Below are positions 1 through 64,000 of a stretch of DNA of 64,000 nt, piece after piece (positions within the stretch are counted from its first letter, which is position 1; each line of letters starts with the position of its first letter). This DNA is from Akkermansia muciniphila (lineage in GTDB: Bacteria > Verrucomicrobiota > Verrucomicrobiia > Limisphaerales > F1-80-MAGS106). The notes under the pieces are model-generated. The model made no database searches. It was not told the DNA's origin and saw nothing but the letters and a program-made list of their open reading frames with translations. A program made the translations under genes and the position numbers. The stretch spans positions 479-64,478 of the forward strand of contig CAMBEJ010000009.1 of assembly GCA_945865375.1 (NCBI GenBank), read 5' to 3'.

Positions 1-1
1 G

Positions 2-1525
2 GTGGGTGATCCCAAACGCATAGCGCTCATCGCCGCCAATCTTGTGGCGCATTTCGAGAAGCGCGTGGAAGCGATGGACGGCAAGGCCATGATTGTCTGC
101 ATGAGTCGTCGCATCTGTGTGGAGATTTTCAACGCGCTTATCGCACTGCGTCCCGAATGGGCCAGCGCTGAATACGACGAGTCTGAAACTGAGAAGGGCA
201 AAGAATGCTAGGTGAAAGTCGTGATGACTGGCAGTGCTGATGACGGCCCCGACTGGCAGCCGCACATCCGCAGCAAGGACAAGCGCCGTAAATTAGCGAA
301 CCGCTTTAAGGACTCGAAAGACCCGTTTCGCATCGTGATTGTGCGCGACATGTGGCTGACCGGATTTGATGCGCCCTGCCTGCATACGATGTATGCCGAC
401 AAACCGATGCAAGGCCACGGACTGATGCAGGCCATCGCCCGAGTGAACCGTGTTTTCCGCGACAAGCCCGGTGGGCTGGTGGTCGATTACCTCGGCCTTG
501 CCGATCAGCTCAAGCGCGCTCTCGCCATTTACACCGAAAGCGGCGGTCAAGGCAATCCAACCTGCGATACGCACCAAGCGATTGCCTTGATGCTGGAGAA
601 GCACGGCATCGCTTGCGATTTGCTCCACGGCTTCAACTGGGATAAGTGGACGAGCGGCCAGCCCACTGAACGTCTCGCTCTGATACCCGCCGGACAGGAG
701 ATCATTCTCGAACAAGAGGACGGCAAGAAACGCTTTGTTCAAGTGGTGACCGAACTTTGCCGTGCCTTCGCCCTCTGGGCCGCAAATGATGAAGCGACGG
801 AGATCCGCGATGATGTCAGTTTTTTCCAAGCCCTTCAGTCCGCGTTGAACAAGGAGAGCACCAACAACCGAGAGAGTCCCGAGCAAATCGATGCCGCCAT
901 TCGCCAACTCGTGTCCAAAGCCATCACGACCGAGGGCCAGGTGATTGACGTTTTCACAGCCGCAGGTTTGAAGCAGCCCGACATCGGAATTCTCGACGAC
1001 CGTTTTCTCGCGGAGGTTCGCGGCCTGAAGCACAAAAATGTCGCCGCCGAGTTGCTGGAGAAGTTGCTCAGGGACGAGATCAAACTCCGCTCGAAACGAA
1101 ATTTTGTGCAGACACAGCTATTTTCCGAGAAACTCAAGAAGACCCTGAACGCCTATCACAACCGGGCGATCTCCACGATGGAGGTCATTGAAGAACTCAT
1201 CAAACTTGCGAAGGAAGTGCAGGAGTCCGGCAATCGCAGCGGCCTCACCCCGGACGAGTGGGCGTTTTACGACGCTCTGGCGGCCAACGGAAGCGCCAAG
1301 CAAGCGATGGGAGACGCGAAACTCAAGGTCATCGCCGCCGAACTCATCACAAAAGTGCGCCAAAGTGTGACCATCGACTGGACGTTGCGAGAGAGCGCAC
1401 GGGCCAAAATCAAAGTCATGGTGAAGCGCATCCTGAACAAATATGGCTACCCGCCGGACCTACAGGAAGAGGCCGTGAAGACCGTGCTCATGCAGGCGGA
1501 ATTGCTGTGTGCAGAGTGGGTGTAA
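2..1525 (+). pseudogene. hsdR: Type I restriction enzyme R subunit (HsdR), C-terminal ~505 codons. The 5' end lies outside the window. The frame is broken by an in-frame TAG at 209-211.
   Basis: ORFs 2-211 and 212-1525 share one frame and are separated only by TAG. The joined translation [28 protein letters not shown]...[14 protein letters not shown]...[44 protein letters not shown] matches the conserved helicase-C region and C-terminal domain of HsdR. Confidence 0.7.
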
Positions 1526-1547
1526 GGCGGTTTTCTGCGTGCAAAAA

Positions 1548-1665
1548 CCTTCAGTGAATTCTTCAGTAAAACCTTCAGTAACCGGTCGCGAATGTGCCCT
1601 CGTTGAGAAGGGCCGCCTTCAGTGAAATCTTCAGTGGGCGTGCGATGAAAGTGCCCTGTTCATAG
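1548..1665. repeat. Five CTTCAGT heptamers inside an imperfect ~68-bp tandem duplication downstream of hsdR
   Basis: CTTCAGT at 1549, 1561, 1573, 1617 and 1629. The 20-mer ccttcagtgaaWtcttcagt occurs twice (1548-1567, 1616-1635). Each copy is followed by a gcgaWg..gtgccctSgtt segment. Confidence 0.8.
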
Positions 1666-1915
1666 GGGTTTGTGTTGTGTCCGTGCAGTCTTGACTGTTT
1701 CGGAAAACATGAGAAATTCATTGCGGATTTGAACTCCTGCGCCATACGTGTTCATATTATTGTGAATACCCTCCTAAGGCCGGGTAACCTCACCCGGCGC
1801 ACCCTGTTCAGCAACCGACAATTTTTGAATTCACCAGCACTTTTGGCTGTGTCAAACGGACCTTGCGTGAGCGCATCTGTCCCAGCACAATTCGGTCAAT
1901 AAAACCCGCACAAAA

Positions 1916-4882
1916 ATGGACACTCCCTTCTGCCATCCAACAGAACTCATTCCCCGAAATCCTCGACCCTTTCGCGCCGTCTGGGATCAGATCCGCGCGT
2001 TCCCCGTGATCCTCCTCACTGGGTGTTTTCAGATCCAGACGGGTCGCGCCGCTGACACCGACCCGGTCGTCGCAACGCAACCCTCCTGGGGAACCATCAC
2101 TGCTGCGACGAACGGGACCGGAGTCCTCCAACTCGAAGTCCGTTCCTGGCCGATGAGCGGCAAGCTCGCCCTTCCCACCCCCTTTCCGCACATCACCTCC
2201 GCACGGTTGGCCAAAGACCGGTGGGCACGCCCGCTGAACTGGGTTTTTAACGCCGACGCCACCGCCCTGCAGCTCGAAATGCCGGTTGATGCCCTTGAGA
2301 AAGGGACAGTCACCGTGCTTCTGGAGACTGCCGAAAACACCGCCCAGTTTTCCGATGGCCGTATCACGTTTTCAGCCCTCGACTCCAAAGTAAGCGGTGC
2401 CAAGGCAAAACTGGAATCCCACCCCGGAAACCATCGCATTGGTTTTTGGACCGATGCGACGGACTCTGTGAGCTGGTATTACAAGCCCACGCGATGGGGG
2501 ATGTACGATGTGGATATCACATTCTCCGCCAATGGCGGTGAAGGCACGGAGGTGGTTCTAGAAATTGCGGGGAAAACGCTCAAGGTTACGCGACCCTCCA
2601 CCGGCAGTTGGTACCGCTACACCACCCTTAGGGCAGGCCGGGTTTACTTGGAAAAATCGGAACCCTTCACCCTGCGCGCCGCCTGTTCAGTGCTGAAAGG
2701 AGCGGCGGCGATGAATCTTAAAGCCATCACCCTCCGGGCCGCTCCCGAAGGGGAATCCATCGCCCAAGCCGCTGATCATTCCGTGACCTTGCAGGCCCGT
2801 GATGCGCGCACGCACAGCGTGTTGATGCGATATGAACCCGCCACCATAAAGAATTGCCTGGGCTACTGGGCCAACGTCGATGACTGGGCCGATTGGGATT
2901 TTCAAGTGACACAACCCGGCGCTTTTGAGCTGGAGGTCTGGCAAGGATGTGGGAAAGGGCAGGGAGGAAGCGACGTCTCCGTCGAAATCGCGGGACAGCG
3001 CGTCGATTTCGTGGTGGAGGAGACCGGGCATTTCCAAAATTTCCTACCCCGTGCCCTAGGCCGGATCTTCCTCCCTTATCCTGGCGCTTATTCCCTGGCC
3101 ATCAAACCGCAGCGCAAGCAGGCAGGCGCTGTGATGGATATCCGACAGATCCGGATCGTCCCGGTCGCGCCTCCCGAAAACACATCGGCCCTGGCCAAAA
3201 CCCTGACCAGGGCGCGCCGCGTGGTGTTCCTCGGAGACAGCATTACCTACGGCGGAGAATGGGTGGAGTTCGTGGAAACGTATCTCCGCCTCCATCATCC
3301 GGGCGCGCCGCTCGATTTCATTGACCTCGGTCTTCCTAGCGAGACGCTCTCGGGGCTCTCCGAACCGGGGCACGCCGGTGGCTCCTTTCCCCGCCCTGAC
3401 GTGCATGAACGCCTGGGCCGCGTTCTTGAAAAGGCACGTCCGGACGTGGTGGTGGCGTGCTACGGGATGAACGACGGGATGTACTACCCCTTTGCAGAAG
3501 ATCGATTTCAGAAATTCAAGGACGGCGTGCTCCGCCTCCGCGAACGAGCCGCCGCAGCCGGTGCCTGGGTGATTCATATCACACCGCCTACGTTTGACCC
3601 GGTGCCGATCAAAGGCCGAACATTGCCTGCCGGCCTTGCCGAATATCGTTCCCCCTACGAAGGTTACAATGACGTCCTGGATCGCTATTCGGAATGGCTC
3701 GTCTCCCAGCGCTCGCTCGGCTGGGACGTCATCGATGCTCATGGTCCCATGAACAGGTTCCTCGCAGAACGCCGGCGTGATAATCCAACATTCCAACTCG
3801 CCGGCGACGGAGTCCACGCCAACACACAGGGACATTGGCTCATCGCCCGAGAGTTTCTCAGAGCCCTCGGTGCCCCTGCGGAAATTGTTTCTGCCGATTC
3901 TTCCGATGTGCTCGTGAAATCATTCCCTCGAGGAGCGGGGGTCTTGAAGCTGGTCCAGCAGCGCCAGCGAAGCCTCAAGGACGCCTGGCTCACCCACACT
4001 GTCCACGTGCGCCCTGGAATGTCGAAAGGCAAACCCCTGGAGGAGGCGATGCGCGAGGCCGCTGCGCTCACCACACAGATGCAGGGGCTCGTCGATCCCC
4101 AGTTCCCAGGCAAACGCTCGCGGTGGTTTGGGTTTGAGCGGTTCGATTTCGATGTCGGCGGCAAGTCCGTCCTGGTGGTCGCCCCCAAAGAAGCGGCTCC
4201 TGGACGTCCCTGGGCCTGGCACGGTGAATTCTTTGGCCACAAACCAAACCCCGATCTGGGACTGCTTGGCAAGGGTTTTCACGTGGTTTACCTCAGCGTG
4301 CCCGACATGCTGGGAAGCCCCGGAGCGGTGCAGTTCTGGGACACCTTGTTTCGCGAGCTGACCCAGGCCTACGACTTCTCCAAAAAGCCCGCGCTCGTGG
4401 GGCTGAGCCGGGGAGGACTCTACGTTTACAACTGGGCGGCTGCCAATCCGGAGAATGTCGCCTGCATCTATGGCGATGCGCCCGTCTGCGATTTCAAAAG
4501 CTGGCCAGGCGGATACGGCGCAGGCAAGCGGAGCGACCGCGATTGGAACCTGGTCCTTCAGCGATACGGGTTCAAGGACGAATCCGAAGCGAAGAGCTAC
4601 GCGAAAAATCCGGTCGACAATCTGAAACTCCTGGCCGCGGCCAAAGTGCCTCTCCTCCACGTTTATGGGGATGCTGATGAAGTCGTGCCTTGGGAGGAAA
4701 ATACGGGCCTTTTGGCCAAACGCTACAAAGAGCTGGGCGGCTCCATCACCCTCATCGCAAAACCAGGAGTGAAACATCATCCACACGGCCTCGATGACTC
4801 CACGCCGATCGTGGATTTCATATGGGAAAGCACAGCCACAGCCGAGGCGAAACAGTGGCTTTCCAGGCACGGAAAAAACTAG
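1916..4882 (+). CDS. Secreted multidomain esterase: two beta-sandwich (CBM-like) repeats, an SGNH/GDSL hydrolase domain and a C-terminal alpha/beta-hydrolase domain
   Basis: SGNH blocks VVFLGDSITYGG, YGMNDG and DGVHAN. C-terminal GxSxG (VGLSRGG), YGDADEVVP and KHHPHG. An internal repeat pattern G(F/Y)W..W...EIAG(K/Q) occurs twice in the N-terminal half. Hydrophobic N-terminus. Start codon uncertain. Confidence 0.65.
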   Translation: MDTPFCHPTELIPRNPRPFRAVWDQIRAFPVILLTGCFQIQTGRAADTDPVVATQPSWGTITAATNGTGVLQLEVRSWPMSGKLALPTPFPHITSARLAKDRWARPLNWVFNADATALQLEMPVDALEKGTVTVLLETAENTAQFSDGRITFSALDSKVSGAKAKLESHPGNHRIGFWTDATDSVSWYYKPTRWGMYDVDITFSANGGEGTEVVLEIAGKTLKVTRPSTGSWYRYTTLRAGRVYLEKSEPFTLRAACSVLKGAAAMNLKAITLRAAPEGESIAQAADHSVTLQARDARTHSVLMRYEPATIKNCLGYWANVDDWADWDFQVTQPGAFELEVWQGCGKGQGGSDVSVEIAGQRVDFVVEETGHFQNFLPRALGRIFLPYPGAYSLAIKPQRKQAGAVMDIRQIRIVPVAPPENTSALAKTLTRARRVVFLGDSITYGGEWVEFVETYLRLHHPGAPLDFIDLGLPSETLSGLSEPGHAGGSFPRPDVHERLGRVLEKARPDVVVACYGMNDGMYYPFAEDRFQKFKDGVLRLRERAAAAGAWVIHITPPTFDPVPIKGRTLPAGLAEYRSPYEGYNDVLDRYSEWLVSQRSLGWDVIDAHGPMNRFLAERRRDNPTFQLAGDGVHANTQGHWLIAREFLRALGAPAEIVSADSSDVLVKSFPRGAGVLKLVQQRQRSLKDAWLTHTVHVRPGMSKGKPLEEAMREAAALTTQMQGLVDPQFPGKRSRWFGFERFDFDVGGKSVLVVAPKEAAPGRPWAWHGEFFGHKPNPDLGLLGKGFHVVYLSVPDMLGSPGAVQFWDTLFRELTQAYDFSKKPALVGLSRGGLYVYNWAAANPENVACIYGDAPVCDFKSWPGGYGAGKRSDRDWNLVLQRYGFKDESEAKSYAKNPVDNLKLLAAAKVPLLHVYGDADEVVPWEENTGLLAKRYKELGGSITLIAKPGVKHHPHGLDDSTPIVDFIWESTATAEAKQWLSRHGKN

Positions 4883-4950
4883 GCAACGCGCAATGACTGC
4901 TGACTGATGACTGCTTGCGCATCACCGCCCCCAGTTCCATCCTCACCCGC

Positions 4951-5754
4951 TCACCCCTGCCGCCGATACCACGCAATGCCGCTAGTTTCTTCCTCCTGCA
5001 GAACCTCGGCAAGCTGAAAGCCCGCTGCGCGAAGATCCCGGTCAACCTCGTCCCGTGACACAATCCACTTGTGCCACTCCACCACCACGCGGTCCACCCG
5101 GCGCATAAACGCCGCCTCGTTCCGAAATAGATGCTTCTCCGACCCCTCGATATCCACCTTGAGAAGACCGCAACGGACATCGCCAACGTGCGCCACCCAC
5201 GCTCGTTCCAAGTCGATGTTCGACACCGTGACTTTGGTCCAGTCCCCTTTGGGAGGCTTCCCCGGTTCATAAACAGGAAATTGCGAAGAGCCGAGGTTGG
5301 ACGGCAGGATAAAAAACTCGGCTTTGTCCGTCCCCATATTACTCGCGCCAACAAGGCCGTGAAGCACTTTGATTCCCGACAGCCGGTTTGCTTTCAGAAG
5401 CCACGCGGATTCCTCGACCATTTCCGGATTGGCGTCGATCATCAAGCCCTTCAAGTCCCGCTTGCCAGTTTCATGGGCCAGCAAGGCGGCGAAAAGGCCA
5501 GCGTTACAGCCGAGGTCCGCAAAGGTTTGCATAGCCCTGGGATCGATTACTTTGCTGTAGGCGTTGCGCGTGAAAAACTCGTCCGCAAGAAAGAATGTCT
5601 CGAGATAACGCCGCCGATATTTCACCCCGCTCCCTGGCAAGGTTTTGACGAGTGGAACAAGCTTGAGAAAAAACCCAACGGCCTGCCGGACGCGAAGGAG
5701 GCGGATCAGGTGATGAAAGCCGGGAACCCTGTCGAGTCGCTGGGCGAGGGTCAT
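4951..5754 (-). CDS. FkbM-family SAM-dependent methyltransferase
   Basis: FADLGCNAGLFAALLA (SAM motif I) and LLKVDIEGSEKHLF, typical of FkbM-family methyltransferases. ATG at 5754. Confidence 0.7.
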   Translation of the reverse strand: MTLAQRLDRVPGFHHLIRLLRVRQAVGFFLKLVPLVKTLPGSGVKYRRRYLETFFLADEFFTRNAYSKVIDPRAMQTFADLGCNAGLFAALLAHETGKRDLKGLMIDANPEMVEESAWLLKANRLSGIKVLHGLVGASNMGTDKAEFFILPSNLGSSQFPVYEPGKPPKGDWTKVTVSNIDLERAWVAHVGDVRCGLLKVDIEGSEKHLFRNEAAFMRRVDRVVVEWHKWIVSRDEVDRDLRAAGFQLAEVLQEEETSGIAWYRRQG

Positions 5755-5860
5755 GCGTTGTGGTGTCGTACAATCCAGACTGTGTTCATTGGCGGTGACA
5801 TTACGATTTGTCGCGCCACCCGGTCAAGCGGAGGAAGAGGGCGAGCAGCAGTTCTCATTT

Positions 5861-6082
5861 TCAGACCTCAGTAAAACCGGTTGAAATCGTGATCTGGGCG
5901 CGCAACCCCAATTCCTCCATTTTTCGTAATCGTAATCGTAATCGTAATCCTCGGGTGTTGCCCTTGAAACAGAGGGGTGGATTACGATTACGATTACGAT
6001 TACGATTACGATTAGGAGCAGGAGCAGGGAATTGGAGTTGCTCGAGCATCAGGCTAAACAGGGTCGTTTTACTGAGTTCAGA
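5861..6082 (+). mobile_element. Foldback MITE-like element, copy A (hexamer-arm element)
   Basis: Terminal inverted repeats tcagacctcagtaaaac (5861-5877) and gttttactgagttcaga (6066-6082). Subterminal complementary gcaacYccaattcc blocks. Left arm (cgtaat)x4, a 32-nt central spacer, right arm (attacg)x5 plus attagg, then (aggagc)x2. Confidence 0.8.
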
Positions 6083-6101
6083 TTTTGAAAAATGACTGAA
6101 G

Positions 6102-6131
6102 GCAGGGTCTCCGGCATGCCGGAGACCCTGC
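6102..6131. repeat. Perfect 30-bp GC-rich palindrome flanked by 13-bp direct repeats; possible bidirectional terminator or tiny insertion
   Basis: gcagggtctccggcatgccggagaccctgc equals its own reverse complement. attttgaaaaatg occurs at 6082-6094 and 6138-6150. Confidence 0.75.
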
Positions 6132-6239
6132 CCCCACATTTTGAAAAATGGAACTGCTGCATTTGTGTCCGGAACATTGCGCTTGCGCCTGTCGTGTGAA
6201 AGGATCGCGGGACGTCGTTTTCAACGCACCTTTGCTTCT

Positions 6240-7658
6240 ATGCGAAAAATAGTCTCTTTTGCGGTCGTTGTCTTTGTGAGTTCGGGTGTTGCGTTGACCC
6301 TCGTCGACGGGGCGCAAGCCGCCGGGTCTCCGGCGGACTCGCCTTCAATGTTCTCACCGGCCATCGACGCCAACCTCTTTTCGAAGCCACTCGCTCTGGT
6401 GGACGCCCTCAGCATCGCCGAGTTGCGCAACGGGGCTGTGCTTCACGCGCGCAAGGAGGTGGAGGCCCAGAACGGAGTCGCAGTGCAGACAAAGGTCGTC
6501 GCGCTTCCACGGGTCAAAGGCTCTAGCGGATATCAGACCTCGGACCGCGCTGCCCAGGAGTCTTTCGTGCCTGGCTTCCCTAAACCCAACGAACAAAGCT
6601 GGAATGCCGGCATTCAGGTTGTTCAACCCATCTATGAAGGGGGACGCGTCAGAGCTGCCTTGCGCTCTTCAAAATTGATCCGCGAGCTCGCGCTCAGACA
6701 TTTCGAGACCGTCCTGGCGGACACAATTCAGGATGTTCGAATCGCCTATGCGGATGCCCTGCTGGCGCGGGAACAAATCGGAGTGCAGGAGGCTTCACTC
6801 AATCTTTTGGGGAAAGAATTGGAAGATGCCCGACGCCGGTTCGAAGCAGGAACGGTCCCTCAGTTCAACGTGCTGCGCGCCGAAACCGAACTCGGCAATG
6901 CCCGACCGCGGTTGATCCGCGCCAGAAACGCTTCACGCACTGCCAAGCAAAACCTCATAAATCTTCTGGGACAACACATCCCGGGCGCTGTCGGGGAAGA
7001 GATCCCGCTGGAACTCTCAGGTAATCTGGACGTTCTTGCCGTGACCGTCGAGTTGAGCTCATCCCTCCTCGAGGCGATGGCGAATCGAAGCGAACTGGCC
7101 GCCTCGCGAATCGCACAAGGCCTTCGGGGCGAGGAATTGAACACCGCCAGGGCGGGGTCCCGTCCGCGGGTTGAGGTCTTTGGAGGTTATGGGGCGCGAA
7201 GCCCGCAGTTTGACAGAGACCTTGGTGCGGGCCTAGCCGGATGGCAGACTGGCGCGCAGGTTTCGTGGGATTTATGGGATGGCGGTCTGACACGAGGCAG
7301 GATCCAGGAGGCACAAGCAAAACGCGACCAGGCGGCCATCGCGCTCGACCAGGTCGTGCGCCGGGTAGAACTGGAGGTGAGAACCGCATACTCCAGCTTC
7401 ACGGAAACCAAAGAGTTACTGGCATCACAAGAACGCGTCACGCAAACCGCCGGAGAAGCCCTCCGGCTGGCGAATTCAAGAGCCGAGGCGGGCGCGGCCA
7501 CTCAACTGGACGTCCTCAGCGCGCAAACCTCTTTGACCGAGGCACGCACCATTTATGTGCAGGCAACACGCGACTACTCTGTAGCCATCACCCGCCTGGA
7601 GCGTGCCACGGGCCGGTTGGTCACTCGCGCAACGTTCCAGACCCACCCAATTCCATGA
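6240..7658 (+). CDS. TolC-family outer membrane efflux protein
   Basis: Signal peptide MRKIVSFAVVVFVSSGVALTLVDGAQA. Two-fold repeated coiled-coil OEP architecture (QFNVLRAETELGNARPRLIRARN..., ATQLDVLSAQTSLTEARTIYVQATRDYSVAITRLERATG). The start was moved from the track start to the ATG at 6240. Confidence 0.75.
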   Translation: MRKIVSFAVVVFVSSGVALTLVDGAQAAGSPADSPSMFSPAIDANLFSKPLALVDALSIAELRNGAVLHARKEVEAQNGVAVQTKVVALPRVKGSSGYQTSDRAAQESFVPGFPKPNEQSWNAGIQVVQPIYEGGRVRAALRSSKLIRELALRHFETVLADTIQDVRIAYADALLAREQIGVQEASLNLLGKELEDARRRFEAGTVPQFNVLRAETELGNARPRLIRARNASRTAKQNLINLLGQHIPGAVGEEIPLELSGNLDVLAVTVELSSSLLEAMANRSELAASRIAQGLRGEELNTARAGSRPRVEVFGGYGARSPQFDRDLGAGLAGWQTGAQVSWDLWDGGLTRGRIQEAQAKRDQAAIALDQVVRRVELEVRTAYSSFTETKELLASQERVTQTAGEALRLANSRAEAGAATQLDVLSAQTSLTEARTIYVQATRDYSVAITRLERATGRLVTRATFQTHPIP

Positions 7659-7778
7659 CCCATCTCGAACGAGCCTCCGAAATGTTAGGCGTGGAAGCGA
7701 CGTTCTTTCAGCCATTCGTCATGCAGAGGATGTGAGGAGGGTCTCACGACATCAAAACGGTTCGCTAATTGAAGGACC

Positions 7779-8582
7779 GTGCTCCACAATAAAGTCGTGT
7801 TCAGACCTTGCATTGATCTTCACGAGGGCCGGGTGAAACAGATAGTCGGCGGCACGTTGGGAAGTGATTCCAACGGCATGCGGACCCATTTTATTTCCGA
7901 GCAACCCAGCTCCTATTACGCCGAGCTTTACAAAAAAGATGGACTTCGAGGTGGGCACGTCATCCTGTTGGGCCCTGGAAATACGGTATCCGCAATGGAA
8001 GCGTTGCGCGCCTACCCAGGAGGTCTCCAAGTCGGGGGCGGTATCACCCCTTCCAACGCCGGTTCCTTCCTCGACGCCGGGGCTTCCCACGTGATCGTCA
8101 CCTCGTGGATCTTTCGAGAAGGCAGCCTCGATCTTCCACGGCTCAGCGAAATGGTGGCAACAGTCGGCAAAAACCGCTTGGTGCTGGACTTGAGCTGCCG
8201 ACGCAAAGGCCCGGATTATTTCGTCGTCATGGACCGTTGGCAAACCTTCACCGACCTGAAGGTCAACAAGGAAACCCTCGAGTTGTTGTGTCACTTTTGT
8301 GACGAATTCCTCGTCCACGGGGTCGACGTCGAAGGCTTATGCCAGGGCATCGATGAAACGTTGGTTCAAAGGCTCGCCGAGGACTCGCCCCTGCCGAGCA
8401 CCTACGCAGGGGGCGCGCAAGCTCTGGGGGATCTGAAGCGCGTGACCGAGGCTAGCGGCAATCGGGTCGATCTCACGATCGGTTCGGCGCTCGATATTTT
8501 TGGAGGAGAAGGTGTGCGCTACGAGGATGCTGTCGAGTTCAACAGACGGGTGCCTGGGTCGCCTTGGATACCGCGTCCTTGA
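7779..8582 (+). CDS. hisA: ProFAR isomerase, eukaryotic His6-type HisA
   Basis: FRPCIDLHEGRVKQIVGGTL...THFISEQPSSYYAELYKKDGLRGGHVILLGPGN...GGLQVGGGI...VIVTSWIF...LVLDLSCRRK...EFLVHGVDVEGLCQGID...YAGGA aligns along its length with yeast His6 as I remember it. GTG start; an alternative GTG lies at 7797. Confidence 0.75.
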   Translation: MLHNKVVFRPCIDLHEGRVKQIVGGTLGSDSNGMRTHFISEQPSSYYAELYKKDGLRGGHVILLGPGNTVSAMEALRAYPGGLQVGGGITPSNAGSFLDAGASHVIVTSWIFREGSLDLPRLSEMVATVGKNRLVLDLSCRRKGPDYFVVMDRWQTFTDLKVNKETLELLCHFCDEFLVHGVDVEGLCQGIDETLVQRLAEDSPLPSTYAGGAQALGDLKRVTEASGNRVDLTIGSALDIFGGEGVRYEDAVEFNRRVPGSPWIPRP

Positions 8583-8591
8583 GGCCTCCCT

Positions 8592-9848
8592 TCAGGTCTG
8601 CCATGGATGTGAGCCCTTCCTTGAGCCTCCTGCCTTGCCGGAGGCAATATTCGCCAATAACGCGGCGGCGCACGCTTCAGCGAACACAGGATCGTTGATG
8701 CCACAGTCGAATTCTTTGACCTCAATGCCCGGTCTCAACGCGGACTTCAGAGATTGAAACAAGGCATGGTCGGCTTCGGGATCGTAGAAGGGCTGGCCCG
8801 CCGCGCTGACAACGCTGATTCCCCGAAGTGGCAGCAGGACCGTCACGGGCCCGATCGACAAGTTGAGCTTCGACGCGATCACTCTTCCCAGTTCGGCGCA
8901 TTCGGAAGGGCTTGTCCGCATGAGCGTCACCTGAGGATTGTGGGCGTAGAACGTTCGGGCCTGGAACTTATCCGGGATTGTTTCTGGCCCCATGAAATTC
9001 ACCATGTCCAGACAGCCTGGAGCCACGATCGCGGGCACTCCGTTCCGAGCCGCCGATTCGAGCCGGGTGGGGCCGGCCGACAGAACCCCGCCCACAAGCT
9101 CATCAGCCCACTCCGTGGTGGTCACATCCAGCACGCCGGCCACCATGCCCGTTTCCACCAACGATTCCATCGTGCGCCCGCCAACGCCCGTTGCGTGGAA
9201 CACCAGAACCTCGTACCCGGCGGCCTCCAAGACCGCTCGTGCAACCTGGACACAATCCGTCGTGTTGCCAAACATGCTGGCGACAATCACCGGGTTGTCC
9301 GCTCCACACTCTGGCGCAGACCCAATCTCGACCATCCCACAGACAGCACCGGCCGCTCGTGTCAGGATCTCCCTCGAGATGCGATTCAAACCCGCCACAT
9401 CCACAATGCTTGGGAACATGACGATGTCCTTGGAGCCGACGTATTGAGCCGTGTTCCCACTGGCGAGGGTCGAGACCATCACCTTTGGGAAACCAATCGG
9501 GAGAGATCTCATGGCAGCCGTTCCGATCGCAGTGCCCCCGCCGCCCCCGAGCGAGATGATGCCGTCGATCCTGCCCTGCCGCAGGAGTTCCTGAACCACG
9601 ACCAGAGCTCCTGCAGCCATCACTTTGACGGCCTCTCCGCGGTCACGTCGGGCAACAATTTCAGAGAGCACGACGCCCGCTGCCGAGGCCACATCATCTC
9701 GTGAAATGTCCGGATCAAAGCGCGCGGGCTCCAGTATCCCAACGTCGATGACAAGCGTTCTGTGGCCGCGGCTTCGGATGAGGCCAGCGACGAACGCATG
9801 TTCATCGCCCTTGGTATCGAGCGTGCCTAGGACAGCAATTGTAGCCAT
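8592..9848 (-). CDS. UPF0261 / Tm-1-like ATP-binding protein
   Basis: MATIAVLGTLDTKGDEHAFV N-terminus and overall UPF0261 layout. Start set at the ATG at 9848, not the upstream ATG at 9908. Confidence 0.65.
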   Translation of the reverse strand: MATIAVLGTLDTKGDEHAFVAGLIRSRGHRTLVIDVGILEPARFDPDISRDDVASAAGVVLSEIVARRDRGEAVKVMAAGALVVVQELLRQGRIDGIISLGGGGGTAIGTAAMRSLPIGFPKVMVSTLASGNTAQYVGSKDIVMFPSIVDVAGLNRISREILTRAAGAVCGMVEIGSAPECGADNPVIVASMFGNTTDCVQVARAVLEAAGYEVLVFHATGVGGRTMESLVETGMVAGVLDVTTTEWADELVGGVLSAGPTRLESAARNGVPAIVAPGCLDMVNFMGPETIPDKFQARTFYAHNPQVTLMRTSPSECAELGRVIASKLNLSIGPVTVLLPLRGISVVSAAGQPFYDPEADHALFQSLKSALRPGIEVKEFDCGINDPVFAEACAAALLANIASGKAGGSRKGSHPWQT

Positions 9849-9971
9849 AAGGAAACGCCCATTAATCCACCAAACCCACCGGCCAGCAATATGTTTTGCC
9901 TGAGGCATGGCGGAGAAAGGGTCTTACGAATTGCGCTTGCGCGTCCAGGAGTTGTATGGAATGGCTGTAAG

Positions 9972-10226
9972 ATGACAAGCCATTCTACAGTTACTGTCAG
10001 CGAAGCTCAGGCGAATTTGCCCAAGTTGATCCGGCAGGACTGCTTTGCCATTGCCCGCCACGGCAAAGTGGTCGGCGTGTTCGTGTCCAAGGACCGGATG
10101 GAGGCGGTGGTCGAAAGCATCGAGTTGCTGGCGAAGCCGGATTTCAACAAGGCGTTGAAGGAACATAAGACCGGCAAAGCAAAGCTTTACAAGGTGGAGG
10201 AACTCGACGCCGAGATGTCCGCATGA
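9972..10226 (+). CDS. Type II antitoxin, Phd/YefM family
   Basis: MTSHSTVTVSEAQANLPKLIRQ...HGKVVGVFVS is a typical Phd/YefM N-terminus. It overlaps the downstream toxin by 4 bp (ATGA). Confidence 0.65.
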   Translation: MTSHSTVTVSEAQANLPKLIRQDCFAIARHGKVVGVFVSKDRMEAVVESIELLAKPDFNKALKEHKTGKAKLYKVEELDAEMSA

Positions 10227-10516
10227 AAGCCAAGGTGCTCGTCGGCCAACGGGTGAAGGATTTTCTGGAAACACTCGCTTCGGTGCCGCGCCGGAAGCTT
10301 TGGTGGGGTCTCAAGGGACTGGCCCGGGAGGAAGGCGACGTCAAACAACTGGAGGGGAAACTCGCGCCGTTTTGGCGATTGCGAGTGGATCGGTTGCGCG
10401 TCATTTACGAACCCAGATCGGAGGAGGGCCAGCGGCTGTTGGTTTGTTTCTTCGCGGATCAAAGGGCCACGGTCTATGCCGTGCTGGAGCAATTGCTCGC
10501 ATCAGGCTTGGATTAA
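10223..10516 (+). CDS. Type II toxin, RelE/ParE family
   Basis: 97 aa. LEGKLAPFWRLRVDRLRVIYEP...LLVCFFADQRATVY matches the RelE/ParE core (G.l...wRlRvGdyRviY....v..i..R..vY). Coupled to the antitoxin. Confidence 0.6.
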   Translation: MKAKVLVGQRVKDFLETLASVPRRKLWWGLKGLAREEGDVKQLEGKLAPFWRLRVDRLRVIYEPRSEEGQRLLVCFFADQRATVYAVLEQLLASGLD

Positions 10517-10530
10517 TCTCCTTGCCGCGT

Positions 10531-11571
10531 ATGAACAGCCGCCCTTTATCCCCTTCTCCTTCCCCTTGGTCCCGTGTGGACTGGCGGGCGCTGTCGGGTC
10601 TTCGGGCCCGGTTCCTCGATGAATCCGCAGGGATCTCAGACTATTGGTCACAGGAATCGGATCTCGATAGTTACGATCTCACGTTCGGTCAGCGTATCGC
10701 CTGGAAATGGATGCATGTCTTGGAAGAACTGGCGCTGATAGGTTGGGAGCCGCCTCCGATTCGCGTGCTGGATTGGGGCTGCGGCAGCGGGGTTGCGGGG
10801 CGCGTTTTCTCGGAGCGTTTTGCCGGAACCACATTTTCAACACTGTCGGTTTGGGATCGCTCCTCGCTGGCGATCCGGTTTGCGGAGCGGCGCGCGTCGG
10901 AGCGGTTCCCCGGCCTCCTGGTCGAGGCGGGAATCCCTCCCTCAGAACCATTCACTTTATTGCTGAGCCACGTGTTGACGGAGCTCGATGAGGTTCAAAC
11001 GGAGGAACTGGTGGCCCTTTCGAGGCGTGCCGAGGCCGTGGTGTGCGTCGAGCCTGGGACTTATGGCGCAAGCAGACGTTTGATCCACTTTCGGGAGGCG
11101 CTTCGAGGGGATTTCCAAGTGGTGGCCCCCTGCTGTCACCAAGCCGCGTGCCCGATGCTCGAAAAGAATAACGCGCCTCATTGGTGTCATCATTTTGCAT
11201 GGCCTCCAGCGGAGGTGTTTACGGACTCCGATTGGGCGAAGTTTGCCACATTCATGGGCATCGATCTGCGAAGTCTGCCAGTCAGCTTCCTCGTGTTGGA
11301 TCGACGCGACAACATCCAGAGATTAGGTGGCATGACTCGACTCATCGGTCGGGCGCGCCTCTACAAACCGCATGCCTTGATTTTGGGATGCGAAGCGCAA
11401 GGGTTGACCGAGCCGAGGGTGAGCAAGCGATTGCATCCGGAACTTTTCAAAAAGCTCAGAAAAAATGAAACTCCGCCTTGGGTGCGCTGGGTTCATGAGG
11501 ACGGTCAGATGAAGGAAATCCACGAAATCCTTGAGTCATCAATCCTGGCGATGAATCTGCATCCGGGGTAG
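10531..11571 (+). CDS. SAM-dependent methyltransferase, Rsm22-like
   Basis: VLDWGCGSGVAG motif I plus a C-terminal Cys/His cluster CCHQAACPM...HWCHHF, as in Rsm22-family proteins. Start set at the ATG at 10531, because the track ORF runs through the relE 3' end. Confidence 0.5.
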   Translation: MNSRPLSPSPSPWSRVDWRALSGLRARFLDESAGISDYWSQESDLDSYDLTFGQRIAWKWMHVLEELALIGWEPPPIRVLDWGCGSGVAGRVFSERFAGTTFSTLSVWDRSSLAIRFAERRASERFPGLLVEAGIPPSEPFTLLLSHVLTELDEVQTEELVALSRRAEAVVCVEPGTYGASRRLIHFREALRGDFQVVAPCCHQAACPMLEKNNAPHWCHHFAWPPAEVFTDSDWAKFATFMGIDLRSLPVSFLVLDRRDNIQRLGGMTRLIGRARLYKPHALILGCEAQGLTEPRVSKRLHPELFKKLRKNETPPWVRWVHEDGQMKEIHEILESSILAMNLHPG

Positions 11572-11723
11572 GGAATCAGGCGGAACAGGCTCATTTTTCT
11601 GAGGTCCGAATGTGGGATGTGAATCGTGCCCATGAACCGCTCGGAGGGTGCGCAAAAAGAAGGGTTGGCATTGTTGGCCCTGGATCTAAGCTGATGACAT
11701 TCACGCAGTCTTTGGAGTGCTTT

Positions 11724-14700
11724 ATGAAAATACGAATTCTATTCGGTCTTTTGCTGGTAATTGGCGGCACCCTGATGCATGCCGCAGACGGCCCGCTCAG
11801 GGTGTTCCTGCGCGCGGGGGCCAAGACCCATGGTCCGGGCCAGCACGATCACCCTCGTTTTCTCGGGGAATACACGAAGCTGCTTGGGGAGCGTGGCCTC
11901 AAGGTCGAAGGAGGGATGGACTTTCCGGGCGCCAGCCAGTTGGAAAACACGGATGTGTTGGTGGTGTTTGCGGCGGACGGGATGAAAATTGTGGGTGAGC
12001 AAAGGCTTCAATTCGAGAAATTCCTACGCCGGGGAGGCGGACTCGTGGTGATCCACGACGGCGTGGTGAGCGGCGACCAAAATGATTGGGCCAAGAAGGT
12101 TCAAGGAGGTTCGTGGGTTTGGGAGAACCGCCGCACCAAATGGTACGAGGGCGATGTGGGAGTGTATTTCGTGAACCCAAATCATCCCATCTCCAAGGGT
12201 GCCTCGAACTTCGACTGGAAGGACGAGATCTACTACGACCTCGACATGGCGCCCGACGTGACTGTTTTGGCGACGAGTTTCCACAGTGTTTTTGTGATAG
12301 CGCCCCAGATGTGGACTTACGAGAAAACGTGGGAAGGCGGGTCCACGCCCTACCGCGCGTTCGTCAGCTTGCCTGGCCACGAGCACACGTCCTTTCAAAC
12401 GCCGCATTATCGCGCTCTGCTGCTCCGCGGGATCGCCTGGGCGGGCAAACGTGCGGACGCGGATGAGTTTTGCAAACCCGATGAACTGGCTTCGTTGAAG
12501 TATCCTGATGGGGGCCCGATGAAGCCTGAGAATGCTGCATCCAAAATGGCGGTGCATCCCGAGTTCAACATTCAGTTGGTAACGGCGGAACCACTGGTCG
12601 AGAAAGTCATGTCTGTGGATTGGGATCCGGCGGGAAGGCTCTGGGTTGTGGAGACGCCAGAGTACCCCAACGGACGCACCCTCAACAAGAATGACAAACC
12701 GATCGCGCTTTGGAATGTCAACAACCTTGACGGGATCAAAGCCGGCGACAAGGAGGATAGGCCCGCGCGGGACCGCGTTTCCTGGCTGGAAGACACGGAT
12801 GGCGATGGGCGCATGGACAAGAAACATGTGTTTGTGGATGGGCTCGAGCTGGCCACCTCGTTCGTGTTCCACAAAGACGGGGTCATCATTGCCCAAGCCC
12901 CCGATATTCTCTGGGCTCGCGACACGGATGGCGACGGGAAGGCTGACAAGGTAATCAAGCTCTACACGGGCTTCGGAACGTTCGACACCCACGCCGTGAT
13001 GAACAACTTCCGGTGGGGCTTGGATGGCTGGGTCTACGGTGCGGTGGGTTACAGCGCGGGACAGCCCAAATCCGGGGATGGATCCCGGGATTTTGGCCGG
13101 ATCACCGCAGGCGTGTTCCGTTTCAAACCGGACGGATCGGCGGTCGAGCAATACGCGTCGGGCTCATGCAACACCTGGGGATTCGATTTCTCACCTGAAG
13201 GTGAAGCCTTTTATACCACTGCGACCTGTGGTGAACACCTGTTGCACATCGTGATGCCGGAAAAGGCCTTGGCCCGGGCGAGCGTGGGGGGCATTCGCGC
13301 CTCCGCAGTGATCCCGGATCATCAGAAAATCTTCCCCGCCGTGCATCATACCCGTCCCGCGTACGTGCAGATCGACTGGGTCGGCATGTTTACCGCCGCG
13401 GCCGGCTGTTGCATCTATAACGGCGGTGCCTGGCCTGAAAAGTTCAACGGCATGCAATTCCTTTCCGAGACCACCATGAGTTTGGTGCACAACGAAGTGT
13501 TGAAGCCCAGCGGGGTCACCTTCACGGCAACCAAGGAATCGGGCCGGGAGGAGACCGAATTCATCGCCGGTTCGGATCTCTGGTTTCGTCCCATTCATAG
13601 CCGAATCGGCCCTGACGGCGCCCTCTACGTGGTGGATTTTTATAACCAAGCCGCGATTCACAATGACACGCGCGGCCCGGCTCACGGCGCCCGCAATGCG
13701 GCCACGCGCCCGGATCGCGATCACCATTTCACCCGGGTTTGGAGGGTTCAACACAAGCAGGCCAAGGTTCTCGACACCAAACCGATGCCGATCAAAAACG
13801 CTTTGGCGCTCATGAGAATACTTGGATCCACGCCGAACGGCTGGGCCCGCGACACCGCCGCCAGGTTGCTCCGTGAATCCGGCTCGGATGTGACCGAGCT
13901 CGCCGATGTGGTGAAGGATTCCTCGAAGTCCGGACCTGCCAGAATCGCGGCCCTCTACACCATGGATGCGAGGGGCGACCTTGATAACGACCTCCTGCTC
14001 ACAGCGATCAAGGACAAGAATCCAGTCGTGCGCCGCAACGCTTTGAAGATCGCCTCGGAGCACGATAATTCTGAGATCACACCCGAAGTGGACGACGTCA
14101 GGGCCTTGCTCAACGATCCGGATGCGCGAGTAAGGTTGAACACATTGATCGCGCTGGCGACCTTCGCTTTGAACCCCGAGGTGGCGGCAGGGGTGGTTGC
14201 GGAGTGGCCCAAGATGCTGGATAAACATATCCAATCGGCGGCGCTCGGGGTGGCGGTCAAAGATCCTTTGATGTTCCTCCAGGCATCGTTTCAAGCGCCA
14301 GATCCCGCGTTCCTCGCGGATTTCGTGAGTCACGTGGCCCGTCTTGTGGCGAACAAAAGAGATGCGGACATGGCTGCTCGGATGGTGGTGTTGAGCGCCC
14401 GACAAGGAACAAAAACGGACGGCTTGAAACAGGCTGTCTTGGAGACTCTCGCCGCCTCCCTGCCTGCTGCGACGGTGCCCAGTTGGACTGCCGATCTGGA
14501 GGGAGCGTTTAAGATGTTGCTCCGTTCCGACCGGCCCGGCTTGCCCGGGGCAACGCTGCCGTTGATTGCTCGATGGGATTCCAAGGGCGCTCTTGCCGAG
14601 GACCTGAAACCCGCCGTCACCAGCTTGAACGCCAAACTGCAGGACCCAAGTCTGCCTGATGACCAACGTGCCCAAGTCGCCATCAACCTGCTCGGTGTGC

Positions 14701-16802
14701 ATCGCATCGATGCCGCGATCATCCCGACGGTGGGAAAGCTGCTGGCAGCGAGCGCGTCCCCGGCGCTCCAAAAGCGCGTGATCGAGGGCTTGGGCTCCAC
14801 CGGGACGGAAGCCGCCACCGCTGAGTTGATCCGGTCGTATGGGCAAGTGCCAAACGATCTGCGGGAGGTGGTGTTTGGACAGTTGATAAAGCGCGCTGAA
14901 TCGGCGATGGCGCTCTTGCAGTCCATGGCGGACAAGAATGTGGATGCGCTCCTGGTCGGGGCGTCCAACCTTCACAGGCTTCGGACCCATGGCGACAAGC
15001 GCGTTGCCGCTCGGGCGAACGAGGTGATCGATGCCTTGCGCGGGCCTGAGCAAAAACAGAAGGAAGAGCTCATCACCCTCTGGAAACCCCTTGTGGAAAA
15101 GGCCGGAGGCAATCTCGAGAACGGCCGGAAGCTCTACACCGCAAACTGCGCCGGGTGTCATATCTTTAAAAACGAAGGGCGCGATCTAGCCCCGAACCTC
15201 ACCGGAATGGGAGCTCACGGAGCGGCCGACCTCCTGGTCCATGTGGTGGATCCGAACAAGGTTGTGGAGCCGAACTTTGTGAGCACCACCGTGGAGACCA
15301 AGGATGATTTGACCTACGACGGCGTGATCGCGCGGGAGAACAACGCGGAAGTTGTTTTGCGCAATGCCACCGCCGACTTCACGATTCGAAAAGATAACAT
15401 CAAGAGCCGACGGAGCACCGGTCGATCCCTGATGCCAGAGGGTTTTGAGGCTCTGGGCGCCGAAGGGATGCGAGACTTGTTGGAGTATATTTGCGTGGAT
15501 GAAGCGGGTTTCCGAATCCTGGACATGACCTCAGTGTTTACAGCCAACACATCGAAGGGGATCTACGTCTCTGAGGAGTCGAAGGATGAGACCCTTCGGT
15601 TCAAGAAGTTTGGAACAATCAAGGTGGGCGATGTCCCGTTCGACATCATCAGTCCCGCGAAGAGTCCGACTGGTAATAATGTCCTCGTATTGCGCGGCGG
15701 ATCAGGTCTGGCGAAGAGCTTTGCTCAGACGGTGGACGTGAAGGCTGGTTTTGTAGCGACACGGCTCCATTTTCTTGGAGGGGTCGGCGGATGGGCCTGG
15801 CCTTATGGCGGGGAGGAATCAAAGGACAAACCCGTGGCCAAAGTGACGGTGCATTTCGCGGGCGGAACTTCGGAGGAAATGATTCTCAAGAACGGCGTTG
15901 AGGTTGCGGATTACATAGGGAAATTTGATGTGCCCGGCTCTAAGGAAGTGCCCGATCTCCTCGTGCGCGGACAGGTTCGGACCTTCAGCAAAGCCATCAA
16001 AGGACGCGCGGTGGTGGAGAGGATCACACTGGAAAGTTTCAACAACACGGTGGCGCCGACGTTCGTCGCCTTGACCTTGCAAATCGGCCAAGATCGGCCC
16101 GGATCCGATGCCCCGGCTGCGATCGTTGTGACGACTCCGCCAAAGTTCCAATCCCAAGGAAAGATTCGAAGTCTGCTGGTCGGCGGCGGAACCTCTCATG
16201 ATTTCGGTCGCTGGTTCAACCTGGCGGATGTGGCCACGCTGAATGCGACGGGCAAGGTGGAAGCGCTTTACACCGAGACGCTCGGATTCGTGCGACCCTT
16301 GTTGTCCTCAAGCGATGTGCTTATCTGGAGCAGCAACCAAAACATGGACGACAAGTCGTTGCGTGAAGGCATCGAGGCCTTCGCTGATTCAGGCAAGGGC
16401 CTCCTGCTTGTGCATCCCGGACTTTGGTATAGCTGGAAGGATTGGCCGGAATACAACCGAATTCTCGCGGGCGGCGGATCTCGAAGCCATGACAAATACG
16501 GTGAGTTCGAGGTCACTGTGACCGAGCCGGGGCATCCGATCATGACCGGTGTGCCCGCGAAATTCAGTCTCCGCGATGAATTATACCGGCAGGAAATCGA
16601 TCCCCAGGGGACCCCCGTCCAGGTTCTCGCGACCGGTTATGAAAAGGGGACGGGAAAAACCTGGCCGGTGATTTTTGTCGTGAAGCATCCTAAGGCACGG
16701 ATCGTGGGCATTACACTCGGCCACGATGGCATGTCCCACGATCATCCCGCCTACAAGCGCATCCTTTCAAACAGTGTGAGTTGGGCGTCCGAAAAGCGAT
16801 GA
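11724..16802 (+). CDS. Giant PVC-type heme-binding protein: ThuA-like, membrane-bound dehydrogenase beta-propeller, HEAT repeats, CxxCH cytochrome c, then a second ThuA-like domain
   Basis: Signal peptide MKIRILFGLLLVIGGTLMHA. N-terminal ThuA (LRVFLRAGAKTHGPGQHDH...VVIHDG). FNIQLVTAEPLVEKVMSVDWDPAGRLWVVETPEYPNG. HEAT-like PVVRRNALK/DARVRLNTLIAL. GRKLYTANCAGCHIFKNEG. C-terminal ThuA (IRSLLVGGGTSHDF...LLLVHPG...ITLGHDG). Confidence 0.75.
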   Translation: MKIRILFGLLLVIGGTLMHAADGPLRVFLRAGAKTHGPGQHDHPRFLGEYTKLLGERGLKVEGGMDFPGASQLENTDVLVVFAADGMKIVGEQRLQFEKFLRRGGGLVVIHDGVVSGDQNDWAKKVQGGSWVWENRRTKWYEGDVGVYFVNPNHPISKGASNFDWKDEIYYDLDMAPDVTVLATSFHSVFVIAPQMWTYEKTWEGGSTPYRAFVSLPGHEHTSFQTPHYRALLLRGIAWAGKRADADEFCKPDELASLKYPDGGPMKPENAASKMAVHPEFNIQLVTAEPLVEKVMSVDWDPAGRLWVVETPEYPNGRTLNKNDKPIALWNVNNLDGIKAGDKEDRPARDRVSWLEDTDGDGRMDKKHVFVDGLELATSFVFHKDGVIIAQAPDILWARDTDGDGKADKVIKLYTGFGTFDTHAVMNNFRWGLDGWVYGAVGYSAGQPKSGDGSRDFGRITAGVFRFKPDGSAVEQYASGSCNTWGFDFSPEGEAFYTTATCGEHLLHIVMPEKALARASVGGIRASAVIPDHQKIFPAVHHTRPAYVQIDWVGMFTAAAGCCIYNGGAWPEKFNGMQFLSETTMSLVHNEVLKPSGVTFTATKESGREETEFIAGSDLWFRPIHSRIGPDGALYVVDFYNQAAIHNDTRGPAHGARNAATRPDRDHHFTRVWRVQHKQAKVLDTKPMPIKNALALMRILGSTPNGWARDTAARLLRESGSDVTELADVVKDSSKSGPARIAALYTMDARGDLDNDLLLTAIKDKNPVVRRNALKIASEHDNSEITPEVDDVRALLNDPDARVRLNTLIALATFALNPEVAAGVVAEWPKMLDKHIQSAALGVAVKDPLMFLQASFQAPDPAFLADFVSHVARLVANKRDADMAARMVVLSARQGTKTDGLKQAVLETLAASLPAATVPSWTADLEGAFKMLLRSDRPGLPGATLPLIARWDSKGALAEDLKPAVTSLNAKLQDPSLPDDQRAQVAINLLGVHRIDAAIIPTVGKLLAASASPALQKRVIEGLGSTGTEAATAELIRSYGQVPNDLREVVFGQLIKRAESAMALLQSMADKNVDALLVGASNLHRLRTHGDKRVAARANEVIDALRGPEQKQKEELITLWKPLVEKAGGNLENGRKLYTANCAGCHIFKNEGRDLAPNLTGMGAHGAADLLVHVVDPNKVVEPNFVSTTVETKDDLTYDGVIARENNAEVVLRNATADFTIRKDNIKSRRSTGRSLMPEGFEALGAEGMRDLLEYICVDEAGFRILDMTSVFTANTSKGIYVSEESKDETLRFKKFGTIKVGDVPFDIISPAKSPTGNNVLVLRGGSGLAKSFAQTVDVKAGFVATRLHFLGGVGGWAWPYGGEESKDKPVAKVTVHFAGGTSEEMILKNGVEVADYIGKFDVPGSKEVPDLLVRGQVRTFSKAIKGRAVVERITLESFNNTVAPTFVALTLQIGQDRPGSDAPAAIVVTTPPKFQSQGKIRSLLVGGGTSHDFGRWFNLADVATLNATGKVEALYTETLGFVRPLLSSSDVLIWSSNQNMDDKSLREGIEAFADSGKGLLLVHPGLWYSWKDWPEYNRILAGGGSRSHDKYGEFEVTVTEPGHPIMTGVPAKFSLRDELYRQEIDPQGTPVQVLATGYEKGTGKTWPVIFVVKHPKARIVGITLGHDGMSHDHPAYKRILSNSVSWASEKR

Positions 16803-16840
16803 ATATTCGAAACGCGCGTTCCGTTGGCGCTCGGGGCGAG

Positions 16841-16988
16841 CCACCTCAATTCGTCCGTTTTTCCTAATCCTAATCTTCGAGTGTGATCTTTGAGAACAGC
16901 GATAGGGATTACGATTACGATTACGATTACGATTACGATTACGATTACGATTACGAGTAGGAGTAGGAGTAGGAGTAGGAGTAGGAGG
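16841..16988 (+). mobile_element. Degenerate, terminus-less copy B of the hexamer-arm element with expanded microsatellites
   Basis: gccacctcaattcgtccgtttttcctaatcctaatc matches the copy E/A subterminal block. This is followed by (attacg)x8 (16908-16955) and (agtagg)x5 (16956-16985). No ctcagtaaaac termini. Confidence 0.65.
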
Positions 16989-17083
16989 AAACGGGAGCAC
17001 GAAAAATCTGAGATGCGCCGCCAGGGCATCGCGCGGTTTCTTTGGAATTGACACTCTAAAACCGAAGCCTTACTCAGTATGGT

Positions 17084-17323
17084 ATGAAGATGACCATCCG
17101 CATAGACGAGGCACTCCTTGATTCTGTTAGGAAAGGCTATGGTTTTGAGAGCAAGACACAGGCGATCAACGCAGCGCTGCACGAAATGGATCGGCGCACC
17201 AAGTTGAGAGCCTTTGCGAAGACCGGCAAGGATTTCACAGCCGCTGAGCTCAAGGACGCCGTCGTGCCGGGCTACGACATTCTCGCAAGTCGTGGGATCA
17301 AGCTCAAGCGCCATGGCGGCTGA
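17084..17323 (+). CDS. vapB: Type II antitoxin, VapB-like (DUF2191/Arc-MetJ-like)
   Basis: MKMTIRIDEALLDSVRK...KTQAINAALHEM is a typical VapB/DUF2191 N-terminus. It overlaps the PIN gene by 11 bp. Confidence 0.55.
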   Translation: MKMTIRIDEALLDSVRKGYGFESKTQAINAALHEMDRRTKLRAFAKTGKDFTAAELKDAVVPGYDILASRGIKLKRHGG

Positions 17324-17723
17324 AGCAAGCACGGTGTTGGTGGACAGCAGCGTGTTTATCCATTTGCTGCGCCAAGGGATCGATCCGAACACAGAACTCA
17401 GCGCACGTGCCAAGCGGATGGACCTGGCTACCTGCGGCATGGTCCAAGTAGAAGTGCTCCGTGGAGTTCGGAACTCAAAGGTCGGCCAAAAGCTTCTCCG
17501 CTTCATGTCGGTGATGCTCTACGCTTCCACCGAATTCCGAACTTGGGATGCTGTAGCACGCCTGGCTTCTGAACTCGACCGCAAAGGAATTATCCTTCCC
17601 GCGCAGGACTTGATCATCGCCACCTGCGCACGACAGCTCGATGCTGCGGTTTTCACCCTCGACAATCATTTCCACCATGTCCCGGGCTTGCGTGTTATGA
17701 CGTCGCTGGACGAGTTGTGCTGA
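17313..17723 (+). CDS. vapC: PIN-domain ribonuclease toxin VapC
   Basis: VLVDSSVFIHLL (first acidic residue), MVQVEVLRG, ILPAQDLIIATCA, VFTLDNHF. PIN layout, ~136 aa. Confidence 0.65.
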   Translation: MAAEASTVLVDSSVFIHLLRQGIDPNTELSARAKRMDLATCGMVQVEVLRGVRNSKVGQKLLRFMSVMLYASTEFRTWDAVARLASELDRKGIILPAQDLIIATCARQLDAAVFTLDNHFHHVPGLRVMTSLDELC

Positions 17724-17967
17724 AGCATGGAACGAGCGCTTCGGAGGAGTCGCACTCGAAATCTGACACCGAGCTCTGGCGTTCATGCGCTGACGCCGCG
17801 TGGTCGCACGAGAGTCGCTGGATCGCCTTCACGAAGCCCGCGCCGCGCCTCGTTGGTAACCTCAGACTTCAGTAGAGGTCTGCCTCACTTCGCCGGCCAT
17901 AATGAGAATTGCTGGCGCCATCAAATACTGACTTGCGGTGGGAACGAAAGCTGGGTAAGGTGGAGAC

Positions 17968-18417
17968 ATGAGTTTGGGTCGTACAACTTTGAGTGCCCTG
18001 TTCCGCTTTGTCGCGGCCGTGGCGCTCGTGGTGTTCGTCGCGGCCCAGGCGATGTGTTTCGCGCACTGCCACTTCGGCGGCGGCCGTGAGGACCAGGCCC
18101 AACCGTCCTGCCATGCTTCGTCACGCACGACGGCTTCGCGCGATGTCCAGGATCAGCCGGCGCCCACCGCTCCCGCAACCACCCCGGCGTGCTCGGCCTT
18201 GAAAACGATGCTGATCACCGATGACGCGGGAACGCTCGTCGCGCAACCCCTCACCTCGCTTTATATTCTGGGTGCGGTTTTCCCCACGCTAAACGTGACT
18301 GAAACGCAGGCGGAAGCAGCGTTCTCACGCCAAGCTCGGCCCCGCGATTGGGTCTTCACGCCTTTAGTCTGCCTCGGTCCAGCGTTCCGCAGCCTCGCTC
18401 CTCCTCTCGTCGCCTAA
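17968..18417 (+). CDS. Hypothetical small membrane-anchored Cys/His-rich protein upstream of the metal efflux operon
   Basis: N-terminal TM helix ALFRFVAAVALVVFVAAQA followed by MCFAHCHFGGG...PSCH. No recognised family. Coding status is supported only by position and the TM/CH pattern. Confidence 0.35.
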   Translation: MSLGRTTLSALFRFVAAVALVVFVAAQAMCFAHCHFGGGREDQAQPSCHASSRTTASRDVQDQPAPTAPATTPACSALKTMLITDDAGTLVAQPLTSLYILGAVFPTLNVTETQAEAAFSRQARPRDWVFTPLVCLGPAFRSLAPPLVA

Positions 18418-18553
18418 ATTGATTCCAGCGTGCGCTCGCGCGCATTGGAAATCAAATTCCTTCATCATTCCGTGCCCTCTTGTCACGGAAGTCCCATGTT
18501 AAGTCCCATGTTCGATAGCTGAAAACATTAAACTAAAACTCAAGCCAATAGAT

Positions 18554-19822
18554 ATGAACTCGACGAGGCAATTCCTTTGGGCCGTCTTGGCCTTTCTCCT
18601 GCCAGGGACGCTCGCTTTAACGGCATTTGCGCAAGGGCCTCGCCTGCTGGATGCCGCCTATCTGGACGCTTTACGCGCCGAGGTGCGCACCAATCACCCG
18701 TCCGTCGCCGCCGCGAAGGCGCGCGTGGAGGCCACGGAAGCAGGAGTGCGCGCGGTGCGGTTGTGGGAAGATCCCATGGCCGGATTCGGCATCATGGCTG
18801 CCGAGCGCGGGATGCGCCAGGATGACGGCGACCTGGTGTTTGGCGTGGAGCAGACGTTGCCGCGGCGCAAGCTCTACGAGGCGCGCAAGGCCCGGGCAAC
18901 CGCCGAGCGATCGATATTGGAAGCCGCGACGCGATCTGCCGCGCTGGCGCTTGAAACGCTTGTCGCACAAACCGGCCTCGAGCTTGCGCTGGCGGATGAG
19001 ATGATCGCCATCCAGACGAACCAGTTGGCCTGGCTCGTCAGCATGGCGGTCAACGCGTCTGAGAAGCTCAAGGACCCCATGGCGAACGCCTCGGAACCGT
19101 TGCGCATGGAGAGCGAAGTGGCGCAGGAACGGCAGAAGCTCGATTCCACTCGGAGGCAGCGCGCGCGGTTGACGCAGCAACTCGACATCCTTCTGGGAAG
19201 GTCAGGGCATGAGCCGTGGCCGGTGCTTCGGTTGCCGGAATCCGTGTCGATCACACCCACGCTGGAAGAGGAGTTGGGTCGGCTCTACCTGACAAACCCC
19301 ATGCTCAAGTCCATGGTGAGCACCGCCAACGCGGCGAGCTTGGACATCGATGTGGCGCGGCGCGAGCGCAGTCCGACCTTCTCGGTTGGCGTGGATTCCC
19401 GGGTGTATTCAGGCGGCGATTTTCGGGAGGCGACCCTCGGCGCGAAGATGACGTTGCCGTGGTTCAACAACTCAGTTTATCGGGCCAACACCGAGCGCGC
19501 ACGCCAGCAACGGGTCGCAGCGGAACGTGAAGTTGAGGCGCTCGGACGCACGCTTCGCGGCGGAGCCGTGGCCGCGCACACGGAGTCCGAGAACGCGGCG
19601 CACCAGGCCGTCACGTTCTCCAAGGAAGTCATCCCGCGAGCGCGAAAAGCTGCCGAGTCCACACAGAACGCTTGGATTAGCTCGAAGGCCAGCCTGCTGG
19701 AGGTCCTTGAATCCCAGCGTGCGTTGCTAAACGCCCGGCTGGAGGAGCGACGGTTTGTTGCCGCGCATGGGGCTGCGCTTGAAACGCTCCGCTCCATCGT
19801 TCCGCCTGCGGGTAAACCCTGA
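18554..19822 (+). CDS. Outer membrane factor (TolC/CusC-CzcC family) of the heavy-metal RND system
   Basis: Signal peptide, OEP repeats, and an end 10 nt before the adaptor gene. Confidence 0.75.
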   Translation: MNSTRQFLWAVLAFLLPGTLALTAFAQGPRLLDAAYLDALRAEVRTNHPSVAAAKARVEATEAGVRAVRLWEDPMAGFGIMAAERGMRQDDGDLVFGVEQTLPRRKLYEARKARATAERSILEAATRSAALALETLVAQTGLELALADEMIAIQTNQLAWLVSMAVNASEKLKDPMANASEPLRMESEVAQERQKLDSTRRQRARLTQQLDILLGRSGHEPWPVLRLPESVSITPTLEEELGRLYLTNPMLKSMVSTANAASLDIDVARRERSPTFSVGVDSRVYSGGDFREATLGAKMTLPWFNNSVYRANTERARQQRVAAEREVEALGRTLRGGAVAAHTESENAAHQAVTFSKEVIPRARKAAESTQNAWISSKASLLEVLESQRALLNARLEERRFVAAHGAALETLRSIVPPAGKP

Positions 19823-19832
19823 CACTTTCACA

Positions 19833-21542
19833 ATGAAAACACTCCCAGCCATTCTCTTGACCCTCGCTGTGGCCGTTCCGGCGACTTGGTTTGCGGCACG
19901 AAAGCTGCACCCCAACGGCACAAGTTCCGCCGCGAATCCAGGCCAGTCGCCCGCGATCGACGGGCGCAAGCCGATCTATTATCAAAGCGCGATGCACCCA
20001 TGGGTCAAGTCGCCCAAGCCGGGGCGTTGCACCATTTGCGGCATGGAGCTGACGCCCGTGTATGAAGGCGGCTCCGGTTTCGTTGCGGCGGGCGGCGGCG
20101 ATGTTGTGCCGCTCACCCAGACGATGATCCAGGTGATGCACGTCCAAACCGCCGAGGCCCAAGTGCGGCCACTCCAGAAGACCCTCACGGTTGCTGGCCT
20201 GATTGAAGACGATGCCACAAGGCATCGCGTGCTCGCGGCCTACATCCCGGGCCGGATCCAGAAGCTGTATGTGAACTTTATGGGCGCGGAGGTTGAGAAG
20301 GGGCAACCTCTTGCCGAATACTACAGCCCGACGCTCCTGCAAGCCGAGCGAGATTATCGAACCCTGACCGGCGAGCTGCGCGCCGCCACCGCGCTCCGAC
20401 TGCTGCAAATGGGATTGACCGCCGCGCAAATCGAGGCGCTTCCGCAAAAGCCTGCCGACAAGCTGACTTCGCAGATCCTCGCGCCTCTCGGGGGAACGGT
20501 CGTCGAGCAAAATGTGTATGAGGGCCAATACTTGCAGGAGGGTGAGAAGCTGTTTGAAATCGCCGACTTCTCGACGATGTGGTTTCAGTTCCGTGCCTAC
20601 GAGCAAGATCTGCCTTGGATCAAGCCCGGTCTCAAAGTGGATGTCACGACGCCTTCTCATCCGGGTGTGATTTTCACTGGAAATATTTCCTTCATAGAAC
20701 CGAACTTCGATCCCATCACGCGCTCGACCAAAGTGCGTGTCGAACTGGAGAATCCGACTGCGGAATCCGGCCATCGTATGCTGCACCGTCTGTATGCGGA
20801 TGGCCGTGTGCATCTGGAGGCACCGCGGGTTCTTACGGTGCCGCGCACCGCGATCATTGAAACCGGCCCTGAAGCGGTCGCGTATGTGGATCAGGGCGGC
20901 GGCGCTTATTCGCGACGCGTGCTCAAGCTCGGCCGTCGCGGTGACGTGATGGTTGAAGTAGCGCAGGGCCTGAGCGAGGGAGACAAGGTGGTCGTGAACG
21001 GCAATCTGCTCATCGATGGACAGGCCGAGATGAATCGCACTTTCGCCGAGCCTGCCGCCCCGCCTGCGACGGCCGCCCTGATGCCAGCGCTGACAGGGAA
21101 CGAACGCGAAGCGGTCACATTATTTTTCGCATTAGCCGACGCCATCACGTTCTCGCTGGCGGCAGATGACCTCGGCCACTTCAACACGGAGGCGGCAAAA
21201 ACGCACGCTGCCACGCCCGCTCTGCTGGCGACGTTTCCCGAAGGCAGCGCGTGGCGCGGCCTTTTGAAATCCTTCGAGACCGCCGGCCATTTGAATCAGG
21301 TGGCGGATCTGAAAATGGCGCGCAAGGAATTCTATCCGTTTAGCAACGCCGTCGTCGCGCTGGCGCAGGCTTTGAGGCGCACCGAAAAGGAATTCACTTC
21401 CCTGAAAGTGTTCCGCTGTCCTATGACGAAAAGTGTTTTTCCAGACGCCCCGGCATCGGCGCATTGGATGCAGCTTCAGCCTGGCATCAGAAACCCCTAC
21501 ATGGGCACTCGGATGATCGACTGCGGAACGGAGGTCAAGTGA
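19833..21542 (+). CDS. cusB: RND periplasmic adaptor (CusB/CzcB-like) with an N-terminal heavy-metal-binding domain and a DUF3347-like C-terminal extension
   Basis: YYQSAMHPWVKSPKPGRCTICGMELTPV (HMBD CxxC), then an HlyD/MFP barrel-sandwich and beta-barrel region. C-terminal FYPFSNAVVALAQAL...FRCPMTKSVFPDAPASAHWMQL. Confidence 0.75.
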   Translation: MKTLPAILLTLAVAVPATWFAARKLHPNGTSSAANPGQSPAIDGRKPIYYQSAMHPWVKSPKPGRCTICGMELTPVYEGGSGFVAAGGGDVVPLTQTMIQVMHVQTAEAQVRPLQKTLTVAGLIEDDATRHRVLAAYIPGRIQKLYVNFMGAEVEKGQPLAEYYSPTLLQAERDYRTLTGELRAATALRLLQMGLTAAQIEALPQKPADKLTSQILAPLGGTVVEQNVYEGQYLQEGEKLFEIADFSTMWFQFRAYEQDLPWIKPGLKVDVTTPSHPGVIFTGNISFIEPNFDPITRSTKVRVELENPTAESGHRMLHRLYADGRVHLEAPRVLTVPRTAIIETGPEAVAYVDQGGGAYSRRVLKLGRRGDVMVEVAQGLSEGDKVVVNGNLLIDGQAEMNRTFAEPAAPPATAALMPALTGNEREAVTLFFALADAITFSLAADDLGHFNTEAAKTHAATPALLATFPEGSAWRGLLKSFETAGHLNQVADLKMARKEFYPFSNAVVALAQALRRTEKEFTSLKVFRCPMTKSVFPDAPASAHWMQLQPGIRNPYMGTRMIDCGTEVK

Positions 21543-21579
21543 AGATCATGATGACAAGATCACTTTTGTCCCACGGCCT

Positions 21580-24500
21580 ATGATCCAACGCGTCATCGAA
21601 TGGAGTTTGAGAAACCGGTTTCTGGTTTTCTGCGGCGTGCTCCTGATCATCGCACTGGGCGTGAGAGCGGTGTTCAAGACACCTGTGGACGCCATCCCGG
21701 ACCTCACGGAAAACCAGGTGCTTGTCTATGCTGACTGGATGGGCCGCAGCCCTCAGGAGGTGGAGGACCAAGTGACTTATCCGCTGTCCACCGGCTTGCA
21801 GGGGCTCGCGGGCGTGAAGGACGTCCGGGCCGTCTCGATGTTCGGCTTCTCGCTGCTCACAATTATTTTCGAAGATAACATCGACACCTATTTCGCGCGG
21901 ACGCGCGTTTTGGAGCGGCTCAATTATCTGCAAGGCGCGATGCCCGAAGGCGTGAAGCCGCAACTCGGACCGGACGCCACCGGGCTCGGCTGGGTCTATC
22001 AGTACTATCTCGATGTCGATCCGTCGGTATCGCCCGATGGCGGCTACGATCTCGGCAAGCTTCGCGCCGTGCAGGACTGGCACATCCGCTACCAACTCGC
22101 GAGCGTGCAGGGTGTGGCGGAGGTCGCGAGCATCGGCGGCTTCGTGAAGCAGTATCAAATCGAACTCTCCACGGCGAGGATGCGGGCGGCCAACGTCACC
22201 ATCATGGAGGTGGTGACGGCGGTGCAAAACGCCAACCTCAACGTTGGCGGCAAGGTGATTGAGGAAAACGGCGCTGAGTTCGTATTGCGGGGCATCGGCC
22301 TGGTCGAAAGCACCGAGGACCTCGAGCTCATTCCCATCAAGGCGATGGATGGCACGCCCATTTATGTGAAGGATATTGCCACGGTGCAAATCGGCGGTGA
22401 CTTCAGGCGCGGGGCGCTCGACATCGGAGGGCGCGAGGCGGTTGGGGGGACGGTGGTCATGCGGACGGGCGAGAACGCCAAGGCCGTCATCGAGCGAGTG
22501 AAGGCGAAGATTGCGCAGATTTCCAAGAGCCTGCCGCCCGGGATTTCCATCAAGCCGTTCTACGACCGCAGTCAATTGATTGACCGCACCATCGAAACGC
22601 TCAAGCACGCGCTCCTCGAGGAGATCGTTCTCGTCACCCTGGCGCACATCATTTTTCTTTGGCACTTCCGAAGCATCCTGATCGTGACCCTGCCGTTGCC
22701 CATTTCCATCCTCATATCCTTCCTGCTGATGAGGCAATTCAACATCACCAGCAACATCATGTCGCTGACAGGCATCGCCATTGCCATTGGCGTTCTGGTG
22801 GACGCGGCCATCGTCGTCACGGAGAACGTTCTCCGCCACTGCGAACGCGCGGAGGAAACGAAAGGTGGAAGGCTCACGGCAGCGGAGACATGGCACGAAA
22901 CGTTGACCGCATGCCAGCAGGTGGGGCGGCCCATCTTCTTCGCGATGGGCATCATTATTCTCGCTTTCGTGCCGGTGTTCGCCCTCACGGGGCAGGAGGG
23001 CAAGTTGTTCCATCCGCTCGCGTGGACAAAAACATTCGCCATGGCCGGCTCGACGCTGCTCGCGGTGACGCTGGTCCCGGTGTTGTGCAGCCTGTTGGTG
23101 CGCGGGCCGTTTCACGGAGAAAGCCACAACATCGTGATGCGCTGGCTGCTGAGGATCTACGACCCAGCGCTCAACTGGGCTTTGAACCATCGCAAGACGG
23201 TGATGGGCGCGGCGGGGATGCTGCTGGCGGCGGCGCTGGTGACGGCATTCGGACTGCCGCGGGCCTGGGTGAAGCAAATGCTCGACCACGGATGGGAGCG
23301 CACCGCCAGCCTCACCCAAGGGTTCGGCAAAGAGTTCATGCCGCCGCTCAACGAAGGCAGCTTGCTCTACATGCCCGTCATGCTCCCAAAAACTGGTCTC
23401 AAAGAAATCCAGCGCGTCATGTCCTGGCAGGACAAAGTGTTAAGCGCCGTGTCGGAGATCGAAACCGTCGCGGGCAAGTTGGGCCGTTTCGAGACGCCCA
23501 CGGATCCCGCGCCCACCGAGATGTTGGAAACGACCATCACGCTCAAACCGGAGTGGATTCCGGCGCACCGCGTCGTGCTCGGCTTCATCAAGATTCCGCG
23601 AGTGGTCCGCAACCCGGCATGGCGCGAGGGCATGACGGTCGAGAAGCTCAAGGCTGAGCTGACGGAGATGATGAAGCTCGTGCCCGGCTACGTGCCCGCG
23701 TTTCTCCAACCCATTGAGAACCGGATTCTCATGCTCTACACCGGCATCCGCGCGCAGGTGGGAGTGAAGATTTACGGCGATAACCTGGACGCCATTCAGC
23801 AGAAAGCTTACGAAGTCGAGAGTGTGGTGAAGCGGATACGCGGCGCGGTTGGCGTCTCCCCTTCACGTGTCCAGGGAAAGCCCTACCTGAACGTGAAGGT
23901 GGATAGGAAAGCACTCGCGCGCTATAACCTGAGCGTCCGGGACGTGCTCGACGCCGTGGAGGTGGCCATCGGGGGCAAGAATGTCAGCGTCACCATCGAG
24001 GGGCGCGAGCGATTCCCCATCCAAGTCCGTCTCGAGCGCGGCGAGCGAGACGACATTGAGAAGATTGGCAGCATCCTCATTGCGTCGCGAGGACCGACGG
24101 GAGGTGGCATGGGCGGTTCGGCTCGCCGCACCTCTATGGGCGTGAGTGCTGCCAGCGACAACCAGTTGCTCACCTACATCCCGCTTGCGATGGTCGCCAA
24201 AATTTCGCGCGAAGTGGGCGCGAACGAAATCGCCAGCGAGAACGGGCGCCTCCGCTCCTATGTGCAATCGAACGTCCAGGACCGCGATCTAGGCGGATTC
24301 GTCAACGAGATTGAACAGGAGTTGCTGAAGCTCGATTGGGGCAATATGACCTATCAGATGACGGGCGAATATGAGAACCAGCGGCGTTTCGTGAAGACCA
24401 TGCAACTCGTCTTCCCAGCCGTGCTCCTGATCATCTTCGTGATGCTCTACATGGTCTATCACAGCGCGCTCGAGGCCGCCCACGTCATGCTCGCCGTGCC

Positions 24501-24984
24501 GTTCGCCCTGAGCGGTGGCGTCTTCCTGCAAAAGCTGCTCGGCTACAATTTCAATGGCGCGGTATGGGTGGGTTACATCGCCCTTTTTGGAACCGCGGTG
24601 CAAACAGGCATTGTGATGGTGGTCTACCTCGAAGAAATGGTGAAGAAACGCATGATCGAACGCGGCAGCGACTTCAACCACGCCGACCTCGTTCAAGCCG
24701 TGAAGGACGGCGCCCGCCTTCGCCTTCGTCCGAAGGTGATGACCGTCGCGACGATTGTGGCGAGCCTGCTGCCCATCATGTGGAGTGACAGGCAGGGCGC
24801 TGAAGTGATGAAGCCGCTGGCCACGCCCGTCATCGGCGGCATGATTTCCAGCCTCCTCCACATCCTCATCGTCACCCCTGTCATCTTCCTCTGGCTGCGA
24901 GCACGTGATCTCCCGCCGAGCTCCGCAACACAGGCTTCAGCCACGAGGGAAACAATCCAAAAGGAAGGCCCCGAAAATCCATGA
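21580..24984 (+). CDS. cusA: Heavy-metal efflux RND pump, CusA/CzcA family
   Basis: 1134 aa, 12-TM RND layout. MIQRVIEWSLRNRFLV N-terminus. FMPPLNEGSLLYMP resembles the E. coli CusA segment NEGDLLYMP. Confidence 0.85.
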   Translation: MIQRVIEWSLRNRFLVFCGVLLIIALGVRAVFKTPVDAIPDLTENQVLVYADWMGRSPQEVEDQVTYPLSTGLQGLAGVKDVRAVSMFGFSLLTIIFEDNIDTYFARTRVLERLNYLQGAMPEGVKPQLGPDATGLGWVYQYYLDVDPSVSPDGGYDLGKLRAVQDWHIRYQLASVQGVAEVASIGGFVKQYQIELSTARMRAANVTIMEVVTAVQNANLNVGGKVIEENGAEFVLRGIGLVESTEDLELIPIKAMDGTPIYVKDIATVQIGGDFRRGALDIGGREAVGGTVVMRTGENAKAVIERVKAKIAQISKSLPPGISIKPFYDRSQLIDRTIETLKHALLEEIVLVTLAHIIFLWHFRSILIVTLPLPISILISFLLMRQFNITSNIMSLTGIAIAIGVLVDAAIVVTENVLRHCERAEETKGGRLTAAETWHETLTACQQVGRPIFFAMGIIILAFVPVFALTGQEGKLFHPLAWTKTFAMAGSTLLAVTLVPVLCSLLVRGPFHGESHNIVMRWLLRIYDPALNWALNHRKTVMGAAGMLLAAALVTAFGLPRAWVKQMLDHGWERTASLTQGFGKEFMPPLNEGSLLYMPVMLPKTGLKEIQRVMSWQDKVLSAVSEIETVAGKLGRFETPTDPAPTEMLETTITLKPEWIPAHRVVLGFIKIPRVVRNPAWREGMTVEKLKAELTEMMKLVPGYVPAFLQPIENRILMLYTGIRAQVGVKIYGDNLDAIQQKAYEVESVVKRIRGAVGVSPSRVQGKPYLNVKVDRKALARYNLSVRDVLDAVEVAIGGKNVSVTIEGRERFPIQVRLERGERDDIEKIGSILIASRGPTGGGMGGSARRTSMGVSAASDNQLLTYIPLAMVAKISREVGANEIASENGRLRSYVQSNVQDRDLGGFVNEIEQELLKLDWGNMTYQMTGEYENQRRFVKTMQLVFPAVLLIIFVMLYMVYHSALEAAHVMLAVPFALSGGVFLQKLLGYNFNGAVWVGYIALFGTAVQTGIVMVVYLEEMVKKRMIERGSDFNHADLVQAVKDGARLRLRPKVMTVATIVASLLPIMWSDRQGAEVMKPLATPVIGGMISSLLHILIVTPVIFLWLRARDLPPSSATQASATRETIQKEGPENP

Positions 24985-25049
24985 ACAGAAGCAGAACCAT
25001 GCCCACCACTTGAAACCGGCAATTGAACTGATCGCACCAATTGCAGAGG

Positions 25050-25110
25050 GCGCATCCCGCAGTTGTCGGTTGCGGAGCACGACCTGAGACAAACCCGATG
25101 GGACGCTCCT
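25050..25110 (+). repeat. 61-nt conserved segment, copy 1 (partner at 48182-48242)
   Basis: 51/61 identical positions to 48182-48242 by manual alignment. Both copies lie about 55-65 nt downstream of a plus-strand stop codon. Confidence 0.7.
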
Positions 25111-25406
25111 ATGAGAATCGGTGGGGCGCAACGAGAAGAACTTGCGGAATTCTGCAAGCGGCATGATAATTCGTCGGTATGGGTTTTGCGGAGGTATTCA
25201 ACGTCACCAGTGTTCGCGACTCTTTACCCATGTGTTTGCTGGTATTTTTGAGGTTAAATGAACGACCGGATTAAGGATAAACGGCAGTGGGCCATGGCGG
25301 GGAGAACCAGCGTCCACACTTTGATCCCCGCCGCACTCCAGAATGGTTGGTTCATTGGCGGGCTTGGGCGGACTGTCCCAGTAACAGAACCTAGGAGGAC
25401 TGTCCC

Positions 25407-25658
25407 ATGCCTATGAACCGCCCGCGAACGGACTTGGAGCGCCTGGTGCTGACGGTGCATCGACGCAACGGCGGAACACGGACGTCGTTGGATTTCGACA
25501 CGGAGTTGTTGGGTCCAGAGTTTGGGCTCGATTCCCTTGATTTAGCCGAGATCATGGCGGAGGTGGAACGTCGATTTGGGGTGTCACCTTTTGAAGCGGC
25601 CGAGCCGCCTCGGGTGTGGCAGGATGTGATCAAGTTGGTGGTGTTGAACATCCGTTAA
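25407..25658 (+). CDS. Acyl carrier protein-like
   Basis: 83 aa. GLDSLDLAEIMAEVERRFGV contains the DSL phosphopantetheine-attachment motif. AGGAGG lies 8 nt upstream of the ATG. Confidence 0.6.
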   Translation: MPMNRPRTDLERLVLTVHRRNGGTRTSLDFDTELLGPEFGLDSLDLAEIMAEVERRFGVSPFEAAEPPRVWQDVIKLVVLNIR

Positions 25659-25705
25659 GAGGCCCAACGGAGGCCTCGTCAAGGCGGTGTTAAACTTGTG
25701 GGTTT

Positions 25706-26764
25706 ATGGAGGAAGCAGAGCCGTTTGAGACGTTGTGCGCCCTGTTTAGAGAGCTCGAACGAGGGCGTTCGGTCGCTTTGAGCGGGGATGCAACGCCTCC
25801 CTCGGGTGTGAGCGGAATCGGGCCTTGGGTGGGTGTTAGCACTTCGGGGACCACGGGGCATCCGATCCGGGTGTGGCGGGCGTGGAGAGAGTTCAAGGAG
25901 AGCATCGCCGTGTCTTCGTCGAGGATGGGTTGGGCGTGGGCGACAGGGTTTCGCCCCGATTCCTATGCGGGCGCTCAAGTGGCGGCGCAGGCTTGGTTGG
26001 AGCGAGGAAAGGTTCATTTTATGAAAGAGGTGGGGCGGTCCACCTGGAGGTTGTTGGAGCAGGAATCAGTTGATGCCATCTCGGCGACCCCCACCTTCGT
26101 CGATTTGCTTTTGAGCTCAAGCCGTCGTGCGCAGCGCTGGTGTCCGCGGCAGTTAACTTTGGGAGGGGAAGTATTGCGATCGGTCGTGGGGCAACGCATT
26201 CGAGCCCAATTCTTCGGGGCGCGAATTCAGGTGGTTTATGCGTCGAGCGAGCTAGGGTTGATTTTTAGGACGCGTCGCATGGACGGACTCTATGAGGTGA
26301 AGGGATTGGACCTGCGATTTCAGGGATGGCGGTTGACCACAGAGGGGCTTGCGACTTCCGAGAAGAGCGGAGCGTTGGAATTGCTTTTGGATGGGGAGTG
26401 GAGGCGCACGGGCGATGTGGCGGAGTGGGTGGCCGAGTCATCGGGGGAGGAATGCATCAGGCTGGTGGGGAGGTGTGACGCGGTGGCCAACGTGGGTGGG
26501 ACCAAGGTGAGTTTGGACTGGGTGGTCTCGGTGGCGGAAAGTGTGCCTGGCGTGGCGCGGGCGGTGGCGTGGGCGGAGCGAAATGCGGTCGTGGGCGAGG
26601 TTATTGGATTGCGAGTGGAGCCGGAGCCGGGATTGGATTGGGTGGCATTGAGACCGCAGGTTGAGCGGTGCTTCTGGTCGAGACTTCCGAAGCCGGGATG
26701 GCCAAGGGTGTGGGAGGTGGGAGTAATCGGTTTGGGGGTGAACGGAAAACGGGTGCGACGGTGA
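25706..26764 (+). CDS. Short AMP-binding (adenylate-forming) enzyme, probable acyl-ACP/CoA ligase
   Basis: TSGTTGHPI (A3), YASSELG (A5), RTGD (A7), GRCDAVANVGGTKV (A8) and a C-terminal NGKRV Lys (A10). Only 352 aa. Confidence 0.6.
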   Translation: MEEAEPFETLCALFRELERGRSVALSGDATPPSGVSGIGPWVGVSTSGTTGHPIRVWRAWREFKESIAVSSSRMGWAWATGFRPDSYAGAQVAAQAWLERGKVHFMKEVGRSTWRLLEQESVDAISATPTFVDLLLSSSRRAQRWCPRQLTLGGEVLRSVVGQRIRAQFFGARIQVVYASSELGLIFRTRRMDGLYEVKGLDLRFQGWRLTTEGLATSEKSGALELLLDGEWRRTGDVAEWVAESSGEECIRLVGRCDAVANVGGTKVSLDWVVSVAESVPGVARAVAWAERNAVVGEVIGLRVEPEPGLDWVALRPQVERCFWSRLPKPGWPRVWEVGVIGLGVNGKRVRR

Positions 26765-26771
26765 GGAGAAG

Positions 26772-26813
26772 CAGAGAGCGGAAATGGGTTTGATCGCCGC
26801 TTTCTGTTTTCGG
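26772..26813 (+). terminator. Candidate intrinsic terminator after the adenylating-enzyme gene
   Basis: Stem cagagagcgg (26772-26781) pairs with ccgctttctg (26797-26806), 10 bp including one G-U. The loop is 15 nt and the stem is followed by ttttcgg. Confidence 0.35.
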
Positions 26814-26856
26814 ATTTCATGACTGTTGCCGCCGCGCACCAAAAGGGGTTGTTTGG

Positions 26857-27573
26857 ATGAAACGATATCTTGTTACGGGAGGATCCAGAGGGTTGGGTTT
26901 GTGTGTGGTCAGGGCTTTGCTCGAGTCGGGCGCACAGGTCCTCACATGTGCTCGACGGAGGAGCGAAGGCGTCGATGCCCTGGCGGCTGAGTTCGGCCCA
27001 CGGGTCCGCTTCCTGGAGGTCGATTTGGCGATGCGAGGGACGGTGGCACGATTGGTTCGCGAGTTTGACCTGCTGGATGGATTGGATGGGTTCGTGGCGA
27101 ACGCCGCACTGGGTCTTGATGGAATGCTGACGTTGTCGCCGGAGGAATCGATGCGCGCGTGCGTGGAGGTGAACTTGATATCGTCAATGCTGCTCGCTCG
27201 CGAAGTGATCAAAGGGATGTTCCGCCGGAAACAAGGCAGTCTGGTGTTTGTGTCGTCGGTTGCCGCGCGCACGGGTGTCAGCGGATTGACGGTTTATAGC
27301 GCGACGAAGGCCGGGTTGTGCGGATTTTCGAAGGCGCTTGCCAGGGAATACGGGCCGGTGGGAATTCGATCGAATTGTGTTTTGCCTGGTTTCCTGGACA
27401 CGGAAATGACCCATGGGTTGACCAAGCCCGCGCGGGATCGAATCGCGGCCAGGTCATCGTTGAAACGACTTGGAGCGGCGTCGGATATCGTGGGAGCGGT
27501 CTGCTTTTTGTTATCGGATGCGGCCGCTTTTGTGACGGGAACCGAGGTTGTGATTGATGGCGGAATGCTTTGA
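26857..27573 (+). CDS. Short-chain dehydrogenase/reductase (FabG-like ketoreductase)
   Basis: VTGGSRGLG (TGxxxGxG), YSATKAG (YxxxK), 238 aa. Confidence 0.8.
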   Translation: MKRYLVTGGSRGLGLCVVRALLESGAQVLTCARRRSEGVDALAAEFGPRVRFLEVDLAMRGTVARLVREFDLLDGLDGFVANAALGLDGMLTLSPEESMRACVEVNLISSMLLAREVIKGMFRRKQGSLVFVSSVAARTGVSGLTVYSATKAGLCGFSKALAREYGPVGIRSNCVLPGFLDTEMTHGLTKPARDRIAARSSLKRLGAASDIVGAVCFLLSDAAAFVTGTEVVIDGGML

Positions 27574-27614
27574 AAGCTGAGGTCAAGCCCACTTTTTTGC
27601 CTTTCGACGACTGA

Positions 27615-28223
27615 ATGAATCAAGAACATCCCATGCCGGTCGAGTTTGCTCCAGGAGTTTGCTTTTCGGAAGAGGCTTTACGACGTCATTTCAAGCGGTG
27701 CGGTCCGGGGGTGAAGGTTTTTCGTGGGTGCCGAATCCATCTCCCGGAACAGGTTGAGCTGGGGGCGTATTGTCAGATCGATGAGGGGGTTTTTATTTTC
27801 GCGGGCGAGAGTGTGGTGATCGGTGTTCACGCGCATCTCGCATTTCAATCATCGATCTCGGGCGGTGGCAGGGTGAGGGTGGGTGATTATGCCGGGATCG
27901 GGGCCGGGGTGCGTCTTATCTCCGGATCGGAGGATCCGCACGGCGGGGGATTAACCAACCCGACGATCCCGGCAGCTCTGCGTTCGGTGCGGCGTGGGCG
28001 TGTCGAGGTGGGGGCTTATGCGTTGGTGTTTACGAACAGTGTGGTGTTGCCGGATGTGTGCATCGGGGAAGGCGCGGTCGTCGCTGCGGGGTCGGTGGTG
28101 CATCGCACTTTGAAACCGTGGACGGTTTATGCCGGCTCGCCCCTCGTGGCAGTCGGGGTGCGTGATCCGAAGACAACCGTGGAGACAATGAGGAAGCTCT
28201 TGGAGCAAGAAGCTGAAAGTTGA
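27615..28223 (+). CDS. Left-handed beta-helix (hexapeptide-repeat) acyl/acetyltransferase
   Basis: Repeated [LIV]-G-x4 hexapeptides (VGDYAGIGAGVRLISG, VEVGAYALVFTNSVVLPDVCIGEGAVVAAGSVV), 202 aa. Confidence 0.7.
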   Translation: MNQEHPMPVEFAPGVCFSEEALRRHFKRCGPGVKVFRGCRIHLPEQVELGAYCQIDEGVFIFAGESVVIGVHAHLAFQSSISGGGRVRVGDYAGIGAGVRLISGSEDPHGGGLTNPTIPAALRSVRRGRVEVGAYALVFTNSVVLPDVCIGEGAVVAAGSVVHRTLKPWTVYAGSPLVAVGVRDPKTTVETMRKLLEQEAES

Positions 28224-28302
28224 AATTGGGAAATTCGTGCATCGGCTCAACCTTCAATTTTCTGCTTTCAGCTTTCTCCGCATCGGCTACGGTTCGGCTA
28301 GG

Positions 28303-29082
28303 ATGAGTTGCGTGCTTAAGAAACCAGGGGCTTTGTCCACGCTGCTATTTTCTGCTTTGCTCGGCGTTTGCTGGGTGTTTCCTGATTGGTGGTACAGCCA
28401 CAGTGATACGAGGCAAGGTCGTCGTTGGTTCCTGGAGAAGGCTGTGGTTCCAGGGTGGCACTACACCAAGGTCCCCGTCGCGAAATCCGCCGAAGCCATC
28501 CTGGTGGCGGATGAGTTGGTCAGCGGGGAATTTACCAATGGGAACGGCGAGCTGGTTCGAGTGTTCTCGGCGAAACGCATCCGTGAGAAGAAGAACGAGA
28601 TCGGGCTGTTTGTCCACACGCCGGATCGGTGCTGGACCGAGACCGGGTGGAAGTTGGAACAGCAGGCACCTGACTCAGTGGAGGTGCCGATCCATTCGAT
28701 GCGGATGATTCTGGAGCGTCGGATTTTCAACAGAGGATCGGGGGATCGCGAGTTGGTCCTCTTTGGCGGGCTCGTGGGAGGGCAATCGTTGCCGTATCGA
28801 TTGGATCACAACCTTTCCGTTGGCATGCGACACCAATTGAAAGCGGCTGCGGATCATTCGGGAGCGACGCTGAGGGCTTCGGATCAACGATTCTGGAAGA
28901 GAGTGTGGGAATCGTTTTGGAGTCGCCGGCAGCTTCTCGGTCCGAAACAGTTTATCAGGATCTCCACCCCTCTCAAGCGCGGTGAAGACATCGCCTTGAG
29001 CGACGCGCTGCTGCGGTCATTCCTTCCGCAGTGGTTGGAGGAGTCCGATTTCTCGACTGGCAAGAACGTGAGCAGACAATAA
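28303..29082 (+). CDS. Exosortase-associated EpsI-family protein
   Basis: N-terminal TM (LSTLLFSALLGVCWVF). HTPDRCWTETGW matches the EpsI hallmark H-x-P-x-x-C...GW. It lies directly upstream of the exosortase gene. Start set at the ATG at 28303, beyond a hairpin that covers the track start. Confidence 0.6.
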   Translation: MSCVLKKPGALSTLLFSALLGVCWVFPDWWYSHSDTRQGRRWFLEKAVVPGWHYTKVPVAKSAEAILVADELVSGEFTNGNGELVRVFSAKRIREKKNEIGLFVHTPDRCWTETGWKLEQQAPDSVEVPIHSMRMILERRIFNRGSGDRELVLFGGLVGGQSLPYRLDHNLSVGMRHQLKAAADHSGATLRASDQRFWKRVWESFWSRRQLLGPKQFIRISTPLKRGEDIALSDALLRSFLPQWLEESDFSTGKNVSRQ

Positions 29083-29089
29083 GCAACTC

Positions 29090-29974
29090 ATGCCGATGTC
29101 ACGACCCAGCCATTTTGCGACGGCCCTGCTACTGCTGCCGACCTGGGTGGCCCTCGCGTGGACAATCTCAAAGGCATCGTGGTTTTGGGGGCATCGCGCG
29201 GATCTGCAATTTGGCTGGGTATTAGTTCTTCTGTGCGCCTTTGTGACGTGGGAAGACTGGGAAGCGAGGCCTGTGTTGCAGTTGCGATGGAGTCCGGTGT
29301 CGGCGGGTCTGGCTTGTTTGGGTCTGAGTCTTCTCCTAGTGATCCAAGTGTATCAAGCGGCATTCGGCTTGAATGCGGCTTCGATGTGCGCCCTGGCGCT
29401 CGCTTGCCAAGTCTGTATTACGGCAAACCTGCTCTACCTGTTTGGTGGTGATGGCTTGAGGTGTTTCAGTTTTGGCTTCGCCTTTTTGTTGGTCGCGATG
29501 CCTTTGCCGTCGGCGATCCAAGGGCCGTTGATCTCCTCGTTGCAGGGCTTTATTGCGACGCTGAACGTCGAGGTTCTGAACCTGATGGGCGTGCCGGCGA
29601 GCCGGGTCGGCAGCCTGATTCAACTGCCCTCGGGCACGGTGGGAGTGGATGAGGCATGCAGCGGGATCCGGAGTTTGCAAGCGACGGTGATGGCGACGCT
29701 GTTCATCGGGCGATTGGGACTGGTATCCCTTGGATTCAGGGGTGTGTTGTTTGTAACGGGACTTGGGCTGGCGATTCTCGGGAATATCATTCGCTCGCTG
29801 TTCTTGAGCACCACGGCGAGTTACGGAGGGATAGCCGCCGTGGAGACGGCGCATGACGCGGCGGGTTGGTCGGTCCTTGCGTTTACAGCGGCGGGAGTGG
29901 CTGTGGCTAGTGGGATCCTGGGCAGGCTCGAGCAAAAGGTGGTGCAAGCTAAAAAATTGAAAGCAGAGAGTTGA
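29090..29974 (+). CDS. Exosortase-family protein (EpsH/Xrt)
   Basis: Polytopic membrane protein with the catalytic-site motifs VDEACSGIRS (Cys), GNIIRS (Arg) and HDAAGW (His). Confidence 0.8.
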   Translation: MPMSRPSHFATALLLLPTWVALAWTISKASWFWGHRADLQFGWVLVLLCAFVTWEDWEARPVLQLRWSPVSAGLACLGLSLLLVIQVYQAAFGLNAASMCALALACQVCITANLLYLFGGDGLRCFSFGFAFLLVAMPLPSAIQGPLISSLQGFIATLNVEVLNLMGVPASRVGSLIQLPSGTVGVDEACSGIRSLQATVMATLFIGRLGLVSLGFRGVLFVTGLGLAILGNIIRSLFLSTTASYGGIAAVETAHDAAGWSVLAFTAAGVAVASGILGRLEQKVVQAKKLKAES

Positions 29975-30109
29975 ACGTGGAAGGTGGAAGATGGAAATCA
30001 ATTGGACATTGGAAACACATGAATAAACCTCACTGCTTTTTTCGGATTTCAGCTTTTGGAATGCGGCTGTTCATTTCCCGGGGTGGCGGTTAGGTTCCGG
30101 GGAGTTTCG

Positions 30110-31030
30110 ATGATTCAACGACACCAATGTCCGATCTGCAACCACGCTGCAATCCCTATTTTTGCTCGACCCTACGCGCTGCCTGAACTGGGCGCCATGA
30201 TCGCGGCTTCGGGGCTTGGGGGGAAGCTCGACGGTTGCGACTACGAGGTGCGTGCCTGCACGGCGTGCGAATTGCACTTTCAGACCTGGGTGATGTCGGA
30301 TGACGAGTTGGAGCACTGGTACTCACCGCCGCGGGATGACGACTCGTTCATGCAAGAAATTGGATCGCAGAAGCTGCACTGGTTTGCCCATCAGACGGAG
30401 GAGATTTTGGTATTGAGACAGGTCTGCGGCGCGAGGACACCCCGGGTCCTGGACTTTGGCTGCAATTTGGGGAAGTGGGCGAGCATGGCGCTAGCGCACG
30501 GCTGCGAGGTTTACGGGGTGGACGTGAATCATGACGCCGCACGATTCTGTGCTGGGCGAGGGATTCAGATGGTTTCCTTGGAGGAGGCGCGCTCTCTCCG
30601 TTTCGATTTCATCAACGTCGATCAAGTTGTCGAGCATCTGAGCGCACCTCTTGAGATCACGCGGGCTTTGGCGGGGTGCTTGAAGCCCGGCGGTTTGATC
30701 AAGTTGAGCACGCCGCACAACCCGGCACTGCCGATCAAGCTGAGAGCCTCCGGTCATGATGACAACCGTGTGCTGGAGGCGGGAACTCTGGATGCCCTGC
30801 TCCCTCTTATGCACGTGAATTTGTTCACGCCCGACTCGTTGCGCACGCTGGCTTCCGGGGCTGGCCTCCGGGAGTTTCGCCAGCCATTTCTGACATGGCT
30901 TGGGGCCGGTCAAATGTGGAACCTTCCCCGCCAATTGAATCGCAACCTGACCGTGCCTTTCAAGCGGTGGCGTGGCCGGGGGACGTATCTTTGGTTTGAG
31001 AGTGGGAACCGTCCAAAGGCAGAAAGTTGA
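30110..31030 (+). CDS. Class I SAM-dependent methyltransferase with an N-terminal Cys4 zinc-ribbon
   Basis: CPICNH...CTACELHF, then VLDFGCNLGKW (motif I) and INVDQVVEHL. Confidence 0.65.
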   Translation: MIQRHQCPICNHAAIPIFARPYALPELGAMIAASGLGGKLDGCDYEVRACTACELHFQTWVMSDDELEHWYSPPRDDDSFMQEIGSQKLHWFAHQTEEILVLRQVCGARTPRVLDFGCNLGKWASMALAHGCEVYGVDVNHDAARFCAGRGIQMVSLEEARSLRFDFINVDQVVEHLSAPLEITRALAGCLKPGGLIKLSTPHNPALPIKLRASGHDDNRVLEAGTLDALLPLMHVNLFTPDSLRTLASGAGLREFRQPFLTWLGAGQMWNLPRQLNRNLTVPFKRWRGRGTYLWFESGNRPKAES

Positions 31031-31070
31031 AAGGCTGAGATGGAGGATTCAAGGTTCCGAAGCGCTTCCG

Positions 31071-31709
31071 TCACGCCGTTTTCTTGAGCACGGTCCACAG
31101 GGTATGAGCGAATCGATTCAGATAGCGCATCTTGTTCCCCGCAGCCAAAGCATACCGCAGCCAGCGAAGCAACGCAGGTCTTGGCCGTTCCATCGCATAC
31201 GACTCAACAACCTTCACCGGGAATTTTTGGGGCTGCCCTTCTATGAACTGGATGGCTTCATGGAGGTTGAAGAACCATTTGTGTCGGTCCACTGGTGTTT
31301 GGATCTGTAGACCATAATGTCCGATCGTTCCGTAGCCGCGTTCGATCGCCCGGCGCGCATTGGACCAGTTGTTCGGCAGCGATAGGATGAGATGCCCTCC
31401 GCAGACTCTCACCAGTTCTCCAAAAACAAAATGGAGATTGTCCAGATGCTCCAGAACATCGGCGCAAACCACGCAGTCAAATTGCGAGGTGGCGAAGGGC
31501 AGCTCATCGATTTCATCGAGGTTCAGGATGAGATCCGGAGTTCCTTCAACATCGACACCCAGGTAGTCAATGCCTGGAACGAGACGCTTCAGCAAGGCGT
31601 TGTCACACCCCACATCCAGAACCTTGCCTCGGATGTATTGCGGGAAGCGTTGCGCAATGTAACTTGATCGCAAAGACCCCTCAGGAAAATGGTCGAACTC
31701 AACACGCAT
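31071..31709 (-). CDS. Class I SAM-dependent methyltransferase
   Basis: VLDVGCDNALL (motif I), DCVVCADVLEHLDN. ATG at 31709; the track start at 31736 is TTG. Confidence 0.7.
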   Translation of the reverse strand: MRVEFDHFPEGSLRSSYIAQRFPQYIRGKVLDVGCDNALLKRLVPGIDYLGVDVEGTPDLILNLDEIDELPFATSQFDCVVCADVLEHLDNLHFVFGELVRVCGGHLILSLPNNWSNARRAIERGYGTIGHYGLQIQTPVDRHKWFFNLHEAIQFIEGQPQKFPVKVVESYAMERPRPALLRWLRYALAAGNKMRYLNRFAHTLWTVLKKTA

Positions 31710-31795
31710 GAAGGGAGTGTGTCGCCCGGCTTGCAAAACGCAATAATCTCATTTAGATCTTCGGCCCACACGCAGCGGCACGCGGGCGGGCAGGC

Positions 31796-31981
31796 TCAGA
31801 ACTCAGTAAAAGCGGTTGAAATCGTGATCTGAATGCGCCACCCCAATGCCTCCATTTTTCGTAATCGTAATCCTCGGGTGTTGCCCTTGAAACAGAGGAG
31901 TGGAGCACGATTACGATTACGAGCAGGGAATTGGAGTTGCTCGAGCATCAGGCTAAACAGGGTCGTTTTACTGAGTTCAGA
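31796..31981 (+). mobile_element. Foldback MITE-like element, copy C (short arms)
   Basis: tcagaactcagtaaaag ... gttttactgagttcaga termini. Same central spacer cctcgggtgttgcccttgaaacagagg. About 2 hexamer units per arm. Confidence 0.8.
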
Positions 31982-32067
31982 GACTTCGCCACGCCTTGAG
32001 CTCAACGGCTATTTCGGACGACCGGATTGTTTGGTTTTGATCTTGCCGAATCGGGGGATGGGTTGGG

Positions 32068-33225
32068 ATGCTGTCGGCTCCCTTGGAAACGAGACGAAAC
32101 CTGTTGCTGATCGGTGGGGGCCACGCGCACGTCGCGGTCGTGAAGGCTTTCGCGGATCATCCGCTCCCCCAAGTTTGCCTCACGCTCCTATCCCAGCACC
32201 GCATGGCGCCGTATTCAGGGATGGTTCCCGGTTTGATAGCGGGACATTATCAGGTTGAGGAGTCGCATATTGACCTTCCACGTCTTTGCGAGCGGGCGGA
32301 TGCCTCGTTCGAGCAGACGAGGGTCACGGGTCTTGATCTCGCAAATAAGGAGGCTCGGGTGTCGGGGGGGCATGCGCCCATTCGATTCGATCTGGTTTCG
32401 GTGAACACAGGTTCGACTCCGGGCGACGGGGGCTTGGCCGGTGTGAGTGAGCACGGGATTCCGGTGAAGCCCATCAGCCAATTCTTGAAAGGTTGGGAAA
32501 GGCTCATGGACCGCGTGACCCGCGATCCTGCCGCACCTATGCGAGTGGTTGTGGTGGGGGGAGGGGCTGGCGGTGTGGAGCTCGCACTCGCCGTGCAGCA
32601 CCGCCTGGTTTCTCTCGTCTCAGAGCGCGATGTCAGAGCCGATGTCATCCAGGTCACTCTGGTGAGCGCTTCTGAAGTTCTTGTTCCAATGCATAACAGA
32701 TGGGTGCAGGCAAAACTGAACCGCATCCTCCGCGAACGACGCATCCGGTCCCTCCTGAGCCAACGTGTGGTGGAGGTGACTTCGCGATCCGTGAGATGCG
32801 ACTCCGGGGTTGAAGTGCCTTTTGACGCCTTATTTTGGGCGACCACCGCGTCGGCTCCAGGTTGGATCCAGGAATCAGGACTGCGTGCTGACGCCCAAGG
32901 ATTCCTCGGGGTGAACGAGTGTTACCAGTCGCTGTCGCACGCCTTCGTTTTTGCGGCGGGGGATGTGGCTTCGGCGATCCATAACCCCCGTCCCAAGTCA
33001 GGGGTTTTCGCGGTTCGCCAGGGCCCGCTCCTGGCTCTGAACCTAAGACGGGCTCTCCAAGGAGAAGCCTTGGTCCCGCTCAAGCTTCAGATGCGGTTCC
33101 TCAGTCTGATCGGCACTGGAGACCGCCATGCTGTCGGCTCTCGTGGCAAGTTGGCTTTCGAAGGGAGATGGGTATGGTGGCTCAAAGATTGGATTGATCG
33201 GCGTTGGATAAAGCAATACGCGTGA
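32068..33225 (+). CDS. FAD/NAD(P)-dependent pyridine nucleotide-disulfide-type oxidoreductase
   Basis: LLLIGGGHAHVAVV dinucleotide fold, a second VVVVGGGAGGVELA fold, and AAGDVA near the C-terminus. Confidence 0.65.
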   Translation: MLSAPLETRRNLLLIGGGHAHVAVVKAFADHPLPQVCLTLLSQHRMAPYSGMVPGLIAGHYQVEESHIDLPRLCERADASFEQTRVTGLDLANKEARVSGGHAPIRFDLVSVNTGSTPGDGGLAGVSEHGIPVKPISQFLKGWERLMDRVTRDPAAPMRVVVVGGGAGGVELALAVQHRLVSLVSERDVRADVIQVTLVSASEVLVPMHNRWVQAKLNRILRERRIRSLLSQRVVEVTSRSVRCDSGVEVPFDALFWATTASAPGWIQESGLRADAQGFLGVNECYQSLSHAFVFAAGDVASAIHNPRPKSGVFAVRQGPLLALNLRRALQGEALVPLKLQMRFLSLIGTGDRHAVGSRGKLAFEGRWVWWLKDWIDRRWIKQYA

Positions 33226-33611
33226 GAGACTGGCTTGGTGGGAGTTCGAAGCGCCCGCCCGATTGCTGTGAGCGAAAGCGAAGCTGGATTTTTGCGAACT
33301 GGATCGTTAGCGTCCCATTGTGTTCTCCAACCAGGTTGTTTCAAGGTGCGTCTTCGCGCGCCGTGCTTGTCGTGCGCCGTTGGGTCTGCCCGTGGCGGCC
33401 TCACTGGTCGCTGCTCAAAAGCGCGGTGACCTATTCGAAGCCACCAGTTTTTCGGTCAATCCGACAGTTCGCTTATGGCATCCCCGCATGGGAGGTGGCA
33501 TCGCACGGCTGAACGCGGTGCGGCCTGCCTGCCGTAGCCTTGGCGAAGGCAGGACGGCGCAGCGCTCCGTCACTCCATTTCTGAATTGTTTTTGCACCAA
33601 TCCTGAACCGG

Positions 33612-34967
33612 ATGCCTTCTAGAATGCCTCCCTCATCCCAGCCGGAACTAGCGCGAAAACTCGGCTTATTCGATGCCACGATGCTGGTGATCGGCGGCAT
33701 CGTGGGCGCCGGCATTTTCATGAACCCTTACGTCGTGGCGCGCGAGGTGCATTCTGCGGCATTGATCCTCGGCGCCTGGGTGTTTGGTGGGTTAGTGGCC
33801 TTGTCGGGAGGCTTTGTCTATGCGGAACTTTCGGCGCGACGCCCGAGCGTGGGCGGTCAATACGCTTATTTCCGCGAGGCCTTCCATCCTGCGATCGCAT
33901 TTTTGTATGGATGGGCTCTGCTGCTCGTTATACAGACCGGGGGCATGGCCGCAGTGGCGATGACTTTTGCTCATTACTTCGTGTCGCTTACGCATGTGGG
34001 CCTCTCCGAAGGTGCGGTGGCCCTCATCGCCCTCTTTCTTCTGACGACGCTGAACTGTTTAGGGGTGCGGGCTGGAAGCAATTTTCAGAGCGCCATGACC
34101 GTGCTGAAAATGGCCGCCATCTGCCTGCTCGTGTTTGCGGGCTTTGTCTGGATCGACAGACCTTCGATTGTTTGGACCCCTCTGTTGGACCGGCCTTTTT
34201 CGGGGGGATTACTGGGGGCGTTTGGTGCTTCGCTGGTTCCTGTTTTGTTTGCCTACGGAGGTTGGCAAACCGCCTGTTTCATAGCGGGCGAGGTGCGTGA
34301 GCCGGAGAAAAATCTACCCCGAGGGTTGATCCTGGGAGTGCTGGGTGTAGTGGCGCTCTACCTTTCCGTCAACCTTGTCTGCTTGTACGCCCTGGGTCCC
34401 GAAAAACTGGCTCAAACCAAAACCCCGGCCTCCGAGGTTATGCGGTTGGCGCTGGGTGAAAAAGGGGCTTCGCTTATTGCGTTGGGCATCACGATTTCCA
34501 CTTTGGGGTTCCTCAGCCAGGGGATGCTCACGGCACCTCGTGTTTATTTCAGCATGGCGCAACACGGGTTGTTTTTCAAAAGTGTCGCCAGGATCGACCC
34601 GCGCACCCAGGTCCCCACCATGGCGGTGGTGCTCCAGGGATTGTGCGCCTCGGTGATCGCGATGTCTGGAAGTTACGCGACCATCCTCAATTACGTTGTG
34701 TCCGTGGACTTCATTTTCTACGGACTGGCTGCCGCGTGTGTCTTTATCTTTCGAAAGCGGGATGCCTCGTCAGGTCGTCCTTCCTCCTTTCCAGTTCCAG
34801 GACACCCGTTCACCACCTTATTTTTTATGGTTTCCTGTTGGATTGTGGTGGCCACCACGGTCGCAAAATATCCGCGGGACAGCCTTATTGGACTGGGAAT
34901 CCTTGCGGCAGGACTCCCTGTTTATGTGTTTTGGAGCCGACGGTCGGCGACTGAAAAAGATCCCTGA
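33612..34967 (+). CDS. Amino acid permease (APC superfamily)
   Basis: 451 aa, ~12 TM. GIVGAGIFMNPYVVA is a typical APC signature region. Confidence 0.8.
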   Translation: MPSRMPPSSQPELARKLGLFDATMLVIGGIVGAGIFMNPYVVAREVHSAALILGAWVFGGLVALSGGFVYAELSARRPSVGGQYAYFREAFHPAIAFLYGWALLLVIQTGGMAAVAMTFAHYFVSLTHVGLSEGAVALIALFLLTTLNCLGVRAGSNFQSAMTVLKMAAICLLVFAGFVWIDRPSIVWTPLLDRPFSGGLLGAFGASLVPVLFAYGGWQTACFIAGEVREPEKNLPRGLILGVLGVVALYLSVNLVCLYALGPEKLAQTKTPASEVMRLALGEKGASLIALGITISTLGFLSQGMLTAPRVYFSMAQHGLFFKSVARIDPRTQVPTMAVVLQGLCASVIAMSGSYATILNYVVSVDFIFYGLAAACVFIFRKRDASSGRPSSFPVPGHPFTTLFFMVSCWIVVATTVAKYPRDSLIGLGILAAGLPVYVFWSRRSATEKDP

Positions 34968-35136
34968 TGGGGAAATGATGCCACGCCCAATTGGGCCAGG
35001 GAATCACCGGCTCCAAGAAACTTCGTGACCTCATGCGTTCGTTGTTGTAATCACGATGTCAGTCGTCCCCGAGCTGACGCAGGAACTGGCAGACGAAACG
35101 CTAAGCCATCATGATCCGTTGTGAACTCTCTCGAGT

Positions 35137-36105
35137 ATGAGGCTGGATGGCTCCCAGGATTCGTGGATCGTTTCAGTCCGACCGCAAGTCAACCGCGATC
35201 ATGATTGGTACCGCCCTCACTCCGTGCTGGCGGAGGAGGAACCTGACGCGTGCCTGCAACCGCGCCGCTCGCTGGTTGTGTTTCTGGTCAACCGCGAGTG
35301 CCCATGGAAATGCCTTGAGTGTGACCTCTGGAAATATACGACCCTCGAAACCGTGCCCGAAGGAGCGATCCCGCGACAAATCGAGGTTGCTTTGACTCAA
35401 GCGCCTTCCGGTGAACCTTTCGCGCAAATCAAACTTTACAACAGCGGAAGCTTCTTCGATCCAAAGGCCATTCCTCCCGGCGACGACGCCTTGATAGCGC
35501 GTCAGCTTGAACACTTTGACCGCGTGATTGTGGAGTCGCATCCCGCGTTCGTGGGAGAGCGATGCTGGCGGTTCAAGCGAGCGTTGGGCCCCAAGCTTGA
35601 AGTGGCCATGGGACTTGAAACCGTGCATCCAGACGTCCTTCCGCGCCTCAACAAGCGGATGACGCTTGAGCATTACGCCCGCGCCGCCGCCGCTTTGAGG
35701 GAACAAGACATCGACGTCCGTTCCTTTCTCCTAATCCGGCCTCCTTTCATGGCGGAAGAGGAAGTGGTCGAATGGACTCGCAAAGGGGTCGAATTCGCGT
35801 TTGAAAAGGGCGCCTCGATTGTTTCGCTCATCCCCACGCGGTTCGGCAGCGGTGCTCTGGAAAAGCTCGCGACACAAGGACACTTTGAACCGCCCTCCCT
35901 CGACACCATCGAGAGGGCTTTTGACGGGGCTTTGGCCGGGGCTGCCGGTCGTGTGTTCGTGGACTTGTGGGGTCTCGAAACATTCTCGAAATGTCCTTTG
36001 TGTTTTGTTGGAAGGTTGCACAGGCTCAGCGAGATGAACCGGCTCCAAACCATGTTGCCTACGGTTCTTTGCCATCGATGTGGACATGACTCTGCCTCAT
36101 CATGA
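35137..36105 (+). CDS. Radical SAM protein with a C-terminal Cys-rich tail
   Basis: CPWKCLEC gives CX3CX2C. KLYNSGSFFD and ESHP blocks. C-terminal CPLC...CHRC. Confidence 0.6.
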   Translation: MRLDGSQDSWIVSVRPQVNRDHDWYRPHSVLAEEEPDACLQPRRSLVVFLVNRECPWKCLECDLWKYTTLETVPEGAIPRQIEVALTQAPSGEPFAQIKLYNSGSFFDPKAIPPGDDALIARQLEHFDRVIVESHPAFVGERCWRFKRALGPKLEVAMGLETVHPDVLPRLNKRMTLEHYARAAAALREQDIDVRSFLLIRPPFMAEEEVVEWTRKGVEFAFEKGASIVSLIPTRFGSGALEKLATQGHFEPPSLDTIERAFDGALAGAAGRVFVDLWGLETFSKCPLCFVGRLHRLSEMNRLQTMLPTVLCHRCGHDSASS

Positions 36106-37711
36106 CATCGCGATCATTGGGTCGGGGTTTGCGGGCTCCCTGCTCGCATTGGCTTGCCGTCAGCTCGGCCTCCGTGTCTTGCTGCTCGAACGAGGACAGC
36201 ATCCGCGCTTCGCCATCGGCGAGTCCTCAACACCGTTGGCCAATCTGTTGCTCGAAGAACTGGCGTCTCAGTACGACCTGCCTCAGATTGCCGCCTTCTC
36301 AAAATGGGGAACTTGGCGCCGCACCTATCCCTTTATCCGCTGCGGGCTCAAACGAGGGTTCTCCTTCTTCCAGCACTCGCGAGGAAAACCTTTCGCGCCG
36401 ATGCCTTCACGTCGCAACGAGCTCCGGGTGGCCGCAAGCCCCTCCGATCAAATCGCCGACACACACTGGTTTCGCGAAGATTTCGATGCCTTTCTTTGTG
36501 ATCAAGCCCGTGCCGTCGGAGTGTCCTATGTGGACCGCATCGAATTGGAGACCCCGGTGCGCACGGCAGCGCACTGGCGATTGGTGGGACAACGAGACCA
36601 CGTGAAGTGTGGTTGGACCGCTGGGGCGCTTTTCGACGCCACCGGGCCCCGCGGCTTTTTGTTCCGAGCGTTTGGCCTGAAAGAGATCCGAATGCCTCGG
36701 CTTCCCGCAACAGCAGCTCTTTTCTCGCACTTCAAGAACGTCCCACTATGGGGTGATCTCCATCCATCGGCCGAACGAGCACCCTTTCCGGTCGATGACG
36801 CTGCGCTGCACCACCTCATCGACGGAGGATGGATCTGGGTTCTCAGATTCCTCGATGGAACCGTCAGCGCGGGGGTTGCGGCCTGTGGAGCGGAGGCGCA
36901 GCGCTTCAACTTCAATTCGGGCGCATCGGCCTGGCGGAGGGTGTTGAGCGAATACCCCTCGATTCAGAGGCAGTTCGAGCATGCGGAGCCGATACGCCCC
37001 TTTGGGCACATGGCCTCATTGTCGTTTCAGTGCGAGACCCTTTCCGGTGATCATTGGGCCATGCTGCCTTCTGCTGGAGGGTTTGTGGACCCCCTGCTTT
37101 CGACGGGGTTTCCCCTCGCATTGCTCGGGATCCTGCGCGTCGCCGGGATTGTTCGGGACCAGTTCGGAAGGCGCAATTTCTCTGAATCCCTGGAACAACA
37201 CGCCCGGATCACGCGGTGCGAACTTCTCGCGGCGGAAAACCTGATCGCATCTCTCTACACCGCATTCGATGACTTCGAATTGTTCACGAACCTCAGCCTT
37301 CTCTATTTTGCCGCGGCGAGTTTCAGCGAGACCGTGCGACGTCTTGGGCGGCCTGAATTAGCGGGCGGGTTTTTGCTCCATGACCATCCCGTCCATGGGC
37401 CGCGCATTGCGGAATGCTGCGCGCTCGCGCGCGATCTCGCAAAGCCTCGGGAGGCACGCGATCCAGCGCGGAAACATCTCCTCCATTTAATTCAAGACAC
37501 CATCCGACCCATCAACGTCGCGGGACTTGCTGACAGCACTCGTCGCAACTGGTATCCCGTCAATCTAGAGGATCTCTACGCCGCCGCGCCGAAGGTTCGC
37601 GCCACACACCAGGAGATCGATGCCATGCTCGCGCGATGCGGGCTCACACCCCGCCATGGGGAGCCAGGTTCACCTGCCGACTCCGTGAACCTCGAAGCCG
37701 ATCGATCTTAG
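36080..37711 (+). CDS. FAD-dependent oxidoreductase, flavin-halogenase/geranylgeranyl-reductase-like
   Basis: [12 protein letters not shown] (GxGxxG), AIGESSTP, and GGWIWVLRF, a variant of the halogenase WxWxIP block. Its start overlaps the radical SAM stop (ATG at 36080 or 36086 versus stop at 36105). Confidence 0.6.
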
Positions 37712-39043
37712 CGCGACGTGGTCCAGGAGGTTCCGTCCGTCGAAGAGGCTCGCGGGCTTGCGCATGGTGCTATGAAGCCGGGCGTAGTCATAGGTTTTGA
37801 ACTCGTCCCACTCGGTGAGCACAATGATCGCGTGCGCGGAGTCGGCGGCGGCGTAAGGATCGCTCAAGCATGTGACACGCGCGGCCAAGGCGTCCGCGCC
37901 AAGGCCAGTGGCTTTGCGGAGCTCGGCGAGGATCGTCTCCGAATTGACCTGGGGATCATAAATCGCAAGCTCCGCCTGCTCAGCCAGAAGGTCGCGACAA
38001 ACATAAATCGCGGCGGATTCACGCGTGTCGTTGGTGTCCTTCTTGAACGCAAAACCAAAGATAGCAATTTTTTTACCAGCGACAGTGTTGAATAAAGTTT
38101 TGGTTATGCTTTGAACAAACCGCGTCTTTTGGTAGTCGTTCATATGGACGACCTGCTCCCAATAAGAAGCCACTTCGCGCAGGCCGTAGTGCTCGCAAAG
38201 ATAAACGAGGTTCAGGATGTCTTTTTGGAAGCATGACCCACCAAACCCAACCGACGCTTTCAGAAATTTCGAGCCGATCCGTGAATCCTTGCCAACCGCG
38301 TAGGCGACTTCATCGATGTTGGCGCCGGTGACCTCGCAGAGAGCGCTGATGGAGTTGATCGACGAGATTCTTTGGGCGAGCATCGCGTTAGCCACCAACT
38401 TGCTCAGCTCGGAAGACCAGAGGTTCACTGTCAGAATACGCTCCCGCGGCACCCAGTGGGCGTAGATATCGGCGAGTGCTTTCACAGCGGCATGGCCTGA
38501 CGGCGTGGGGTCGCCGCCAATCAAGACCCGGTCCGGCTCCTCCAGATCCCGCACGGCCGTGCCTTCGGCGAGGAATTCGGGGTTGGACAATATCTCGAAC
38601 CGGTGTCGGTTGCTGTTCGATTCCAGCACCCGCTTCAGGGACTCGGCCGTGCGCACTGGGAGAGTGGATTTCTCAACCACAATCTTGTCACCGTTTGCCA
38701 CCTGGGCAATGCGGCGGGCGCACAGCTCGACGTATTTGAGATCGGCGGCCTTTCCAGCTCCTCGGCCATAGGTTTTGGTGGGCGTGTTCACCGAAACAAA
38801 AATCATCTCAGCGTCCCGGATGGCCTGATCGACATCGGTGCTGAAGAAAAGATTTTTACCTCTCGATCCGAGGACGACCTGATCCAGGCCCGGCTCATAG
38901 ATGGGTAGGGAATCCGAGTTCCATGAGTTGATTCGATCAGCATTGACATCGACCACCGTGACCCGGTGGGCGGGACACTTGTGAGCGATCATGGCCATGG
39001 TGGGACCGCCCACGTAACCGGCACCGATGCAGCAAATGTTCAT
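37670..39043 (-). CDS. ugd: UDP-glucose 6-dehydrogenase
   Basis: [15 protein letters not shown], catalytic-Cys block [10 protein letters not shown], 457 aa of eukaryote-like UGDH type. Confidence 0.85.
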
Positions 39044-39146
39044 CAGGATTTGTAGACTGTGGAATGTGCGTGGTTTGTCAACGAACGATACTCTTTGGAT
39101 GAGGGGCGCGCGTGGTCAGCCATGAGGCAGAATGTCAAAGTTGAGA

Positions 39147-41198
39147 TCAAAGTGTTTTCTTTTTTCTGCTTTTTTGTTGATTGCGGCGAGGGCTTAGCGA
39201 CTCAACGTCTGTCAACCATTCTGTCGCGGACGCATCGCTCGGCATCCGCCAATCGCCGCGAGGGGAGAGGGCGACCGAACCGACCTTAGGGCCGTCAGGT
39301 TGCACCGAACGTTTAAATTGTTGTGAGAAAAAGCGCCGGACAAAAACGGTGAGCCATTTGATGATCGTCGCTCGATCATAGCGCCCGCGAAAGGCCATTT
39401 CTGCCAGGCAGAGAATTTTGGCCGGACGACTGCCGTACCGCACCAGGTGAAAAAGAAAGTAATCGTGCAGTTCGTAGGGGCCGATGAGGCTCTCGGTCCT
39501 CTGCTGCAACGTGCCATCAGGCGCCGCCGGCAACAGTTCGGGCGTGACTGGCGTCGCGCAGATGTCGCGGAGCACCTCCACAGCCGCACCCTGGAACTCC
39601 GCGTCGGCACACCACGCCACGAGATAGCGCACGAGGGTTTTTGGGATGCCGACATTCACGTGATACATGGACATCTGATCGCCATTGAATGTACACCACC
39701 CAAGGGCGGCCTCAGAGAGATCGCCAGTGCCGACCACGAAACCGCCAGTCTTGTTGGCGAGATCCATCAGGATTTGTGTGCGCTCACGGGCCTGCGCATT
39801 CTCGTAGGTCACATCATGCACCGCCGGGTCATGCCCGATGTCACGGAAGTGCTGTGATACGGCGTCGTGAATGGGAACGACACGAAGGGTGGCACCGAGC
39901 ATCAGCACCAGCTTTTCGGCATTGGAACGTGTACGTTGAGTGGTGCCAAAACCGGGCATCGTGACCGCAAGCAGTCCCTTGCGGTCGAGCCCGAGGGTGT
40001 CGAACGCGCGGGTCACCACGAGCAGGGCAAGGGTGGAATCGAGCCCGCCTGAAATCCCGATGACGACCGACTTGGCAGCCGTGTGCCTGAGACGCTTAGC
40101 CAATCCGGTGGATTGAATGTCGAAAATTTCACGACAAGCGGTCGCGCGCTGCCCAGGGTCGGAAGGGACGAAAGGTGATGAGGGGTTGGGACGGAGAGTT
40201 CCCAGAGGCTGCCGCGCCTTCCCGTTCATCGTTACCGAGAGCGGCACTCGTTGAAAAGAGCGCCCCTGAGCGGAGGACGAGAAGCTGGTATTGCAGAGCC
40301 GCTCGTGTTGCAATCGCTCCAAGTCAATATCCGCAAACACAGACTGAGTGAGGAAGTGAAATCGTTCTGACTCAGCGAGCACAGCACCGTTTTCCGCAAT
40401 CAGACAGTGGCCGGAAAAAACCACATCCGTCGACGATTCGCCGGGTCCGGCCGAGGCATAGACATAGGCGGCGAGACAACGAGCCGATTGCAGGCGCACC
40501 AAATCGCGCCGATAGGAGCTCTTTCCGAGCAATTCGTTGCTGGCGGAGGGGTTGAGCAACAGGGTCGCCCCGGCAAGGGCTTGCTCACCGCTGGGCGGCG
40601 TCACAGCCCATAAATCCTCGCAGATTTCAATTCCAAAGACACAATTGGGGAGGTTCTCGGCCACAAAAAGCAGGTTGGTGCCTAACATCACACTTTTCCC
40701 GTGGGAGAGCGCCACTTCGGTGGCGGGCAGGCCAACCCCTGAAGCAAACCAGCGCCGTTCGTAGTACTCGCCTGATGTCGGCAAATAGGATTTGGGAACG
40801 AGGCCCAACACACATCCGTCCCCCACCATTGCGGCGCAGTTATAGAGGCGGCCGTCTAACGCCACGGGCAGCCCTACGACGGCAATCACTCCGAACTCGC
40901 CAGCGGCTGTCGCCACTTCTTCCAGCGCCCGCCACGCGTTTGACAGAAGCAGCGATTGGCCGAATAAGTCACCGCACGAATATCCGGTTAGCGAAAGCTC
41001 CGGAAACAACACCACGGACGCGCCGGACTTCGCGCTCGATTCCATGGCGGCGATGATCGCCGCCGAGTTGTATGAGACATCCGAAACTTTCAACGTCGGC
41101 GCGACAGCCGCGACGCGGAGAAAACCATGTGAGCCGGCGGTCATTTCTTCAAAATTGAACTCAAGCCAATGTGTGCTCTCAACTTGCAACTCTGGCAT
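39147..41198 (-). CDS. nadE: Glutamine-dependent NAD+ synthetase (long form, CN-hydrolase plus PP-loop synthetase)
   Basis: N-terminal nitrilase-like domain ([12 protein letters not shown]...FPELSLTGY...EICEDLW) and the PP-loop [10 protein letters not shown]. The alternative ATG at 41144 (MTAGSHGF) would remove the 20-bp overlap with rfbB. Confidence 0.8.
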
Positions 41199-42264
41199 TT
41201 GGATTGTTGTCTAAGCCGATCCGCTCCAGCCGATAGTTGCCGCTCAAGATGTGTTCCCACCAGGCCCGGTTGTCGAGATACCAACGAACCGTCTTCCTGA
41301 AGCCGCTTCGTGGGTCCTCGAGCGGAGTCCACCCCAGCTCTCTTTGGGCAGATGTCGCATTGATGGCATACCGCAAATCGTGCCCCGGTCGATCTTTGAC
41401 AAAAGTAATCAAATCGGAGTGGAGACGACCCTCAGGCCGGGGCGAAAGATCGTCCATGATGCCACAGAGCAGGTGGACAAGATCGATGTTCTGGCGTTCG
41501 TTGTTGCCGCCGATGCAGTAGGTCTCGCCTGGCCGACCGCGCTCCGCAGCCATGAGAAGAGCCCGGGCGTGGTCGTGGACGTAGAGCCAGTCGCGAATGT
41601 TCTCGCCTTTCCCGTAGACAGGGATGGACTCTCCGCGCAGGGCCTTGAGGATGACAACGGGGACGAGCTTTTCAGGAAACTGGTAAGGGCCGTAATTGTT
41701 CGAGCAATTGGTGACAATGACTGGCAGTCCGTAGGTGTCCATCCAGGCACGGGCCAGGTGGTCCGATGCGGCTTTGCTGGCGCTGTAGGGGGAGTGCGGA
41801 TTGTAAGGCGTGCGCTCGTTGAACGCCGCGTCGGTCAATCCCAGCGAGCCAAACACCTCGTCGGTGGAGACATGCACGAAGCGGAATTGTTGTCTTGCGC
41901 TGTCCTCCATGCCGCGCCAGTAGCCTAGCGTCGCTTGCAGAAGCTGGAAGGTTCCCGTGACATTGGTTTGGATGAATTCGCCCGGGCCCTCGATGGAACG
42001 ATCCACATGGGATTCGGCCGCAAGATGCAAAACAGCCTCAGGCTTGTGCAACGCAAATGTCTGGCGCATGGCTTCCGCATCGCAGATGTCCGCCCGCACA
42101 AAGTGATACCCTGCTGAGTGATGAGCACCGAGATCCCGCAGCGACTCCTCGTTGCCCGCGTAGGTGAGTTTGTCGACGTTCACCACGGCGTGGCCGGCTT
42201 CGAGCAAATGCCGGACGAGGTTCGAACCGATGAACCCAGCGCCGCCTGTCACAAGGAATTTCAT
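41179..42264 (-). CDS. rfbB: dTDP-glucose 4,6-dehydratase
   Basis: [25 protein letters not shown] (YxxxK), full-length RmlB-like sequence. Confidence 0.85.
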
Positions 42265-42433
42265 ATATGAATCGAAGAATTAACCCCGAAACGGGGTCAA
42301 AAGGAAATACAATATGTCTTGAGCTCCGGAGATGGCCAAGCAACGGAACACAAGAACTTTCAACTGCCAGTTCAAGTTTGAGTTCTCTTTCGGTCCCATT
42401 CCGTCCCGTTTCCGCAGATTACAACCTCGCATG

Positions 42434-43543
42434 CTATGTCGAGAGCCTCGCGTCGCGCACGGCGTTCACCACCGCATCCTGGTCGGATTCACCGAGAAAA
42501 GCGTGCATGGGCAAACTGAGGACTTCCTGCGAAGCCCTTTCGGCATTTGGAAACTGGCCAACAGGATATCCCAAAGGTTCGAAAACAGGTTGCTCATGAA
42601 GGCATTTGGGATAGTAAACTGCGGTCGGAACCCCTTTTGCTTTCAGCGCCAACCCCAGAGCATCGCGATCACAATCCTGAACACGGATCGTGTACTGCGC
42701 ATAGACGTGCGTGTTGCCAGGCATCACCTCAGGCACGACACACCCGGGGAGGGTGCTTAAAAGCGCCGAATACCGCCCACCGATGCGGCTGCGCTCCGCC
42801 ACTTCCCATTCAAAGTGGGGCCATTTCGCCAACAAGACGGCGGCTTGAAGGGTGTCGAATCGACCGTTCATGCCTAACAACGGATGATGATGCCGGCGCA
42901 CCCCGCCATGCGTTCGGATGGCGCGCATGCGCTCTGTGAGGGCATCGTCCTGAGCGAACAACGCGCCGCCGTCCCCATAACAGCCCAGGGGCTTGGCTGG
43001 AAAAAAACTGGTGCTAGAAATGGCCGTCACTCCGCAACTGCGCCGACCCCGCTGGGTAGCGCCAAAACTTTGAGCGCCATCCTCGATCACCACGATTCCG
43101 TGCTTTGCGGCGATGCTGTTTATCAGGTCGTAGTCGGGCATCTGTCCAAACAGACTGACGGGCAGTATGGCTCTTGTCCGTGGCGTGATTGCTGCTTCCA
43201 TGGCATCGATATCGATGTTGTAGGTGCGCGGCTCGATATCGACAAAGACAGGCTTCGCACCGACCAGGCAGATGACTTCGGCCGTGCTGATCCATGTGAA
43301 AGGCACCGTGATGACTTCGGAGCCGGGGCCGATCTCCAGGGCGCGCAAGGCGATTTCGAGGCTGTCGGTGCCGCTGGCCACGGTGAGACAATGCTTTAAG
43401 CCCACGTAGGAGGCGAGGGCGGCTTCGATCTCGGCAACCTCCGGGCCCATGATGAACTGGCCGTGGTCCATGACTCGCCGCATCCGCGCGTCGATGGAGT
43501 CCTTGTAGCGCGCGTATTGCGTTTGGAGATCGATGAAATGCAT
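42434..43543 (-). CDS. DegT/DnrJ/EryC1/StrS-family nucleotide-sugar aminotransferase (WbpE/WecE-like)
   Basis: MHFIDLQTQY..., FIMGPEV, PLP-lysine block FFPAKPLGCYGDGGA. ATG at 43543; the track start at 43558 is TTG. Confidence 0.8.
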   Translation of the reverse strand: MHFIDLQTQYARYKDSIDARMRRVMDHGQFIMGPEVAEIEAALASYVGLKHCLTVASGTDSLEIALRALEIGPGSEVITVPFTWISTAEVICLVGAKPVFVDIEPRTYNIDIDAMEAAITPRTRAILPVSLFGQMPDYDLINSIAAKHGIVVIEDGAQSFGATQRGRRSCGVTAISSTSFFPAKPLGCYGDGGALFAQDDALTERMRAIRTHGGVRRHHHPLLGMNGRFDTLQAAVLLAKWPHFEWEVAERSRIGGRYSALLSTLPGCVVPEVMPGNTHVYAQYTIRVQDCDRDALGLALKAKGVPTAVYYPKCLHEQPVFEPLGYPVGQFPNAERASQEVLSLPMHAFLGESDQDAVVNAVRDARLST

Positions 43544-43653
43544 TTCAGAAAGAGCCAAAAACGGAGAATGGAAAGCAGACAGCAGAAGCGGGTCCGATTT
43601 CAGCTTGCTGATTCGTTCTTGTTAGCGATCACGCGCTGCGGATTTCAGTTCTC

Positions 43654-44667
43654 TCATTTTTGTTCCCCGTAAAATTTGCGGTACCATGCCACGAAACGTT
43701 CCACGCCTGTTTCTATTGGCGTTGCGGGCTTGAACCCCACGTCGCGGATCAGGTCATCGACATCGGCGTAGGTGGCGGGCACATCCCCCGGCTGCATAGG
43801 TAACATGCGCATTTCAGCTCTGACACCCAAGACGCGCTCAAGCGTGGTGATGAGGTGCATCAGTTCCACCGGGTTGTTGTTGCCGATATTATAAATTTTG
43901 TAGGGCGCGCGGCTTGTTCCCGGATCAGGCACGGCTCCTGACCATTCGGAATTGCCTGACGCAACGCGATCGGTCACGCGGACAACGCCTTCGACGATGT
44001 CATCGACATAAGTAAAATCGCGGCGCATGCGGCCTTCGTTAAAGACATCGATGGTTTTGCCTTCGGTGATAGCTTTTGTGAACAGGAACAACGCCATATC
44101 GGGTCGTCCCCAGGGGCCATAAACGGTGAAGAAACGCAGGCCCGTTGTGGGCAGGCTGTAGAGATGGCTGTAGGTGTGGGCCATGAGTTCGTTGGCCTTC
44201 TTGGTAGCGGCGTAGAGACTCAAGGGATGATCCACATTGTGATGCACGGAGAAGGGCATGGTGGTGTTGGCGCCGTAGACCGAGCTGGATGACGCGTACA
44301 CAAGATGTTCGACCCCGTTGTGGCGGCAGCCTTCGAGAATATTGACGAACGCAACCAGGTTGGCATCGACATAGGCATGAGGGTTCGTGAGCGAATAACG
44401 AACACCGGCTTGCGCGGCGAGATTCACGACGCGTTCGGGTCGGATTTGGTTGAACAGATCGGCGCAGCCCGACCTGTCCGCGAGATCCATTTTGTGGAAG
44501 TGAAAATTGGGATGTCCTTGCAGCCGGCTCAGTCGCGCCTCTTTAAGCCGCACGTCGTAATAATCGTTGAGGTTATCGACCCCCACGACAGCGTCGCCGC
44601 GGTTTAAGAGGACGTGGGCAAGGTGGGAACCAATAAAGCCAGCGACGCCCGTGACAAGTATTTTCAT
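43654..44667 (-). CDS. NAD-dependent nucleotide-sugar epimerase (UDP-glucuronate 4-epimerase-like)
   Basis: [15 protein letters not shown]...[28 protein letters not shown] (YxxxK). Confidence 0.75.
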
Positions 44668-44695
44668 TTGCTAGAGGCCCGAGTGCGAATAGAGA

Positions 44696-45982
44696 TCAAG
44701 CCTTCCAAACCTGGCCCGGTCTCGCAGGAAAACGAGCCATCGCGTTGCGTGTGTCCACGATGCACTGAGCCCACTCGGCAAGCTCCTGGTAATTCACCCC
44801 GTCGTGGGCGGTGGAGATCAACACCAGATCGAAACTCTGGATCGTGCTCAGATCCCAGCCGACAGACTTTAAACCAGCCCAATGAGGGTGTTCTCGAGTA
44901 GGCCGGATGACCGGGACATGGGGATCGTAATAAGCCACTTCTGCTCCGCGATTCTTCAGGAGATCGAGCAGGATATAGCTGGGCGATTCACGGTCGTCAT
45001 CGACGTTCGCCTTGTAAGCCAGGCCGAGCACAAGCACTTTGCTGCCGTTCAAAGGTTTGCGCGATGCGTTGAGGGCTTCCATGACACGTTGGACCACGTA
45101 GTCCGGCATGGCTGTGTTGATCTCGCCGGCGAGTTCGATGAATCGCGTGTTCTGGCCATATTCACGCGCCTTCCATGTGAGATAAAACGGATCGATCGGG
45201 ATGCAATGACCGCCCAGACCGGGGCCAGGATAAAACGCCATGTAACCGAACGGCTTGGTTTTCGCGGCATTGATGACTTCCCACACATCGATCCCCATTG
45301 CGGAATAAACAACCTTCAGTTCATTGACCAGGGCGATGTTGACGCTGCGGAAGATGTTCTCGAGCAATTTGGTGGCTTCGGCAGCGCGGCAGGAGCTCAC
45401 GGGGATAACGGTTTTGATGGCGACTGCGTAAAGCTGTTTGGCGCGCTCAAGGCAGGCCGGTGTCAGGCCACCAACCACCTTTGGGATCTCGGCGACTTTG
45501 CTGGCCGGATTGCCGGGGTCTTCGCGCTCAGGTGAGAACGCGAGGAAAAAATCAACGCCTGCTTTGAGCCTCGATCCTTTCTCGAGCACCTCTCTCAGGT
45601 CTTCGTCCGTCGTCCCTGGGTAGGTGGTCGATTCCAAGACCACCAGAATTCCGGGCCGCAGATGCGGCGCGATGGCTTCGCCGGTTTTGATGATGTAGCT
45701 GATGTCTGGCTCGCGATTCTTGTTTAACGGAGTCGGCACGCAAATGACCACCGCGTTCAAATGTTGAACCTCCGAAAAATCCACCGAAGCCCGAAAGGCA
45801 CCGCTTTCGACGGAGGACGCCACGGTGTGGGACTCGATGTGCTTGATGTAGCTGCGGCCCGCGTTGATGGCATCGACCTTCGTGGAATCGATGTCCAACC
45901 CAACGACCCAGACCCCTGATCGCGCGAATTGCAACGAAAGCGGGAGTCCGACGTAACCCAAACCGACTATGCCAATTTTCAT
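44696..45982 (-). CDS. UDP-N-acetyl-hexosamine 6-dehydrogenase-type nucleotide-sugar dehydrogenase (WbpA/WecC/TviB-like)
   Basis: MKIGIVGLGYVGLP, catalytic-Cys block GLGGHCIPIDP. Confidence 0.75.
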   Translation of the reverse strand: MKIGIVGLGYVGLPLSLQFARSGVWVVGLDIDSTKVDAINAGRSYIKHIESHTVASSVESGAFRASVDFSEVQHLNAVVICVPTPLNKNREPDISYIIKTGEAIAPHLRPGILVVLESTTYPGTTDEDLREVLEKGSRLKAGVDFFLAFSPEREDPGNPASKVAEIPKVVGGLTPACLERAKQLYAVAIKTVIPVSSCRAAEATKLLENIFRSVNIALVNELKVVYSAMGIDVWEVINAAKTKPFGYMAFYPGPGLGGHCIPIDPFYLTWKAREYGQNTRFIELAGEINTAMPDYVVQRVMEALNASRKPLNGSKVLVLGLAYKANVDDDRESPSYILLDLLKNRGAEVAYYDPHVPVIRPTREHPHWAGLKSVGWDLSTIQSFDLVLISTAHDGVNYQELAEWAQCIVDTRNAMARFPARPGQVWKA

Positions 45983-46047
45983 TTCCCAGAAAACTTACCG
46001 GCGGGGAGGGATCGAGGAAAGCCGAAAATCACTGGTGAACCGGGACG

Positions 46048-46272
46048 GGGTGCAACTCACGTTACCCGGGGTCGCCTCCGCTGACAGAGGGTATCCCGCC
46101 GCTTGACTGCGCTCAAGTGACACCACGGATGACACGGATGACACGGATGAGGAAAGGGAGCTGAGATGGGTGCTTTATCCGTGTTATCCGTGGGTGCGCC
46201 AGTGAACTCTTCCCATTCCGCGGGAGGTATTGTCCTCCGAACGACCACTCCCGGAAACCGTGAGTTGCACCC
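46048..46272. repeat. ~225-bp foldback element with perfect 14-bp terminal inverted repeats and an internal 9-mer repeat hairpin
   Basis: gggtgcaactcacg (46048-46061) is the exact reverse complement of cgtgagttgcaccc (46259-46272). (cacggatga)x3 at 46124-46150 faces atccgtgttatccgtg at 46177-46192. Confidence 0.7.
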
Positions 46273-46302
46273 ACCGGGACGATGCCACCGATGTCTCAAA
46301 CT

Positions 46303-47517
46303 TCACGGCAGGGGTGCCCACCGATCCAGGGCTAAGGTTCCCAATCTGAAATCCTGTTTTAATTTTTGAATCTGCTCCGCGATGGCGGGGTTCGAAAACG
46401 GTTCATGCATTCGCACTGCTGAAATCATGATGTTCTTGGAGGTGTGCTCGGCATCGACGAATTCAAACACTTTCGTCCGATAACCAGCCCACTCGAGGTA
46501 GAGGGCGCGCAGGCCGTCCGTCAGCCATTCCGCAAGCCTTTCCTCGAGTATTCCATGTCGGAGCAGCGGAGCGAGCGCATCCGGGTGATGGAGCTGTTTT
46601 CGCAGCTCTTTCTGGCAGCACGGGGCCAGCAAAATCCACCGCGCCCCCGCCTCAAGGCCGCGGCCAATGGCGTGATCCGTCGCGACGTCGCAAGCATGCA
46701 AAGCCACGACGGCATCCAGCCTCGGCAGGCTGCAATCCTGGATGGTTCCCTGAACAAAACGCAACGACGCAGCCCCCAGCTTCGACGCCAGAGTGTTGGA
46801 AGCGGCGACCAAGTCTGCCCGCTGCTCCACTCCCACAACCGAGACCTTGCGCTTCAACACCTGGCTGAAGCAGGACCAGGCGGCGAACGTCAGGTAGCCC
46901 TTGCCGCAGCCAAAGTCGCCCACGGTCCATTCCTCCGTCTCTCCCCAATTCTCTTCACGCCCAATGTGCGAGAGAATTTCTGTGTAGCGCTCGATCTGCT
47001 TTAGCTTGGAGGCCATGCGTTCACGCGGCCGTCCGTCCGGCGACGCCACACCCAGTTCCACAAGCCATGGGCTTTCCGGGGGCGCGATGAGACGCTCCCG
47101 CAACTGGTCATGGGATTTTTGAGGAACCTCGTGTGAGGAAGGTTTATGGCGGATCAAACTTGCCGGTTTGTCAGCCGGCAAACTCCACTGCCAATCCGCG
47201 CGTGTGGTGCATAAGAGCGCGCTTCGATAGCCCGTGCCGAGCTGCCCTTCCAGCCAACGTAGCGCTCCAGGAACCGGTTGGTTCGAGGTCAAATCGCGAT
47301 CCTCGCACCTTTTTACAATGGAAAGGCAAAGTCCTGACTTCAGCGACACAAGTCGGAGGAATACTTTCCTGGCGCGCTCAGACGATTTTATGGGATTGGA
47401 AATCACCAGGCGAACGAACATTTCATCCCGGATGGAGTTCTCTACATGGGTCAGAAACTGGCCCAGCGTCTCGCCAGGTTTTGTTGAGAGAACCACTGCT
47501 GCATTCGAATCAGGCAT
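46303..47517 (-). CDS. SAM-dependent methyltransferase (Methyltransf_32-like) with an uncharacterised N-terminal domain
   Basis: VGDFGCGKGYLTF motif I and ALHACDVATD. Confidence 0.55.
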   Translation of the reverse strand: MPDSNAAVVLSTKPGETLGQFLTHVENSIRDEMFVRLVISNPIKSSERARKVFLRLVSLKSGLCLSIVKRCEDRDLTSNQPVPGALRWLEGQLGTGYRSALLCTTRADWQWSLPADKPASLIRHKPSSHEVPQKSHDQLRERLIAPPESPWLVELGVASPDGRPRERMASKLKQIERYTEILSHIGREENWGETEEWTVGDFGCGKGYLTFAAWSCFSQVLKRKVSVVGVEQRADLVAASNTLASKLGAASLRFVQGTIQDCSLPRLDAVVALHACDVATDHAIGRGLEAGARWILLAPCCQKELRKQLHHPDALAPLLRHGILEERLAEWLTDGLRALYLEWAGYRTKVFEFVDAEHTSKNIMISAVRMHEPFSNPAIAEQIQKLKQDFRLGTLALDRWAPLP

Positions 47518-47657
47518 GTCTGTTGCTTAGAAAAGTTGTTGTGTAATCACTCATGATCCGGGTTCGTGTTATCGGGAAGCGCGGCATGCCAGATTCCTCC
47601 ATGGGAAACGGCGTGCGCCCGGATCGGGTGATACCGTGCCAGAAAACATCTGAAATT

Positions 47658-48128
47658 ATGAAGCTGAATCGTATTCCATGGTTCCCGGCCTTCGTGGTTG
47701 TGGGAGTCCTCATCAGGTCCGCCTTCGCCGCAGAGGAAAAGGAAACCGCGAAACCCAGTGACAAAACGGCAGCCGGCGAATCCGCCACCAAACCCAAGAC
47801 CCGTATTCAGGAGATGTCCGAAGAGTTGAAGCTGAGCGACGACCAGAGGACCAAGCTCCGTCCCATCTTTCAGGAAGAGGCCAAGAAGCTGCGTGAGATC
47901 CGGCAAGACACTTCCCTTGAAAAAGACCAAAGAGCGGTGAAGATCAAGGCAATCCGCACTGATTACTCCGGGAAGATCAAGCAGATCCTGACTGCGGACC
48001 AAAACACAACCTGCGAGAAAAGCCGTGCTGATCGCGCCGGGCGACCCCAGGGCAAGGGAGGGGATGCAAACCGCCCAAAGAGGCATCGCGACGGCAAGGG
48101 GGGCGCGAAGAAATCGGCGAAAGAATAA
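47658..48128 (+). CDS. Small periplasmic protein, Spy/CpxP-like (LTxxQ-type repeats), basic C-terminus
   Basis: Signal peptide MKLNRIPWFPAFVVVGVLIRSAFA. LKLSDDQRTKLRPIFQEE and ILTADQ repeats. Confidence 0.4.
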   Translation: MKLNRIPWFPAFVVVGVLIRSAFAAEEKETAKPSDKTAAGESATKPKTRIQEMSEELKLSDDQRTKLRPIFQEEAKKLREIRQDTSLEKDQRAVKIKAIRTDYSGKIKQILTADQNTTCEKSRADRAGRPQGKGGDANRPKRHRDGKGGAKKSAKE

Positions 48129-48181
48129 CGGCCTGAAATCGGCGAAGAACGCGGTTTTTTGAGGACAACCCTCGCTGTGCG

Positions 48182-48242
48182 GCGCATGCCGAAGTTATCG
48201 CTTGCGGAGCATGACCTGAGACAGACTCGCTGTGACGCTTCT
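48182..48242 (+). repeat. 61-nt conserved segment, copy 2; here it opens a 44-codon ORF (48186-48320)
   Basis: See 25050-25110. In this copy the ATG at 48186 gives MPKLSLAEHDLRQTRCDAS...TTWG*. Confidence 0.7.
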
Positions 48243-48345
48243 AAAGTCGCACCGGCGGCCAGTCGCCGTCTCCGGCAGAATCGGGACGGCTCTGCCACTT
48301 TAACGACAACCTGGGGATGAACGGCTCGCTCTGGTCGCCTCAAGC

Positions 48346-48579
48346 TCTGAACTCAGTAAAACGACCCTGTTTAGCCTGATCCTCGAGCAACTCCAATTCC
48401 CTGCTCCTAATCGTAATCGTAATCGTAATCGTAATCGTAATCCTAATCGTAATCCACCCCTCTGTTTCAAGGGCAACACACGAGGATTACGATTACGATT
48501 ACGATTACGATTAGGAAAAACGGAGGAATTGGGGTTGCGCGCCCAGATCACGATTTCAACCGGTTTTACTGAGGTCTGA
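48346..48579 (-). mobile_element. Foldback MITE-like element, copy D (inverted orientation, longest arms)
   Basis: tctgaactcagtaaaac (48346-48362) ... gttttactgaggtctga (48563-48579). The first arm has 8 hexamer units (6 perfect cgtaat). The other arm has (attacg)x4 plus attagg. Confidence 0.8.
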
Positions 48580-48624
48580 AGCTCGGCTCTTGTGGATCGT
48601 TGCCATTCAGTCTTACAGTCGCGA

Positions 48625-49743
48625 ATGCATTTCGGGTCCCTCGAGTTGGAATCGAATCTTTTCCTGTCGCCGCTCGCGGGGTACACCAACCTCCCGTTCC
48701 GCCTTGCTGTCCGCGAACTAGGGGGGCTTCACCTCGCAACCACCGACCTGGTCAACGCGCGCTCGTTGGTTGAAAAAAACCCCAAAGCGCTGAAGCTCAT
48801 CGAGTCGTGTCCTCTGGACAAGCCCCTTGCGGTGCAGCTCTTTGGATCGGTCCCAGAAGAAATGCGCGATGCGGCGCTTTACCTTGAATCAGTCGGGGTT
48901 TCGTCCGTGGACATCAACATGGGTTGCCCTGTGCGAAAGGTTTGCCGAGTGGGGGGCGGGTCGGCCATGATGACCGAGCACGATAAAACGGCACGCCTTG
49001 TGAGCGGCATGGTGAACGCGTTGAAAATTCCCGTGACCGCCAAGATGCGTTTGGGATGGGACGACTCCAACATGACAGCACCCGATCTAGCGCACGCTCT
49101 GGAGGATGTGGGGATTGCGGCGATTTTTGTGCATGGACGCACTCGCGAACAAGGCTTCAGCGGAACCGTCAACCTGGGCGGGATCAGATCCGTTGTGGCC
49201 GCTGTCACCCGTGTCCCAGTCATCGGCAACGGCGATGTCACCACGCCAGAAGCGGCGAAGACCATGCTCACGGAAACAGGATGCGCCGGGGTGAGCATCG
49301 GTCGCGGCGCGTTCTACAATCCCTGGATTTTCAACCATACCCGTTCTTATCTCGATACGGGAATAGTGCCTGCCGAACCACCGTTCATCGAGCGGATCCG
49401 TGTCATGTGCCGGCATTTGGACTTGATGGTCGAAGTTTTCGGAGAAACTCACGGGTGCAGGATGTTTCGAAAAGTTGCCCCGTGGTATGCCAAGCGCTTT
49501 GGGCCGGCGAACCTTTTCAACAAAGCCGTGGTCCTCGTTTCGAGCCGGGCCGAATTTCATGATGTGCTGGAACGTTACTTGCGCTGGCGCGAGCAGTTTC
49601 TGGACGGCAACGGCGAACTGAAACTCCAGTACCAACCGCCGCCCATGGTGGCGTCGTTCATGCAGACTGCCCAAACCGATGCGCCAGCAGCCACACTTCG
49701 GGATCGAGTTCCGGTTCCAAAGGGGCCCGTGGATCTTTGGTAG
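48625..49743 (+). CDS. dusB: tRNA-dihydrouridine synthase
   Basis: LSPLAGYTNLPFR, VDINMGCPVRKV (catalytic Cys), TAKMRLGWD, FVHGRTREQ. Confidence 0.8.
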   Translation: MHFGSLELESNLFLSPLAGYTNLPFRLAVRELGGLHLATTDLVNARSLVEKNPKALKLIESCPLDKPLAVQLFGSVPEEMRDAALYLESVGVSSVDINMGCPVRKVCRVGGGSAMMTEHDKTARLVSGMVNALKIPVTAKMRLGWDDSNMTAPDLAHALEDVGIAAIFVHGRTREQGFSGTVNLGGIRSVVAAVTRVPVIGNGDVTTPEAAKTMLTETGCAGVSIGRGAFYNPWIFNHTRSYLDTGIVPAEPPFIERIRVMCRHLDLMVEVFGETHGCRMFRKVAPWYAKRFGPANLFNKAVVLVSSRAEFHDVLERYLRWREQFLDGNGELKLQYQPPPMVASFMQTAQTDAPAATLRDRVPVPKGPVDLW

Positions 49744-49794
49744 AGAGACGCTTTCCGCATTGCCACGAACTCTCGAGGTGTCTAAAAATAAGGC

Positions 49795-50094
49795 ATGTTT
49801 TCACACGTTGTTATCTTTTGGACGGACCCGGCAAACCTGCATGCCACGGACGAATTGATCGCCGGTGCCGAAAAATACTTGCGTCCCATCCCCGGGATCT
49901 TGCAGTTTCACATAGGTAAAATGGTCGGAAGTCATCGTCCCGTCGTCGAGCAAACCTACCAGGTGGCGCTCAATGTCATTTTCCATGACAAAAAAGCGCA
50001 GGATGACTACCAGGTGCATCCCTTGCATCTGGAGTTCGTGGAAAAAGTGCTCAAGCCAACCAAGAAACACGTGGTGGTTTACGATTTCGAATGA
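49795..50094 (+). CDS. Dabb (stress-responsive alpha/beta-barrel) family protein
   Basis: 99 aa. MFSHVVIFW..., HPLHLEFVE. Confidence 0.7.
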   Translation: MFSHVVIFWTDPANLHATDELIAGAEKYLRPIPGILQFHIGKMVGSHRPVVEQTYQVALNVIFHDKKAQDDYQVHPLHLEFVEKVLKPTKKHVVVYDFE

Positions 50095-50118
50095 CGTTGT
50101 CGGCCACCCCAGATCGAT

Positions 50119-52143
50119 TCAAGGAAGCGGGACTGCCCGATAGAATTTGATGGGTGAGGCCTGGGTTGTGGAGTCGATGAATTCGGCGAACGGTGCCGTT
50201 TCCTCGAAAGGCGGAAGAACAATGAGTGCCCGCCATCGCATGAGATCTGCGGATGATTGGAGGGCGTATTTCACGCCGGTCTCACCCGTGACTCGAAGCT
50301 TGAACTGCCGGTCGGGGAGGAACGTGCCTGTGACAAATCGATTCAAAAGAGTGAGCAAAACCGGCTCGCTCATCACCTCGCCCAGACGATTGGACACCCG
50401 GACCTGATAGGGTCCCGACATCAGGGCCAGCACGTTGCTCAGTCTCAGTTCGGCCGCGTTCGCTCCCACGAGGTTGGTGCCGAACAACTGCCATTGGTAA
50501 GTCAAAGGCGCGGTGCCCGAGGCGCCGACCCGAAACACCGCCGCACCACCGATCCCGACCGCCAGCGACTTCGGAGGCAGGGTTATGGACGGCGGGACAT
50601 TGACCGTCAGCCTGGCCACTGAACTGGTGGCGCGACCTGCTTCATTGGCGACCACCACATCATACTTCCCGGCCATCTGGTCTGTGATCTTGACAAGATT
50701 CAAGATAGCGTTCGTGGCACTCAGCAGATTTGTGCTGTTCAGGCGCCATTGATAGCGGATAGGAGAAGAGCCGGCTGCGACGACCGCGAAGCGCGCATTG
50801 GATTGGGCGTCCACGGTCTGATCACCTGGCTGCGTGGTGATGGAGGGAAGGATGAGAACAGCAAGGACGGCGTTTGAACTGGTGCTAGGTCCCCCACGGT
50901 TGGCCACCTGCGCGCTGTACATGCCAGACTGGCTGAGTTGAAGATTCTCCAGGACCAGAGAGTTTGCGTTGGCTCCTGGAAGTGGAACCCCGTTGAACCG
51001 CCACTGAACGGAGGCAGCCGAGGCACTCGTGAAAGCAATGCTGAGGGTCACGCTCGAACCGACGGCGACACTTTGGGATTTCGGTTGCTGCGTGAAGATT
51101 GCGGGCGGCTGGTAAGGACTCGACAAATCTGGGACGCTATCATTGTCCGAGTCATTGAGGTCCGTGACCTCCACGAAATGAGTTGCATAATCCACCCACG
51201 AAGTGACCAGGTCGCCGTCGCCAAGGACCAAGCTGCCGATATACCGGTTCCCAGTCCGGTTCAACACCATGCCTCCGACCTGGATGTTTTGCCCAATCGC
51301 ATTGGTCAAACTCATTGGGTTCACCGCCACCTGGTTTGCGGTTCTCACGGAAAAATCGGTGACGCCTGAGAATCCGTTCGCCGTGCCGTCGGGTCTTGTC
51401 AAGACCAGATCAAGGCTTGTCCTGCCTGAAGTCCCATCTCGTTGGAAGCGCATGGCACCTTGCAGGCTCACCATCGAAAACGCTCCTGCGAACACCACTC
51501 TTCCCGCCGAGGCGCTGTTCAAAGTGAGGCTGTATGTGCCTCGATGCTGACCGGGTTCGCGCGTCATCACCCCTCCAACAGAAAAGGCGGCGGCTGCCGG
51601 ATTGTCCGGGGCAGCCTGTCCGTTGAACGCTCCTGTCCCAGCAAATCGTCGCTGCAGCAAATCCGGAATCCCATCCTGATTGCTGTCCGCAAGCTGCAAA
51701 GTCAGTCTGAGGGTCCCATATTCGACAATTCCAGCGGATGAAAAAACAACATAGTCCGTCACGAAAGGGGAGGCGTTTCCAGGAAAATACTCCAACTCAC
51801 GGCTGAAGTAAGGGTTGCCACCAATGTTTTGCGCCAAGGGGAACCGGTTCAAACCATCCGGTGTCGTAAAATAGATCGACAGATTTCCCTGAAGAGCGCT
51901 CCGCCCTGAGCCCTCCCCCAAGGCCAGAGAAGAGGCCCCTGACTCGAAGGTGGCGGCACGGGGAAATTCCTGAGCACCCAGGCTCCACTCGACGCTTCCT
52001 CGAAGCCCCCAAAAAGCCGCCATGAGCATCCACAGACAAATGAACCGCGCTCCGTCTTGACAATTCAGTGATGCGGTCGCACGCCGGGAGGTGTTGGCGC
52101 GAGCTACCACCACGCCCGTAGTATCGAAAATGTTGCACAGCAT
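50119..52143 (-). CDS. Secreted Ig-like repeat protein with a conserved C-terminal S-x-DL-x-x-W...FYRA domain
   Basis: Three I-set-like repeats (PxIxxQPxxQxV..G..V.L......S....YQWxLNGxxL.GA....L.L.......G.Y.V.V.N..G...S..A.L.V). Hydrophobic N-terminal segment. C-terminus ...YALQSSADLMRWRAL...IKFYRAVPLP. Start uncertain. Confidence 0.55.
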   Translation of the reverse strand: MLCNIFDTTGVVVARANTSRRATASLNCQDGARFICLWMLMAAFWGLRGSVEWSLGAQEFPRAATFESGASSLALGEGSGRSALQGNLSIYFTTPDGLNRFPLAQNIGGNPYFSRELEYFPGNASPFVTDYVVFSSAGIVEYGTLRLTLQLADSNQDGIPDLLQRRFAGTGAFNGQAAPDNPAAAAFSVGGVMTREPGQHRGTYSLTLNSASAGRVVFAGAFSMVSLQGAMRFQRDGTSGRTSLDLVLTRPDGTANGFSGVTDFSVRTANQVAVNPMSLTNAIGQNIQVGGMVLNRTGNRYIGSLVLGDGDLVTSWVDYATHFVEVTDLNDSDNDSVPDLSSPYQPPAIFTQQPKSQSVAVGSSVTLSIAFTSASAASVQWRFNGVPLPGANANSLVLENLQLSQSGMYSAQVANRGGPSTSSNAVLAVLILPSITTQPGDQTVDAQSNARFAVVAAGSSPIRYQWRLNSTNLLSATNAILNLVKITDQMAGKYDVVVANEAGRATSSVARLTVNVPPSITLPPKSLAVGIGGAAVFRVGASGTAPLTYQWQLFGTNLVGANAAELRLSNVLALMSGPYQVRVSNRLGEVMSEPVLLTLLNRFVTGTFLPDRQFKLRVTGETGVKYALQSSADLMRWRALIVLPPFEETAPFAEFIDSTTQASPIKFYRAVPLP

Positions 52144-52170
52144 TCTTTAAAACGATGGCCCGGTCGTCTG

Positions 52171-52311
52171 GGAATTGTCGAATCCTTTGTTGCCTTGATC
52201 AGCCCGCGCACTTTCGAAACCCACCGCGCAAACCTGATGAGGAAGCTCGATCTGCGATCCCAGACCGATCTCGTACGGTTCGCCATCCGCAAAGGCATCA
52301 TCCAGCCCTGA
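52171..52311 (+). pseudogene. Remnant of a LuxR/NarL-type response-regulator C-terminal HTH (about 46 codons, no start, no receiver domain)
   Basis: The translation ...ESFVALISPRTFETHRANLMRKLDLRSQTDLVRFAIRKGIIQP* matches the LuxR HTH consensus (IS.kTVE.HR.nlM.KL......LVR.Ai..Gli). It is bounded upstream by the divergent Ig-protein start at 52143. MITE copy E lies 11 nt after the stop. Confidence 0.5.
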
Positions 52312-52321
52312 CCGGATCCCC

Positions 52322-52541
52322 CTGAACTCAGTAAAACGACCCTGCTGAGCCTGATGCTCGAGCAACTCCAATTCCCCGCTCCCAACCGTAATCGTAATCG
52401 TAATCGTAATCCACCCCTCTGTTTCATCAGCAACTCATCGGCAACACCCGTGGATCACGATTACGATTACGATTACGAAAAACGGAGGAATTGAGGTGGC
52501 GCTTGCAGATCACGATTTCAACCGATTTTGCTGAGGTCTGA
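52322..52541 (-). mobile_element. Foldback MITE-like element, copy E (inverted orientation, altered central spacer)
   Basis: ctgaactcagtaaaac ... gattttgctgaggtctga. (cgtaat)x4 and about (attacg)x3. The central spacer carries an extra catcagcaactcatcggc segment. Confidence 0.75.
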
Positions 52542-52625
52542 TCCCTGCTCCCATTGACTTCAGACCTCAGCTCTCCCCGCACCCCTGGCTTGCGCGAAGC
52601 TATTTTCCTTCCTAAGATGTGCGTG

Positions 52626-53735
52626 ATGCGGCTCTTGGACCGTTATCTTTTAAAAGAACTTCTTACCGCCCTGGCATGCTGCCTGGGAGGTTTTCTGATT
52701 TTCTGGATCACCTTCGATCTCTTCTCGGATCTGGACGAATTTCAGAAGGCGCAGCTGCGGCCCCTCCAAGTCGTGCATTACTACCTGCTGCGACTTCCTG
52801 AGCTCCTCTCTGTGGTGCTCCCTGTGTCCTTGTTGCTCGCCACGCTTTACGCACTGACGCATCACACGAGACACCACGAACTCATCGCCATCCGGTCTGC
52901 CGGGGTGGGGGTCTGGCGCATGCTCACGCCCCACCTAGTTGTCGGAGTTGTTTGCAGTCTCCTGCTATTTGCCGCCAATGAGACCGAATTTGCCGAAGGC
53001 ATGTCGGCATCCAAGCAGCAGTTCACCTCCAGGGTCAGGTCGGGACACTCCGGAGAGATGAAGAACATAAACTTCGCGAACGCGCGCGACGGGCGAGTCT
53101 GGCACATCGGCCGTTTTGTGCCCTCTCTCAGAGAGGTGCATGAAGTGGATGTGAAATGGAACATGACCGCCGGAGGGGCCAGGCATCTCACGGCAACCTA
53201 CGGGGTTTGGAAAAAAAACACGTGGGTGTTCACCAACGTGAATGAATTCCTTTACCAGCCGTCCGCGGACGTGATCGCTGAGCCTAGATCTTCCCCTGAG
53301 CTGAGTGTCCCTGAGTTGGCCGAAACACCAGACCAGATCCTCGCGGTCATGAAAGTGGCTGGTCTGACGGGGGATCAGGCAGCGAAAAACGCCCAGCTTT
53401 CCTTGCGTGAGATTGCGAATTACCGGCGCTTCTTTCCCGAGCTCCGAGCCGGTGAACGCGCCCTCCTGGAAACCCAATGGCACGCGCGCCTCGCCTCGCC
53501 GTGGACCTGCTTGGTCGTCGTTTTGGTCGCCATTCCCTTCGCGGCCGCGTCAGGCAGACGGAACGTTTTTGTCGGGGTCGCCAGCAGCATCTTTTTGGTT
53601 TTTAGCTATTTTATTCTCATGCGCTTTGGATTAGCCATGGGCACCTCCGGCATCCTCTCACCGCGTGTGGCCGCCTGGGGTCCGAACATCTTGTTTGGGT
53701 TGTTGGGCTCTATTTTCACACACCGACTCCGATGA
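52626..53735 (+). CDS. LptF/LptG-family (YjgP/YjgQ) permease
   Basis: MRLLDRYLLKELLTALACCLGGFLIFWITFDLFSDLDEF N-terminus, 6-TM layout with a large periplasmic loop. An alternative ATG lies at 52617. Confidence 0.75.
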   Translation: MRLLDRYLLKELLTALACCLGGFLIFWITFDLFSDLDEFQKAQLRPLQVVHYYLLRLPELLSVVLPVSLLLATLYALTHHTRHHELIAIRSAGVGVWRMLTPHLVVGVVCSLLLFAANETEFAEGMSASKQQFTSRVRSGHSGEMKNINFANARDGRVWHIGRFVPSLREVHEVDVKWNMTAGGARHLTATYGVWKKNTWVFTNVNEFLYQPSADVIAEPRSSPELSVPELAETPDQILAVMKVAGLTGDQAAKNAQLSLREIANYRRFFPELRAGERALLETQWHARLASPWTCLVVVLVAIPFAAASGRRNVFVGVASSIFLVFSYFILMRFGLAMGTSGILSPRVAAWGPNILFGLLGSIFTHRLR

Positions 53736-55453
53736 TCTCCGACCGCGAACAACGCCTGGCCTTGCTCTACCAAATGAGCAATGTGATTCACTCCACTCTG
53801 GATCCCCATGAAGCCCTCAATTTGATCATTGGCGAGGCGGTCCGGCTTACCAGGGCGTCCAGCGGCTCCGTCGTGTTGGTCAATCCCGCGACGCAATTTT
53901 TGGAAATACACGCCTCGCGCGGTCTGCCAACCGGCGCTAGGCAGCTCCACCTGAAAGTGGGCGAGGGCATCACGGGCTGGGTGGCCCGCACGGGAAAGCC
54001 GGCCCGGGTCCCGGATGTCTCCAAAGATCCCCGCTACATTCTCCTGAACCCCGCGACGCTCAGCGAGCTCGCGGTTCCTCTGGATGTGCGGGGCGAGATC
54101 CGGGGCGTGATCAACGTGGACAGCAACCAGGTGGATGCCTTCTCTCCTGAGGACCTGGATTTGCTCGAAGAATGTGCGGTGCAAGCCGCCAAAGTTATCC
54201 AGCACACATGGCTCTACGAGCAAGTGCGCCTGAAGGCTCGTCTCTTTGAATCCCTGGTGAATGTGAGCAAGGCGATCAATTCGACTCTCAACCTCACAGA
54301 TGCCCTGTCTGTGATCACGCGCGAGGCATGCACCTTGATGAACGCCCGAATGTCTTCGTTGCTCATGCTCGACGAATCCGGGGATTGGCTGGAGCTCAAA
54401 GCCAGTGCCGGCGCTGGAAAAGCTTACATCGGCAAACCGCCTCTCAGCGTGAGCGAAAGTCTCGTCGGTATCGTGGTGCGCAGAAAGAAGCCGGTCCAGG
54501 TTGAAAATGTGCAGGCTTCAGGCCGCTACCAAAACGTCTCCATCGCGCGCGAAGAGGGGCTCGTTTCGCTGTTGAGCGTGCCCCTCCAGCACGGCGGCGA
54601 TGCGATTGGGGTGCTGAATGTTTACACCGGCGTGCCCCACAATTTCTCCAACGAGGAGACATCGATCCTGTCCGCCCTGGCCACGCTTTCCGCGGTCGCC
54701 CTCCAAAAGGCACGCCTCTACGAACGGGTTGTCGATCTCGAGGAGCAACTGCGGCAGGCGGAAAAACTGTCCGCCCTCGGGTTGCTCGCTGCGGAGGTGG
54801 CGCATGAGATCAGGAACCCTCTAACCGTGATGAAAATGCTTTTCCACTCTCTCAATCTCCAGTTCGCCGCAGACGATCCACGAACCCGGGACGCTGAGAT
54901 CATGGAAAACAAAATGAACCACCTGAACCGGATCGTCGAGCAGGTGCTTGATTTTGCCCGCAGCACGGAGCCGACACCCGCTCCCATCGACCTGAACAAA
55001 TCGATCGACGATCTGAGCTTGCTGGTCCGTCACAAGTTGAAAAACCAGCGCATTGAGTTCGTGCGCGACTTGTGCGTGAACTTGCCTCCGGTGCTTGCCG
55101 ATGCGGTTCAGTTGGAGCAGGTGTTCTTGAATCTGACCCTCAACGCCGCGGAGGCAATGCCAGGCGGTGGAACTCTCACCATCCAAACCCGAGTGGCCAC
55201 AACCGATGTTTCCGACATGGAGCCAGCGGGAAGAAAGGTTGTCCTGGTGAATTTTCGCGACACAGGGCAGGGCATGACGGAAGACCAGTGCCGCAGGGCC
55301 TTCAGTTCATTGCTCAACACAACCAAGTCCCGAGGGACGGGCCTGGGCTTGGCCATTGTGAAGCGCGTGATCGAAACCCATCAAGGCAGCGTCAGCATCG
55401 TCTCCGAGCCAGGCAAGGGCACATCCATCAGCCTCACTCTGCCCATCGCCTGA
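53732..55453 (+). CDS. Cytoplasmic sensor histidine kinase with two GAF domains (GAF-GAF-HisKA-HATPase_c)
   Basis: H-box AAEVAHEIRNPL, N-box LNLTLNAAEAM, G-boxes FRDTGQGM and GTGLGLAIV. 4-bp ATGA overlap with the permease gene. Confidence 0.8.
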   Translation: MISDREQRLALLYQMSNVIHSTLDPHEALNLIIGEAVRLTRASSGSVVLVNPATQFLEIHASRGLPTGARQLHLKVGEGITGWVARTGKPARVPDVSKDPRYILLNPATLSELAVPLDVRGEIRGVINVDSNQVDAFSPEDLDLLEECAVQAAKVIQHTWLYEQVRLKARLFESLVNVSKAINSTLNLTDALSVITREACTLMNARMSSLLMLDESGDWLELKASAGAGKAYIGKPPLSVSESLVGIVVRRKKPVQVENVQASGRYQNVSIAREEGLVSLLSVPLQHGGDAIGVLNVYTGVPHNFSNEETSILSALATLSAVALQKARLYERVVDLEEQLRQAEKLSALGLLAAEVAHEIRNPLTVMKMLFHSLNLQFAADDPRTRDAEIMENKMNHLNRIVEQVLDFARSTEPTPAPIDLNKSIDDLSLLVRHKLKNQRIEFVRDLCVNLPPVLADAVQLEQVFLNLTLNAAEAMPGGGTLTIQTRVATTDVSDMEPAGRKVVLVNFRDTGQGMTEDQCRRAFSSLLNTTKSRGTGLGLAIVKRVIETHQGSVSIVSEPGKGTSISLTLPIA

Positions 55454-55512
55454 CCGTGATCGTCAATGTCAATGCGATGGAGATCCTCAAGGGACGGGAA
55501 AACGATGGAGTC

Positions 55513-58500
55513 TCAACCATCCGGCAGCGACTCCACAATCGCCCTGTAAAAACGCAACGCTCGTCCCCCATCTCCAAAATCGACCCACTGAAGCGCCTCT
55601 TCCTCGAACAGCAATGTCGCGATAAACCCCCACGAAACCAGATCCGTTGAGGCCTCGATGCGGCAGCGGTAACCCGCAGGGGCTCTGAGCGTCAACTTCA
55701 CCTGGCCGTCGGTCTCCCGCTCCAACGGTCCAAACGAGGGCTTTTCTACCGGCGTCGGTGAACTGACGGAAATCGACACCCTCCCTACAGCGCTGTAACG
55801 AGTCCCATCCCAGGCGCGAAAGGTGAAACCGTCGCCCCCGACAAACCCCTTCTTGGCCGTGTAGATAAAGTTCGTGCCTTGGACCGCAAGTTTGCCGTTT
55901 TTTGGCCCTTTCAAGATGGGGCACCTCAAGCTATCTCCATCAGGATCGAAGACACCTAGCCCGGCTTTCAAGACTCGGGTATTCACAACGCTCAAGCTCT
56001 GGTTGGTAGAAACCGGGGGTTGATTCCGCGAAAGTACCCGCAGGGTAATCGTCGCGGAAGAACTTTGTTCTATTCCGTCAGAGACGCGGTAACTCAGGCG
56101 ATCATACCCCGTAAAATCGGTGGCCGGCGTGTAGGTCAGCGCTGGAGCCGTGCCCGTCACCGCGCCCCGTTCTGGCGGAGACAAAATCTCATACCGCAAA
56201 GGATCGTTTTCTCCATCCTTGGCCGAGAGCATCACCTCTGTCGCGGTGTTCAAGAACACATCCACTTTGCGATCGCCCACAGTGGGGGCGGTGTTCACAT
56301 CCGTCACAAGAATTCGAACCACGCCCGGAACGCTCTCAGATTCCGCATCGTGGACTATGAACTCGAACCGGTCACTCCCAAGAAAACCATCGGAGGACCG
56401 ATACACCCAGTTCGTGCCGATCCCTCCCAATGTCCCGTGTTCTGGCTGCGACCGGATACGCACGGTCAACGTTTCTTTTTCATCGTCGTCCTTCGCAGTC
56501 AGCGCCAGAGGCAAATCCCTTGCCGGTTTGGTTGTGATCTCAAGATCGCTCGCCACCGGGACGTTGTTGTTGGCCGTCACAGCCAGTGTGATCGTGGCGA
56601 TCGGCCCCTGCTCGCTCCCGTTGTTGGCTCGGTAAGTGAAACGATCGGTGCCTGAATAACCTTTCTTTGGAAAGTAAGTCGCCACCCCGGGATAGGTCCA
56701 CAAATCTCCATGTTCAGGACCGTCCACGACCACAAAGTTCAAGGTGTCCTTATCGGGGTTGTCAGCGGAGTAGGTGATGCCCTTGGACTGGTTCCTGTTC
56801 AAAATGAGAGATTGGTCTTTGGCGACAGGAAGATCCAGCGCGGGTTTGATGGCGATGAGAACCTCCCCCACTGCCTCCATCCCGGAGGCATCTCGCACTG
56901 TGTAGGTAAACCGATCCGTTCCAAAAAAATCGCTGCTCGGCAGGTACGTGAACTGTCCGGAAGATAAAGCTCTCAAAACGCCATTCGCTGGATCCGTCCA
57001 GTTCACCACTCGAAACAATTCGCCCTCAGGATCCAGGTCGTTGGCCGTCATATCGAACTGGATCGTCGTGTCTTCCTCGCCGATCACCTTGTCCGTCTCC
57101 GCGCGGGGCGCATCCGGCACGGGAGTCACTGTGATCTCCACGTTTGCCATCGCAAACCCGCCCTCGCTGTCGATCGCCGTGTAGGTGAACGAGTCTGTTC
57201 CAAAAAAGTCCGGATTCGGGATGTAACGCAACCTTCGGTCCGGCTGTGATACGGCCACACCGTGCTCAGCCTTGCTGAATTCCACGAGACGAAGCGCGCC
57301 TCCCCGTGAATCGATATCGTTCGCCAACGGGTCGAAAACCACATCCCCGTCCTCGATCACGACCATTCGATCATCCAACACCAAAGGAGCCACGTAATCA
57401 GGCCGCATCTCGAAAGAAACGCGCGCCTCCGTACTCAACCCCCCTCGATCCGTCACAGTCAGCGTCAACTCCTCACGCCCACTCCAAAAGCGGTCCGGGG
57501 CCGTCACCAACAAACGCCGGGCACCGCTCACTTCCGCCTTGAGTTCCCGATTCCCGGCGATGCTCCACTGCATGGTCGAGGGGGGATCGTTCGGGTCCTC
57601 CACGTAGCGGTCCAAGCGGATCGAAAAAAACGGCTCCCCGGTCCGGGCTATCTGGTTCGGAATCCCCAGAATTACCGGCCTCACATTCAACCTTCTTGAG
57701 GGAACAAAATAACCGCTGCGCCCCCCATCGCGCTGCCACATCGGCCATGGCATCGCCGCGCGGTCGTAAGGCGTCGGCACTTCCCAAACATAAAGGCTGC
57801 TGCGGTTCTTGCGCGTCACAGGGTCGTCCCCGACTGAATAAGCCGCCTCTTGGATCGAAACCGCCACCACGTCGAGGCTCCCGTTCCCGTCAAGATCTGT
57901 CAGGGTCACCGGGGATGTCTTGAGTCGGTTCCCTCCCCCCGCAGCCTCCATGAGGAGCACCCCTACACCCCCTGCGCCTCCCCATCGAATCTGGCGGCCA
58001 GCGAAACTCCAAGCCATCACCCCGCCGGCAAGGCTGACATCCCCCGCCGAAACGACTTGTCGCATTTGGCCTAAAACTGGAGCCACCACATCAGGGCGTC
58101 CGTCACCATCCACATCGCCGATCACAGGTCCAGATCTCAATGTCCCCTTGAGTCTTTCTCCCACCGGCCATCCATCCGCTTCGAACCCGTCCTGTCGCAG
58201 GATGTGAATCCGTCGGAAGTTCGAACTGGTCACACAGATCTCGAGCATGCCGTCCCCCTCAAAATCAGCCAGTGCTGGCGCGTTCACAAACGATTCCTCA
58301 AGGAGAACGGGAAAGTTCGACCACCGTTTTCCGAGGTGGTTGAACACATAAATCCCGCCCCGATTTCTGTCCTCTGAATCGTACGAGCCCACCACGACCT
58401 CATTCGTACCATCTCCATTCAGATCGCCGACCACGGGTGAGGACTTGAGAATCCCCTCCACGGACGCCACCCAGACCGGCCCATCCGCTTTCGTCAAATC

Positions 58501-61146
58501 GAACATCGCAATGCGGGAGCACCCGTAGCTCGCCACCAGCTCAAGGGCCTCGTCCGCATCAAAATTGCCCACGGCGGGCAGCAATTCGGGAGCGTCCCCC
58601 TCGAAGTCGCAGGGAGGAATTGGCCACTGCCGCACAATCTCTCCCTTTCGGTTCAACACGGTCAATTGCCTGTAGTCATTCCCTGAAACCGACACGGTTT
58701 CTCGTGATAACGTGATCAGCTCTAAAAATCCGTCGTGATCCAAGTCGGCAACCACTTTGCCCAGGTTGCCCGCGTTCATCTTGACGGGCCAGCCATTGCC
58801 ATACGGCGATCCATCCCAGCGAAATGCTGAAATCTGGCGGCCAGCCCCGGCATCCACAAATATCTCGGGATGCCCATCCCCATCCATATCACCGATCACA
58901 GGGACGTCGCTATAAGGTTCCCCAATGCCCAGGACGCGGGACCAGAACAGGGTGCCATCAGCTCGAAACACCTTCAGCTCCGCCGGTCGCCCTTCATCGT
59001 TGCCATGATCCACCAGAATGATCTCCTGAACGCCGTCTCCATCGAGATCCATGGTCGACGGCTGTCTCCAGTCTTCAACGGGAAATCCGCTGGAAATCGC
59101 GAGGTAACGCGGCCATCCAGGGCGCAATTGACCGTCAAGATAAAGCATCGGAACTTGATGCTCCGCGACCGTTTGACCCGCTTTTCGAGCCACTAACCGC
59201 AGCGTGTAGAACTGGTTCGGCTCCACCTGACTCGTGTCCCACCTCGCCAGGGTCTGCTGCAAGGCCTCTACGCGTCCCCCTTTCACAATCTCCAAACCAC
59301 TTGCCATCCACTCTGTTGGGGACCATCCGACCCCATAATCAACTGTGTATTCCAACCCGGCGCCAAACACCGATCCGATAATATCGATGAGGGTGCCTGC
59401 ACGCAGGACATCGTTGTTCAATGGAAACGCGATGCGAACATTCCTGATGTTGACGATCTCCTGGGCGCGCGCAATCTGCCCTGAACGCCCGGCCACAGTC
59501 AGCCTAAATGTGTGATTTCCGTCGGTCAGAACGGATGTGTCAAACCCGCTCGCCAACACCCCGTTGCTCACAGGCGCAGTGCCCCTATTCAGAACTCGCC
59601 ATCCCTCCGAAGTCGAACTGTCCTCCACAGCCAATTCATACGAGGCAAAAGAGTCGCCCTCAGCCGATCCCAGGACATTCACGACACCCTGGGTCAGCTC
59701 GGGCAGCTTTAAACGTGCCTCGGGCAACCGCTCCAGGATGCTCAACGCTCGCAAGGCGTTCACACGCCCAACGCCGATCGGATGATCCGCGCTCAGCGGG
59801 TCTGTGGTGTTCATCAGAATGTTCTCCACATCGGTGTTCGTAAATTCCGGATGCAAGGCAAAGATCAACGCCGCCACCCCCGAAACATGCGGGGCTGCCA
59901 TCGATGTCCCGCTCGAAAAATCATACGAAGAATCCGGATAGGTCGAAAGGATCTCCACACCGGGCGCCGCCAGATCCACATACTTTCCAAAGTTTGAAAA
60001 AAAGGCCCGCTGATCATTCCTGTCCGTGGCTCCAACCGCCAGGGTCACGGGGTAATTCGCTGGTGAAGGCGCTGTGTCCGTACGATCGTTGCCCGCCGCA
60101 GCCACAAAAACAATGCCGGCGCGGTGCGCTCGATTCACGGCCTCCTCCAGCGCCAGGCTCTTATCCGGCCCGCCCCAACTGGCGTTGATCACATGGGCCT
60201 TCTTGTCGATCGCATACTCAATCGCCTCAATGACATGGGCGATGTCCGAACTCCCGGTTTCATCGAACGCCTTCAACGCCATCAGGGAGATCTTCCAACA
60301 AATCCCAGCCACGCCCGCCTGATTGTTCCCCTCCGCCCCGATGATTCCAGCCACGTGGGTGCCGTGGTTCAAGTCATCGAATGGATCCCCATCGTCAGAA
60401 ACAAAATCGTAGCCATGCACATCGTCCACATAGCCGTTGCCGTCGTCGTCCTCACCGTTCTCAGGTGTCTCGCCGGGGTTGGTCCAGATGTTGTGGATGA
60501 GGTCTGGATGAAAATAATCAATCCCGGTGTCGATCACCGCCACCTTCACACGGCGGTCGCCGGTGGTGATTTTCCAGGCCTCCGCCATGCTCAAATCCAC
60601 TCCGGCTTTGCCTGCCCCTTGGCCCGTGTTCCGCAACGACCACTGTCTCGAAAATTCGATATCATCCGGGAATGGTCTCGGAGGAAAGGCGGCTGCATCG
60701 AACACCCGCAGCCTGTAATTAGGCTCCGCGTAAACAACGCCCTCACTCTGTCGCAAGCGCCGCAACACGCCCTGGGTCAAGCTCGGGTCTTTCACCCGTA
60801 ACACGGACAAATGGCTCAACAACCCGCTCTCAGCTCGCACGATCCCTTGTGGTTGCACACTCCCAACGCGATTCCCTTGAGGTCCCAAGTGGCGAAACGT
60901 GCCATTCCATTGATCCAGCAAAGTTTGCTTTCCGATCTGCGAAACAGTTTCGCGAAATCGCACCACGACCTCCCCTGGAACCGCGTCCACAGGCCTCGTT
61001 TCCTCAGCGTCGAAGTTCGCCCCAACCACGCTCCCTCCAAGAACCTGACCCCCAACAACAGCCACGAACCACAAACAACCAAGAACCACCCGCACAAAAA
61101 CAGGGGCAACCGACCTGCGCAGCACTGCCGGGAAGCATTGTCTCAT
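55513..61146 (-). CDS. Giant secreted subtilisin-family (S8) peptidase with FG-GAP/VCBS-like and tandem cadherin/Ig-like repeats and a C-terminal S-x-DL-x-x-W...FYRA domain
   Basis: Catalytic triad blocks VIDTGIDYFHPDL, HGTHVAGIIGA and GTSMAAPHVSG. GDxDGDG repeats. At least seven ~95-aa repeats ending ...GxDxFTY.a.dg. C-terminus ...RIEASTDLVSWGFI...ALRFYRAIVESLPDG. ATG at 61146; the track start at 61176 is TTG. Confidence 0.8.
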   Translation of the reverse strand: MRQCFPAVLRRSVAPVFVRVVLGCLWFVAVVGGQVLGGSVVGANFDAEETRPVDAVPGEVVVRFRETVSQIGKQTLLDQWNGTFRHLGPQGNRVGSVQPQGIVRAESGLLSHLSVLRVKDPSLTQGVLRRLRQSEGVVYAEPNYRLRVFDAAAFPPRPFPDDIEFSRQWSLRNTGQGAGKAGVDLSMAEAWKITTGDRRVKVAVIDTGIDYFHPDLIHNIWTNPGETPENGEDDDGNGYVDDVHGYDFVSDDGDPFDDLNHGTHVAGIIGAEGNNQAGVAGICWKISLMALKAFDETGSSDIAHVIEAIEYAIDKKAHVINASWGGPDKSLALEEAVNRAHRAGIVFVAAAGNDRTDTAPSPANYPVTLAVGATDRNDQRAFFSNFGKYVDLAAPGVEILSTYPDSSYDFSSGTSMAAPHVSGVAALIFALHPEFTNTDVENILMNTTDPLSADHPIGVGRVNALRALSILERLPEARLKLPELTQGVVNVLGSAEGDSFASYELAVEDSSTSEGWRVLNRGTAPVSNGVLASGFDTSVLTDGNHTFRLTVAGRSGQIARAQEIVNIRNVRIAFPLNNDVLRAGTLIDIIGSVFGAGLEYTVDYGVGWSPTEWMASGLEIVKGGRVEALQQTLARWDTSQVEPNQFYTLRLVARKAGQTVAEHQVPMLYLDGQLRPGWPRYLAISSGFPVEDWRQPSTMDLDGDGVQEIILVDHGNDEGRPAELKVFRADGTLFWSRVLGIGEPYSDVPVIGDMDGDGHPEIFVDAGAGRQISAFRWDGSPYGNGWPVKMNAGNLGKVVADLDHDGFLELITLSRETVSVSGNDYRQLTVLNRKGEIVRQWPIPPCDFEGDAPELLPAVGNFDADEALELVASYGCSRIAMFDLTKADGPVWVASVEGILKSSPVVGDLNGDGTNEVVVGSYDSEDRNRGGIYVFNHLGKRWSNFPVLLEESFVNAPALADFEGDGMLEICVTSSNFRRIHILRQDGFEADGWPVGERLKGTLRSGPVIGDVDGDGRPDVVAPVLGQMRQVVSAGDVSLAGGVMAWSFAGRQIRWGGAGGVGVLLMEAAGGGNRLKTSPVTLTDLDGNGSLDVVAVSIQEAAYSVGDDPVTRKNRSSLYVWEVPTPYDRAAMPWPMWQRDGGRSGYFVPSRRLNVRPVILGIPNQIARTGEPFFSIRLDRYVEDPNDPPSTMQWSIAGNRELKAEVSGARRLLVTAPDRFWSGREELTLTVTDRGGLSTEARVSFEMRPDYVAPLVLDDRMVVIEDGDVVFDPLANDIDSRGGALRLVEFSKAEHGVAVSQPDRRLRYIPNPDFFGTDSFTYTAIDSEGGFAMANVEITVTPVPDAPRAETDKVIGEEDTTIQFDMTANDLDPEGELFRVVNWTDPANGVLRALSSGQFTYLPSSDFFGTDRFTYTVRDASGMEAVGEVLIAIKPALDLPVAKDQSLILNRNQSKGITYSADNPDKDTLNFVVVDGPEHGDLWTYPGVATYFPKKGYSGTDRFTYRANNGSEQGPIATITLAVTANNNVPVASDLEITTKPARDLPLALTAKDDDEKETLTVRIRSQPEHGTLGGIGTNWVYRSSDGFLGSDRFEFIVHDAESESVPGVVRILVTDVNTAPTVGDRKVDVFLNTATEVMLSAKDGENDPLRYEILSPPERGAVTGTAPALTYTPATDFTGYDRLSYRVSDGIEQSSSATITLRVLSRNQPPVSTNQSLSVVNTRVLKAGLGVFDPDGDSLRCPILKGPKNGKLAVQGTNFIYTAKKGFVGGDGFTFRAWDGTRYSAVGRVSISVSSPTPVEKPSFGPLERETDGQVKLTLRAPAGYRCRIEASTDLVSWGFIATLLFEEEALQWVDFGDGGRALRFYRAIVESLPDG

Positions 61147-61360
61147 CGTGTCTTTGGCTGGCTCGCGGGTCAACAAATCAACGCCACCCTAGGCAACCTT
61201 CCGGCTCTGGACGATCTCCGCTCGCCGCCCCTCAGGCTTCTTATGTCTAACGCATCCATCACGCGCCCGAGGGAGGAGATTGTCAGGAGATAAGGCCTTG
61301 CGCAATTCAGTCCAGCTACGGTCGAACGCACAAAAGCGGCAGTTCGGTTCGGGCCTGGAA

Positions 61361-61436
61361 TGGGGTGGCCAACGGGACTCGAACCCGCAACAACAAGCTC
61401 CACAAGCTTGGACTCTACCATTGAGCTATGACCACC
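61361..61436 (-). tRNA. tRNA-His (GTG anticodon) with genomically encoded G-1 and 3' CCA
   Basis: The reverse complement folds as G(-1) GTGGTCA TA GCTC AATGGTA GAGT C CAAGC TTGTGGA GCTTG TTGTT GCGGG TTCGAGT CCCGT TGGCCAC C CCA. All four stems pair. The T-loop is TTCGAGT. The anticodon loop carries GTG. Confidence 0.85.
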
Positions 61437-61449
61437 ACAAAGAAAGAAA

Positions 61450-61478
61450 AGGTTAATCGTTTCAAGTCCGAGCGTCAA
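61450..61478 (-). promoter_or_regulatory. Candidate sigma70-type promoter for tRNA-His
   Basis: On the minus strand, TTGACG (61478-61473), a 17-nt spacer, then TAACCT (61455-61450). The -10 element ends 13 nt before the tRNA 5' end. Confidence 0.3.
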
Positions 61479-61561
61479 GTGCGTCTACAAAATCAAAAAT
61501 TTGAAATCCGAAATCAGCCCCGGTTCAGATATCCACCCTTCAGCCCTCCGCTTCTTTTTGG

Positions 61562-62470
61562 TCAGCTGCTGAAAATTTGATCCATTTCGGTCGAGAGCTT
61601 CTTCAATCCCTCAAGGGACCCGCCGCCGCCCTGCTCGGCAATCCCCCACCCCTCGTAACCAATATCATCGAGAGCCTTCATCACGGCGGGCCAGTTGTTG
61701 TCTCCTTTCAGAAACTCCACATCGAACCCTTTCCAAAGCCCTTCCTTGTCCCGTCGACCACGGCTGAATTCCTTGATGTGCAGCTTCTGAATGCGTTTCC
61801 CGAGAATGCGCACCCATTGTTCCGGCCATCCATAGTTGATCACATTGCCGACGTCAAAGTGCCACCCCACCCAAGGGCTGTTGAATTCGTCCACATACCG
61901 CGCCGCTTCCATCGGGCTTAACAAAAACTGGTTCCACACGTTCTCGATCGCGATCTTCACACCCGATTCCTCCGCAACGGGAATCGCCTTCCGGATCTCT
62001 TCTTGAGACCGTTTGTAAGCCTCTTCATAGCTCACACGCGCGTTGACAACCGCCGGGACAAACAGCACCGAGCTTGCCCCGTAACGCTTGGCATCGCGAA
62101 GGGACTGTAGCAACCCATCCAACCCCTCCTTGCGCGTTGTGGGATTAGGATCCGAAACAGGCTTCGCCCAATGCGTGCCGCAACAAACGCTGCAAATCTC
62201 AAGCCCCGTGGCATCTCGTGCCCGCAACACTTCCTCCTGATCCATGTGGCTGTTCGGTTCGACTCCCTCAAACCCCGCCTCTTTCAAGGCCGTGAATTTC
62301 TCAAGCACCGACCCTTTGACACCCACGGTCCCGAACATGATCCCCTTTTTGATCTTGCGCTTCCGTGGGTTGTTTGCGGGCGCGTCTTGCGCCAGAACCC
62401 CCGCCCCGGCCAAAGCCAGCGCCACAGTTGCGGATTCCCTTAAAAACGAACGGCGAGTCTTCGAGTTCAT
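61562..62470 (-). CDS. TAT-exported sugar phosphate isomerase/epimerase (xylose isomerase-like TIM barrel)
   Basis: Twin-arginine signal MNSKTRRSFLRESATVALALAGAG. AP-endonuclease-2/xylose-isomerase-like blocks (IAIENVWN, HFDVGN). Confidence 0.75.
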   Translation of the reverse strand: MNSKTRRSFLRESATVALALAGAGVLAQDAPANNPRKRKIKKGIMFGTVGVKGSVLEKFTALKEAGFEGVEPNSHMDQEEVLRARDATGLEICSVCCGTHWAKPVSDPNPTTRKEGLDGLLQSLRDAKRYGASSVLFVPAVVNARVSYEEAYKRSQEEIRKAIPVAEESGVKIAIENVWNQFLLSPMEAARYVDEFNSPWVGWHFDVGNVINYGWPEQWVRILGKRIQKLHIKEFSRGRRDKEGLWKGFDVEFLKGDNNWPAVMKALDDIGYEGWGIAEQGGGGSLEGLKKLSTEMDQIFSS

Positions 62471-62519
62471 AAATTCAAATTGACCACACTGCTTGATGGA
62501 GGCGGGTGTTCGGTTCGTG

Positions 62520-63863
62520 TCAGGCGAATTTGGTCAGGCCTGGAATGGCGACCGGAGCCTCATACAATTTCAAATCCCATCGGAACTCGGGATCCCCTTC
62601 CTTTCCTTCCTGGCCAACGGCTTGTTTGGTGAGGTTTTCCTCGGAATTCAGGGCCTGTTCCCAAGTGATTTCCTGCCCCGTATAGGCCGCCATCCGACCC
62701 ATGATCGCGATCATCGTGCTGCGGGACATCCTGTCCCCATCGTTCAGCGGTTGCCCGTTGCGGATCGAGGCAAACAGCTCGTCATGCTCCACCTGATACA
62801 TGTTCGGCCGCTCCCCGCTGAACCGCCAAGGATTCGCCCCCGTGATGGTGAGCGGCCCGAAAGCATTGATCCGGGCGATCCCTTTGGTGCCATTGATATG
62901 ATCCGCATTGGCTTGGGCGCACCCGCTCTGCTGGCGGCATGAATGATAGCCTCGAGCTCCGTTTGGATATTCATACACCACGCTGAAGTGATCGAATATA
63001 TGACCGTAATCCTTCCCAGTCCTAGCTTGCCTTCCTCCATGGGCAACGCACTTCAGAGGCGGCACATCCTTCATCGCCCACGCCATCTTATCGAGGCTGT
63101 GCACCGCTTGCTCGACAATGTGATCGCCCGAAAGCCAGGTAAAATAATACCAGTTCCGCATCTGATACTGCATGTCCGTCCACTCGGGCTTGCGAGGATG
63201 TACCCACAAAGACCCTGTGTTGTAAACCGTCTCCACCGCCATCGGCTCCCCTATCTCGCCGCCATGCACCCGCTTCATTAACTCACGCTCTCCGGCATTG
63301 TAACGCCAGCAAAATCCAGCCACCAACGATAGTTTTTTCTCCCTCGCCATTTGCACGCTAGCCATCACTGACCTGAGGCCCGGCGCGTCAGTAGCCATCG
63401 GCTTCTCGCAAAAAACGTGCTTCCCAGCCTCGATCGCCGCCTTCAGATGAAAAGGCCGAAACCCGGGAGGGGTCGCCAAAAGTACCACATCCACCCCGCT
63501 CGCCAAAACCTTCTTGTAGGCGTCCAGCCCGATAAAGGTGGTTTCAGGGTTCACCGCTATCTTCGATCGGATCGCTTCCTCCCCTTTTAATGACTTTAAA
63601 CTCCCCTGCAAACGGTCGTCGAAAATATCACCCATCGCCGTCAACATCACGTTCTTGTCCGCGTTTAAAGCTTGAGACGCGGCACCCGTGCCGCGCCCGC
63701 CGCATCCGATGAGCCCCACCTTGAGTGTCTCCGAGTTCGCCGCGTGCAATTTCGGTTTCACAAGGATGTAGGGCGCCAAAGCACCGCCGACAGCAAACGT
63801 CGTGGAGCCTTTGAGAAATTGCCGACGCGAATGAGGGATGTCCGATCCAGATTGGAAGTTCAT
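62520..63863 (-). CDS. TAT-exported Gfo/Idh/MocA-family oxidoreductase
   Basis: SRRQFLKGSTTFAVGGALA TAT signal, Rossmann VGLIGCGGRG, FCEKPMA block. ATG at 63863. Confidence 0.8.
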   Translation of the reverse strand: MNFQSGSDIPHSRRQFLKGSTTFAVGGALAPYILVKPKLHAANSETLKVGLIGCGGRGTGAASQALNADKNVMLTAMGDIFDDRLQGSLKSLKGEEAIRSKIAVNPETTFIGLDAYKKVLASGVDVVLLATPPGFRPFHLKAAIEAGKHVFCEKPMATDAPGLRSVMASVQMAREKKLSLVAGFCWRYNAGERELMKRVHGGEIGEPMAVETVYNTGSLWVHPRKPEWTDMQYQMRNWYYFTWLSGDHIVEQAVHSLDKMAWAMKDVPPLKCVAHGGRQARTGKDYGHIFDHFSVVYEYPNGARGYHSCRQQSGCAQANADHINGTKGIARINAFGPLTITGANPWRFSGERPNMYQVEHDELFASIRNGQPLNDGDRMSRSTMIAIMGRMAAYTGQEITWEQALNSEENLTKQAVGQEGKEGDPEFRWDLKLYEAPVAIPGLTKFA

Positions 63864-64000
63864 GGGAAAATTAAAGTTCCCCCCTTGATAGGACCGTCGA
63901 AGCAAGCCGTCAAGGTTTACCCTCTCGATTCAAAGCCGCAGATCCACAATCGTCTTCTCCGAGGCCGCTTCCCCTCCCAACTTTCTCTTGGGGCGAGAGC

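Follow-up and report, generated by a model that had tools for sequence, protein, structure and literature searches.

The 64-kb stretch of DNA analysed here (the window) carries a new MITE family, which belongs to a well-known class of mobile DNA and has an unusual design, a foldback armed with microsatellites. The element is very likely a non-autonomous DNA transposon that is moved in trans and whose arms change length by slippage. Several features of MITEs were found together: small size (under about 600 nt), multiple dispersed copies, terminal inverted repeats (TIRs), a target-site duplication and no coding capacity. A MITE-like foldback family had been proposed in the preliminary description of this DNA, and this reading is supported, with refined boundaries.

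The preliminary description had placed five copies with a shared foldback layout in the window. Repeat finding, Tandem Repeats Finder (TRF) and a profile HMM confirmed all five in place, four of them full (184-232 nt) and one truncated. Copy 1 (5862..6081, 220 nt) and copy 2 (31797..31980, 184 nt) lie on the + strand, while copy 3 (48347..48578, 232 nt) and copy 4 (52322..52540, 219 nt) are inverted and lie on the - strand. The arms of copy 2 contain only about 2-3 hexamer-like units each, and the spacer of copy 4 includes an 11-nt tandem duplication. The truncated copy (16827..16995, + strand) is missing both termini and retains the left subterminal block, two CCTAAT units, a diverged spacer, eight ATTACG units and five AGTAGG units. 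Repeat finding and TRF recovered the same families and hexamer runs. The profile HMM, built from the four full copies, gave E values of 2e-63 to 5e-77 for these and of 1e-17 for the truncated copy. Besides the five copies of this CGTAAT foldback element, two small terminal remnants were found on the + strand. One is a degenerate solo right terminus, GGAATCAGGCGGAACAGGCTCATTTTTCTGAGGTCCGA, at 11571..11608 (nhmmer E 0.004). The other is a solo 12-nt left terminus, TCAGACCTCAGC, at 52560..52571, which is inverted relative to copy 4, lies 19 nt beyond its left end and is probably the leftover of an adjacent copy. The core terminal motif GTTTTACTGAG (at most one mismatch) occurs eight times in the window against 0.6 expected, and the subterminal block GGAATTGGRGTTGC (at most two mismatches) eight times against 1.45 expected; neither count was reached by any shuffle. 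A 12-nt tandem repeat, AAAACCTTCAGT x3.2, was also noted at 1544-1581, and its minus strand has a one-mismatch match to the terminal core GTTTTACTGAG.

Read in the orientation of copy 1, the element opens with the terminus CAGACCTCAGTAAAAC, followed by about 25 nt that are unpaired with the other arm, the block GCAACCCCAATTCC, CCATTTTT and a run of CGTAAT units. A conserved spacer of about 32 nt, CCTCGGGTGTTGCCCTTGAAACAGAGGGGTGG, separates this run from a run of ATTACG units. The right part consists of one or two AGGAGC units, the complementary block GGAATTGGAGTTGC, about 25 unpaired nt and GTTTTACTGAGTTCAG. In copy 1, the left TIR lies at 5862-5877, the left subterminal block at 5902-5915 and the CGTAAT run at 5924-5949, with the spacer next; the ATTACG run lies at 5980-6014, the AGGAGC units at 6014-6028, the right block at 6028-6041 and the right TIR at 6066-6081. 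Copy 1 is predicted to fold as one long hairpin. Its DNA fold reaches -51 kcal/mol, compared with -24.3 +/- 3.4 for shuffled sequences (z = -7.9), and its RNA fold gives z values of -7.3 (+ strand) and -8.9 (- strand) against shuffles.

Contigs matching the window occur in the NCBI MAGs GCA_947484475.1 and GCA_947443885.1 and in several ENA lake-metagenome assemblies, and the nearest named relatives are Verrucomicrobiales. The exact 19-mer GGAATTGGAGTTGCTCGAG was used to scan GTDB representative genomes and JGI metagenomes. The GTDB scan returned 12 stretches with three real copies (L001, L003 and L011) in two MAGs, and the JGI scan returned 10 stretches with two real copies (L034 and L036). 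At the remaining 19-mer matches the rest of the element is missing, and they appear to have arisen by chance. Gene callers sometimes predict an open reading frame (ORF) across the element, so the translated element was searched against a protein collection. These searches returned 15 and then 10 short domainless ORFs, each marking another copy, and the contigs of those ORFs gave the loci L038-L053 and L071-L072. With the window included, 12 full copies and several partial ones were obtained; the loci read beyond the window number at least 17, and ORFs alone point to about a dozen more. Copies measure 184-262 nt, or 352-545 nt where they hold nested inserts. The dispersed copies occur in both orientations, are all intergenic and are 85-98% alike by eye in segment alignments. 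The right arm is invariant across all copies, which reflects ascertainment bias rather than constraint because most copies were retrieved via that block. MAG GCA_947446415.1 carries an identical methyltransferase gene with copy 1 (L066), as well as L042 and L051; several of these copies thus come from the same species as the window.

Outside these sources, no copies were found in the viral contigs scanned, and BLAST searches of plasmid and phage collections produced nothing beyond chance matches of about 27 nt. Judging from public data, the element family is confined to an uncultured freshwater Verrucomicrobiales lineage. Literature on its sequence strings and on MITEs in Verrucomicrobia yielded no prior description. 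The earlier impression that the family has no catalogued equivalent was borne out by the lack of an Rfam, plasmid, phage or literature match. At one public locus, a called CotH-family gene (L071, 5783-8476) extends 14 nt into the left terminus (8463-8476) and stops at a TGA there; the insertion has apparently taken the place of this gene's final few codons.

The ends of the element were fixed from the 12 full copies, four in the window and eight from related public contigs. The true ends are CAGACCTCAG...CTGAGTTCAG, which form a 16-nt imperfect TIR with the consensus C[A/T]GA[C/A]CTCAGTAAAAC and with 10-14 of 16 positions paired in each of the 12 copies. Aligned termini show that the two ends are distinguishable, the left always reading CAGA(C/A/G)C...CGGTTGAAATCG and the right always ...GGGTCGTTTTACTGAGTTCAG. 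The element is flanked by a 5-bp target-site duplication, roughly A-N-N-N-T, in which position 1 is usually A and position 5 usually T. The preliminary description had reported a 17-nt TIR. A TIR does exist, and its length is 16 nt: because the duplication usually starts with A and ends with T, an outer T...A pair that belongs to the duplication had been included.

Over the 12 full copies, the left and right flanks match at 43 of 60 positions, compared with 26.1 +/- 3.1 in permuted left/right pairings; a value of 43 did not occur in any of 100,000 permutations. The three inner flank positions alone match at 24 of 36, a value that was likewise reached by 0 of 100,000 permutations. Copy 1 has the duplication ATTTT/ATTTT (5857..5861 and 6082-6086). 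Copy 3 has an exact duplication, AAGCT on the + strand (48342-48346 and 48579-48583), or AGCTT in element orientation, and AGCTT/AGCTT also flanks L039, a locus independent of copy 3. Flanks are also exact at L051 (AACCT/AACCT) and identical over 6 bp at L050 (TCATAA/TCATAA). Matches at four of five positions were found at copy 2 (AGGCT/AGACT, 31792-31796 and 31981-31985), L038 and L042. The duplications of copy 4 (GGGAT/GGGGAT) and L011 match only with a one-base offset, and the flanks of L041 and L001 match at only 2-3 of 5 positions. Two other readings were weighed against the 5-bp reading and rejected: a TIR of 17 nt with a duplication of 3 bp, and a fixed TCAGA target. The 5-bp reading was preferred because, counting outwards from the element, left base 5 equals right base 1 and left base 1 equals right base 5 in most copies. 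A direct target duplication is the footprint of staggered-cut (DDE-type) integration. The target-site duplications show that the element has transposed.

These duplications also bear on another mode of movement, in which the element would be a single-stranded-DNA hairpin element, either REP/BIME-like (RAYT) or derived from IS200/IS605, with a transposase that recognises the fold and not a TIR. The very strong foldback fits such a mode, and the other foldbacks in hexamer arms (described below), together with the palindromic context of copy 1, hint at hairpin targeting. However, elements moved by REP/RAYT or IS200/IS605 single-stranded chemistry leave no target-site duplication, whereas the 5-bp duplication is significant here. 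The window also has no Y1 transposase gene. REP/BIME sequences share with the element an intergenic location, a palindromic structure and multiple copies, but they are 20-40 nt long and have no duplication; the element is about 200 nt long, or 5-10 times REP length, has ends of the form CAGA.../...TCAG and carries both TIRs and a 5-bp duplication. A GTAG or CGTC head is described for most REPs (PMC3733652), and the ends of the element have no such head. Movement as a single-stranded hairpin is accordingly judged highly improbable, and transposition of a TIR-bounded MITE is preferred.

Several sequences beside the termini deserve mention in their own right. The motif GCAGCAGTTC(T/C)CAT(TTT) abuts a terminus of three copies, in the window (5845-5861 and 6144-6160), at L038:16384-16400 and in the right flank of L041. 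It may represent a target preference or an outer element. Around copy 1, 5845-5861 forms an inverted repeat with 6144-6160, so that copy 1 seems to be inserted in the AT-rich centre of an older palindrome. Directly adjoining copy 1 is a segment (6082-6150) with a 40-nt GC-rich near-perfect hairpin (6097-6136), which lies in 43 nt between exact 13-nt direct repeats, ATTTTGAAAAATG (6082-6094 and 6138-6150). The first of these repeats includes the right duplication of copy 1. This hairpin segment resembles another small insertion, and the window has no other copy of it.

The statement that the window holds no transposase held up in Pfam scans of the main ORFs and in the genes annotated on matching contigs. 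Neither the window nor the fetched loci contained an autonomous partner that shares the TIRs. Three candidates were considered and rejected as partners. An IS630-like element in L039 has unrelated 35-nt TIRs, and neither a DDE_Tnp_1 gene in L024, which has no matching terminus nearby, nor a transposase fragment in L048, which spans just 48 residues of a 562-position profile, could be linked to the element. When the minus frame and five other terminal frames served as protein queries, no transposase was retrieved, and the only matches were spurious ORFs of at most 164 aa.

Mobility of a MITE-like kind, as first suggested, is supported both by the target-site duplications and by the lack of the element at the corresponding gene junction in the closest other species. 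In that species, whose DusB is 89% identical, the DUF4890-dusB spacer measures 114 nt, compared with 490 nt including copy 3 in the window, and it is too diverged to give a base-precise empty site. All sampled assemblies of the source species carry copies 1-4. The arms had been described as slippage-prone, which agrees with single-hexamer differences between otherwise identical assemblies at copies 1 and 3. At copy 1, eight assemblies have one ATTACG unit more than the window in an intergenic region that is otherwise identical. At copy 3, five assemblies have one TAATCG unit fewer than the window and L018, and the rest of the 491/497-nt intergenic region is identical. Copies 2 and 4 are invariant between assemblies. 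Among paralogs, the left arm has 2-6 units and the right arm 2-13 (at most one mismatch per unit), and the two arms vary independently. Logan short-read contigs repeatedly start or stop inside the element, as expected of a multi-copy repeat. In one assembled contig (L063; ENA ERZ27280192 k141_1020830), the right end of copy 1 is joined to another locus instead of the TolC-like gene. The alternative flank, AAGTTGCCGG..., lies beside a glucosamine-6-phosphate isomerase-like gene, and the join reflects either genuine recombination between copies or a chimera that the repeat induced during assembly.

Pfam scans of neighbouring ORFs, together with the genes annotated on matching public contigs, show that all four full copies in the window are intergenic. 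The neighbours of copy 1 are genes for an FkbM-type methyltransferase (-) and a TolC-like protein (+), and those of copy 2 encode a methyltransferase (-) and a pyridine-nucleotide-disulphide (flavoprotein) oxidoreductase (+). Copy 3 has a DUF4890-like gene (+) on one side and dusB (+) on the other, and copy 4 separates an Ig-domain protein gene (-) from lptF/lptG (+). Three of the four thus have divergently oriented genes on either side, and 46 nt separate the end of copy 3 from the downstream dusB start annotated in public assemblies. The truncated copy begins about 25 nt past the stop of a gene for a 1730-aa ThuA/DUF7133/cytochrome c protein, and the degenerate solo terminus (11571-11608) stops one base short of the ATG at 11610 that opens this ORF. 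Just downstream of the truncated copy lies a gene pair for a VapB antitoxin and a PIN-domain (VapC-like) toxin (17084-17723). An open frame at 52144-52311 (+), wedged between the start of the Ig-protein gene and copy 4, encodes only the C-terminal helix-turn-helix of a LuxR/GerE-type regulator (...ISPRTFETHRANLMRKLDLRSQTDLVRFAIRKGIIQP*), as read from the translation. It has no receiver domain or obvious start and is probably a gene remnant.

This arrangement raises the question of whether the host makes use of the element. Copies in promoter-bearing spacers could alter the expression of neighbouring genes, and the gain and loss of hexamers could act as a contingency-type switch through spacing or hairpin stability. 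Such a role would add to the MITE explanation and not replace it. It would be in keeping with the divergent genes around three of the window copies, with the position of copy 3 close to the dusB start and with the differences in hexamer number between populations. Promoter activity has also been reported for the BrickBuilt MITE of Porphyromonas gingivalis, which has an internal tandem repeat (PMC4596501). Against host use, neither a sigma-70-like promoter nor an intrinsic terminator was predicted within copies 1 and 3. Copies show no consistent orientation towards the genes beside them, other copies occupy spacers of the convergent or tail-to-head type, and the substitutions look neutral. Host exploitation is therefore considered unlikely.

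The open frames across the element could suggest a small gene on the minus strand. This frame encodes a peptide of about 60-75 aa, MLEQLQFPA-(NR)n-PPLCFKGNTRG-(LR)n-KMEELGLRAQITISTGFTEV, which ends at a TGA inside the left terminus. It is open from end to end in 9 of the 12 full copies and is predicted by gene callers in public assemblies. However, hexamer units inherently preserve any reading frame, the copies share recent ancestry, and the opposite strand is equally open in several of them. Substitutions are spread over the three codon positions as 18/23/21, with no third-position excess. Copies 4 and L001 are frameshifted, and L041 has stops from a nested insertion. No Pfam domain was found, and among 5.8 billion protein clusters only short domainless ORFs match, with no homologs outside the element's own copies. 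The even codon-position counts and the frameshifts led to rejection of a protein gene, which is judged extremely improbable.

The long hairpin could instead be the functional product of structured non-coding RNA genes or of cis-regulatory RNAs. Both strands fold far better than shuffled sequence, and the apical spacer of about 32 nt is well conserved among copies. The two outer stems, however, show no two-sided change against 35 one-sided changes, a one-sided count inflated by a few because the subterminal block of L038a was mis-located by the script. The absence of two-sided changes indicates that pairing is not maintained by selection. With Rfam, only a tRNA reaches the gathering score in the window; the best match on the element scores 15.5 bits against a gathering score of 48, and no family was matched even at E up to 10. 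Stem length varies freely, and copies occur in both orientations and in every gene context. The flanking duplications mark the copies as insertions, and some copies are truncated or interrupted by nested elements. A structured RNA was rejected since the stem changes are never compensated, and this reading is held to be very unlikely. Taken together, the lack of codon-position bias and of compensatory stem change makes either a protein gene or a selected RNA unlikely.

Compared with known systems, the element is closest in kind to the bacterial MITEs, which include Correia/NEMIS (Neisseria), RUP (Streptococcus pneumoniae) and Nezha (cyanobacteria). Common to these and the element are TIRs, short duplications, the lack of coding capacity, dispersed intergenic copies and the ability to fold back. 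Bacterial MITEs are about 100-400 nt long and depend on a transposase in trans; the element is of similar size and probably shares this dependence. In contrast to them, its TIR matches none of those compared, its stem consists largely of complementary hexanucleotide microsatellites, and no parent insertion sequence is known. Correia/NEMIS elements have a 26-nt TIR and a TA duplication, whereas the element has a 16-nt TIR of different sequence and a 5-bp duplication. The Tn3-derived inverted-repeat miniature elements (TIMEs) have Tn3-type TIRs of about 38 nt that start with GGGG and a 5-bp duplication. TIMEs and the element are both non-autonomous with a 5-bp duplication, but the TIR of the element is 16 nt long and starts with CAGA/CTGA. 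Since a defining feature is lacking in each comparison, the element is neither a REP/BIME nor a Correia element nor a Tn3-derived TIME.

A similar architecture is known from eukaryotes. The Foldback (FB)/Galileo elements of Drosophila have arms of hundreds to thousands of bases and longer duplications, and Galileo belongs to the P-element superfamily. These elements therefore differ from the one described here in being eukaryotic and in having far longer arms and longer duplications. Their inverted arms are also made of short tandem repeats (PMC3573991) and vary widely in length. By architecture, eukaryotic Foldback/Galileo elements can be regarded as the closest analogue, with no homology implied. 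Among bacterial elements, BrickBuilt is a partial precedent, described as having an internal tandem repeat, as always intergenic and as present in about 19 copies per genome (PMC4596501). Its repeat is a direct 23-nt minisatellite between short inverted ends (PMC4596501), while the element has 6-nt units in two complementary arrays that pair.

Other repeat-armed foldbacks were found in the same lineage. A second, unrelated foldback lies in the window at 46048-46272 (46039-46281 with flanks), has the termini GGGTGCAACTCACG and CGTGAGTTGCACCC and sits between identical direct copies of the 9-bp sequence ACCGGGACG, a target duplication of 9 bp. The core of this second foldback is a hairpin composed of 9-mer units, CACGGATGA x3 and TTATCCGTG x2 (CACGGATRA units). 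A paralog at L042:15545-15761 is about 90% identical and has one extra right-arm unit. Some copies of the CGTAAT family have foldbacks nested in or beside their hexamer arms, at L041:5626-5979, L072:53-597 (the same as L071:8463-9007) and L003:4166-4340. In L041 and L072, the nested foldback has CACAGAG-type repeat arms, and in L041 it is flanked by the 7-bp repeat TAATCCT. Another nested foldback, bounded by CACTACAGCGACA and TGTCGCTGTAGTG, is present in L072 and L003. In L003, a CACGGAT-type hairpin is enclosed by the CACTACAGCGACA/TGTCGCTGTAGTG element and replaces the CGTAAT core. Repeat-armed hairpins are thus a possible but unproven shared theme or preferred target in this lineage. More specifically, although this is considered improbable, the hairpin of complementary tandem repeats could be a functional module common to several unrelated foldbacks. 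Such hairpins may be preferred landing sites for one another's insertions (hairpin/microsatellite targeting). Alternatively, one arm may be copied from the other by hairpin-templated synthesis. Either form of the module, if true, would be a bacterial counterpart of eukaryotic Foldback elements.

A life cycle can be proposed for the element as a MITE. The footprints suggest that a transposase supplied in trans would cut the target with a 5-bp stagger and leave the A-N-N-N-T duplication. The two complementary blocks and the complementary (CGTAAT)n/(ATTACG)n runs make the element a foldback. Replication slippage is the presumed cause of the unit differences seen, with the hexamer runs gaining and losing units independently in each arm. 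Copies would settle in the intergenic DNA of every gene arrangement and would then decay through one-sided substitutions, truncation and nested insertions.

A new bacterial MITE family is in itself routine, since MITEs are common in bacteria. The element nevertheless has practical consequences, as it breaks short-read assemblies of these MAGs and creates spurious small "genes" in public protein databases. A stem of complementary microsatellites that differs in length between populations is a design for which no bacterial description was found. With its recurring, mutually nested repeat-armed foldbacks, this lineage may offer a natural system for the interplay between hairpins or microsatellites and transposition.

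What the first reader, a model, noticed from the sequence alone, without database searches (positions are those of the whole stretch)
25407..31030. Exosortase/EpsI pair preceded by an ACP, short adenylating enzyme, ketoreductase and LbH acyltransferase cassette
Eight co-directional genes with short gaps lie here. They are an ACP (DSL site), a 352-aa AMP-binding enzyme that keeps motifs A3/A5/A7/A8/A10, an SDR, a hexapeptide acyltransferase, EpsI (HTPDRCWTETGW), an exosortase (CSGIRS / NIIRS / HDAAGW) and a zinc-ribbon methyltransferase. A convergent second methyltransferase follows. Established knowledge: exosortases are proposed transpeptidases for PEP-CTERM proteins, and their acceptor is unknown. 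The XrtA-type systems described by Haft and colleagues include an associated acyl-CoA ligase and ACP together with a PLP decarboxylase and hydrolases. Here the partner set differs (KR plus LbH transferase, no decarboxylase or hydrolases). Inference: the cassette may load an acid onto the ACP, reduce it and transfer it. That would make an acyl or hydroxyacyl moiety used as an exosortase acceptor, or as a modification of the exported polymer or protein. I found no PEP-CTERM-type substrate (PEP motif, TM helix, basic tail) in this window.
Basis: partly seen in the sequence, partly recalled or inferred. Interest (0 to 1): 0.62.

Follow-up and report, generated by a model that had tools for sequence, protein, structure and literature searches.

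The report
Exosortase pair with sugar-acylation cassette
A lake Verrucomicrobium carries a protein-sorting enzyme pair (EpsI plus exosortase) directly behind four genes that most likely put a short hydroxy-acyl group on an amino sugar. This six-gene block recurs in dozens of related uncultured species, so it is a real, undescribed variant of a known system and gives a concrete lead on what exosortases work with.

Summary
The genes are real and named correctly. There are seven co-directional genes, not eight, plus one convergent methyltransferase. The exosortase passes only the generic exosortase model. It fails XrtA and every other named subtype.

Neighbourhood tests passed:
- The 350-aa adenylating-enzyme family lies beside EpsI and this exosortase clade in 27 of 27 informative genomes, despite gene-order shuffling.
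- Starting from EpsI, 25 of 38 informative genomes carry the cassette.
- The two methyltransferases are not conserved.

Relatives show the wider context. The usual order is PglE-like 4-aminotransferase, ACP, ligase, FabG-like reductase, LbH, EpsI, exosortase, PglC-like priming transferase, PglF-like dehydratase. The LbH is a full-length homologue of AntD, a 4-amino-sugar N-acyltransferase. A homologous ACP-ligase-reductase trio sits in an exosortase-free FdtA/DegT sugar locus.

Best reading: the cassette makes a short hydroxyacyl-ACP and N-acylates a 4-amino-4,6-dideoxy sugar. That sugar primes a surface glycan tied to this exosortase.

Whether the sugar is the exosortase's acceptor remains open (about 0.2). 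Lake metatranscriptomes show expression. No PEP-CTERM substrate lies in the window.

The parts
25407..25658 (+). Dedicated acyl carrier protein (83 aa) with GLDSLD phosphopantetheine serine site
   Evidence: PF00550 26.7 bits. Orthologues at 43-63% identity lie in 25 of 27 informative loci, either before the ligase or between LbH and EpsI. An RBS, AGGAGG, lies 8 nt upstream of the ATG. Covered by metatranscriptome contigs 25189-25712 with no mismatches.
25706..26764 (+). Short (352 aa) ANL-superfamily adenylating enzyme, predicted to load an acid onto the ACP
   Evidence: PF00501 33.5 bits, covering only the second half of the N-terminal domain. Motifs A3, A5, A7, A8 and A10 are conserved. Best PDB sequence relatives are the carrier-loading enzymes DltA and FadD10, plus a 358-aa short ANL, 4gs5. 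The AlphaFold model has pLDDT 89.6 and an ANL fold. The family is confined to Verrucomicrobiota MAGs and lies next to EpsI and Xrt in 27 of 27 informative loci.
26768..26813 (+). Intergenic hairpin followed by a T-rich run, between ligase and SDR
   Evidence: -21.5 kcal/mol, z -3.7. Its arm sequence GAAGCAGAGAG/CTTTCTGTTT is related to the arms of the other intergenic elements.
26857..27573 (+). Classical SDR, FabG-like ketoreductase (238 aa)
   Evidence: TIGR01830 188 bits (below its 297.75 cut-off); PF13561 173.9 bits. TGxxxGxG and YxxxK motifs are present. It is 40% identical over its full length to the SDR of the exosortase-free ACP-ANL-SDR-LbH sugar cassette in L114. Present in 26 of 27 loci.
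27615..28223 (+). Left-handed beta-helix N-acyltransferase (202 aa), AntD-like
   Evidence: Full-length match to PDB 3vbi-3vbp, E 5e-21, residues 17-189 against 22-193 of 205. 3vbn is AntD of Bacillus cereus (PMC6031040). Weaker hits to NeuD/PglB/VioB and WcaF models. Orthologues at 52-63% identity occur in 24 of 27 loci.
28209..28276 (+). Intergenic hairpin between LbH and EpsI. It overlaps the LbH stop and the GTG of the long EpsI ORF.
   Evidence: -22.1 kcal/mol, z -2.9. Inverted repeat I10, 16 nt, 88% complementary.
28303..29082 (+). EpsI/DUF3485 exosortase-associated protein (259 aa from ATG 28303; the ORF opens at GTG 28237)
   Evidence: PF11984 38 bits. TIGR02914 26.4 bits, below its 42.8 cut-off. 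One N-terminal helix, then a beta-rich domain (model pLDDT 77). FVHTPDRCW and PYRLDHN are invariant. Always paired with the exosortase.
29090..29974 (+). Exosortase (294 aa) of an unnamed Verrucomicrobial subfamily
   Evidence: PF09721 124.8 bits. TIGR02602 108.6 bits against a cut-off of 105.55. No named Xrt model reaches its cut-off. C190, R194, N232, R235 and H255 are invariant. It sits in a clade of 36 sequences, support 99/89, that holds every cassette-linked exosortase. RNA contigs span the EpsI-Xrt junction.
30056..31030 (+). Zinc-ribbon class I methyltransferase; a local neighbour, not part of the conserved module
   Evidence: PF13489 66.6 bits. No orthologue lies next to any related exosortase locus.
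31071..31736 (-). Convergent class I methyltransferase; a local neighbour, not conserved
   Evidence: PF13489 32.6 bits. No hits in related loci.

Best explanation
The block joins two units that travel together in one order-level lineage of Verrucomicrobiota.

Unit 1 (ACP, short ANL ligase, FabG-like reductase, AntD-like LbH) is an amino-sugar N-acylation cassette. The proposed steps are:
1. The ligase adenylates a small oxo-acid and loads it on the dedicated ACP (inferred).
2. The reductase turns it into a hydroxyacyl-ACP, for example 3-hydroxybutanoyl (inferred).
3. The LbH transfers the acyl group to the 4-amino group of a nucleotide-linked 4-amino-4,6-dideoxy-hexose(NAc). This is inferred from the AntD homology and from the PglE-like and PglF-like genes that flank the cassette in relatives.
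4. A PglC-like phosphoglycosyl transferase then places that sugar on undecaprenyl phosphate as the first sugar of a surface glycan.

Unit 2 (EpsI plus an unnamed exosortase subtype) is the PEP-CTERM-type protein-sorting pair.

The cassette is a frequent but dispensable tailoring accessory of the glycan pathway in which this exosortase clade is embedded. In this genome only the six-gene core has stayed together. The dehydratase, 4-aminotransferase and priming transferase must lie elsewhere.
For: - Gene identities.
- The ligase family lies with EpsI and Xrt in 27 of 27 informative loci. SDR is present in 26, ACP in 25, LbH in 24, DegT in 20, Bac_transf in 21 and PglF-like in 17.
- Order is shuffled while linkage is kept. 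The ACP moves, PglF is inserted between SDR and LbH in L002, and Xrt comes first in L112.
- From the EpsI side, 25 of 38 loci have the cassette, 5 have only sugar-priming genes and 8 have neither.
- In the Xrt tree, every cassette-linked exosortase falls in one clade (99/89). None of the 35 sequences outside it has the cassette.
- Pfam hits on neighbours in relatives: DegT, Bac_transf, Polysacc_synt_2, GT2, GT4, Epimerase_2, Wzy_C.
- The LbH matches AntD at E 5e-21 over its full length.
- The conserved DegT best matches C4-aminotransferases (1o61/4ztc and perosamine synthases, E 1e-65). C3-aminotransferases score E 1e-41 or worse.
- A homologous ACP-ANL-SDR trio with another LbH sits between FdtA and DegT in an exosortase-free locus.
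- ANL relatives in the PDB are carrier-loading enzymes.
- Expression in lake metatranscriptomes, with contigs spanning the ACP-ANL, SDR-LbH and EpsI-Xrt junctions.
Against: - No enzyme here has been assayed. The acid, the sugar and the nucleotide carrier are all inferred.
- AntD uses a CoA thioester, not an ACP thioester.
- In this window no PglF-, PglE- or PglC-like gene is adjacent. The only DegT in the window (42434-43558) is a WbpE-type C3-aminotransferase.
- One relative (L095/L135) keeps ACP and ligase next to EpsI-Xrt without SDR and LbH.
- EpsI and Xrt are more constant partners of the ligase (27/27) than the sugar enzymes are (17-21/27). A pure sugar-tailoring role does not predict this.
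- All genomes are MAGs of one lineage, so shared ancestry contributes to the synteny.
Confidence: 0.6

Rival explanations
1. Acceptor model. The lipid-linked N-(hydroxy)acyl amino sugar made by the cassette, or the glycan built on it, is the molecule onto which this exosortase transfers the cleaved C-terminus of its substrates. This would parallel the T9SS sortase PorU, which joins cargo proteins to an aminoacyl-modified linking sugar of A-LPS.
For: - EpsI-Xrt sits physically between the N-acyltransferase and the PglC-like priming transferase in most loci.
- EpsI and Xrt are the only invariable neighbours of the ligase family, 27 of 27.
- The six-gene core stays together here and in L082/L096 even where the other sugar genes have left.
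- Published precedent for PorU and the Wbp/Vim linking sugar, with explicit speculation that exosortases use a modified sugar (PMC7468200).
- Other carrier-protein acylation sets accompany other exosortase types. The XrtA accessory set is from my own knowledge; earlier AI notes are leads only.
Against: - 13 of 38 members of the same EpsI/Xrt clade lack the cassette.
- A reductase implies a hydroxy group, not an amino group, so there is no obvious amine nucleophile. Acylation would cap the sugar's only free amine.
- The ANL family consensus has a conserved Pro, with no conserved Asp, where amino-acid-activating enzymes carry the amine-binding Asp. This is my reading and is weak.
- The homologous trio works without an exosortase elsewhere.
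Confidence: 0.18
2. Inherited neighbours only. The sugar-acylation cassette and EpsI-Xrt belong to functionally separate surface pathways. They are adjacent only because one ancestral Verrucomicrobial locus has been passed down.
For: - All carriers are Verrucomicrobiota MAGs of one lineage; the few other labels look like binning noise.
- Each unit can occur without the other: EpsI-Xrt alone in 8 loci, and the trio without an exosortase in L114 and L115.
- Earlier AI notes on other exosortase loci reached this verdict (leads only).
Against: - Proteins have diverged to 40-60% identity and flanking genes differ completely. The cluster survives at least four internal rearrangements and survives relocation away from its sugar partners.
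- The short-ligase subfamily was never found away from EpsI-Xrt.
Confidence: 0.12
3. Non-sugar target. The cassette builds an acyl or hydroxyacyl group that is transferred to a lipid, an amino acid or the sorted protein itself. This would echo the N-acyl amino acid synthases that are linked to PEP-CTERM/exosortase loci.
For: - Here, and in L082/L096, no sugar-nucleotide gene is adjacent.
- L095 keeps only ACP and ligase with EpsI-Xrt.
- A link between N-acyl amino acid synthases and exosortase loci is reported (Craig et al. 2011, as cited in PMC7293339).
- FadD10 is among the ligase's PDB relatives.
Against: - The LbH's only strong characterised relative is a nucleotide-sugar N-acyltransferase.
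- 20 to 21 of 27 loci carry PglE-like and PglC-like genes directly flanking the unit.
Confidence: 0.08

Closest known systems
PEP-CTERM/exosortase (EpsH-EpsI) system of Haft et al. 2006 (PMC1569441)
   Same: An EpsH-family multi-pass membrane protein with the conserved Cys/Arg/His motifs, paired with an EpsI homologue. In relatives it is embedded among polysaccharide genes.
   Different: It passes only the generic exosortase model. No PrsK/PrsR/PrsT genes and no PEP-CTERM gene lie in the window. EpsI precedes the exosortase rather than following it or being fused to it.
Exosortase A (XrtA) accessory set: TIGR03098 ligase, ACP, PLP decarboxylase, two hydrolases (my knowledge of TIGRFAMs)
   Same: A carrier protein and an adenylating ligase sit next to an exosortase.
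   Different: The XrtA model scores 90.8 bits against a cut-off of 208. The ligase does not hit TIGR03098 at E 0.01. There is no decarboxylase or hydrolase. A FabG-like reductase and an AntD-like LbH are present instead.
AntD of the Bacillus cereus/anthracis anthrose operon (PDB 3vbi-3vbp; Kubiak and Holden 2012)
   Same: A roughly 200-aa all-LbH N-acyltransferase, alignable end to end (E 5e-21). AntD puts a short hydroxyacyl group on a 4-amino-4,6-dideoxy sugar nucleotide.
   Different: AntD takes 3-hydroxy-3-methylbutyryl-CoA. Here a dedicated ACP, ligase and reductase are expected to supply the donor. The sugar and its nucleotide are unknown.
Campylobacter Pgl bacillosamine route (PglF, PglE, PglD, PglC) and Neisseria PglB2 glyceramido variant (my knowledge)
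   Same: Relatives carry a PglF-like dehydratase, a PglE-like C4-aminotransferase, an LbH N-acyltransferase and a PglC-like priming transferase in one cluster.
   Different: The PglD step is replaced by an AntD-like enzyme plus an acyl-ACP supply. EpsI-Xrt is inserted in the middle. In this window the PglF-, PglE- and PglC-like genes are not adjacent.
ACP-ANL-SDR-LbH cassette in FdtA/DegT 3-amino-sugar loci (L114); Vibrio cholerae O1 RfbK-O tetronate acylation of perosamine (my knowledge)
   Same: A dedicated ACP plus ligase plus reductase plus LbH acylates an amino sugar. The SDR is 40% identical and the ligase about 31% identical to those here.
   Different: Those ligases are about 405 aa with a recognisable AMP-binding_C domain. 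The LbH is a different subtype. No exosortase is present.
T9SS sortase PorU with the Wbp/Vim linking sugar (PMC7468200)
   Same: A C-terminal sorting transpeptidase whose acceptor is an N-acyl-modified amino sugar of a lipid-linked glycan. It is a mechanistic model for the acceptor reading.
   Different: The peptidase family is unrelated. The acyl group there is an amino acid added by a FemAB-like enzyme, which gives a free amine. Here the chemistry points to a hydroxyacyl group.

Membership tests
Exosortase (EpsH, TIGR02602 / PF09721) | Scores above the curated cut-off of the family model over its full length | tested here: met
   TIGR02602 108.6 bits against 105.55. PF09721 124.8 bits against 25.7, residues 15-269.
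Exosortase (EpsH, TIGR02602 / PF09721) | Conserved catalytic-type Cys, Arg and His motifs | tested here: met
   C190 (CSGIRS), N232/R235 (NIIRS) and H255 (HDAAGW) are invariant in 21 homologues.
Exosortase (EpsH, TIGR02602 / PF09721) | Genome encodes several PEP-CTERM (TIGR02595/PF07589) substrates | not testable with these tools
None occurs in the 64-kb window. Canonical VPEP tails lie near the orthologous exosortase in L002 and L083.
Exosortase A (XrtA) system | XrtA subtype model above cut-off | tested here: not met
   TIGR03109 90.8 bits against 208. All other named Xrt, Crt and Art models are also below their cut-offs.
Exosortase A (XrtA) system | Accessory TIGR03098-type ligase, PLP decarboxylase and hydrolases | tested here: not met
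   The ligase gives no TIGR03098 hit at E 0.01. No decarboxylase or hydrolase lies within 10 kb.
EpsI (TIGR02914 / PF11984) | Scores above the family cut-off | tested here: inconclusive
   PF11984 38 bits against 26.1 (met). TIGR02914 26.4 bits against 42.8 (not met).
AntD/QdtC-type LbH nucleotide-sugar N-acyltransferases | Full-length sequence homology to a characterised member | tested here: met
   E 5e-21, residues 17-189 against AntD 22-193 of 205. QdtC is weaker, E 2.6e-4.
AntD/QdtC-type LbH nucleotide-sugar N-acyltransferases | Acylates the amino group of a nucleotide-linked amino sugar | not testable with these tools
   Supported only by context: a PglE-like DegT in 20 of 27 loci and a PglF-like gene in 17 of 27.
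Carrier-protein-loading ANL enzymes (DltA/FadD10-like) | ANL fold with core motifs and the A10 lysine | tested here: met
   Model pLDDT 89.6. Foldseek E 1e-18 to ANL ligases. Motifs are invariant and K348 is nearly invariant.
Carrier-protein-loading ANL enzymes (DltA/FadD10-like) | Transfers the acyl group to a carrier protein rather than to CoA | not testable with these tools
   Inferred from the adjacent dedicated ACP in 25 of 27 loci and from best PDB relatives DltA and FadD10.
Pgl-type bacillosamine priming pathway | PglF-like dehydratase, PglE-like aminotransferase and PglC-like transferase in the locus | tested here: not met
   Absent from this window: tblastn finds only a 28%-identical WbpE-type DegT at 42437. 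Present in most relatives.

The most novel reading that the evidence does not exclude
This unnamed exosortase clade works like a Gram-negative counterpart of sortase/lipid II or PorU/A-LPS. EpsI-Xrt would cleave PEP-CTERM proteins and join them to the undecaprenyl-linked priming sugar whose synthesis genes surround it. The hydroxyacyl group installed by the ACP-ligase-reductase-LbH cassette would be the attachment handle, through an ester link, or a determinant that EpsI recognises. This would name a concrete acceptor for an exosortase for the first time.
Probability: 0.18. Interest if true: 0.85.

Novelty: new variant of a known kind. Interest (0 to 1): 0.48.

Why it matters
What exosortases attach their substrates to has been an open question since 2006. 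This clade offers an unusually compact and conserved gene set. EpsI-Xrt is wedged between an amino-sugar N-acyltransferase and the priming phosphoglycosyl transferase. That arrangement names one specific lipid-linked sugar as a candidate partner, and it can be tested by heterologous reconstitution.

The work also defines three things:
- an exosortase subfamily not covered by the NCBIfam subtype models;
- a dedicated subfamily of truncated (about 350 aa) adenylating enzymes;
- a portable ACP-ligase-reductase unit that supplies hydroxyacyl donors to different LbH sugar acyltransferases.

If the ordinary reading holds, the finding is mainly an annotation gain for Verrucomicrobial surface-glycan loci.

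Tried and rejected
- XrtA or any other named Xrt subtype was rejected on curated cut-offs.
- The methyltransferases are not members of the module. No orthologues lie beside any related locus.
- Amino-acid activation by the ligase is judged unlikely. The family consensus shows a conserved Pro, and no conserved Asp, at the A4 position. This is a weak, sequence-only argument.
- The ligase structure model and fold search confirm an ANL fold but say nothing about the substrate. Top matches are aryl- and small-acid ligases at 16-20% identity.
- The EpsI model and fold search gave no significant PDB match. The best was E 0.06, to SciW/Eag chaperones.
- A regex scan for PEP-CTERM tails found none in the window and only two near cassette-linked loci.
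- The terminator and promoter consensus scan found no more sites than shuffled sequence gives.
- Literature searches for this gene combination found nothing describing it.
- The window's own sugar operon was considered as the substrate source. Its DegT is WbpE-type, a C3-aminotransferase on a uronic acid, so the fit to an AntD-like 4-N-acyltransferase is doubtful.

Full report
**Observation.**
- ACP, 25407-25658: PF00550, GLDSLD site.
- A 352-aa ANL enzyme, 25706-26764. PF00501 matches only profile positions 170-330, so about 125 N-terminal residues of a normal ANL enzyme are missing.
- A FabG-like SDR, 26857-27573.
- A 202-aa LbH transferase, 27615-28223.
- EpsI/DUF3485, ORF 28237-29082.
- An exosortase, 29090-29974.
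- A zinc-ribbon methyltransferase, 30056-31030, and a convergent methyltransferase, 31071-31736.

There are seven co-directional genes, not eight. EpsI most likely starts at ATG 28303, because GTG 28237 lies inside a hairpin and orthologues are 250-275 aa.

Upstream lies an unrelated CusCBA-like efflux operon. Downstream lie an oxidoreductase, a permease and a radical-SAM/flavoprotein pair.

**Exosortase subtype.**
The protein passes the generic exosortase model (TIGR02602 108.6 bits against 105.55). It fails XrtA (90.8 against 208) and every other named subtype. About 400 homologues were found, mostly 50-58% identical, and where a source named them the labels were mostly Verrucomicrobial. The Cys, Arg and His motifs are invariant.

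**Is the cassette conserved with it?**
Three scans of one genome per species were made.
- From the ligase side, 33 loci were found. In all 27 with enough flanking DNA (this window included), EpsI and the exosortase lie within a few kilobases. SDR is present in 26, ACP in 25 and LbH in 24.
- Linkage survives rearrangement. The ACP sits either before the ligase or between LbH and EpsI. A PglF-like gene is inserted between SDR and LbH in L002. The exosortase comes first in L112. Flanking genes differ widely.
- From the EpsI side, which is blind to the cassette, 38 genomes were informative. Of these, 25 have the cassette, 5 have only amino-sugar priming genes, and 8 have neither.
- In a maximum-likelihood tree of 71 exosortases, all cassette-linked ones fall in one clade of 36 (support 99/89). 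None of the 35 outside it has the cassette.

So the ligase subfamily was found only beside this exosortase clade, whereas the exosortase can do without the cassette. The methyltransferases have no counterparts in any related locus.

**What the cassette does.**
Relatives reveal a context that this window has lost. The commonest order is DegT, ACP, ligase, SDR, LbH, EpsI, Xrt, Bac_transf (PglC-like), Polysacc_synt_2 (PglF-like). Glycosyltransferases, a UDP-GlcNAc 2-epimerase and in one case a Wzy_C protein lie nearby.

- The conserved DegT best matches C4-aminotransferases. These include 1o61/4ztc, which I recall as Campylobacter PglE, and perosamine synthases, at E about 1e-65. C3-aminotransferases score E 1e-41 or worse.
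- The LbH aligns end to end with PDB 3vbi-3vbp at E 5e-21. Entry 3vbn of that series is AntD of Bacillus cereus (PMC6031040), and the six matched chains score almost identically, so I read all of them as AntD and variants. From established knowledge, AntD adds a short hydroxyacyl group to dTDP-4-amino-4,6-dideoxyglucose.
- The ligase's nearest solved relatives are the carrier-loading enzymes DltA and FadD10, plus a 358-aa short ANL, 4gs5. Its model is confident (pLDDT 89.6) and ANL-like, but says nothing about the substrate.
- A more distant ligase homologue (405 aa) lies in an FdtA, ACP, ligase, SDR, LbH, DegT, GT2 locus with no exosortase. Its SDR is 40% identical to the one here over the full length, while its LbH is a different subtype.

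Hence ACP-ligase-reductase is a portable supplier of hydroxyacyl donors, paired with whichever LbH suits the amino sugar.

The most economical mechanism has four steps:
1. An oxo-acid is loaded on the ACP.
2. It is reduced.
3. The hydroxyacyl group is transferred to the C4 amine of a PglF/PglE-type sugar nucleotide.
4. That sugar is placed on undecaprenyl phosphate.

Steps 1-3 are inferred from family membership and step 4 from neighbours in relatives. None has been assayed.

**Relation to the exosortase.**
Two facts go beyond 'exosortases sit in polysaccharide loci' (PMC1569441).
- EpsI-Xrt lies inside the priming-sugar pathway, between the N-acyltransferase and the PglC-like enzyme.
- EpsI and Xrt are more constant partners of the ligase (27/27) than the pathway's own dehydratase or aminotransferase (17-20/27). 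Here and in L082/L096 the six-gene core has moved without those enzymes.

This keeps the acceptor hypothesis alive. It has a published analogue in the T9SS sortase PorU and its aminoacyl-modified linking sugar, whose authors speculated the same for exosortases (PMC7468200).

Three points count against it as an obligatory mechanism:
- A third of the clade lacks the cassette.
- The chemistry yields a hydroxyl rather than an amine and caps the sugar's free amine.
- The homologous trio functions without an exosortase.

I therefore rate glycan tailoring within an exosortase-associated glycan locus at about 0.6, the direct-acceptor model at about 0.18, pure inherited adjacency at about 0.12 and a non-sugar target at about 0.08.

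**Expression.**
The stretch is present at up to 100% of sampled words in several lake-water metagenomes. Four freshwater metatranscriptomes give mismatch-free contigs over parts of it.
- Contigs span the ACP-ligase junction (25189-25712), the SDR-LbH junction (27499-27649) and the EpsI-Xrt junction (28914-29292).
- Nothing covers the three hairpin-bearing gaps, so co-transcription across them is untested.
- Depth is low, and DNA carry-over cannot be excluded.

**Limits.**
The genome's PEP-CTERM repertoire, other exosortases and the location of PglF/E/C-type genes could not be checked.
- No PEP-CTERM tail occurs in the window. Canonical VPEP-TM-basic tails occur near the orthologous exosortase in L002 and L083.
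- All related genomes are MAGs, some with doubtful labels.

**Novelty.**
Literature searches found no description of this gene set. Earlier AI notes report analogous carrier-protein cassettes beside other exosortase types and mostly judged them modular neighbours. These are leads, not evidence. I class the finding as a new variant of a known kind: an unnamed exosortase subfamily with a dedicated, frequently retained amino-sugar N-acylation cassette.

Noticed in passing
window 26768-26820, 28209-28277, 29953-30056, 31019-31045: A family of GA-rich/CT-rich intergenic hairpin elements (arms like GAAGCWGARAG ... CTTTCWGCTTTC) sits after consecutive genes. It supplies the shared last codons (..AES-stop) of the LbH, the exosortase and MT1.
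   Followed up: partly
window 31860-31985: A foldback element with CGTAAT/ATTACG arms lies between MT2 and the next gene. Metatranscriptome contig depth jumps to 55-260 here, with many divergent loose ends at 31978-31988, as expected for a multi-copy transcribed repeat.
   Followed up: no
window 37670-45982 (- strand): The DegT at 42434-43558 is a WbpE orthologue (E 1e-120), so this glycosyltransferase-free operon looks like a Wbp-type 2,3-diamino-uronic-acid route. It includes a NadE-like CN_hydrolase/NAD_synthase protein. A NadE-like plus epimerase pair also lies just upstream of the cassette locus in relative L117. The protein may therefore be a sugar amidotransferase rather than NAD synthetase.
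   Followed up: partly
L095 / L135 4671-7951: One relative has DegT, ACP and ligase directly followed by EpsI and the exosortase. It has no SDR or LbH, even at relaxed tblastn thresholds.
   Followed up: partly
L121, L139, L144, L145 (about 6000-11700 in each): A second architecture of the same EpsI/Xrt clade has PglE-like DegT and/or PglF-like dehydratase directly upstream of EpsI-Xrt, with no acyl cassette. The 4-amino sugar could remain free or be acetylated by an enzyme encoded elsewhere.
   Followed up: no
window 28303-29082 (EpsI model m651e99767726): The weak best fold matches of EpsI are Eag/SciW (DUF1795) chaperones, which bind transmembrane helices, and PsbP-like proteins (E 0.06-0.2, TM about 0.3-0.45). 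The match is not significant. It is suggestive given that exosortase substrates carry a C-terminal TM helix.
   Followed up: partly
L116 763-2766: A 667-aa fusion of PglD_N, Hexapep and DegT domains (acetyltransferase plus aminotransferase in one protein) lies upstream of the cassette in one relative. That locus probably makes two different N-acylated amino sugars.
   Followed up: no
window 50119-50345 and 55513-55770 (- strand): The two giant secreted proteins end in a shared C-terminal domain (S.DL..W ... FYRA) with no TM helix or basic tail.
   Followed up: no
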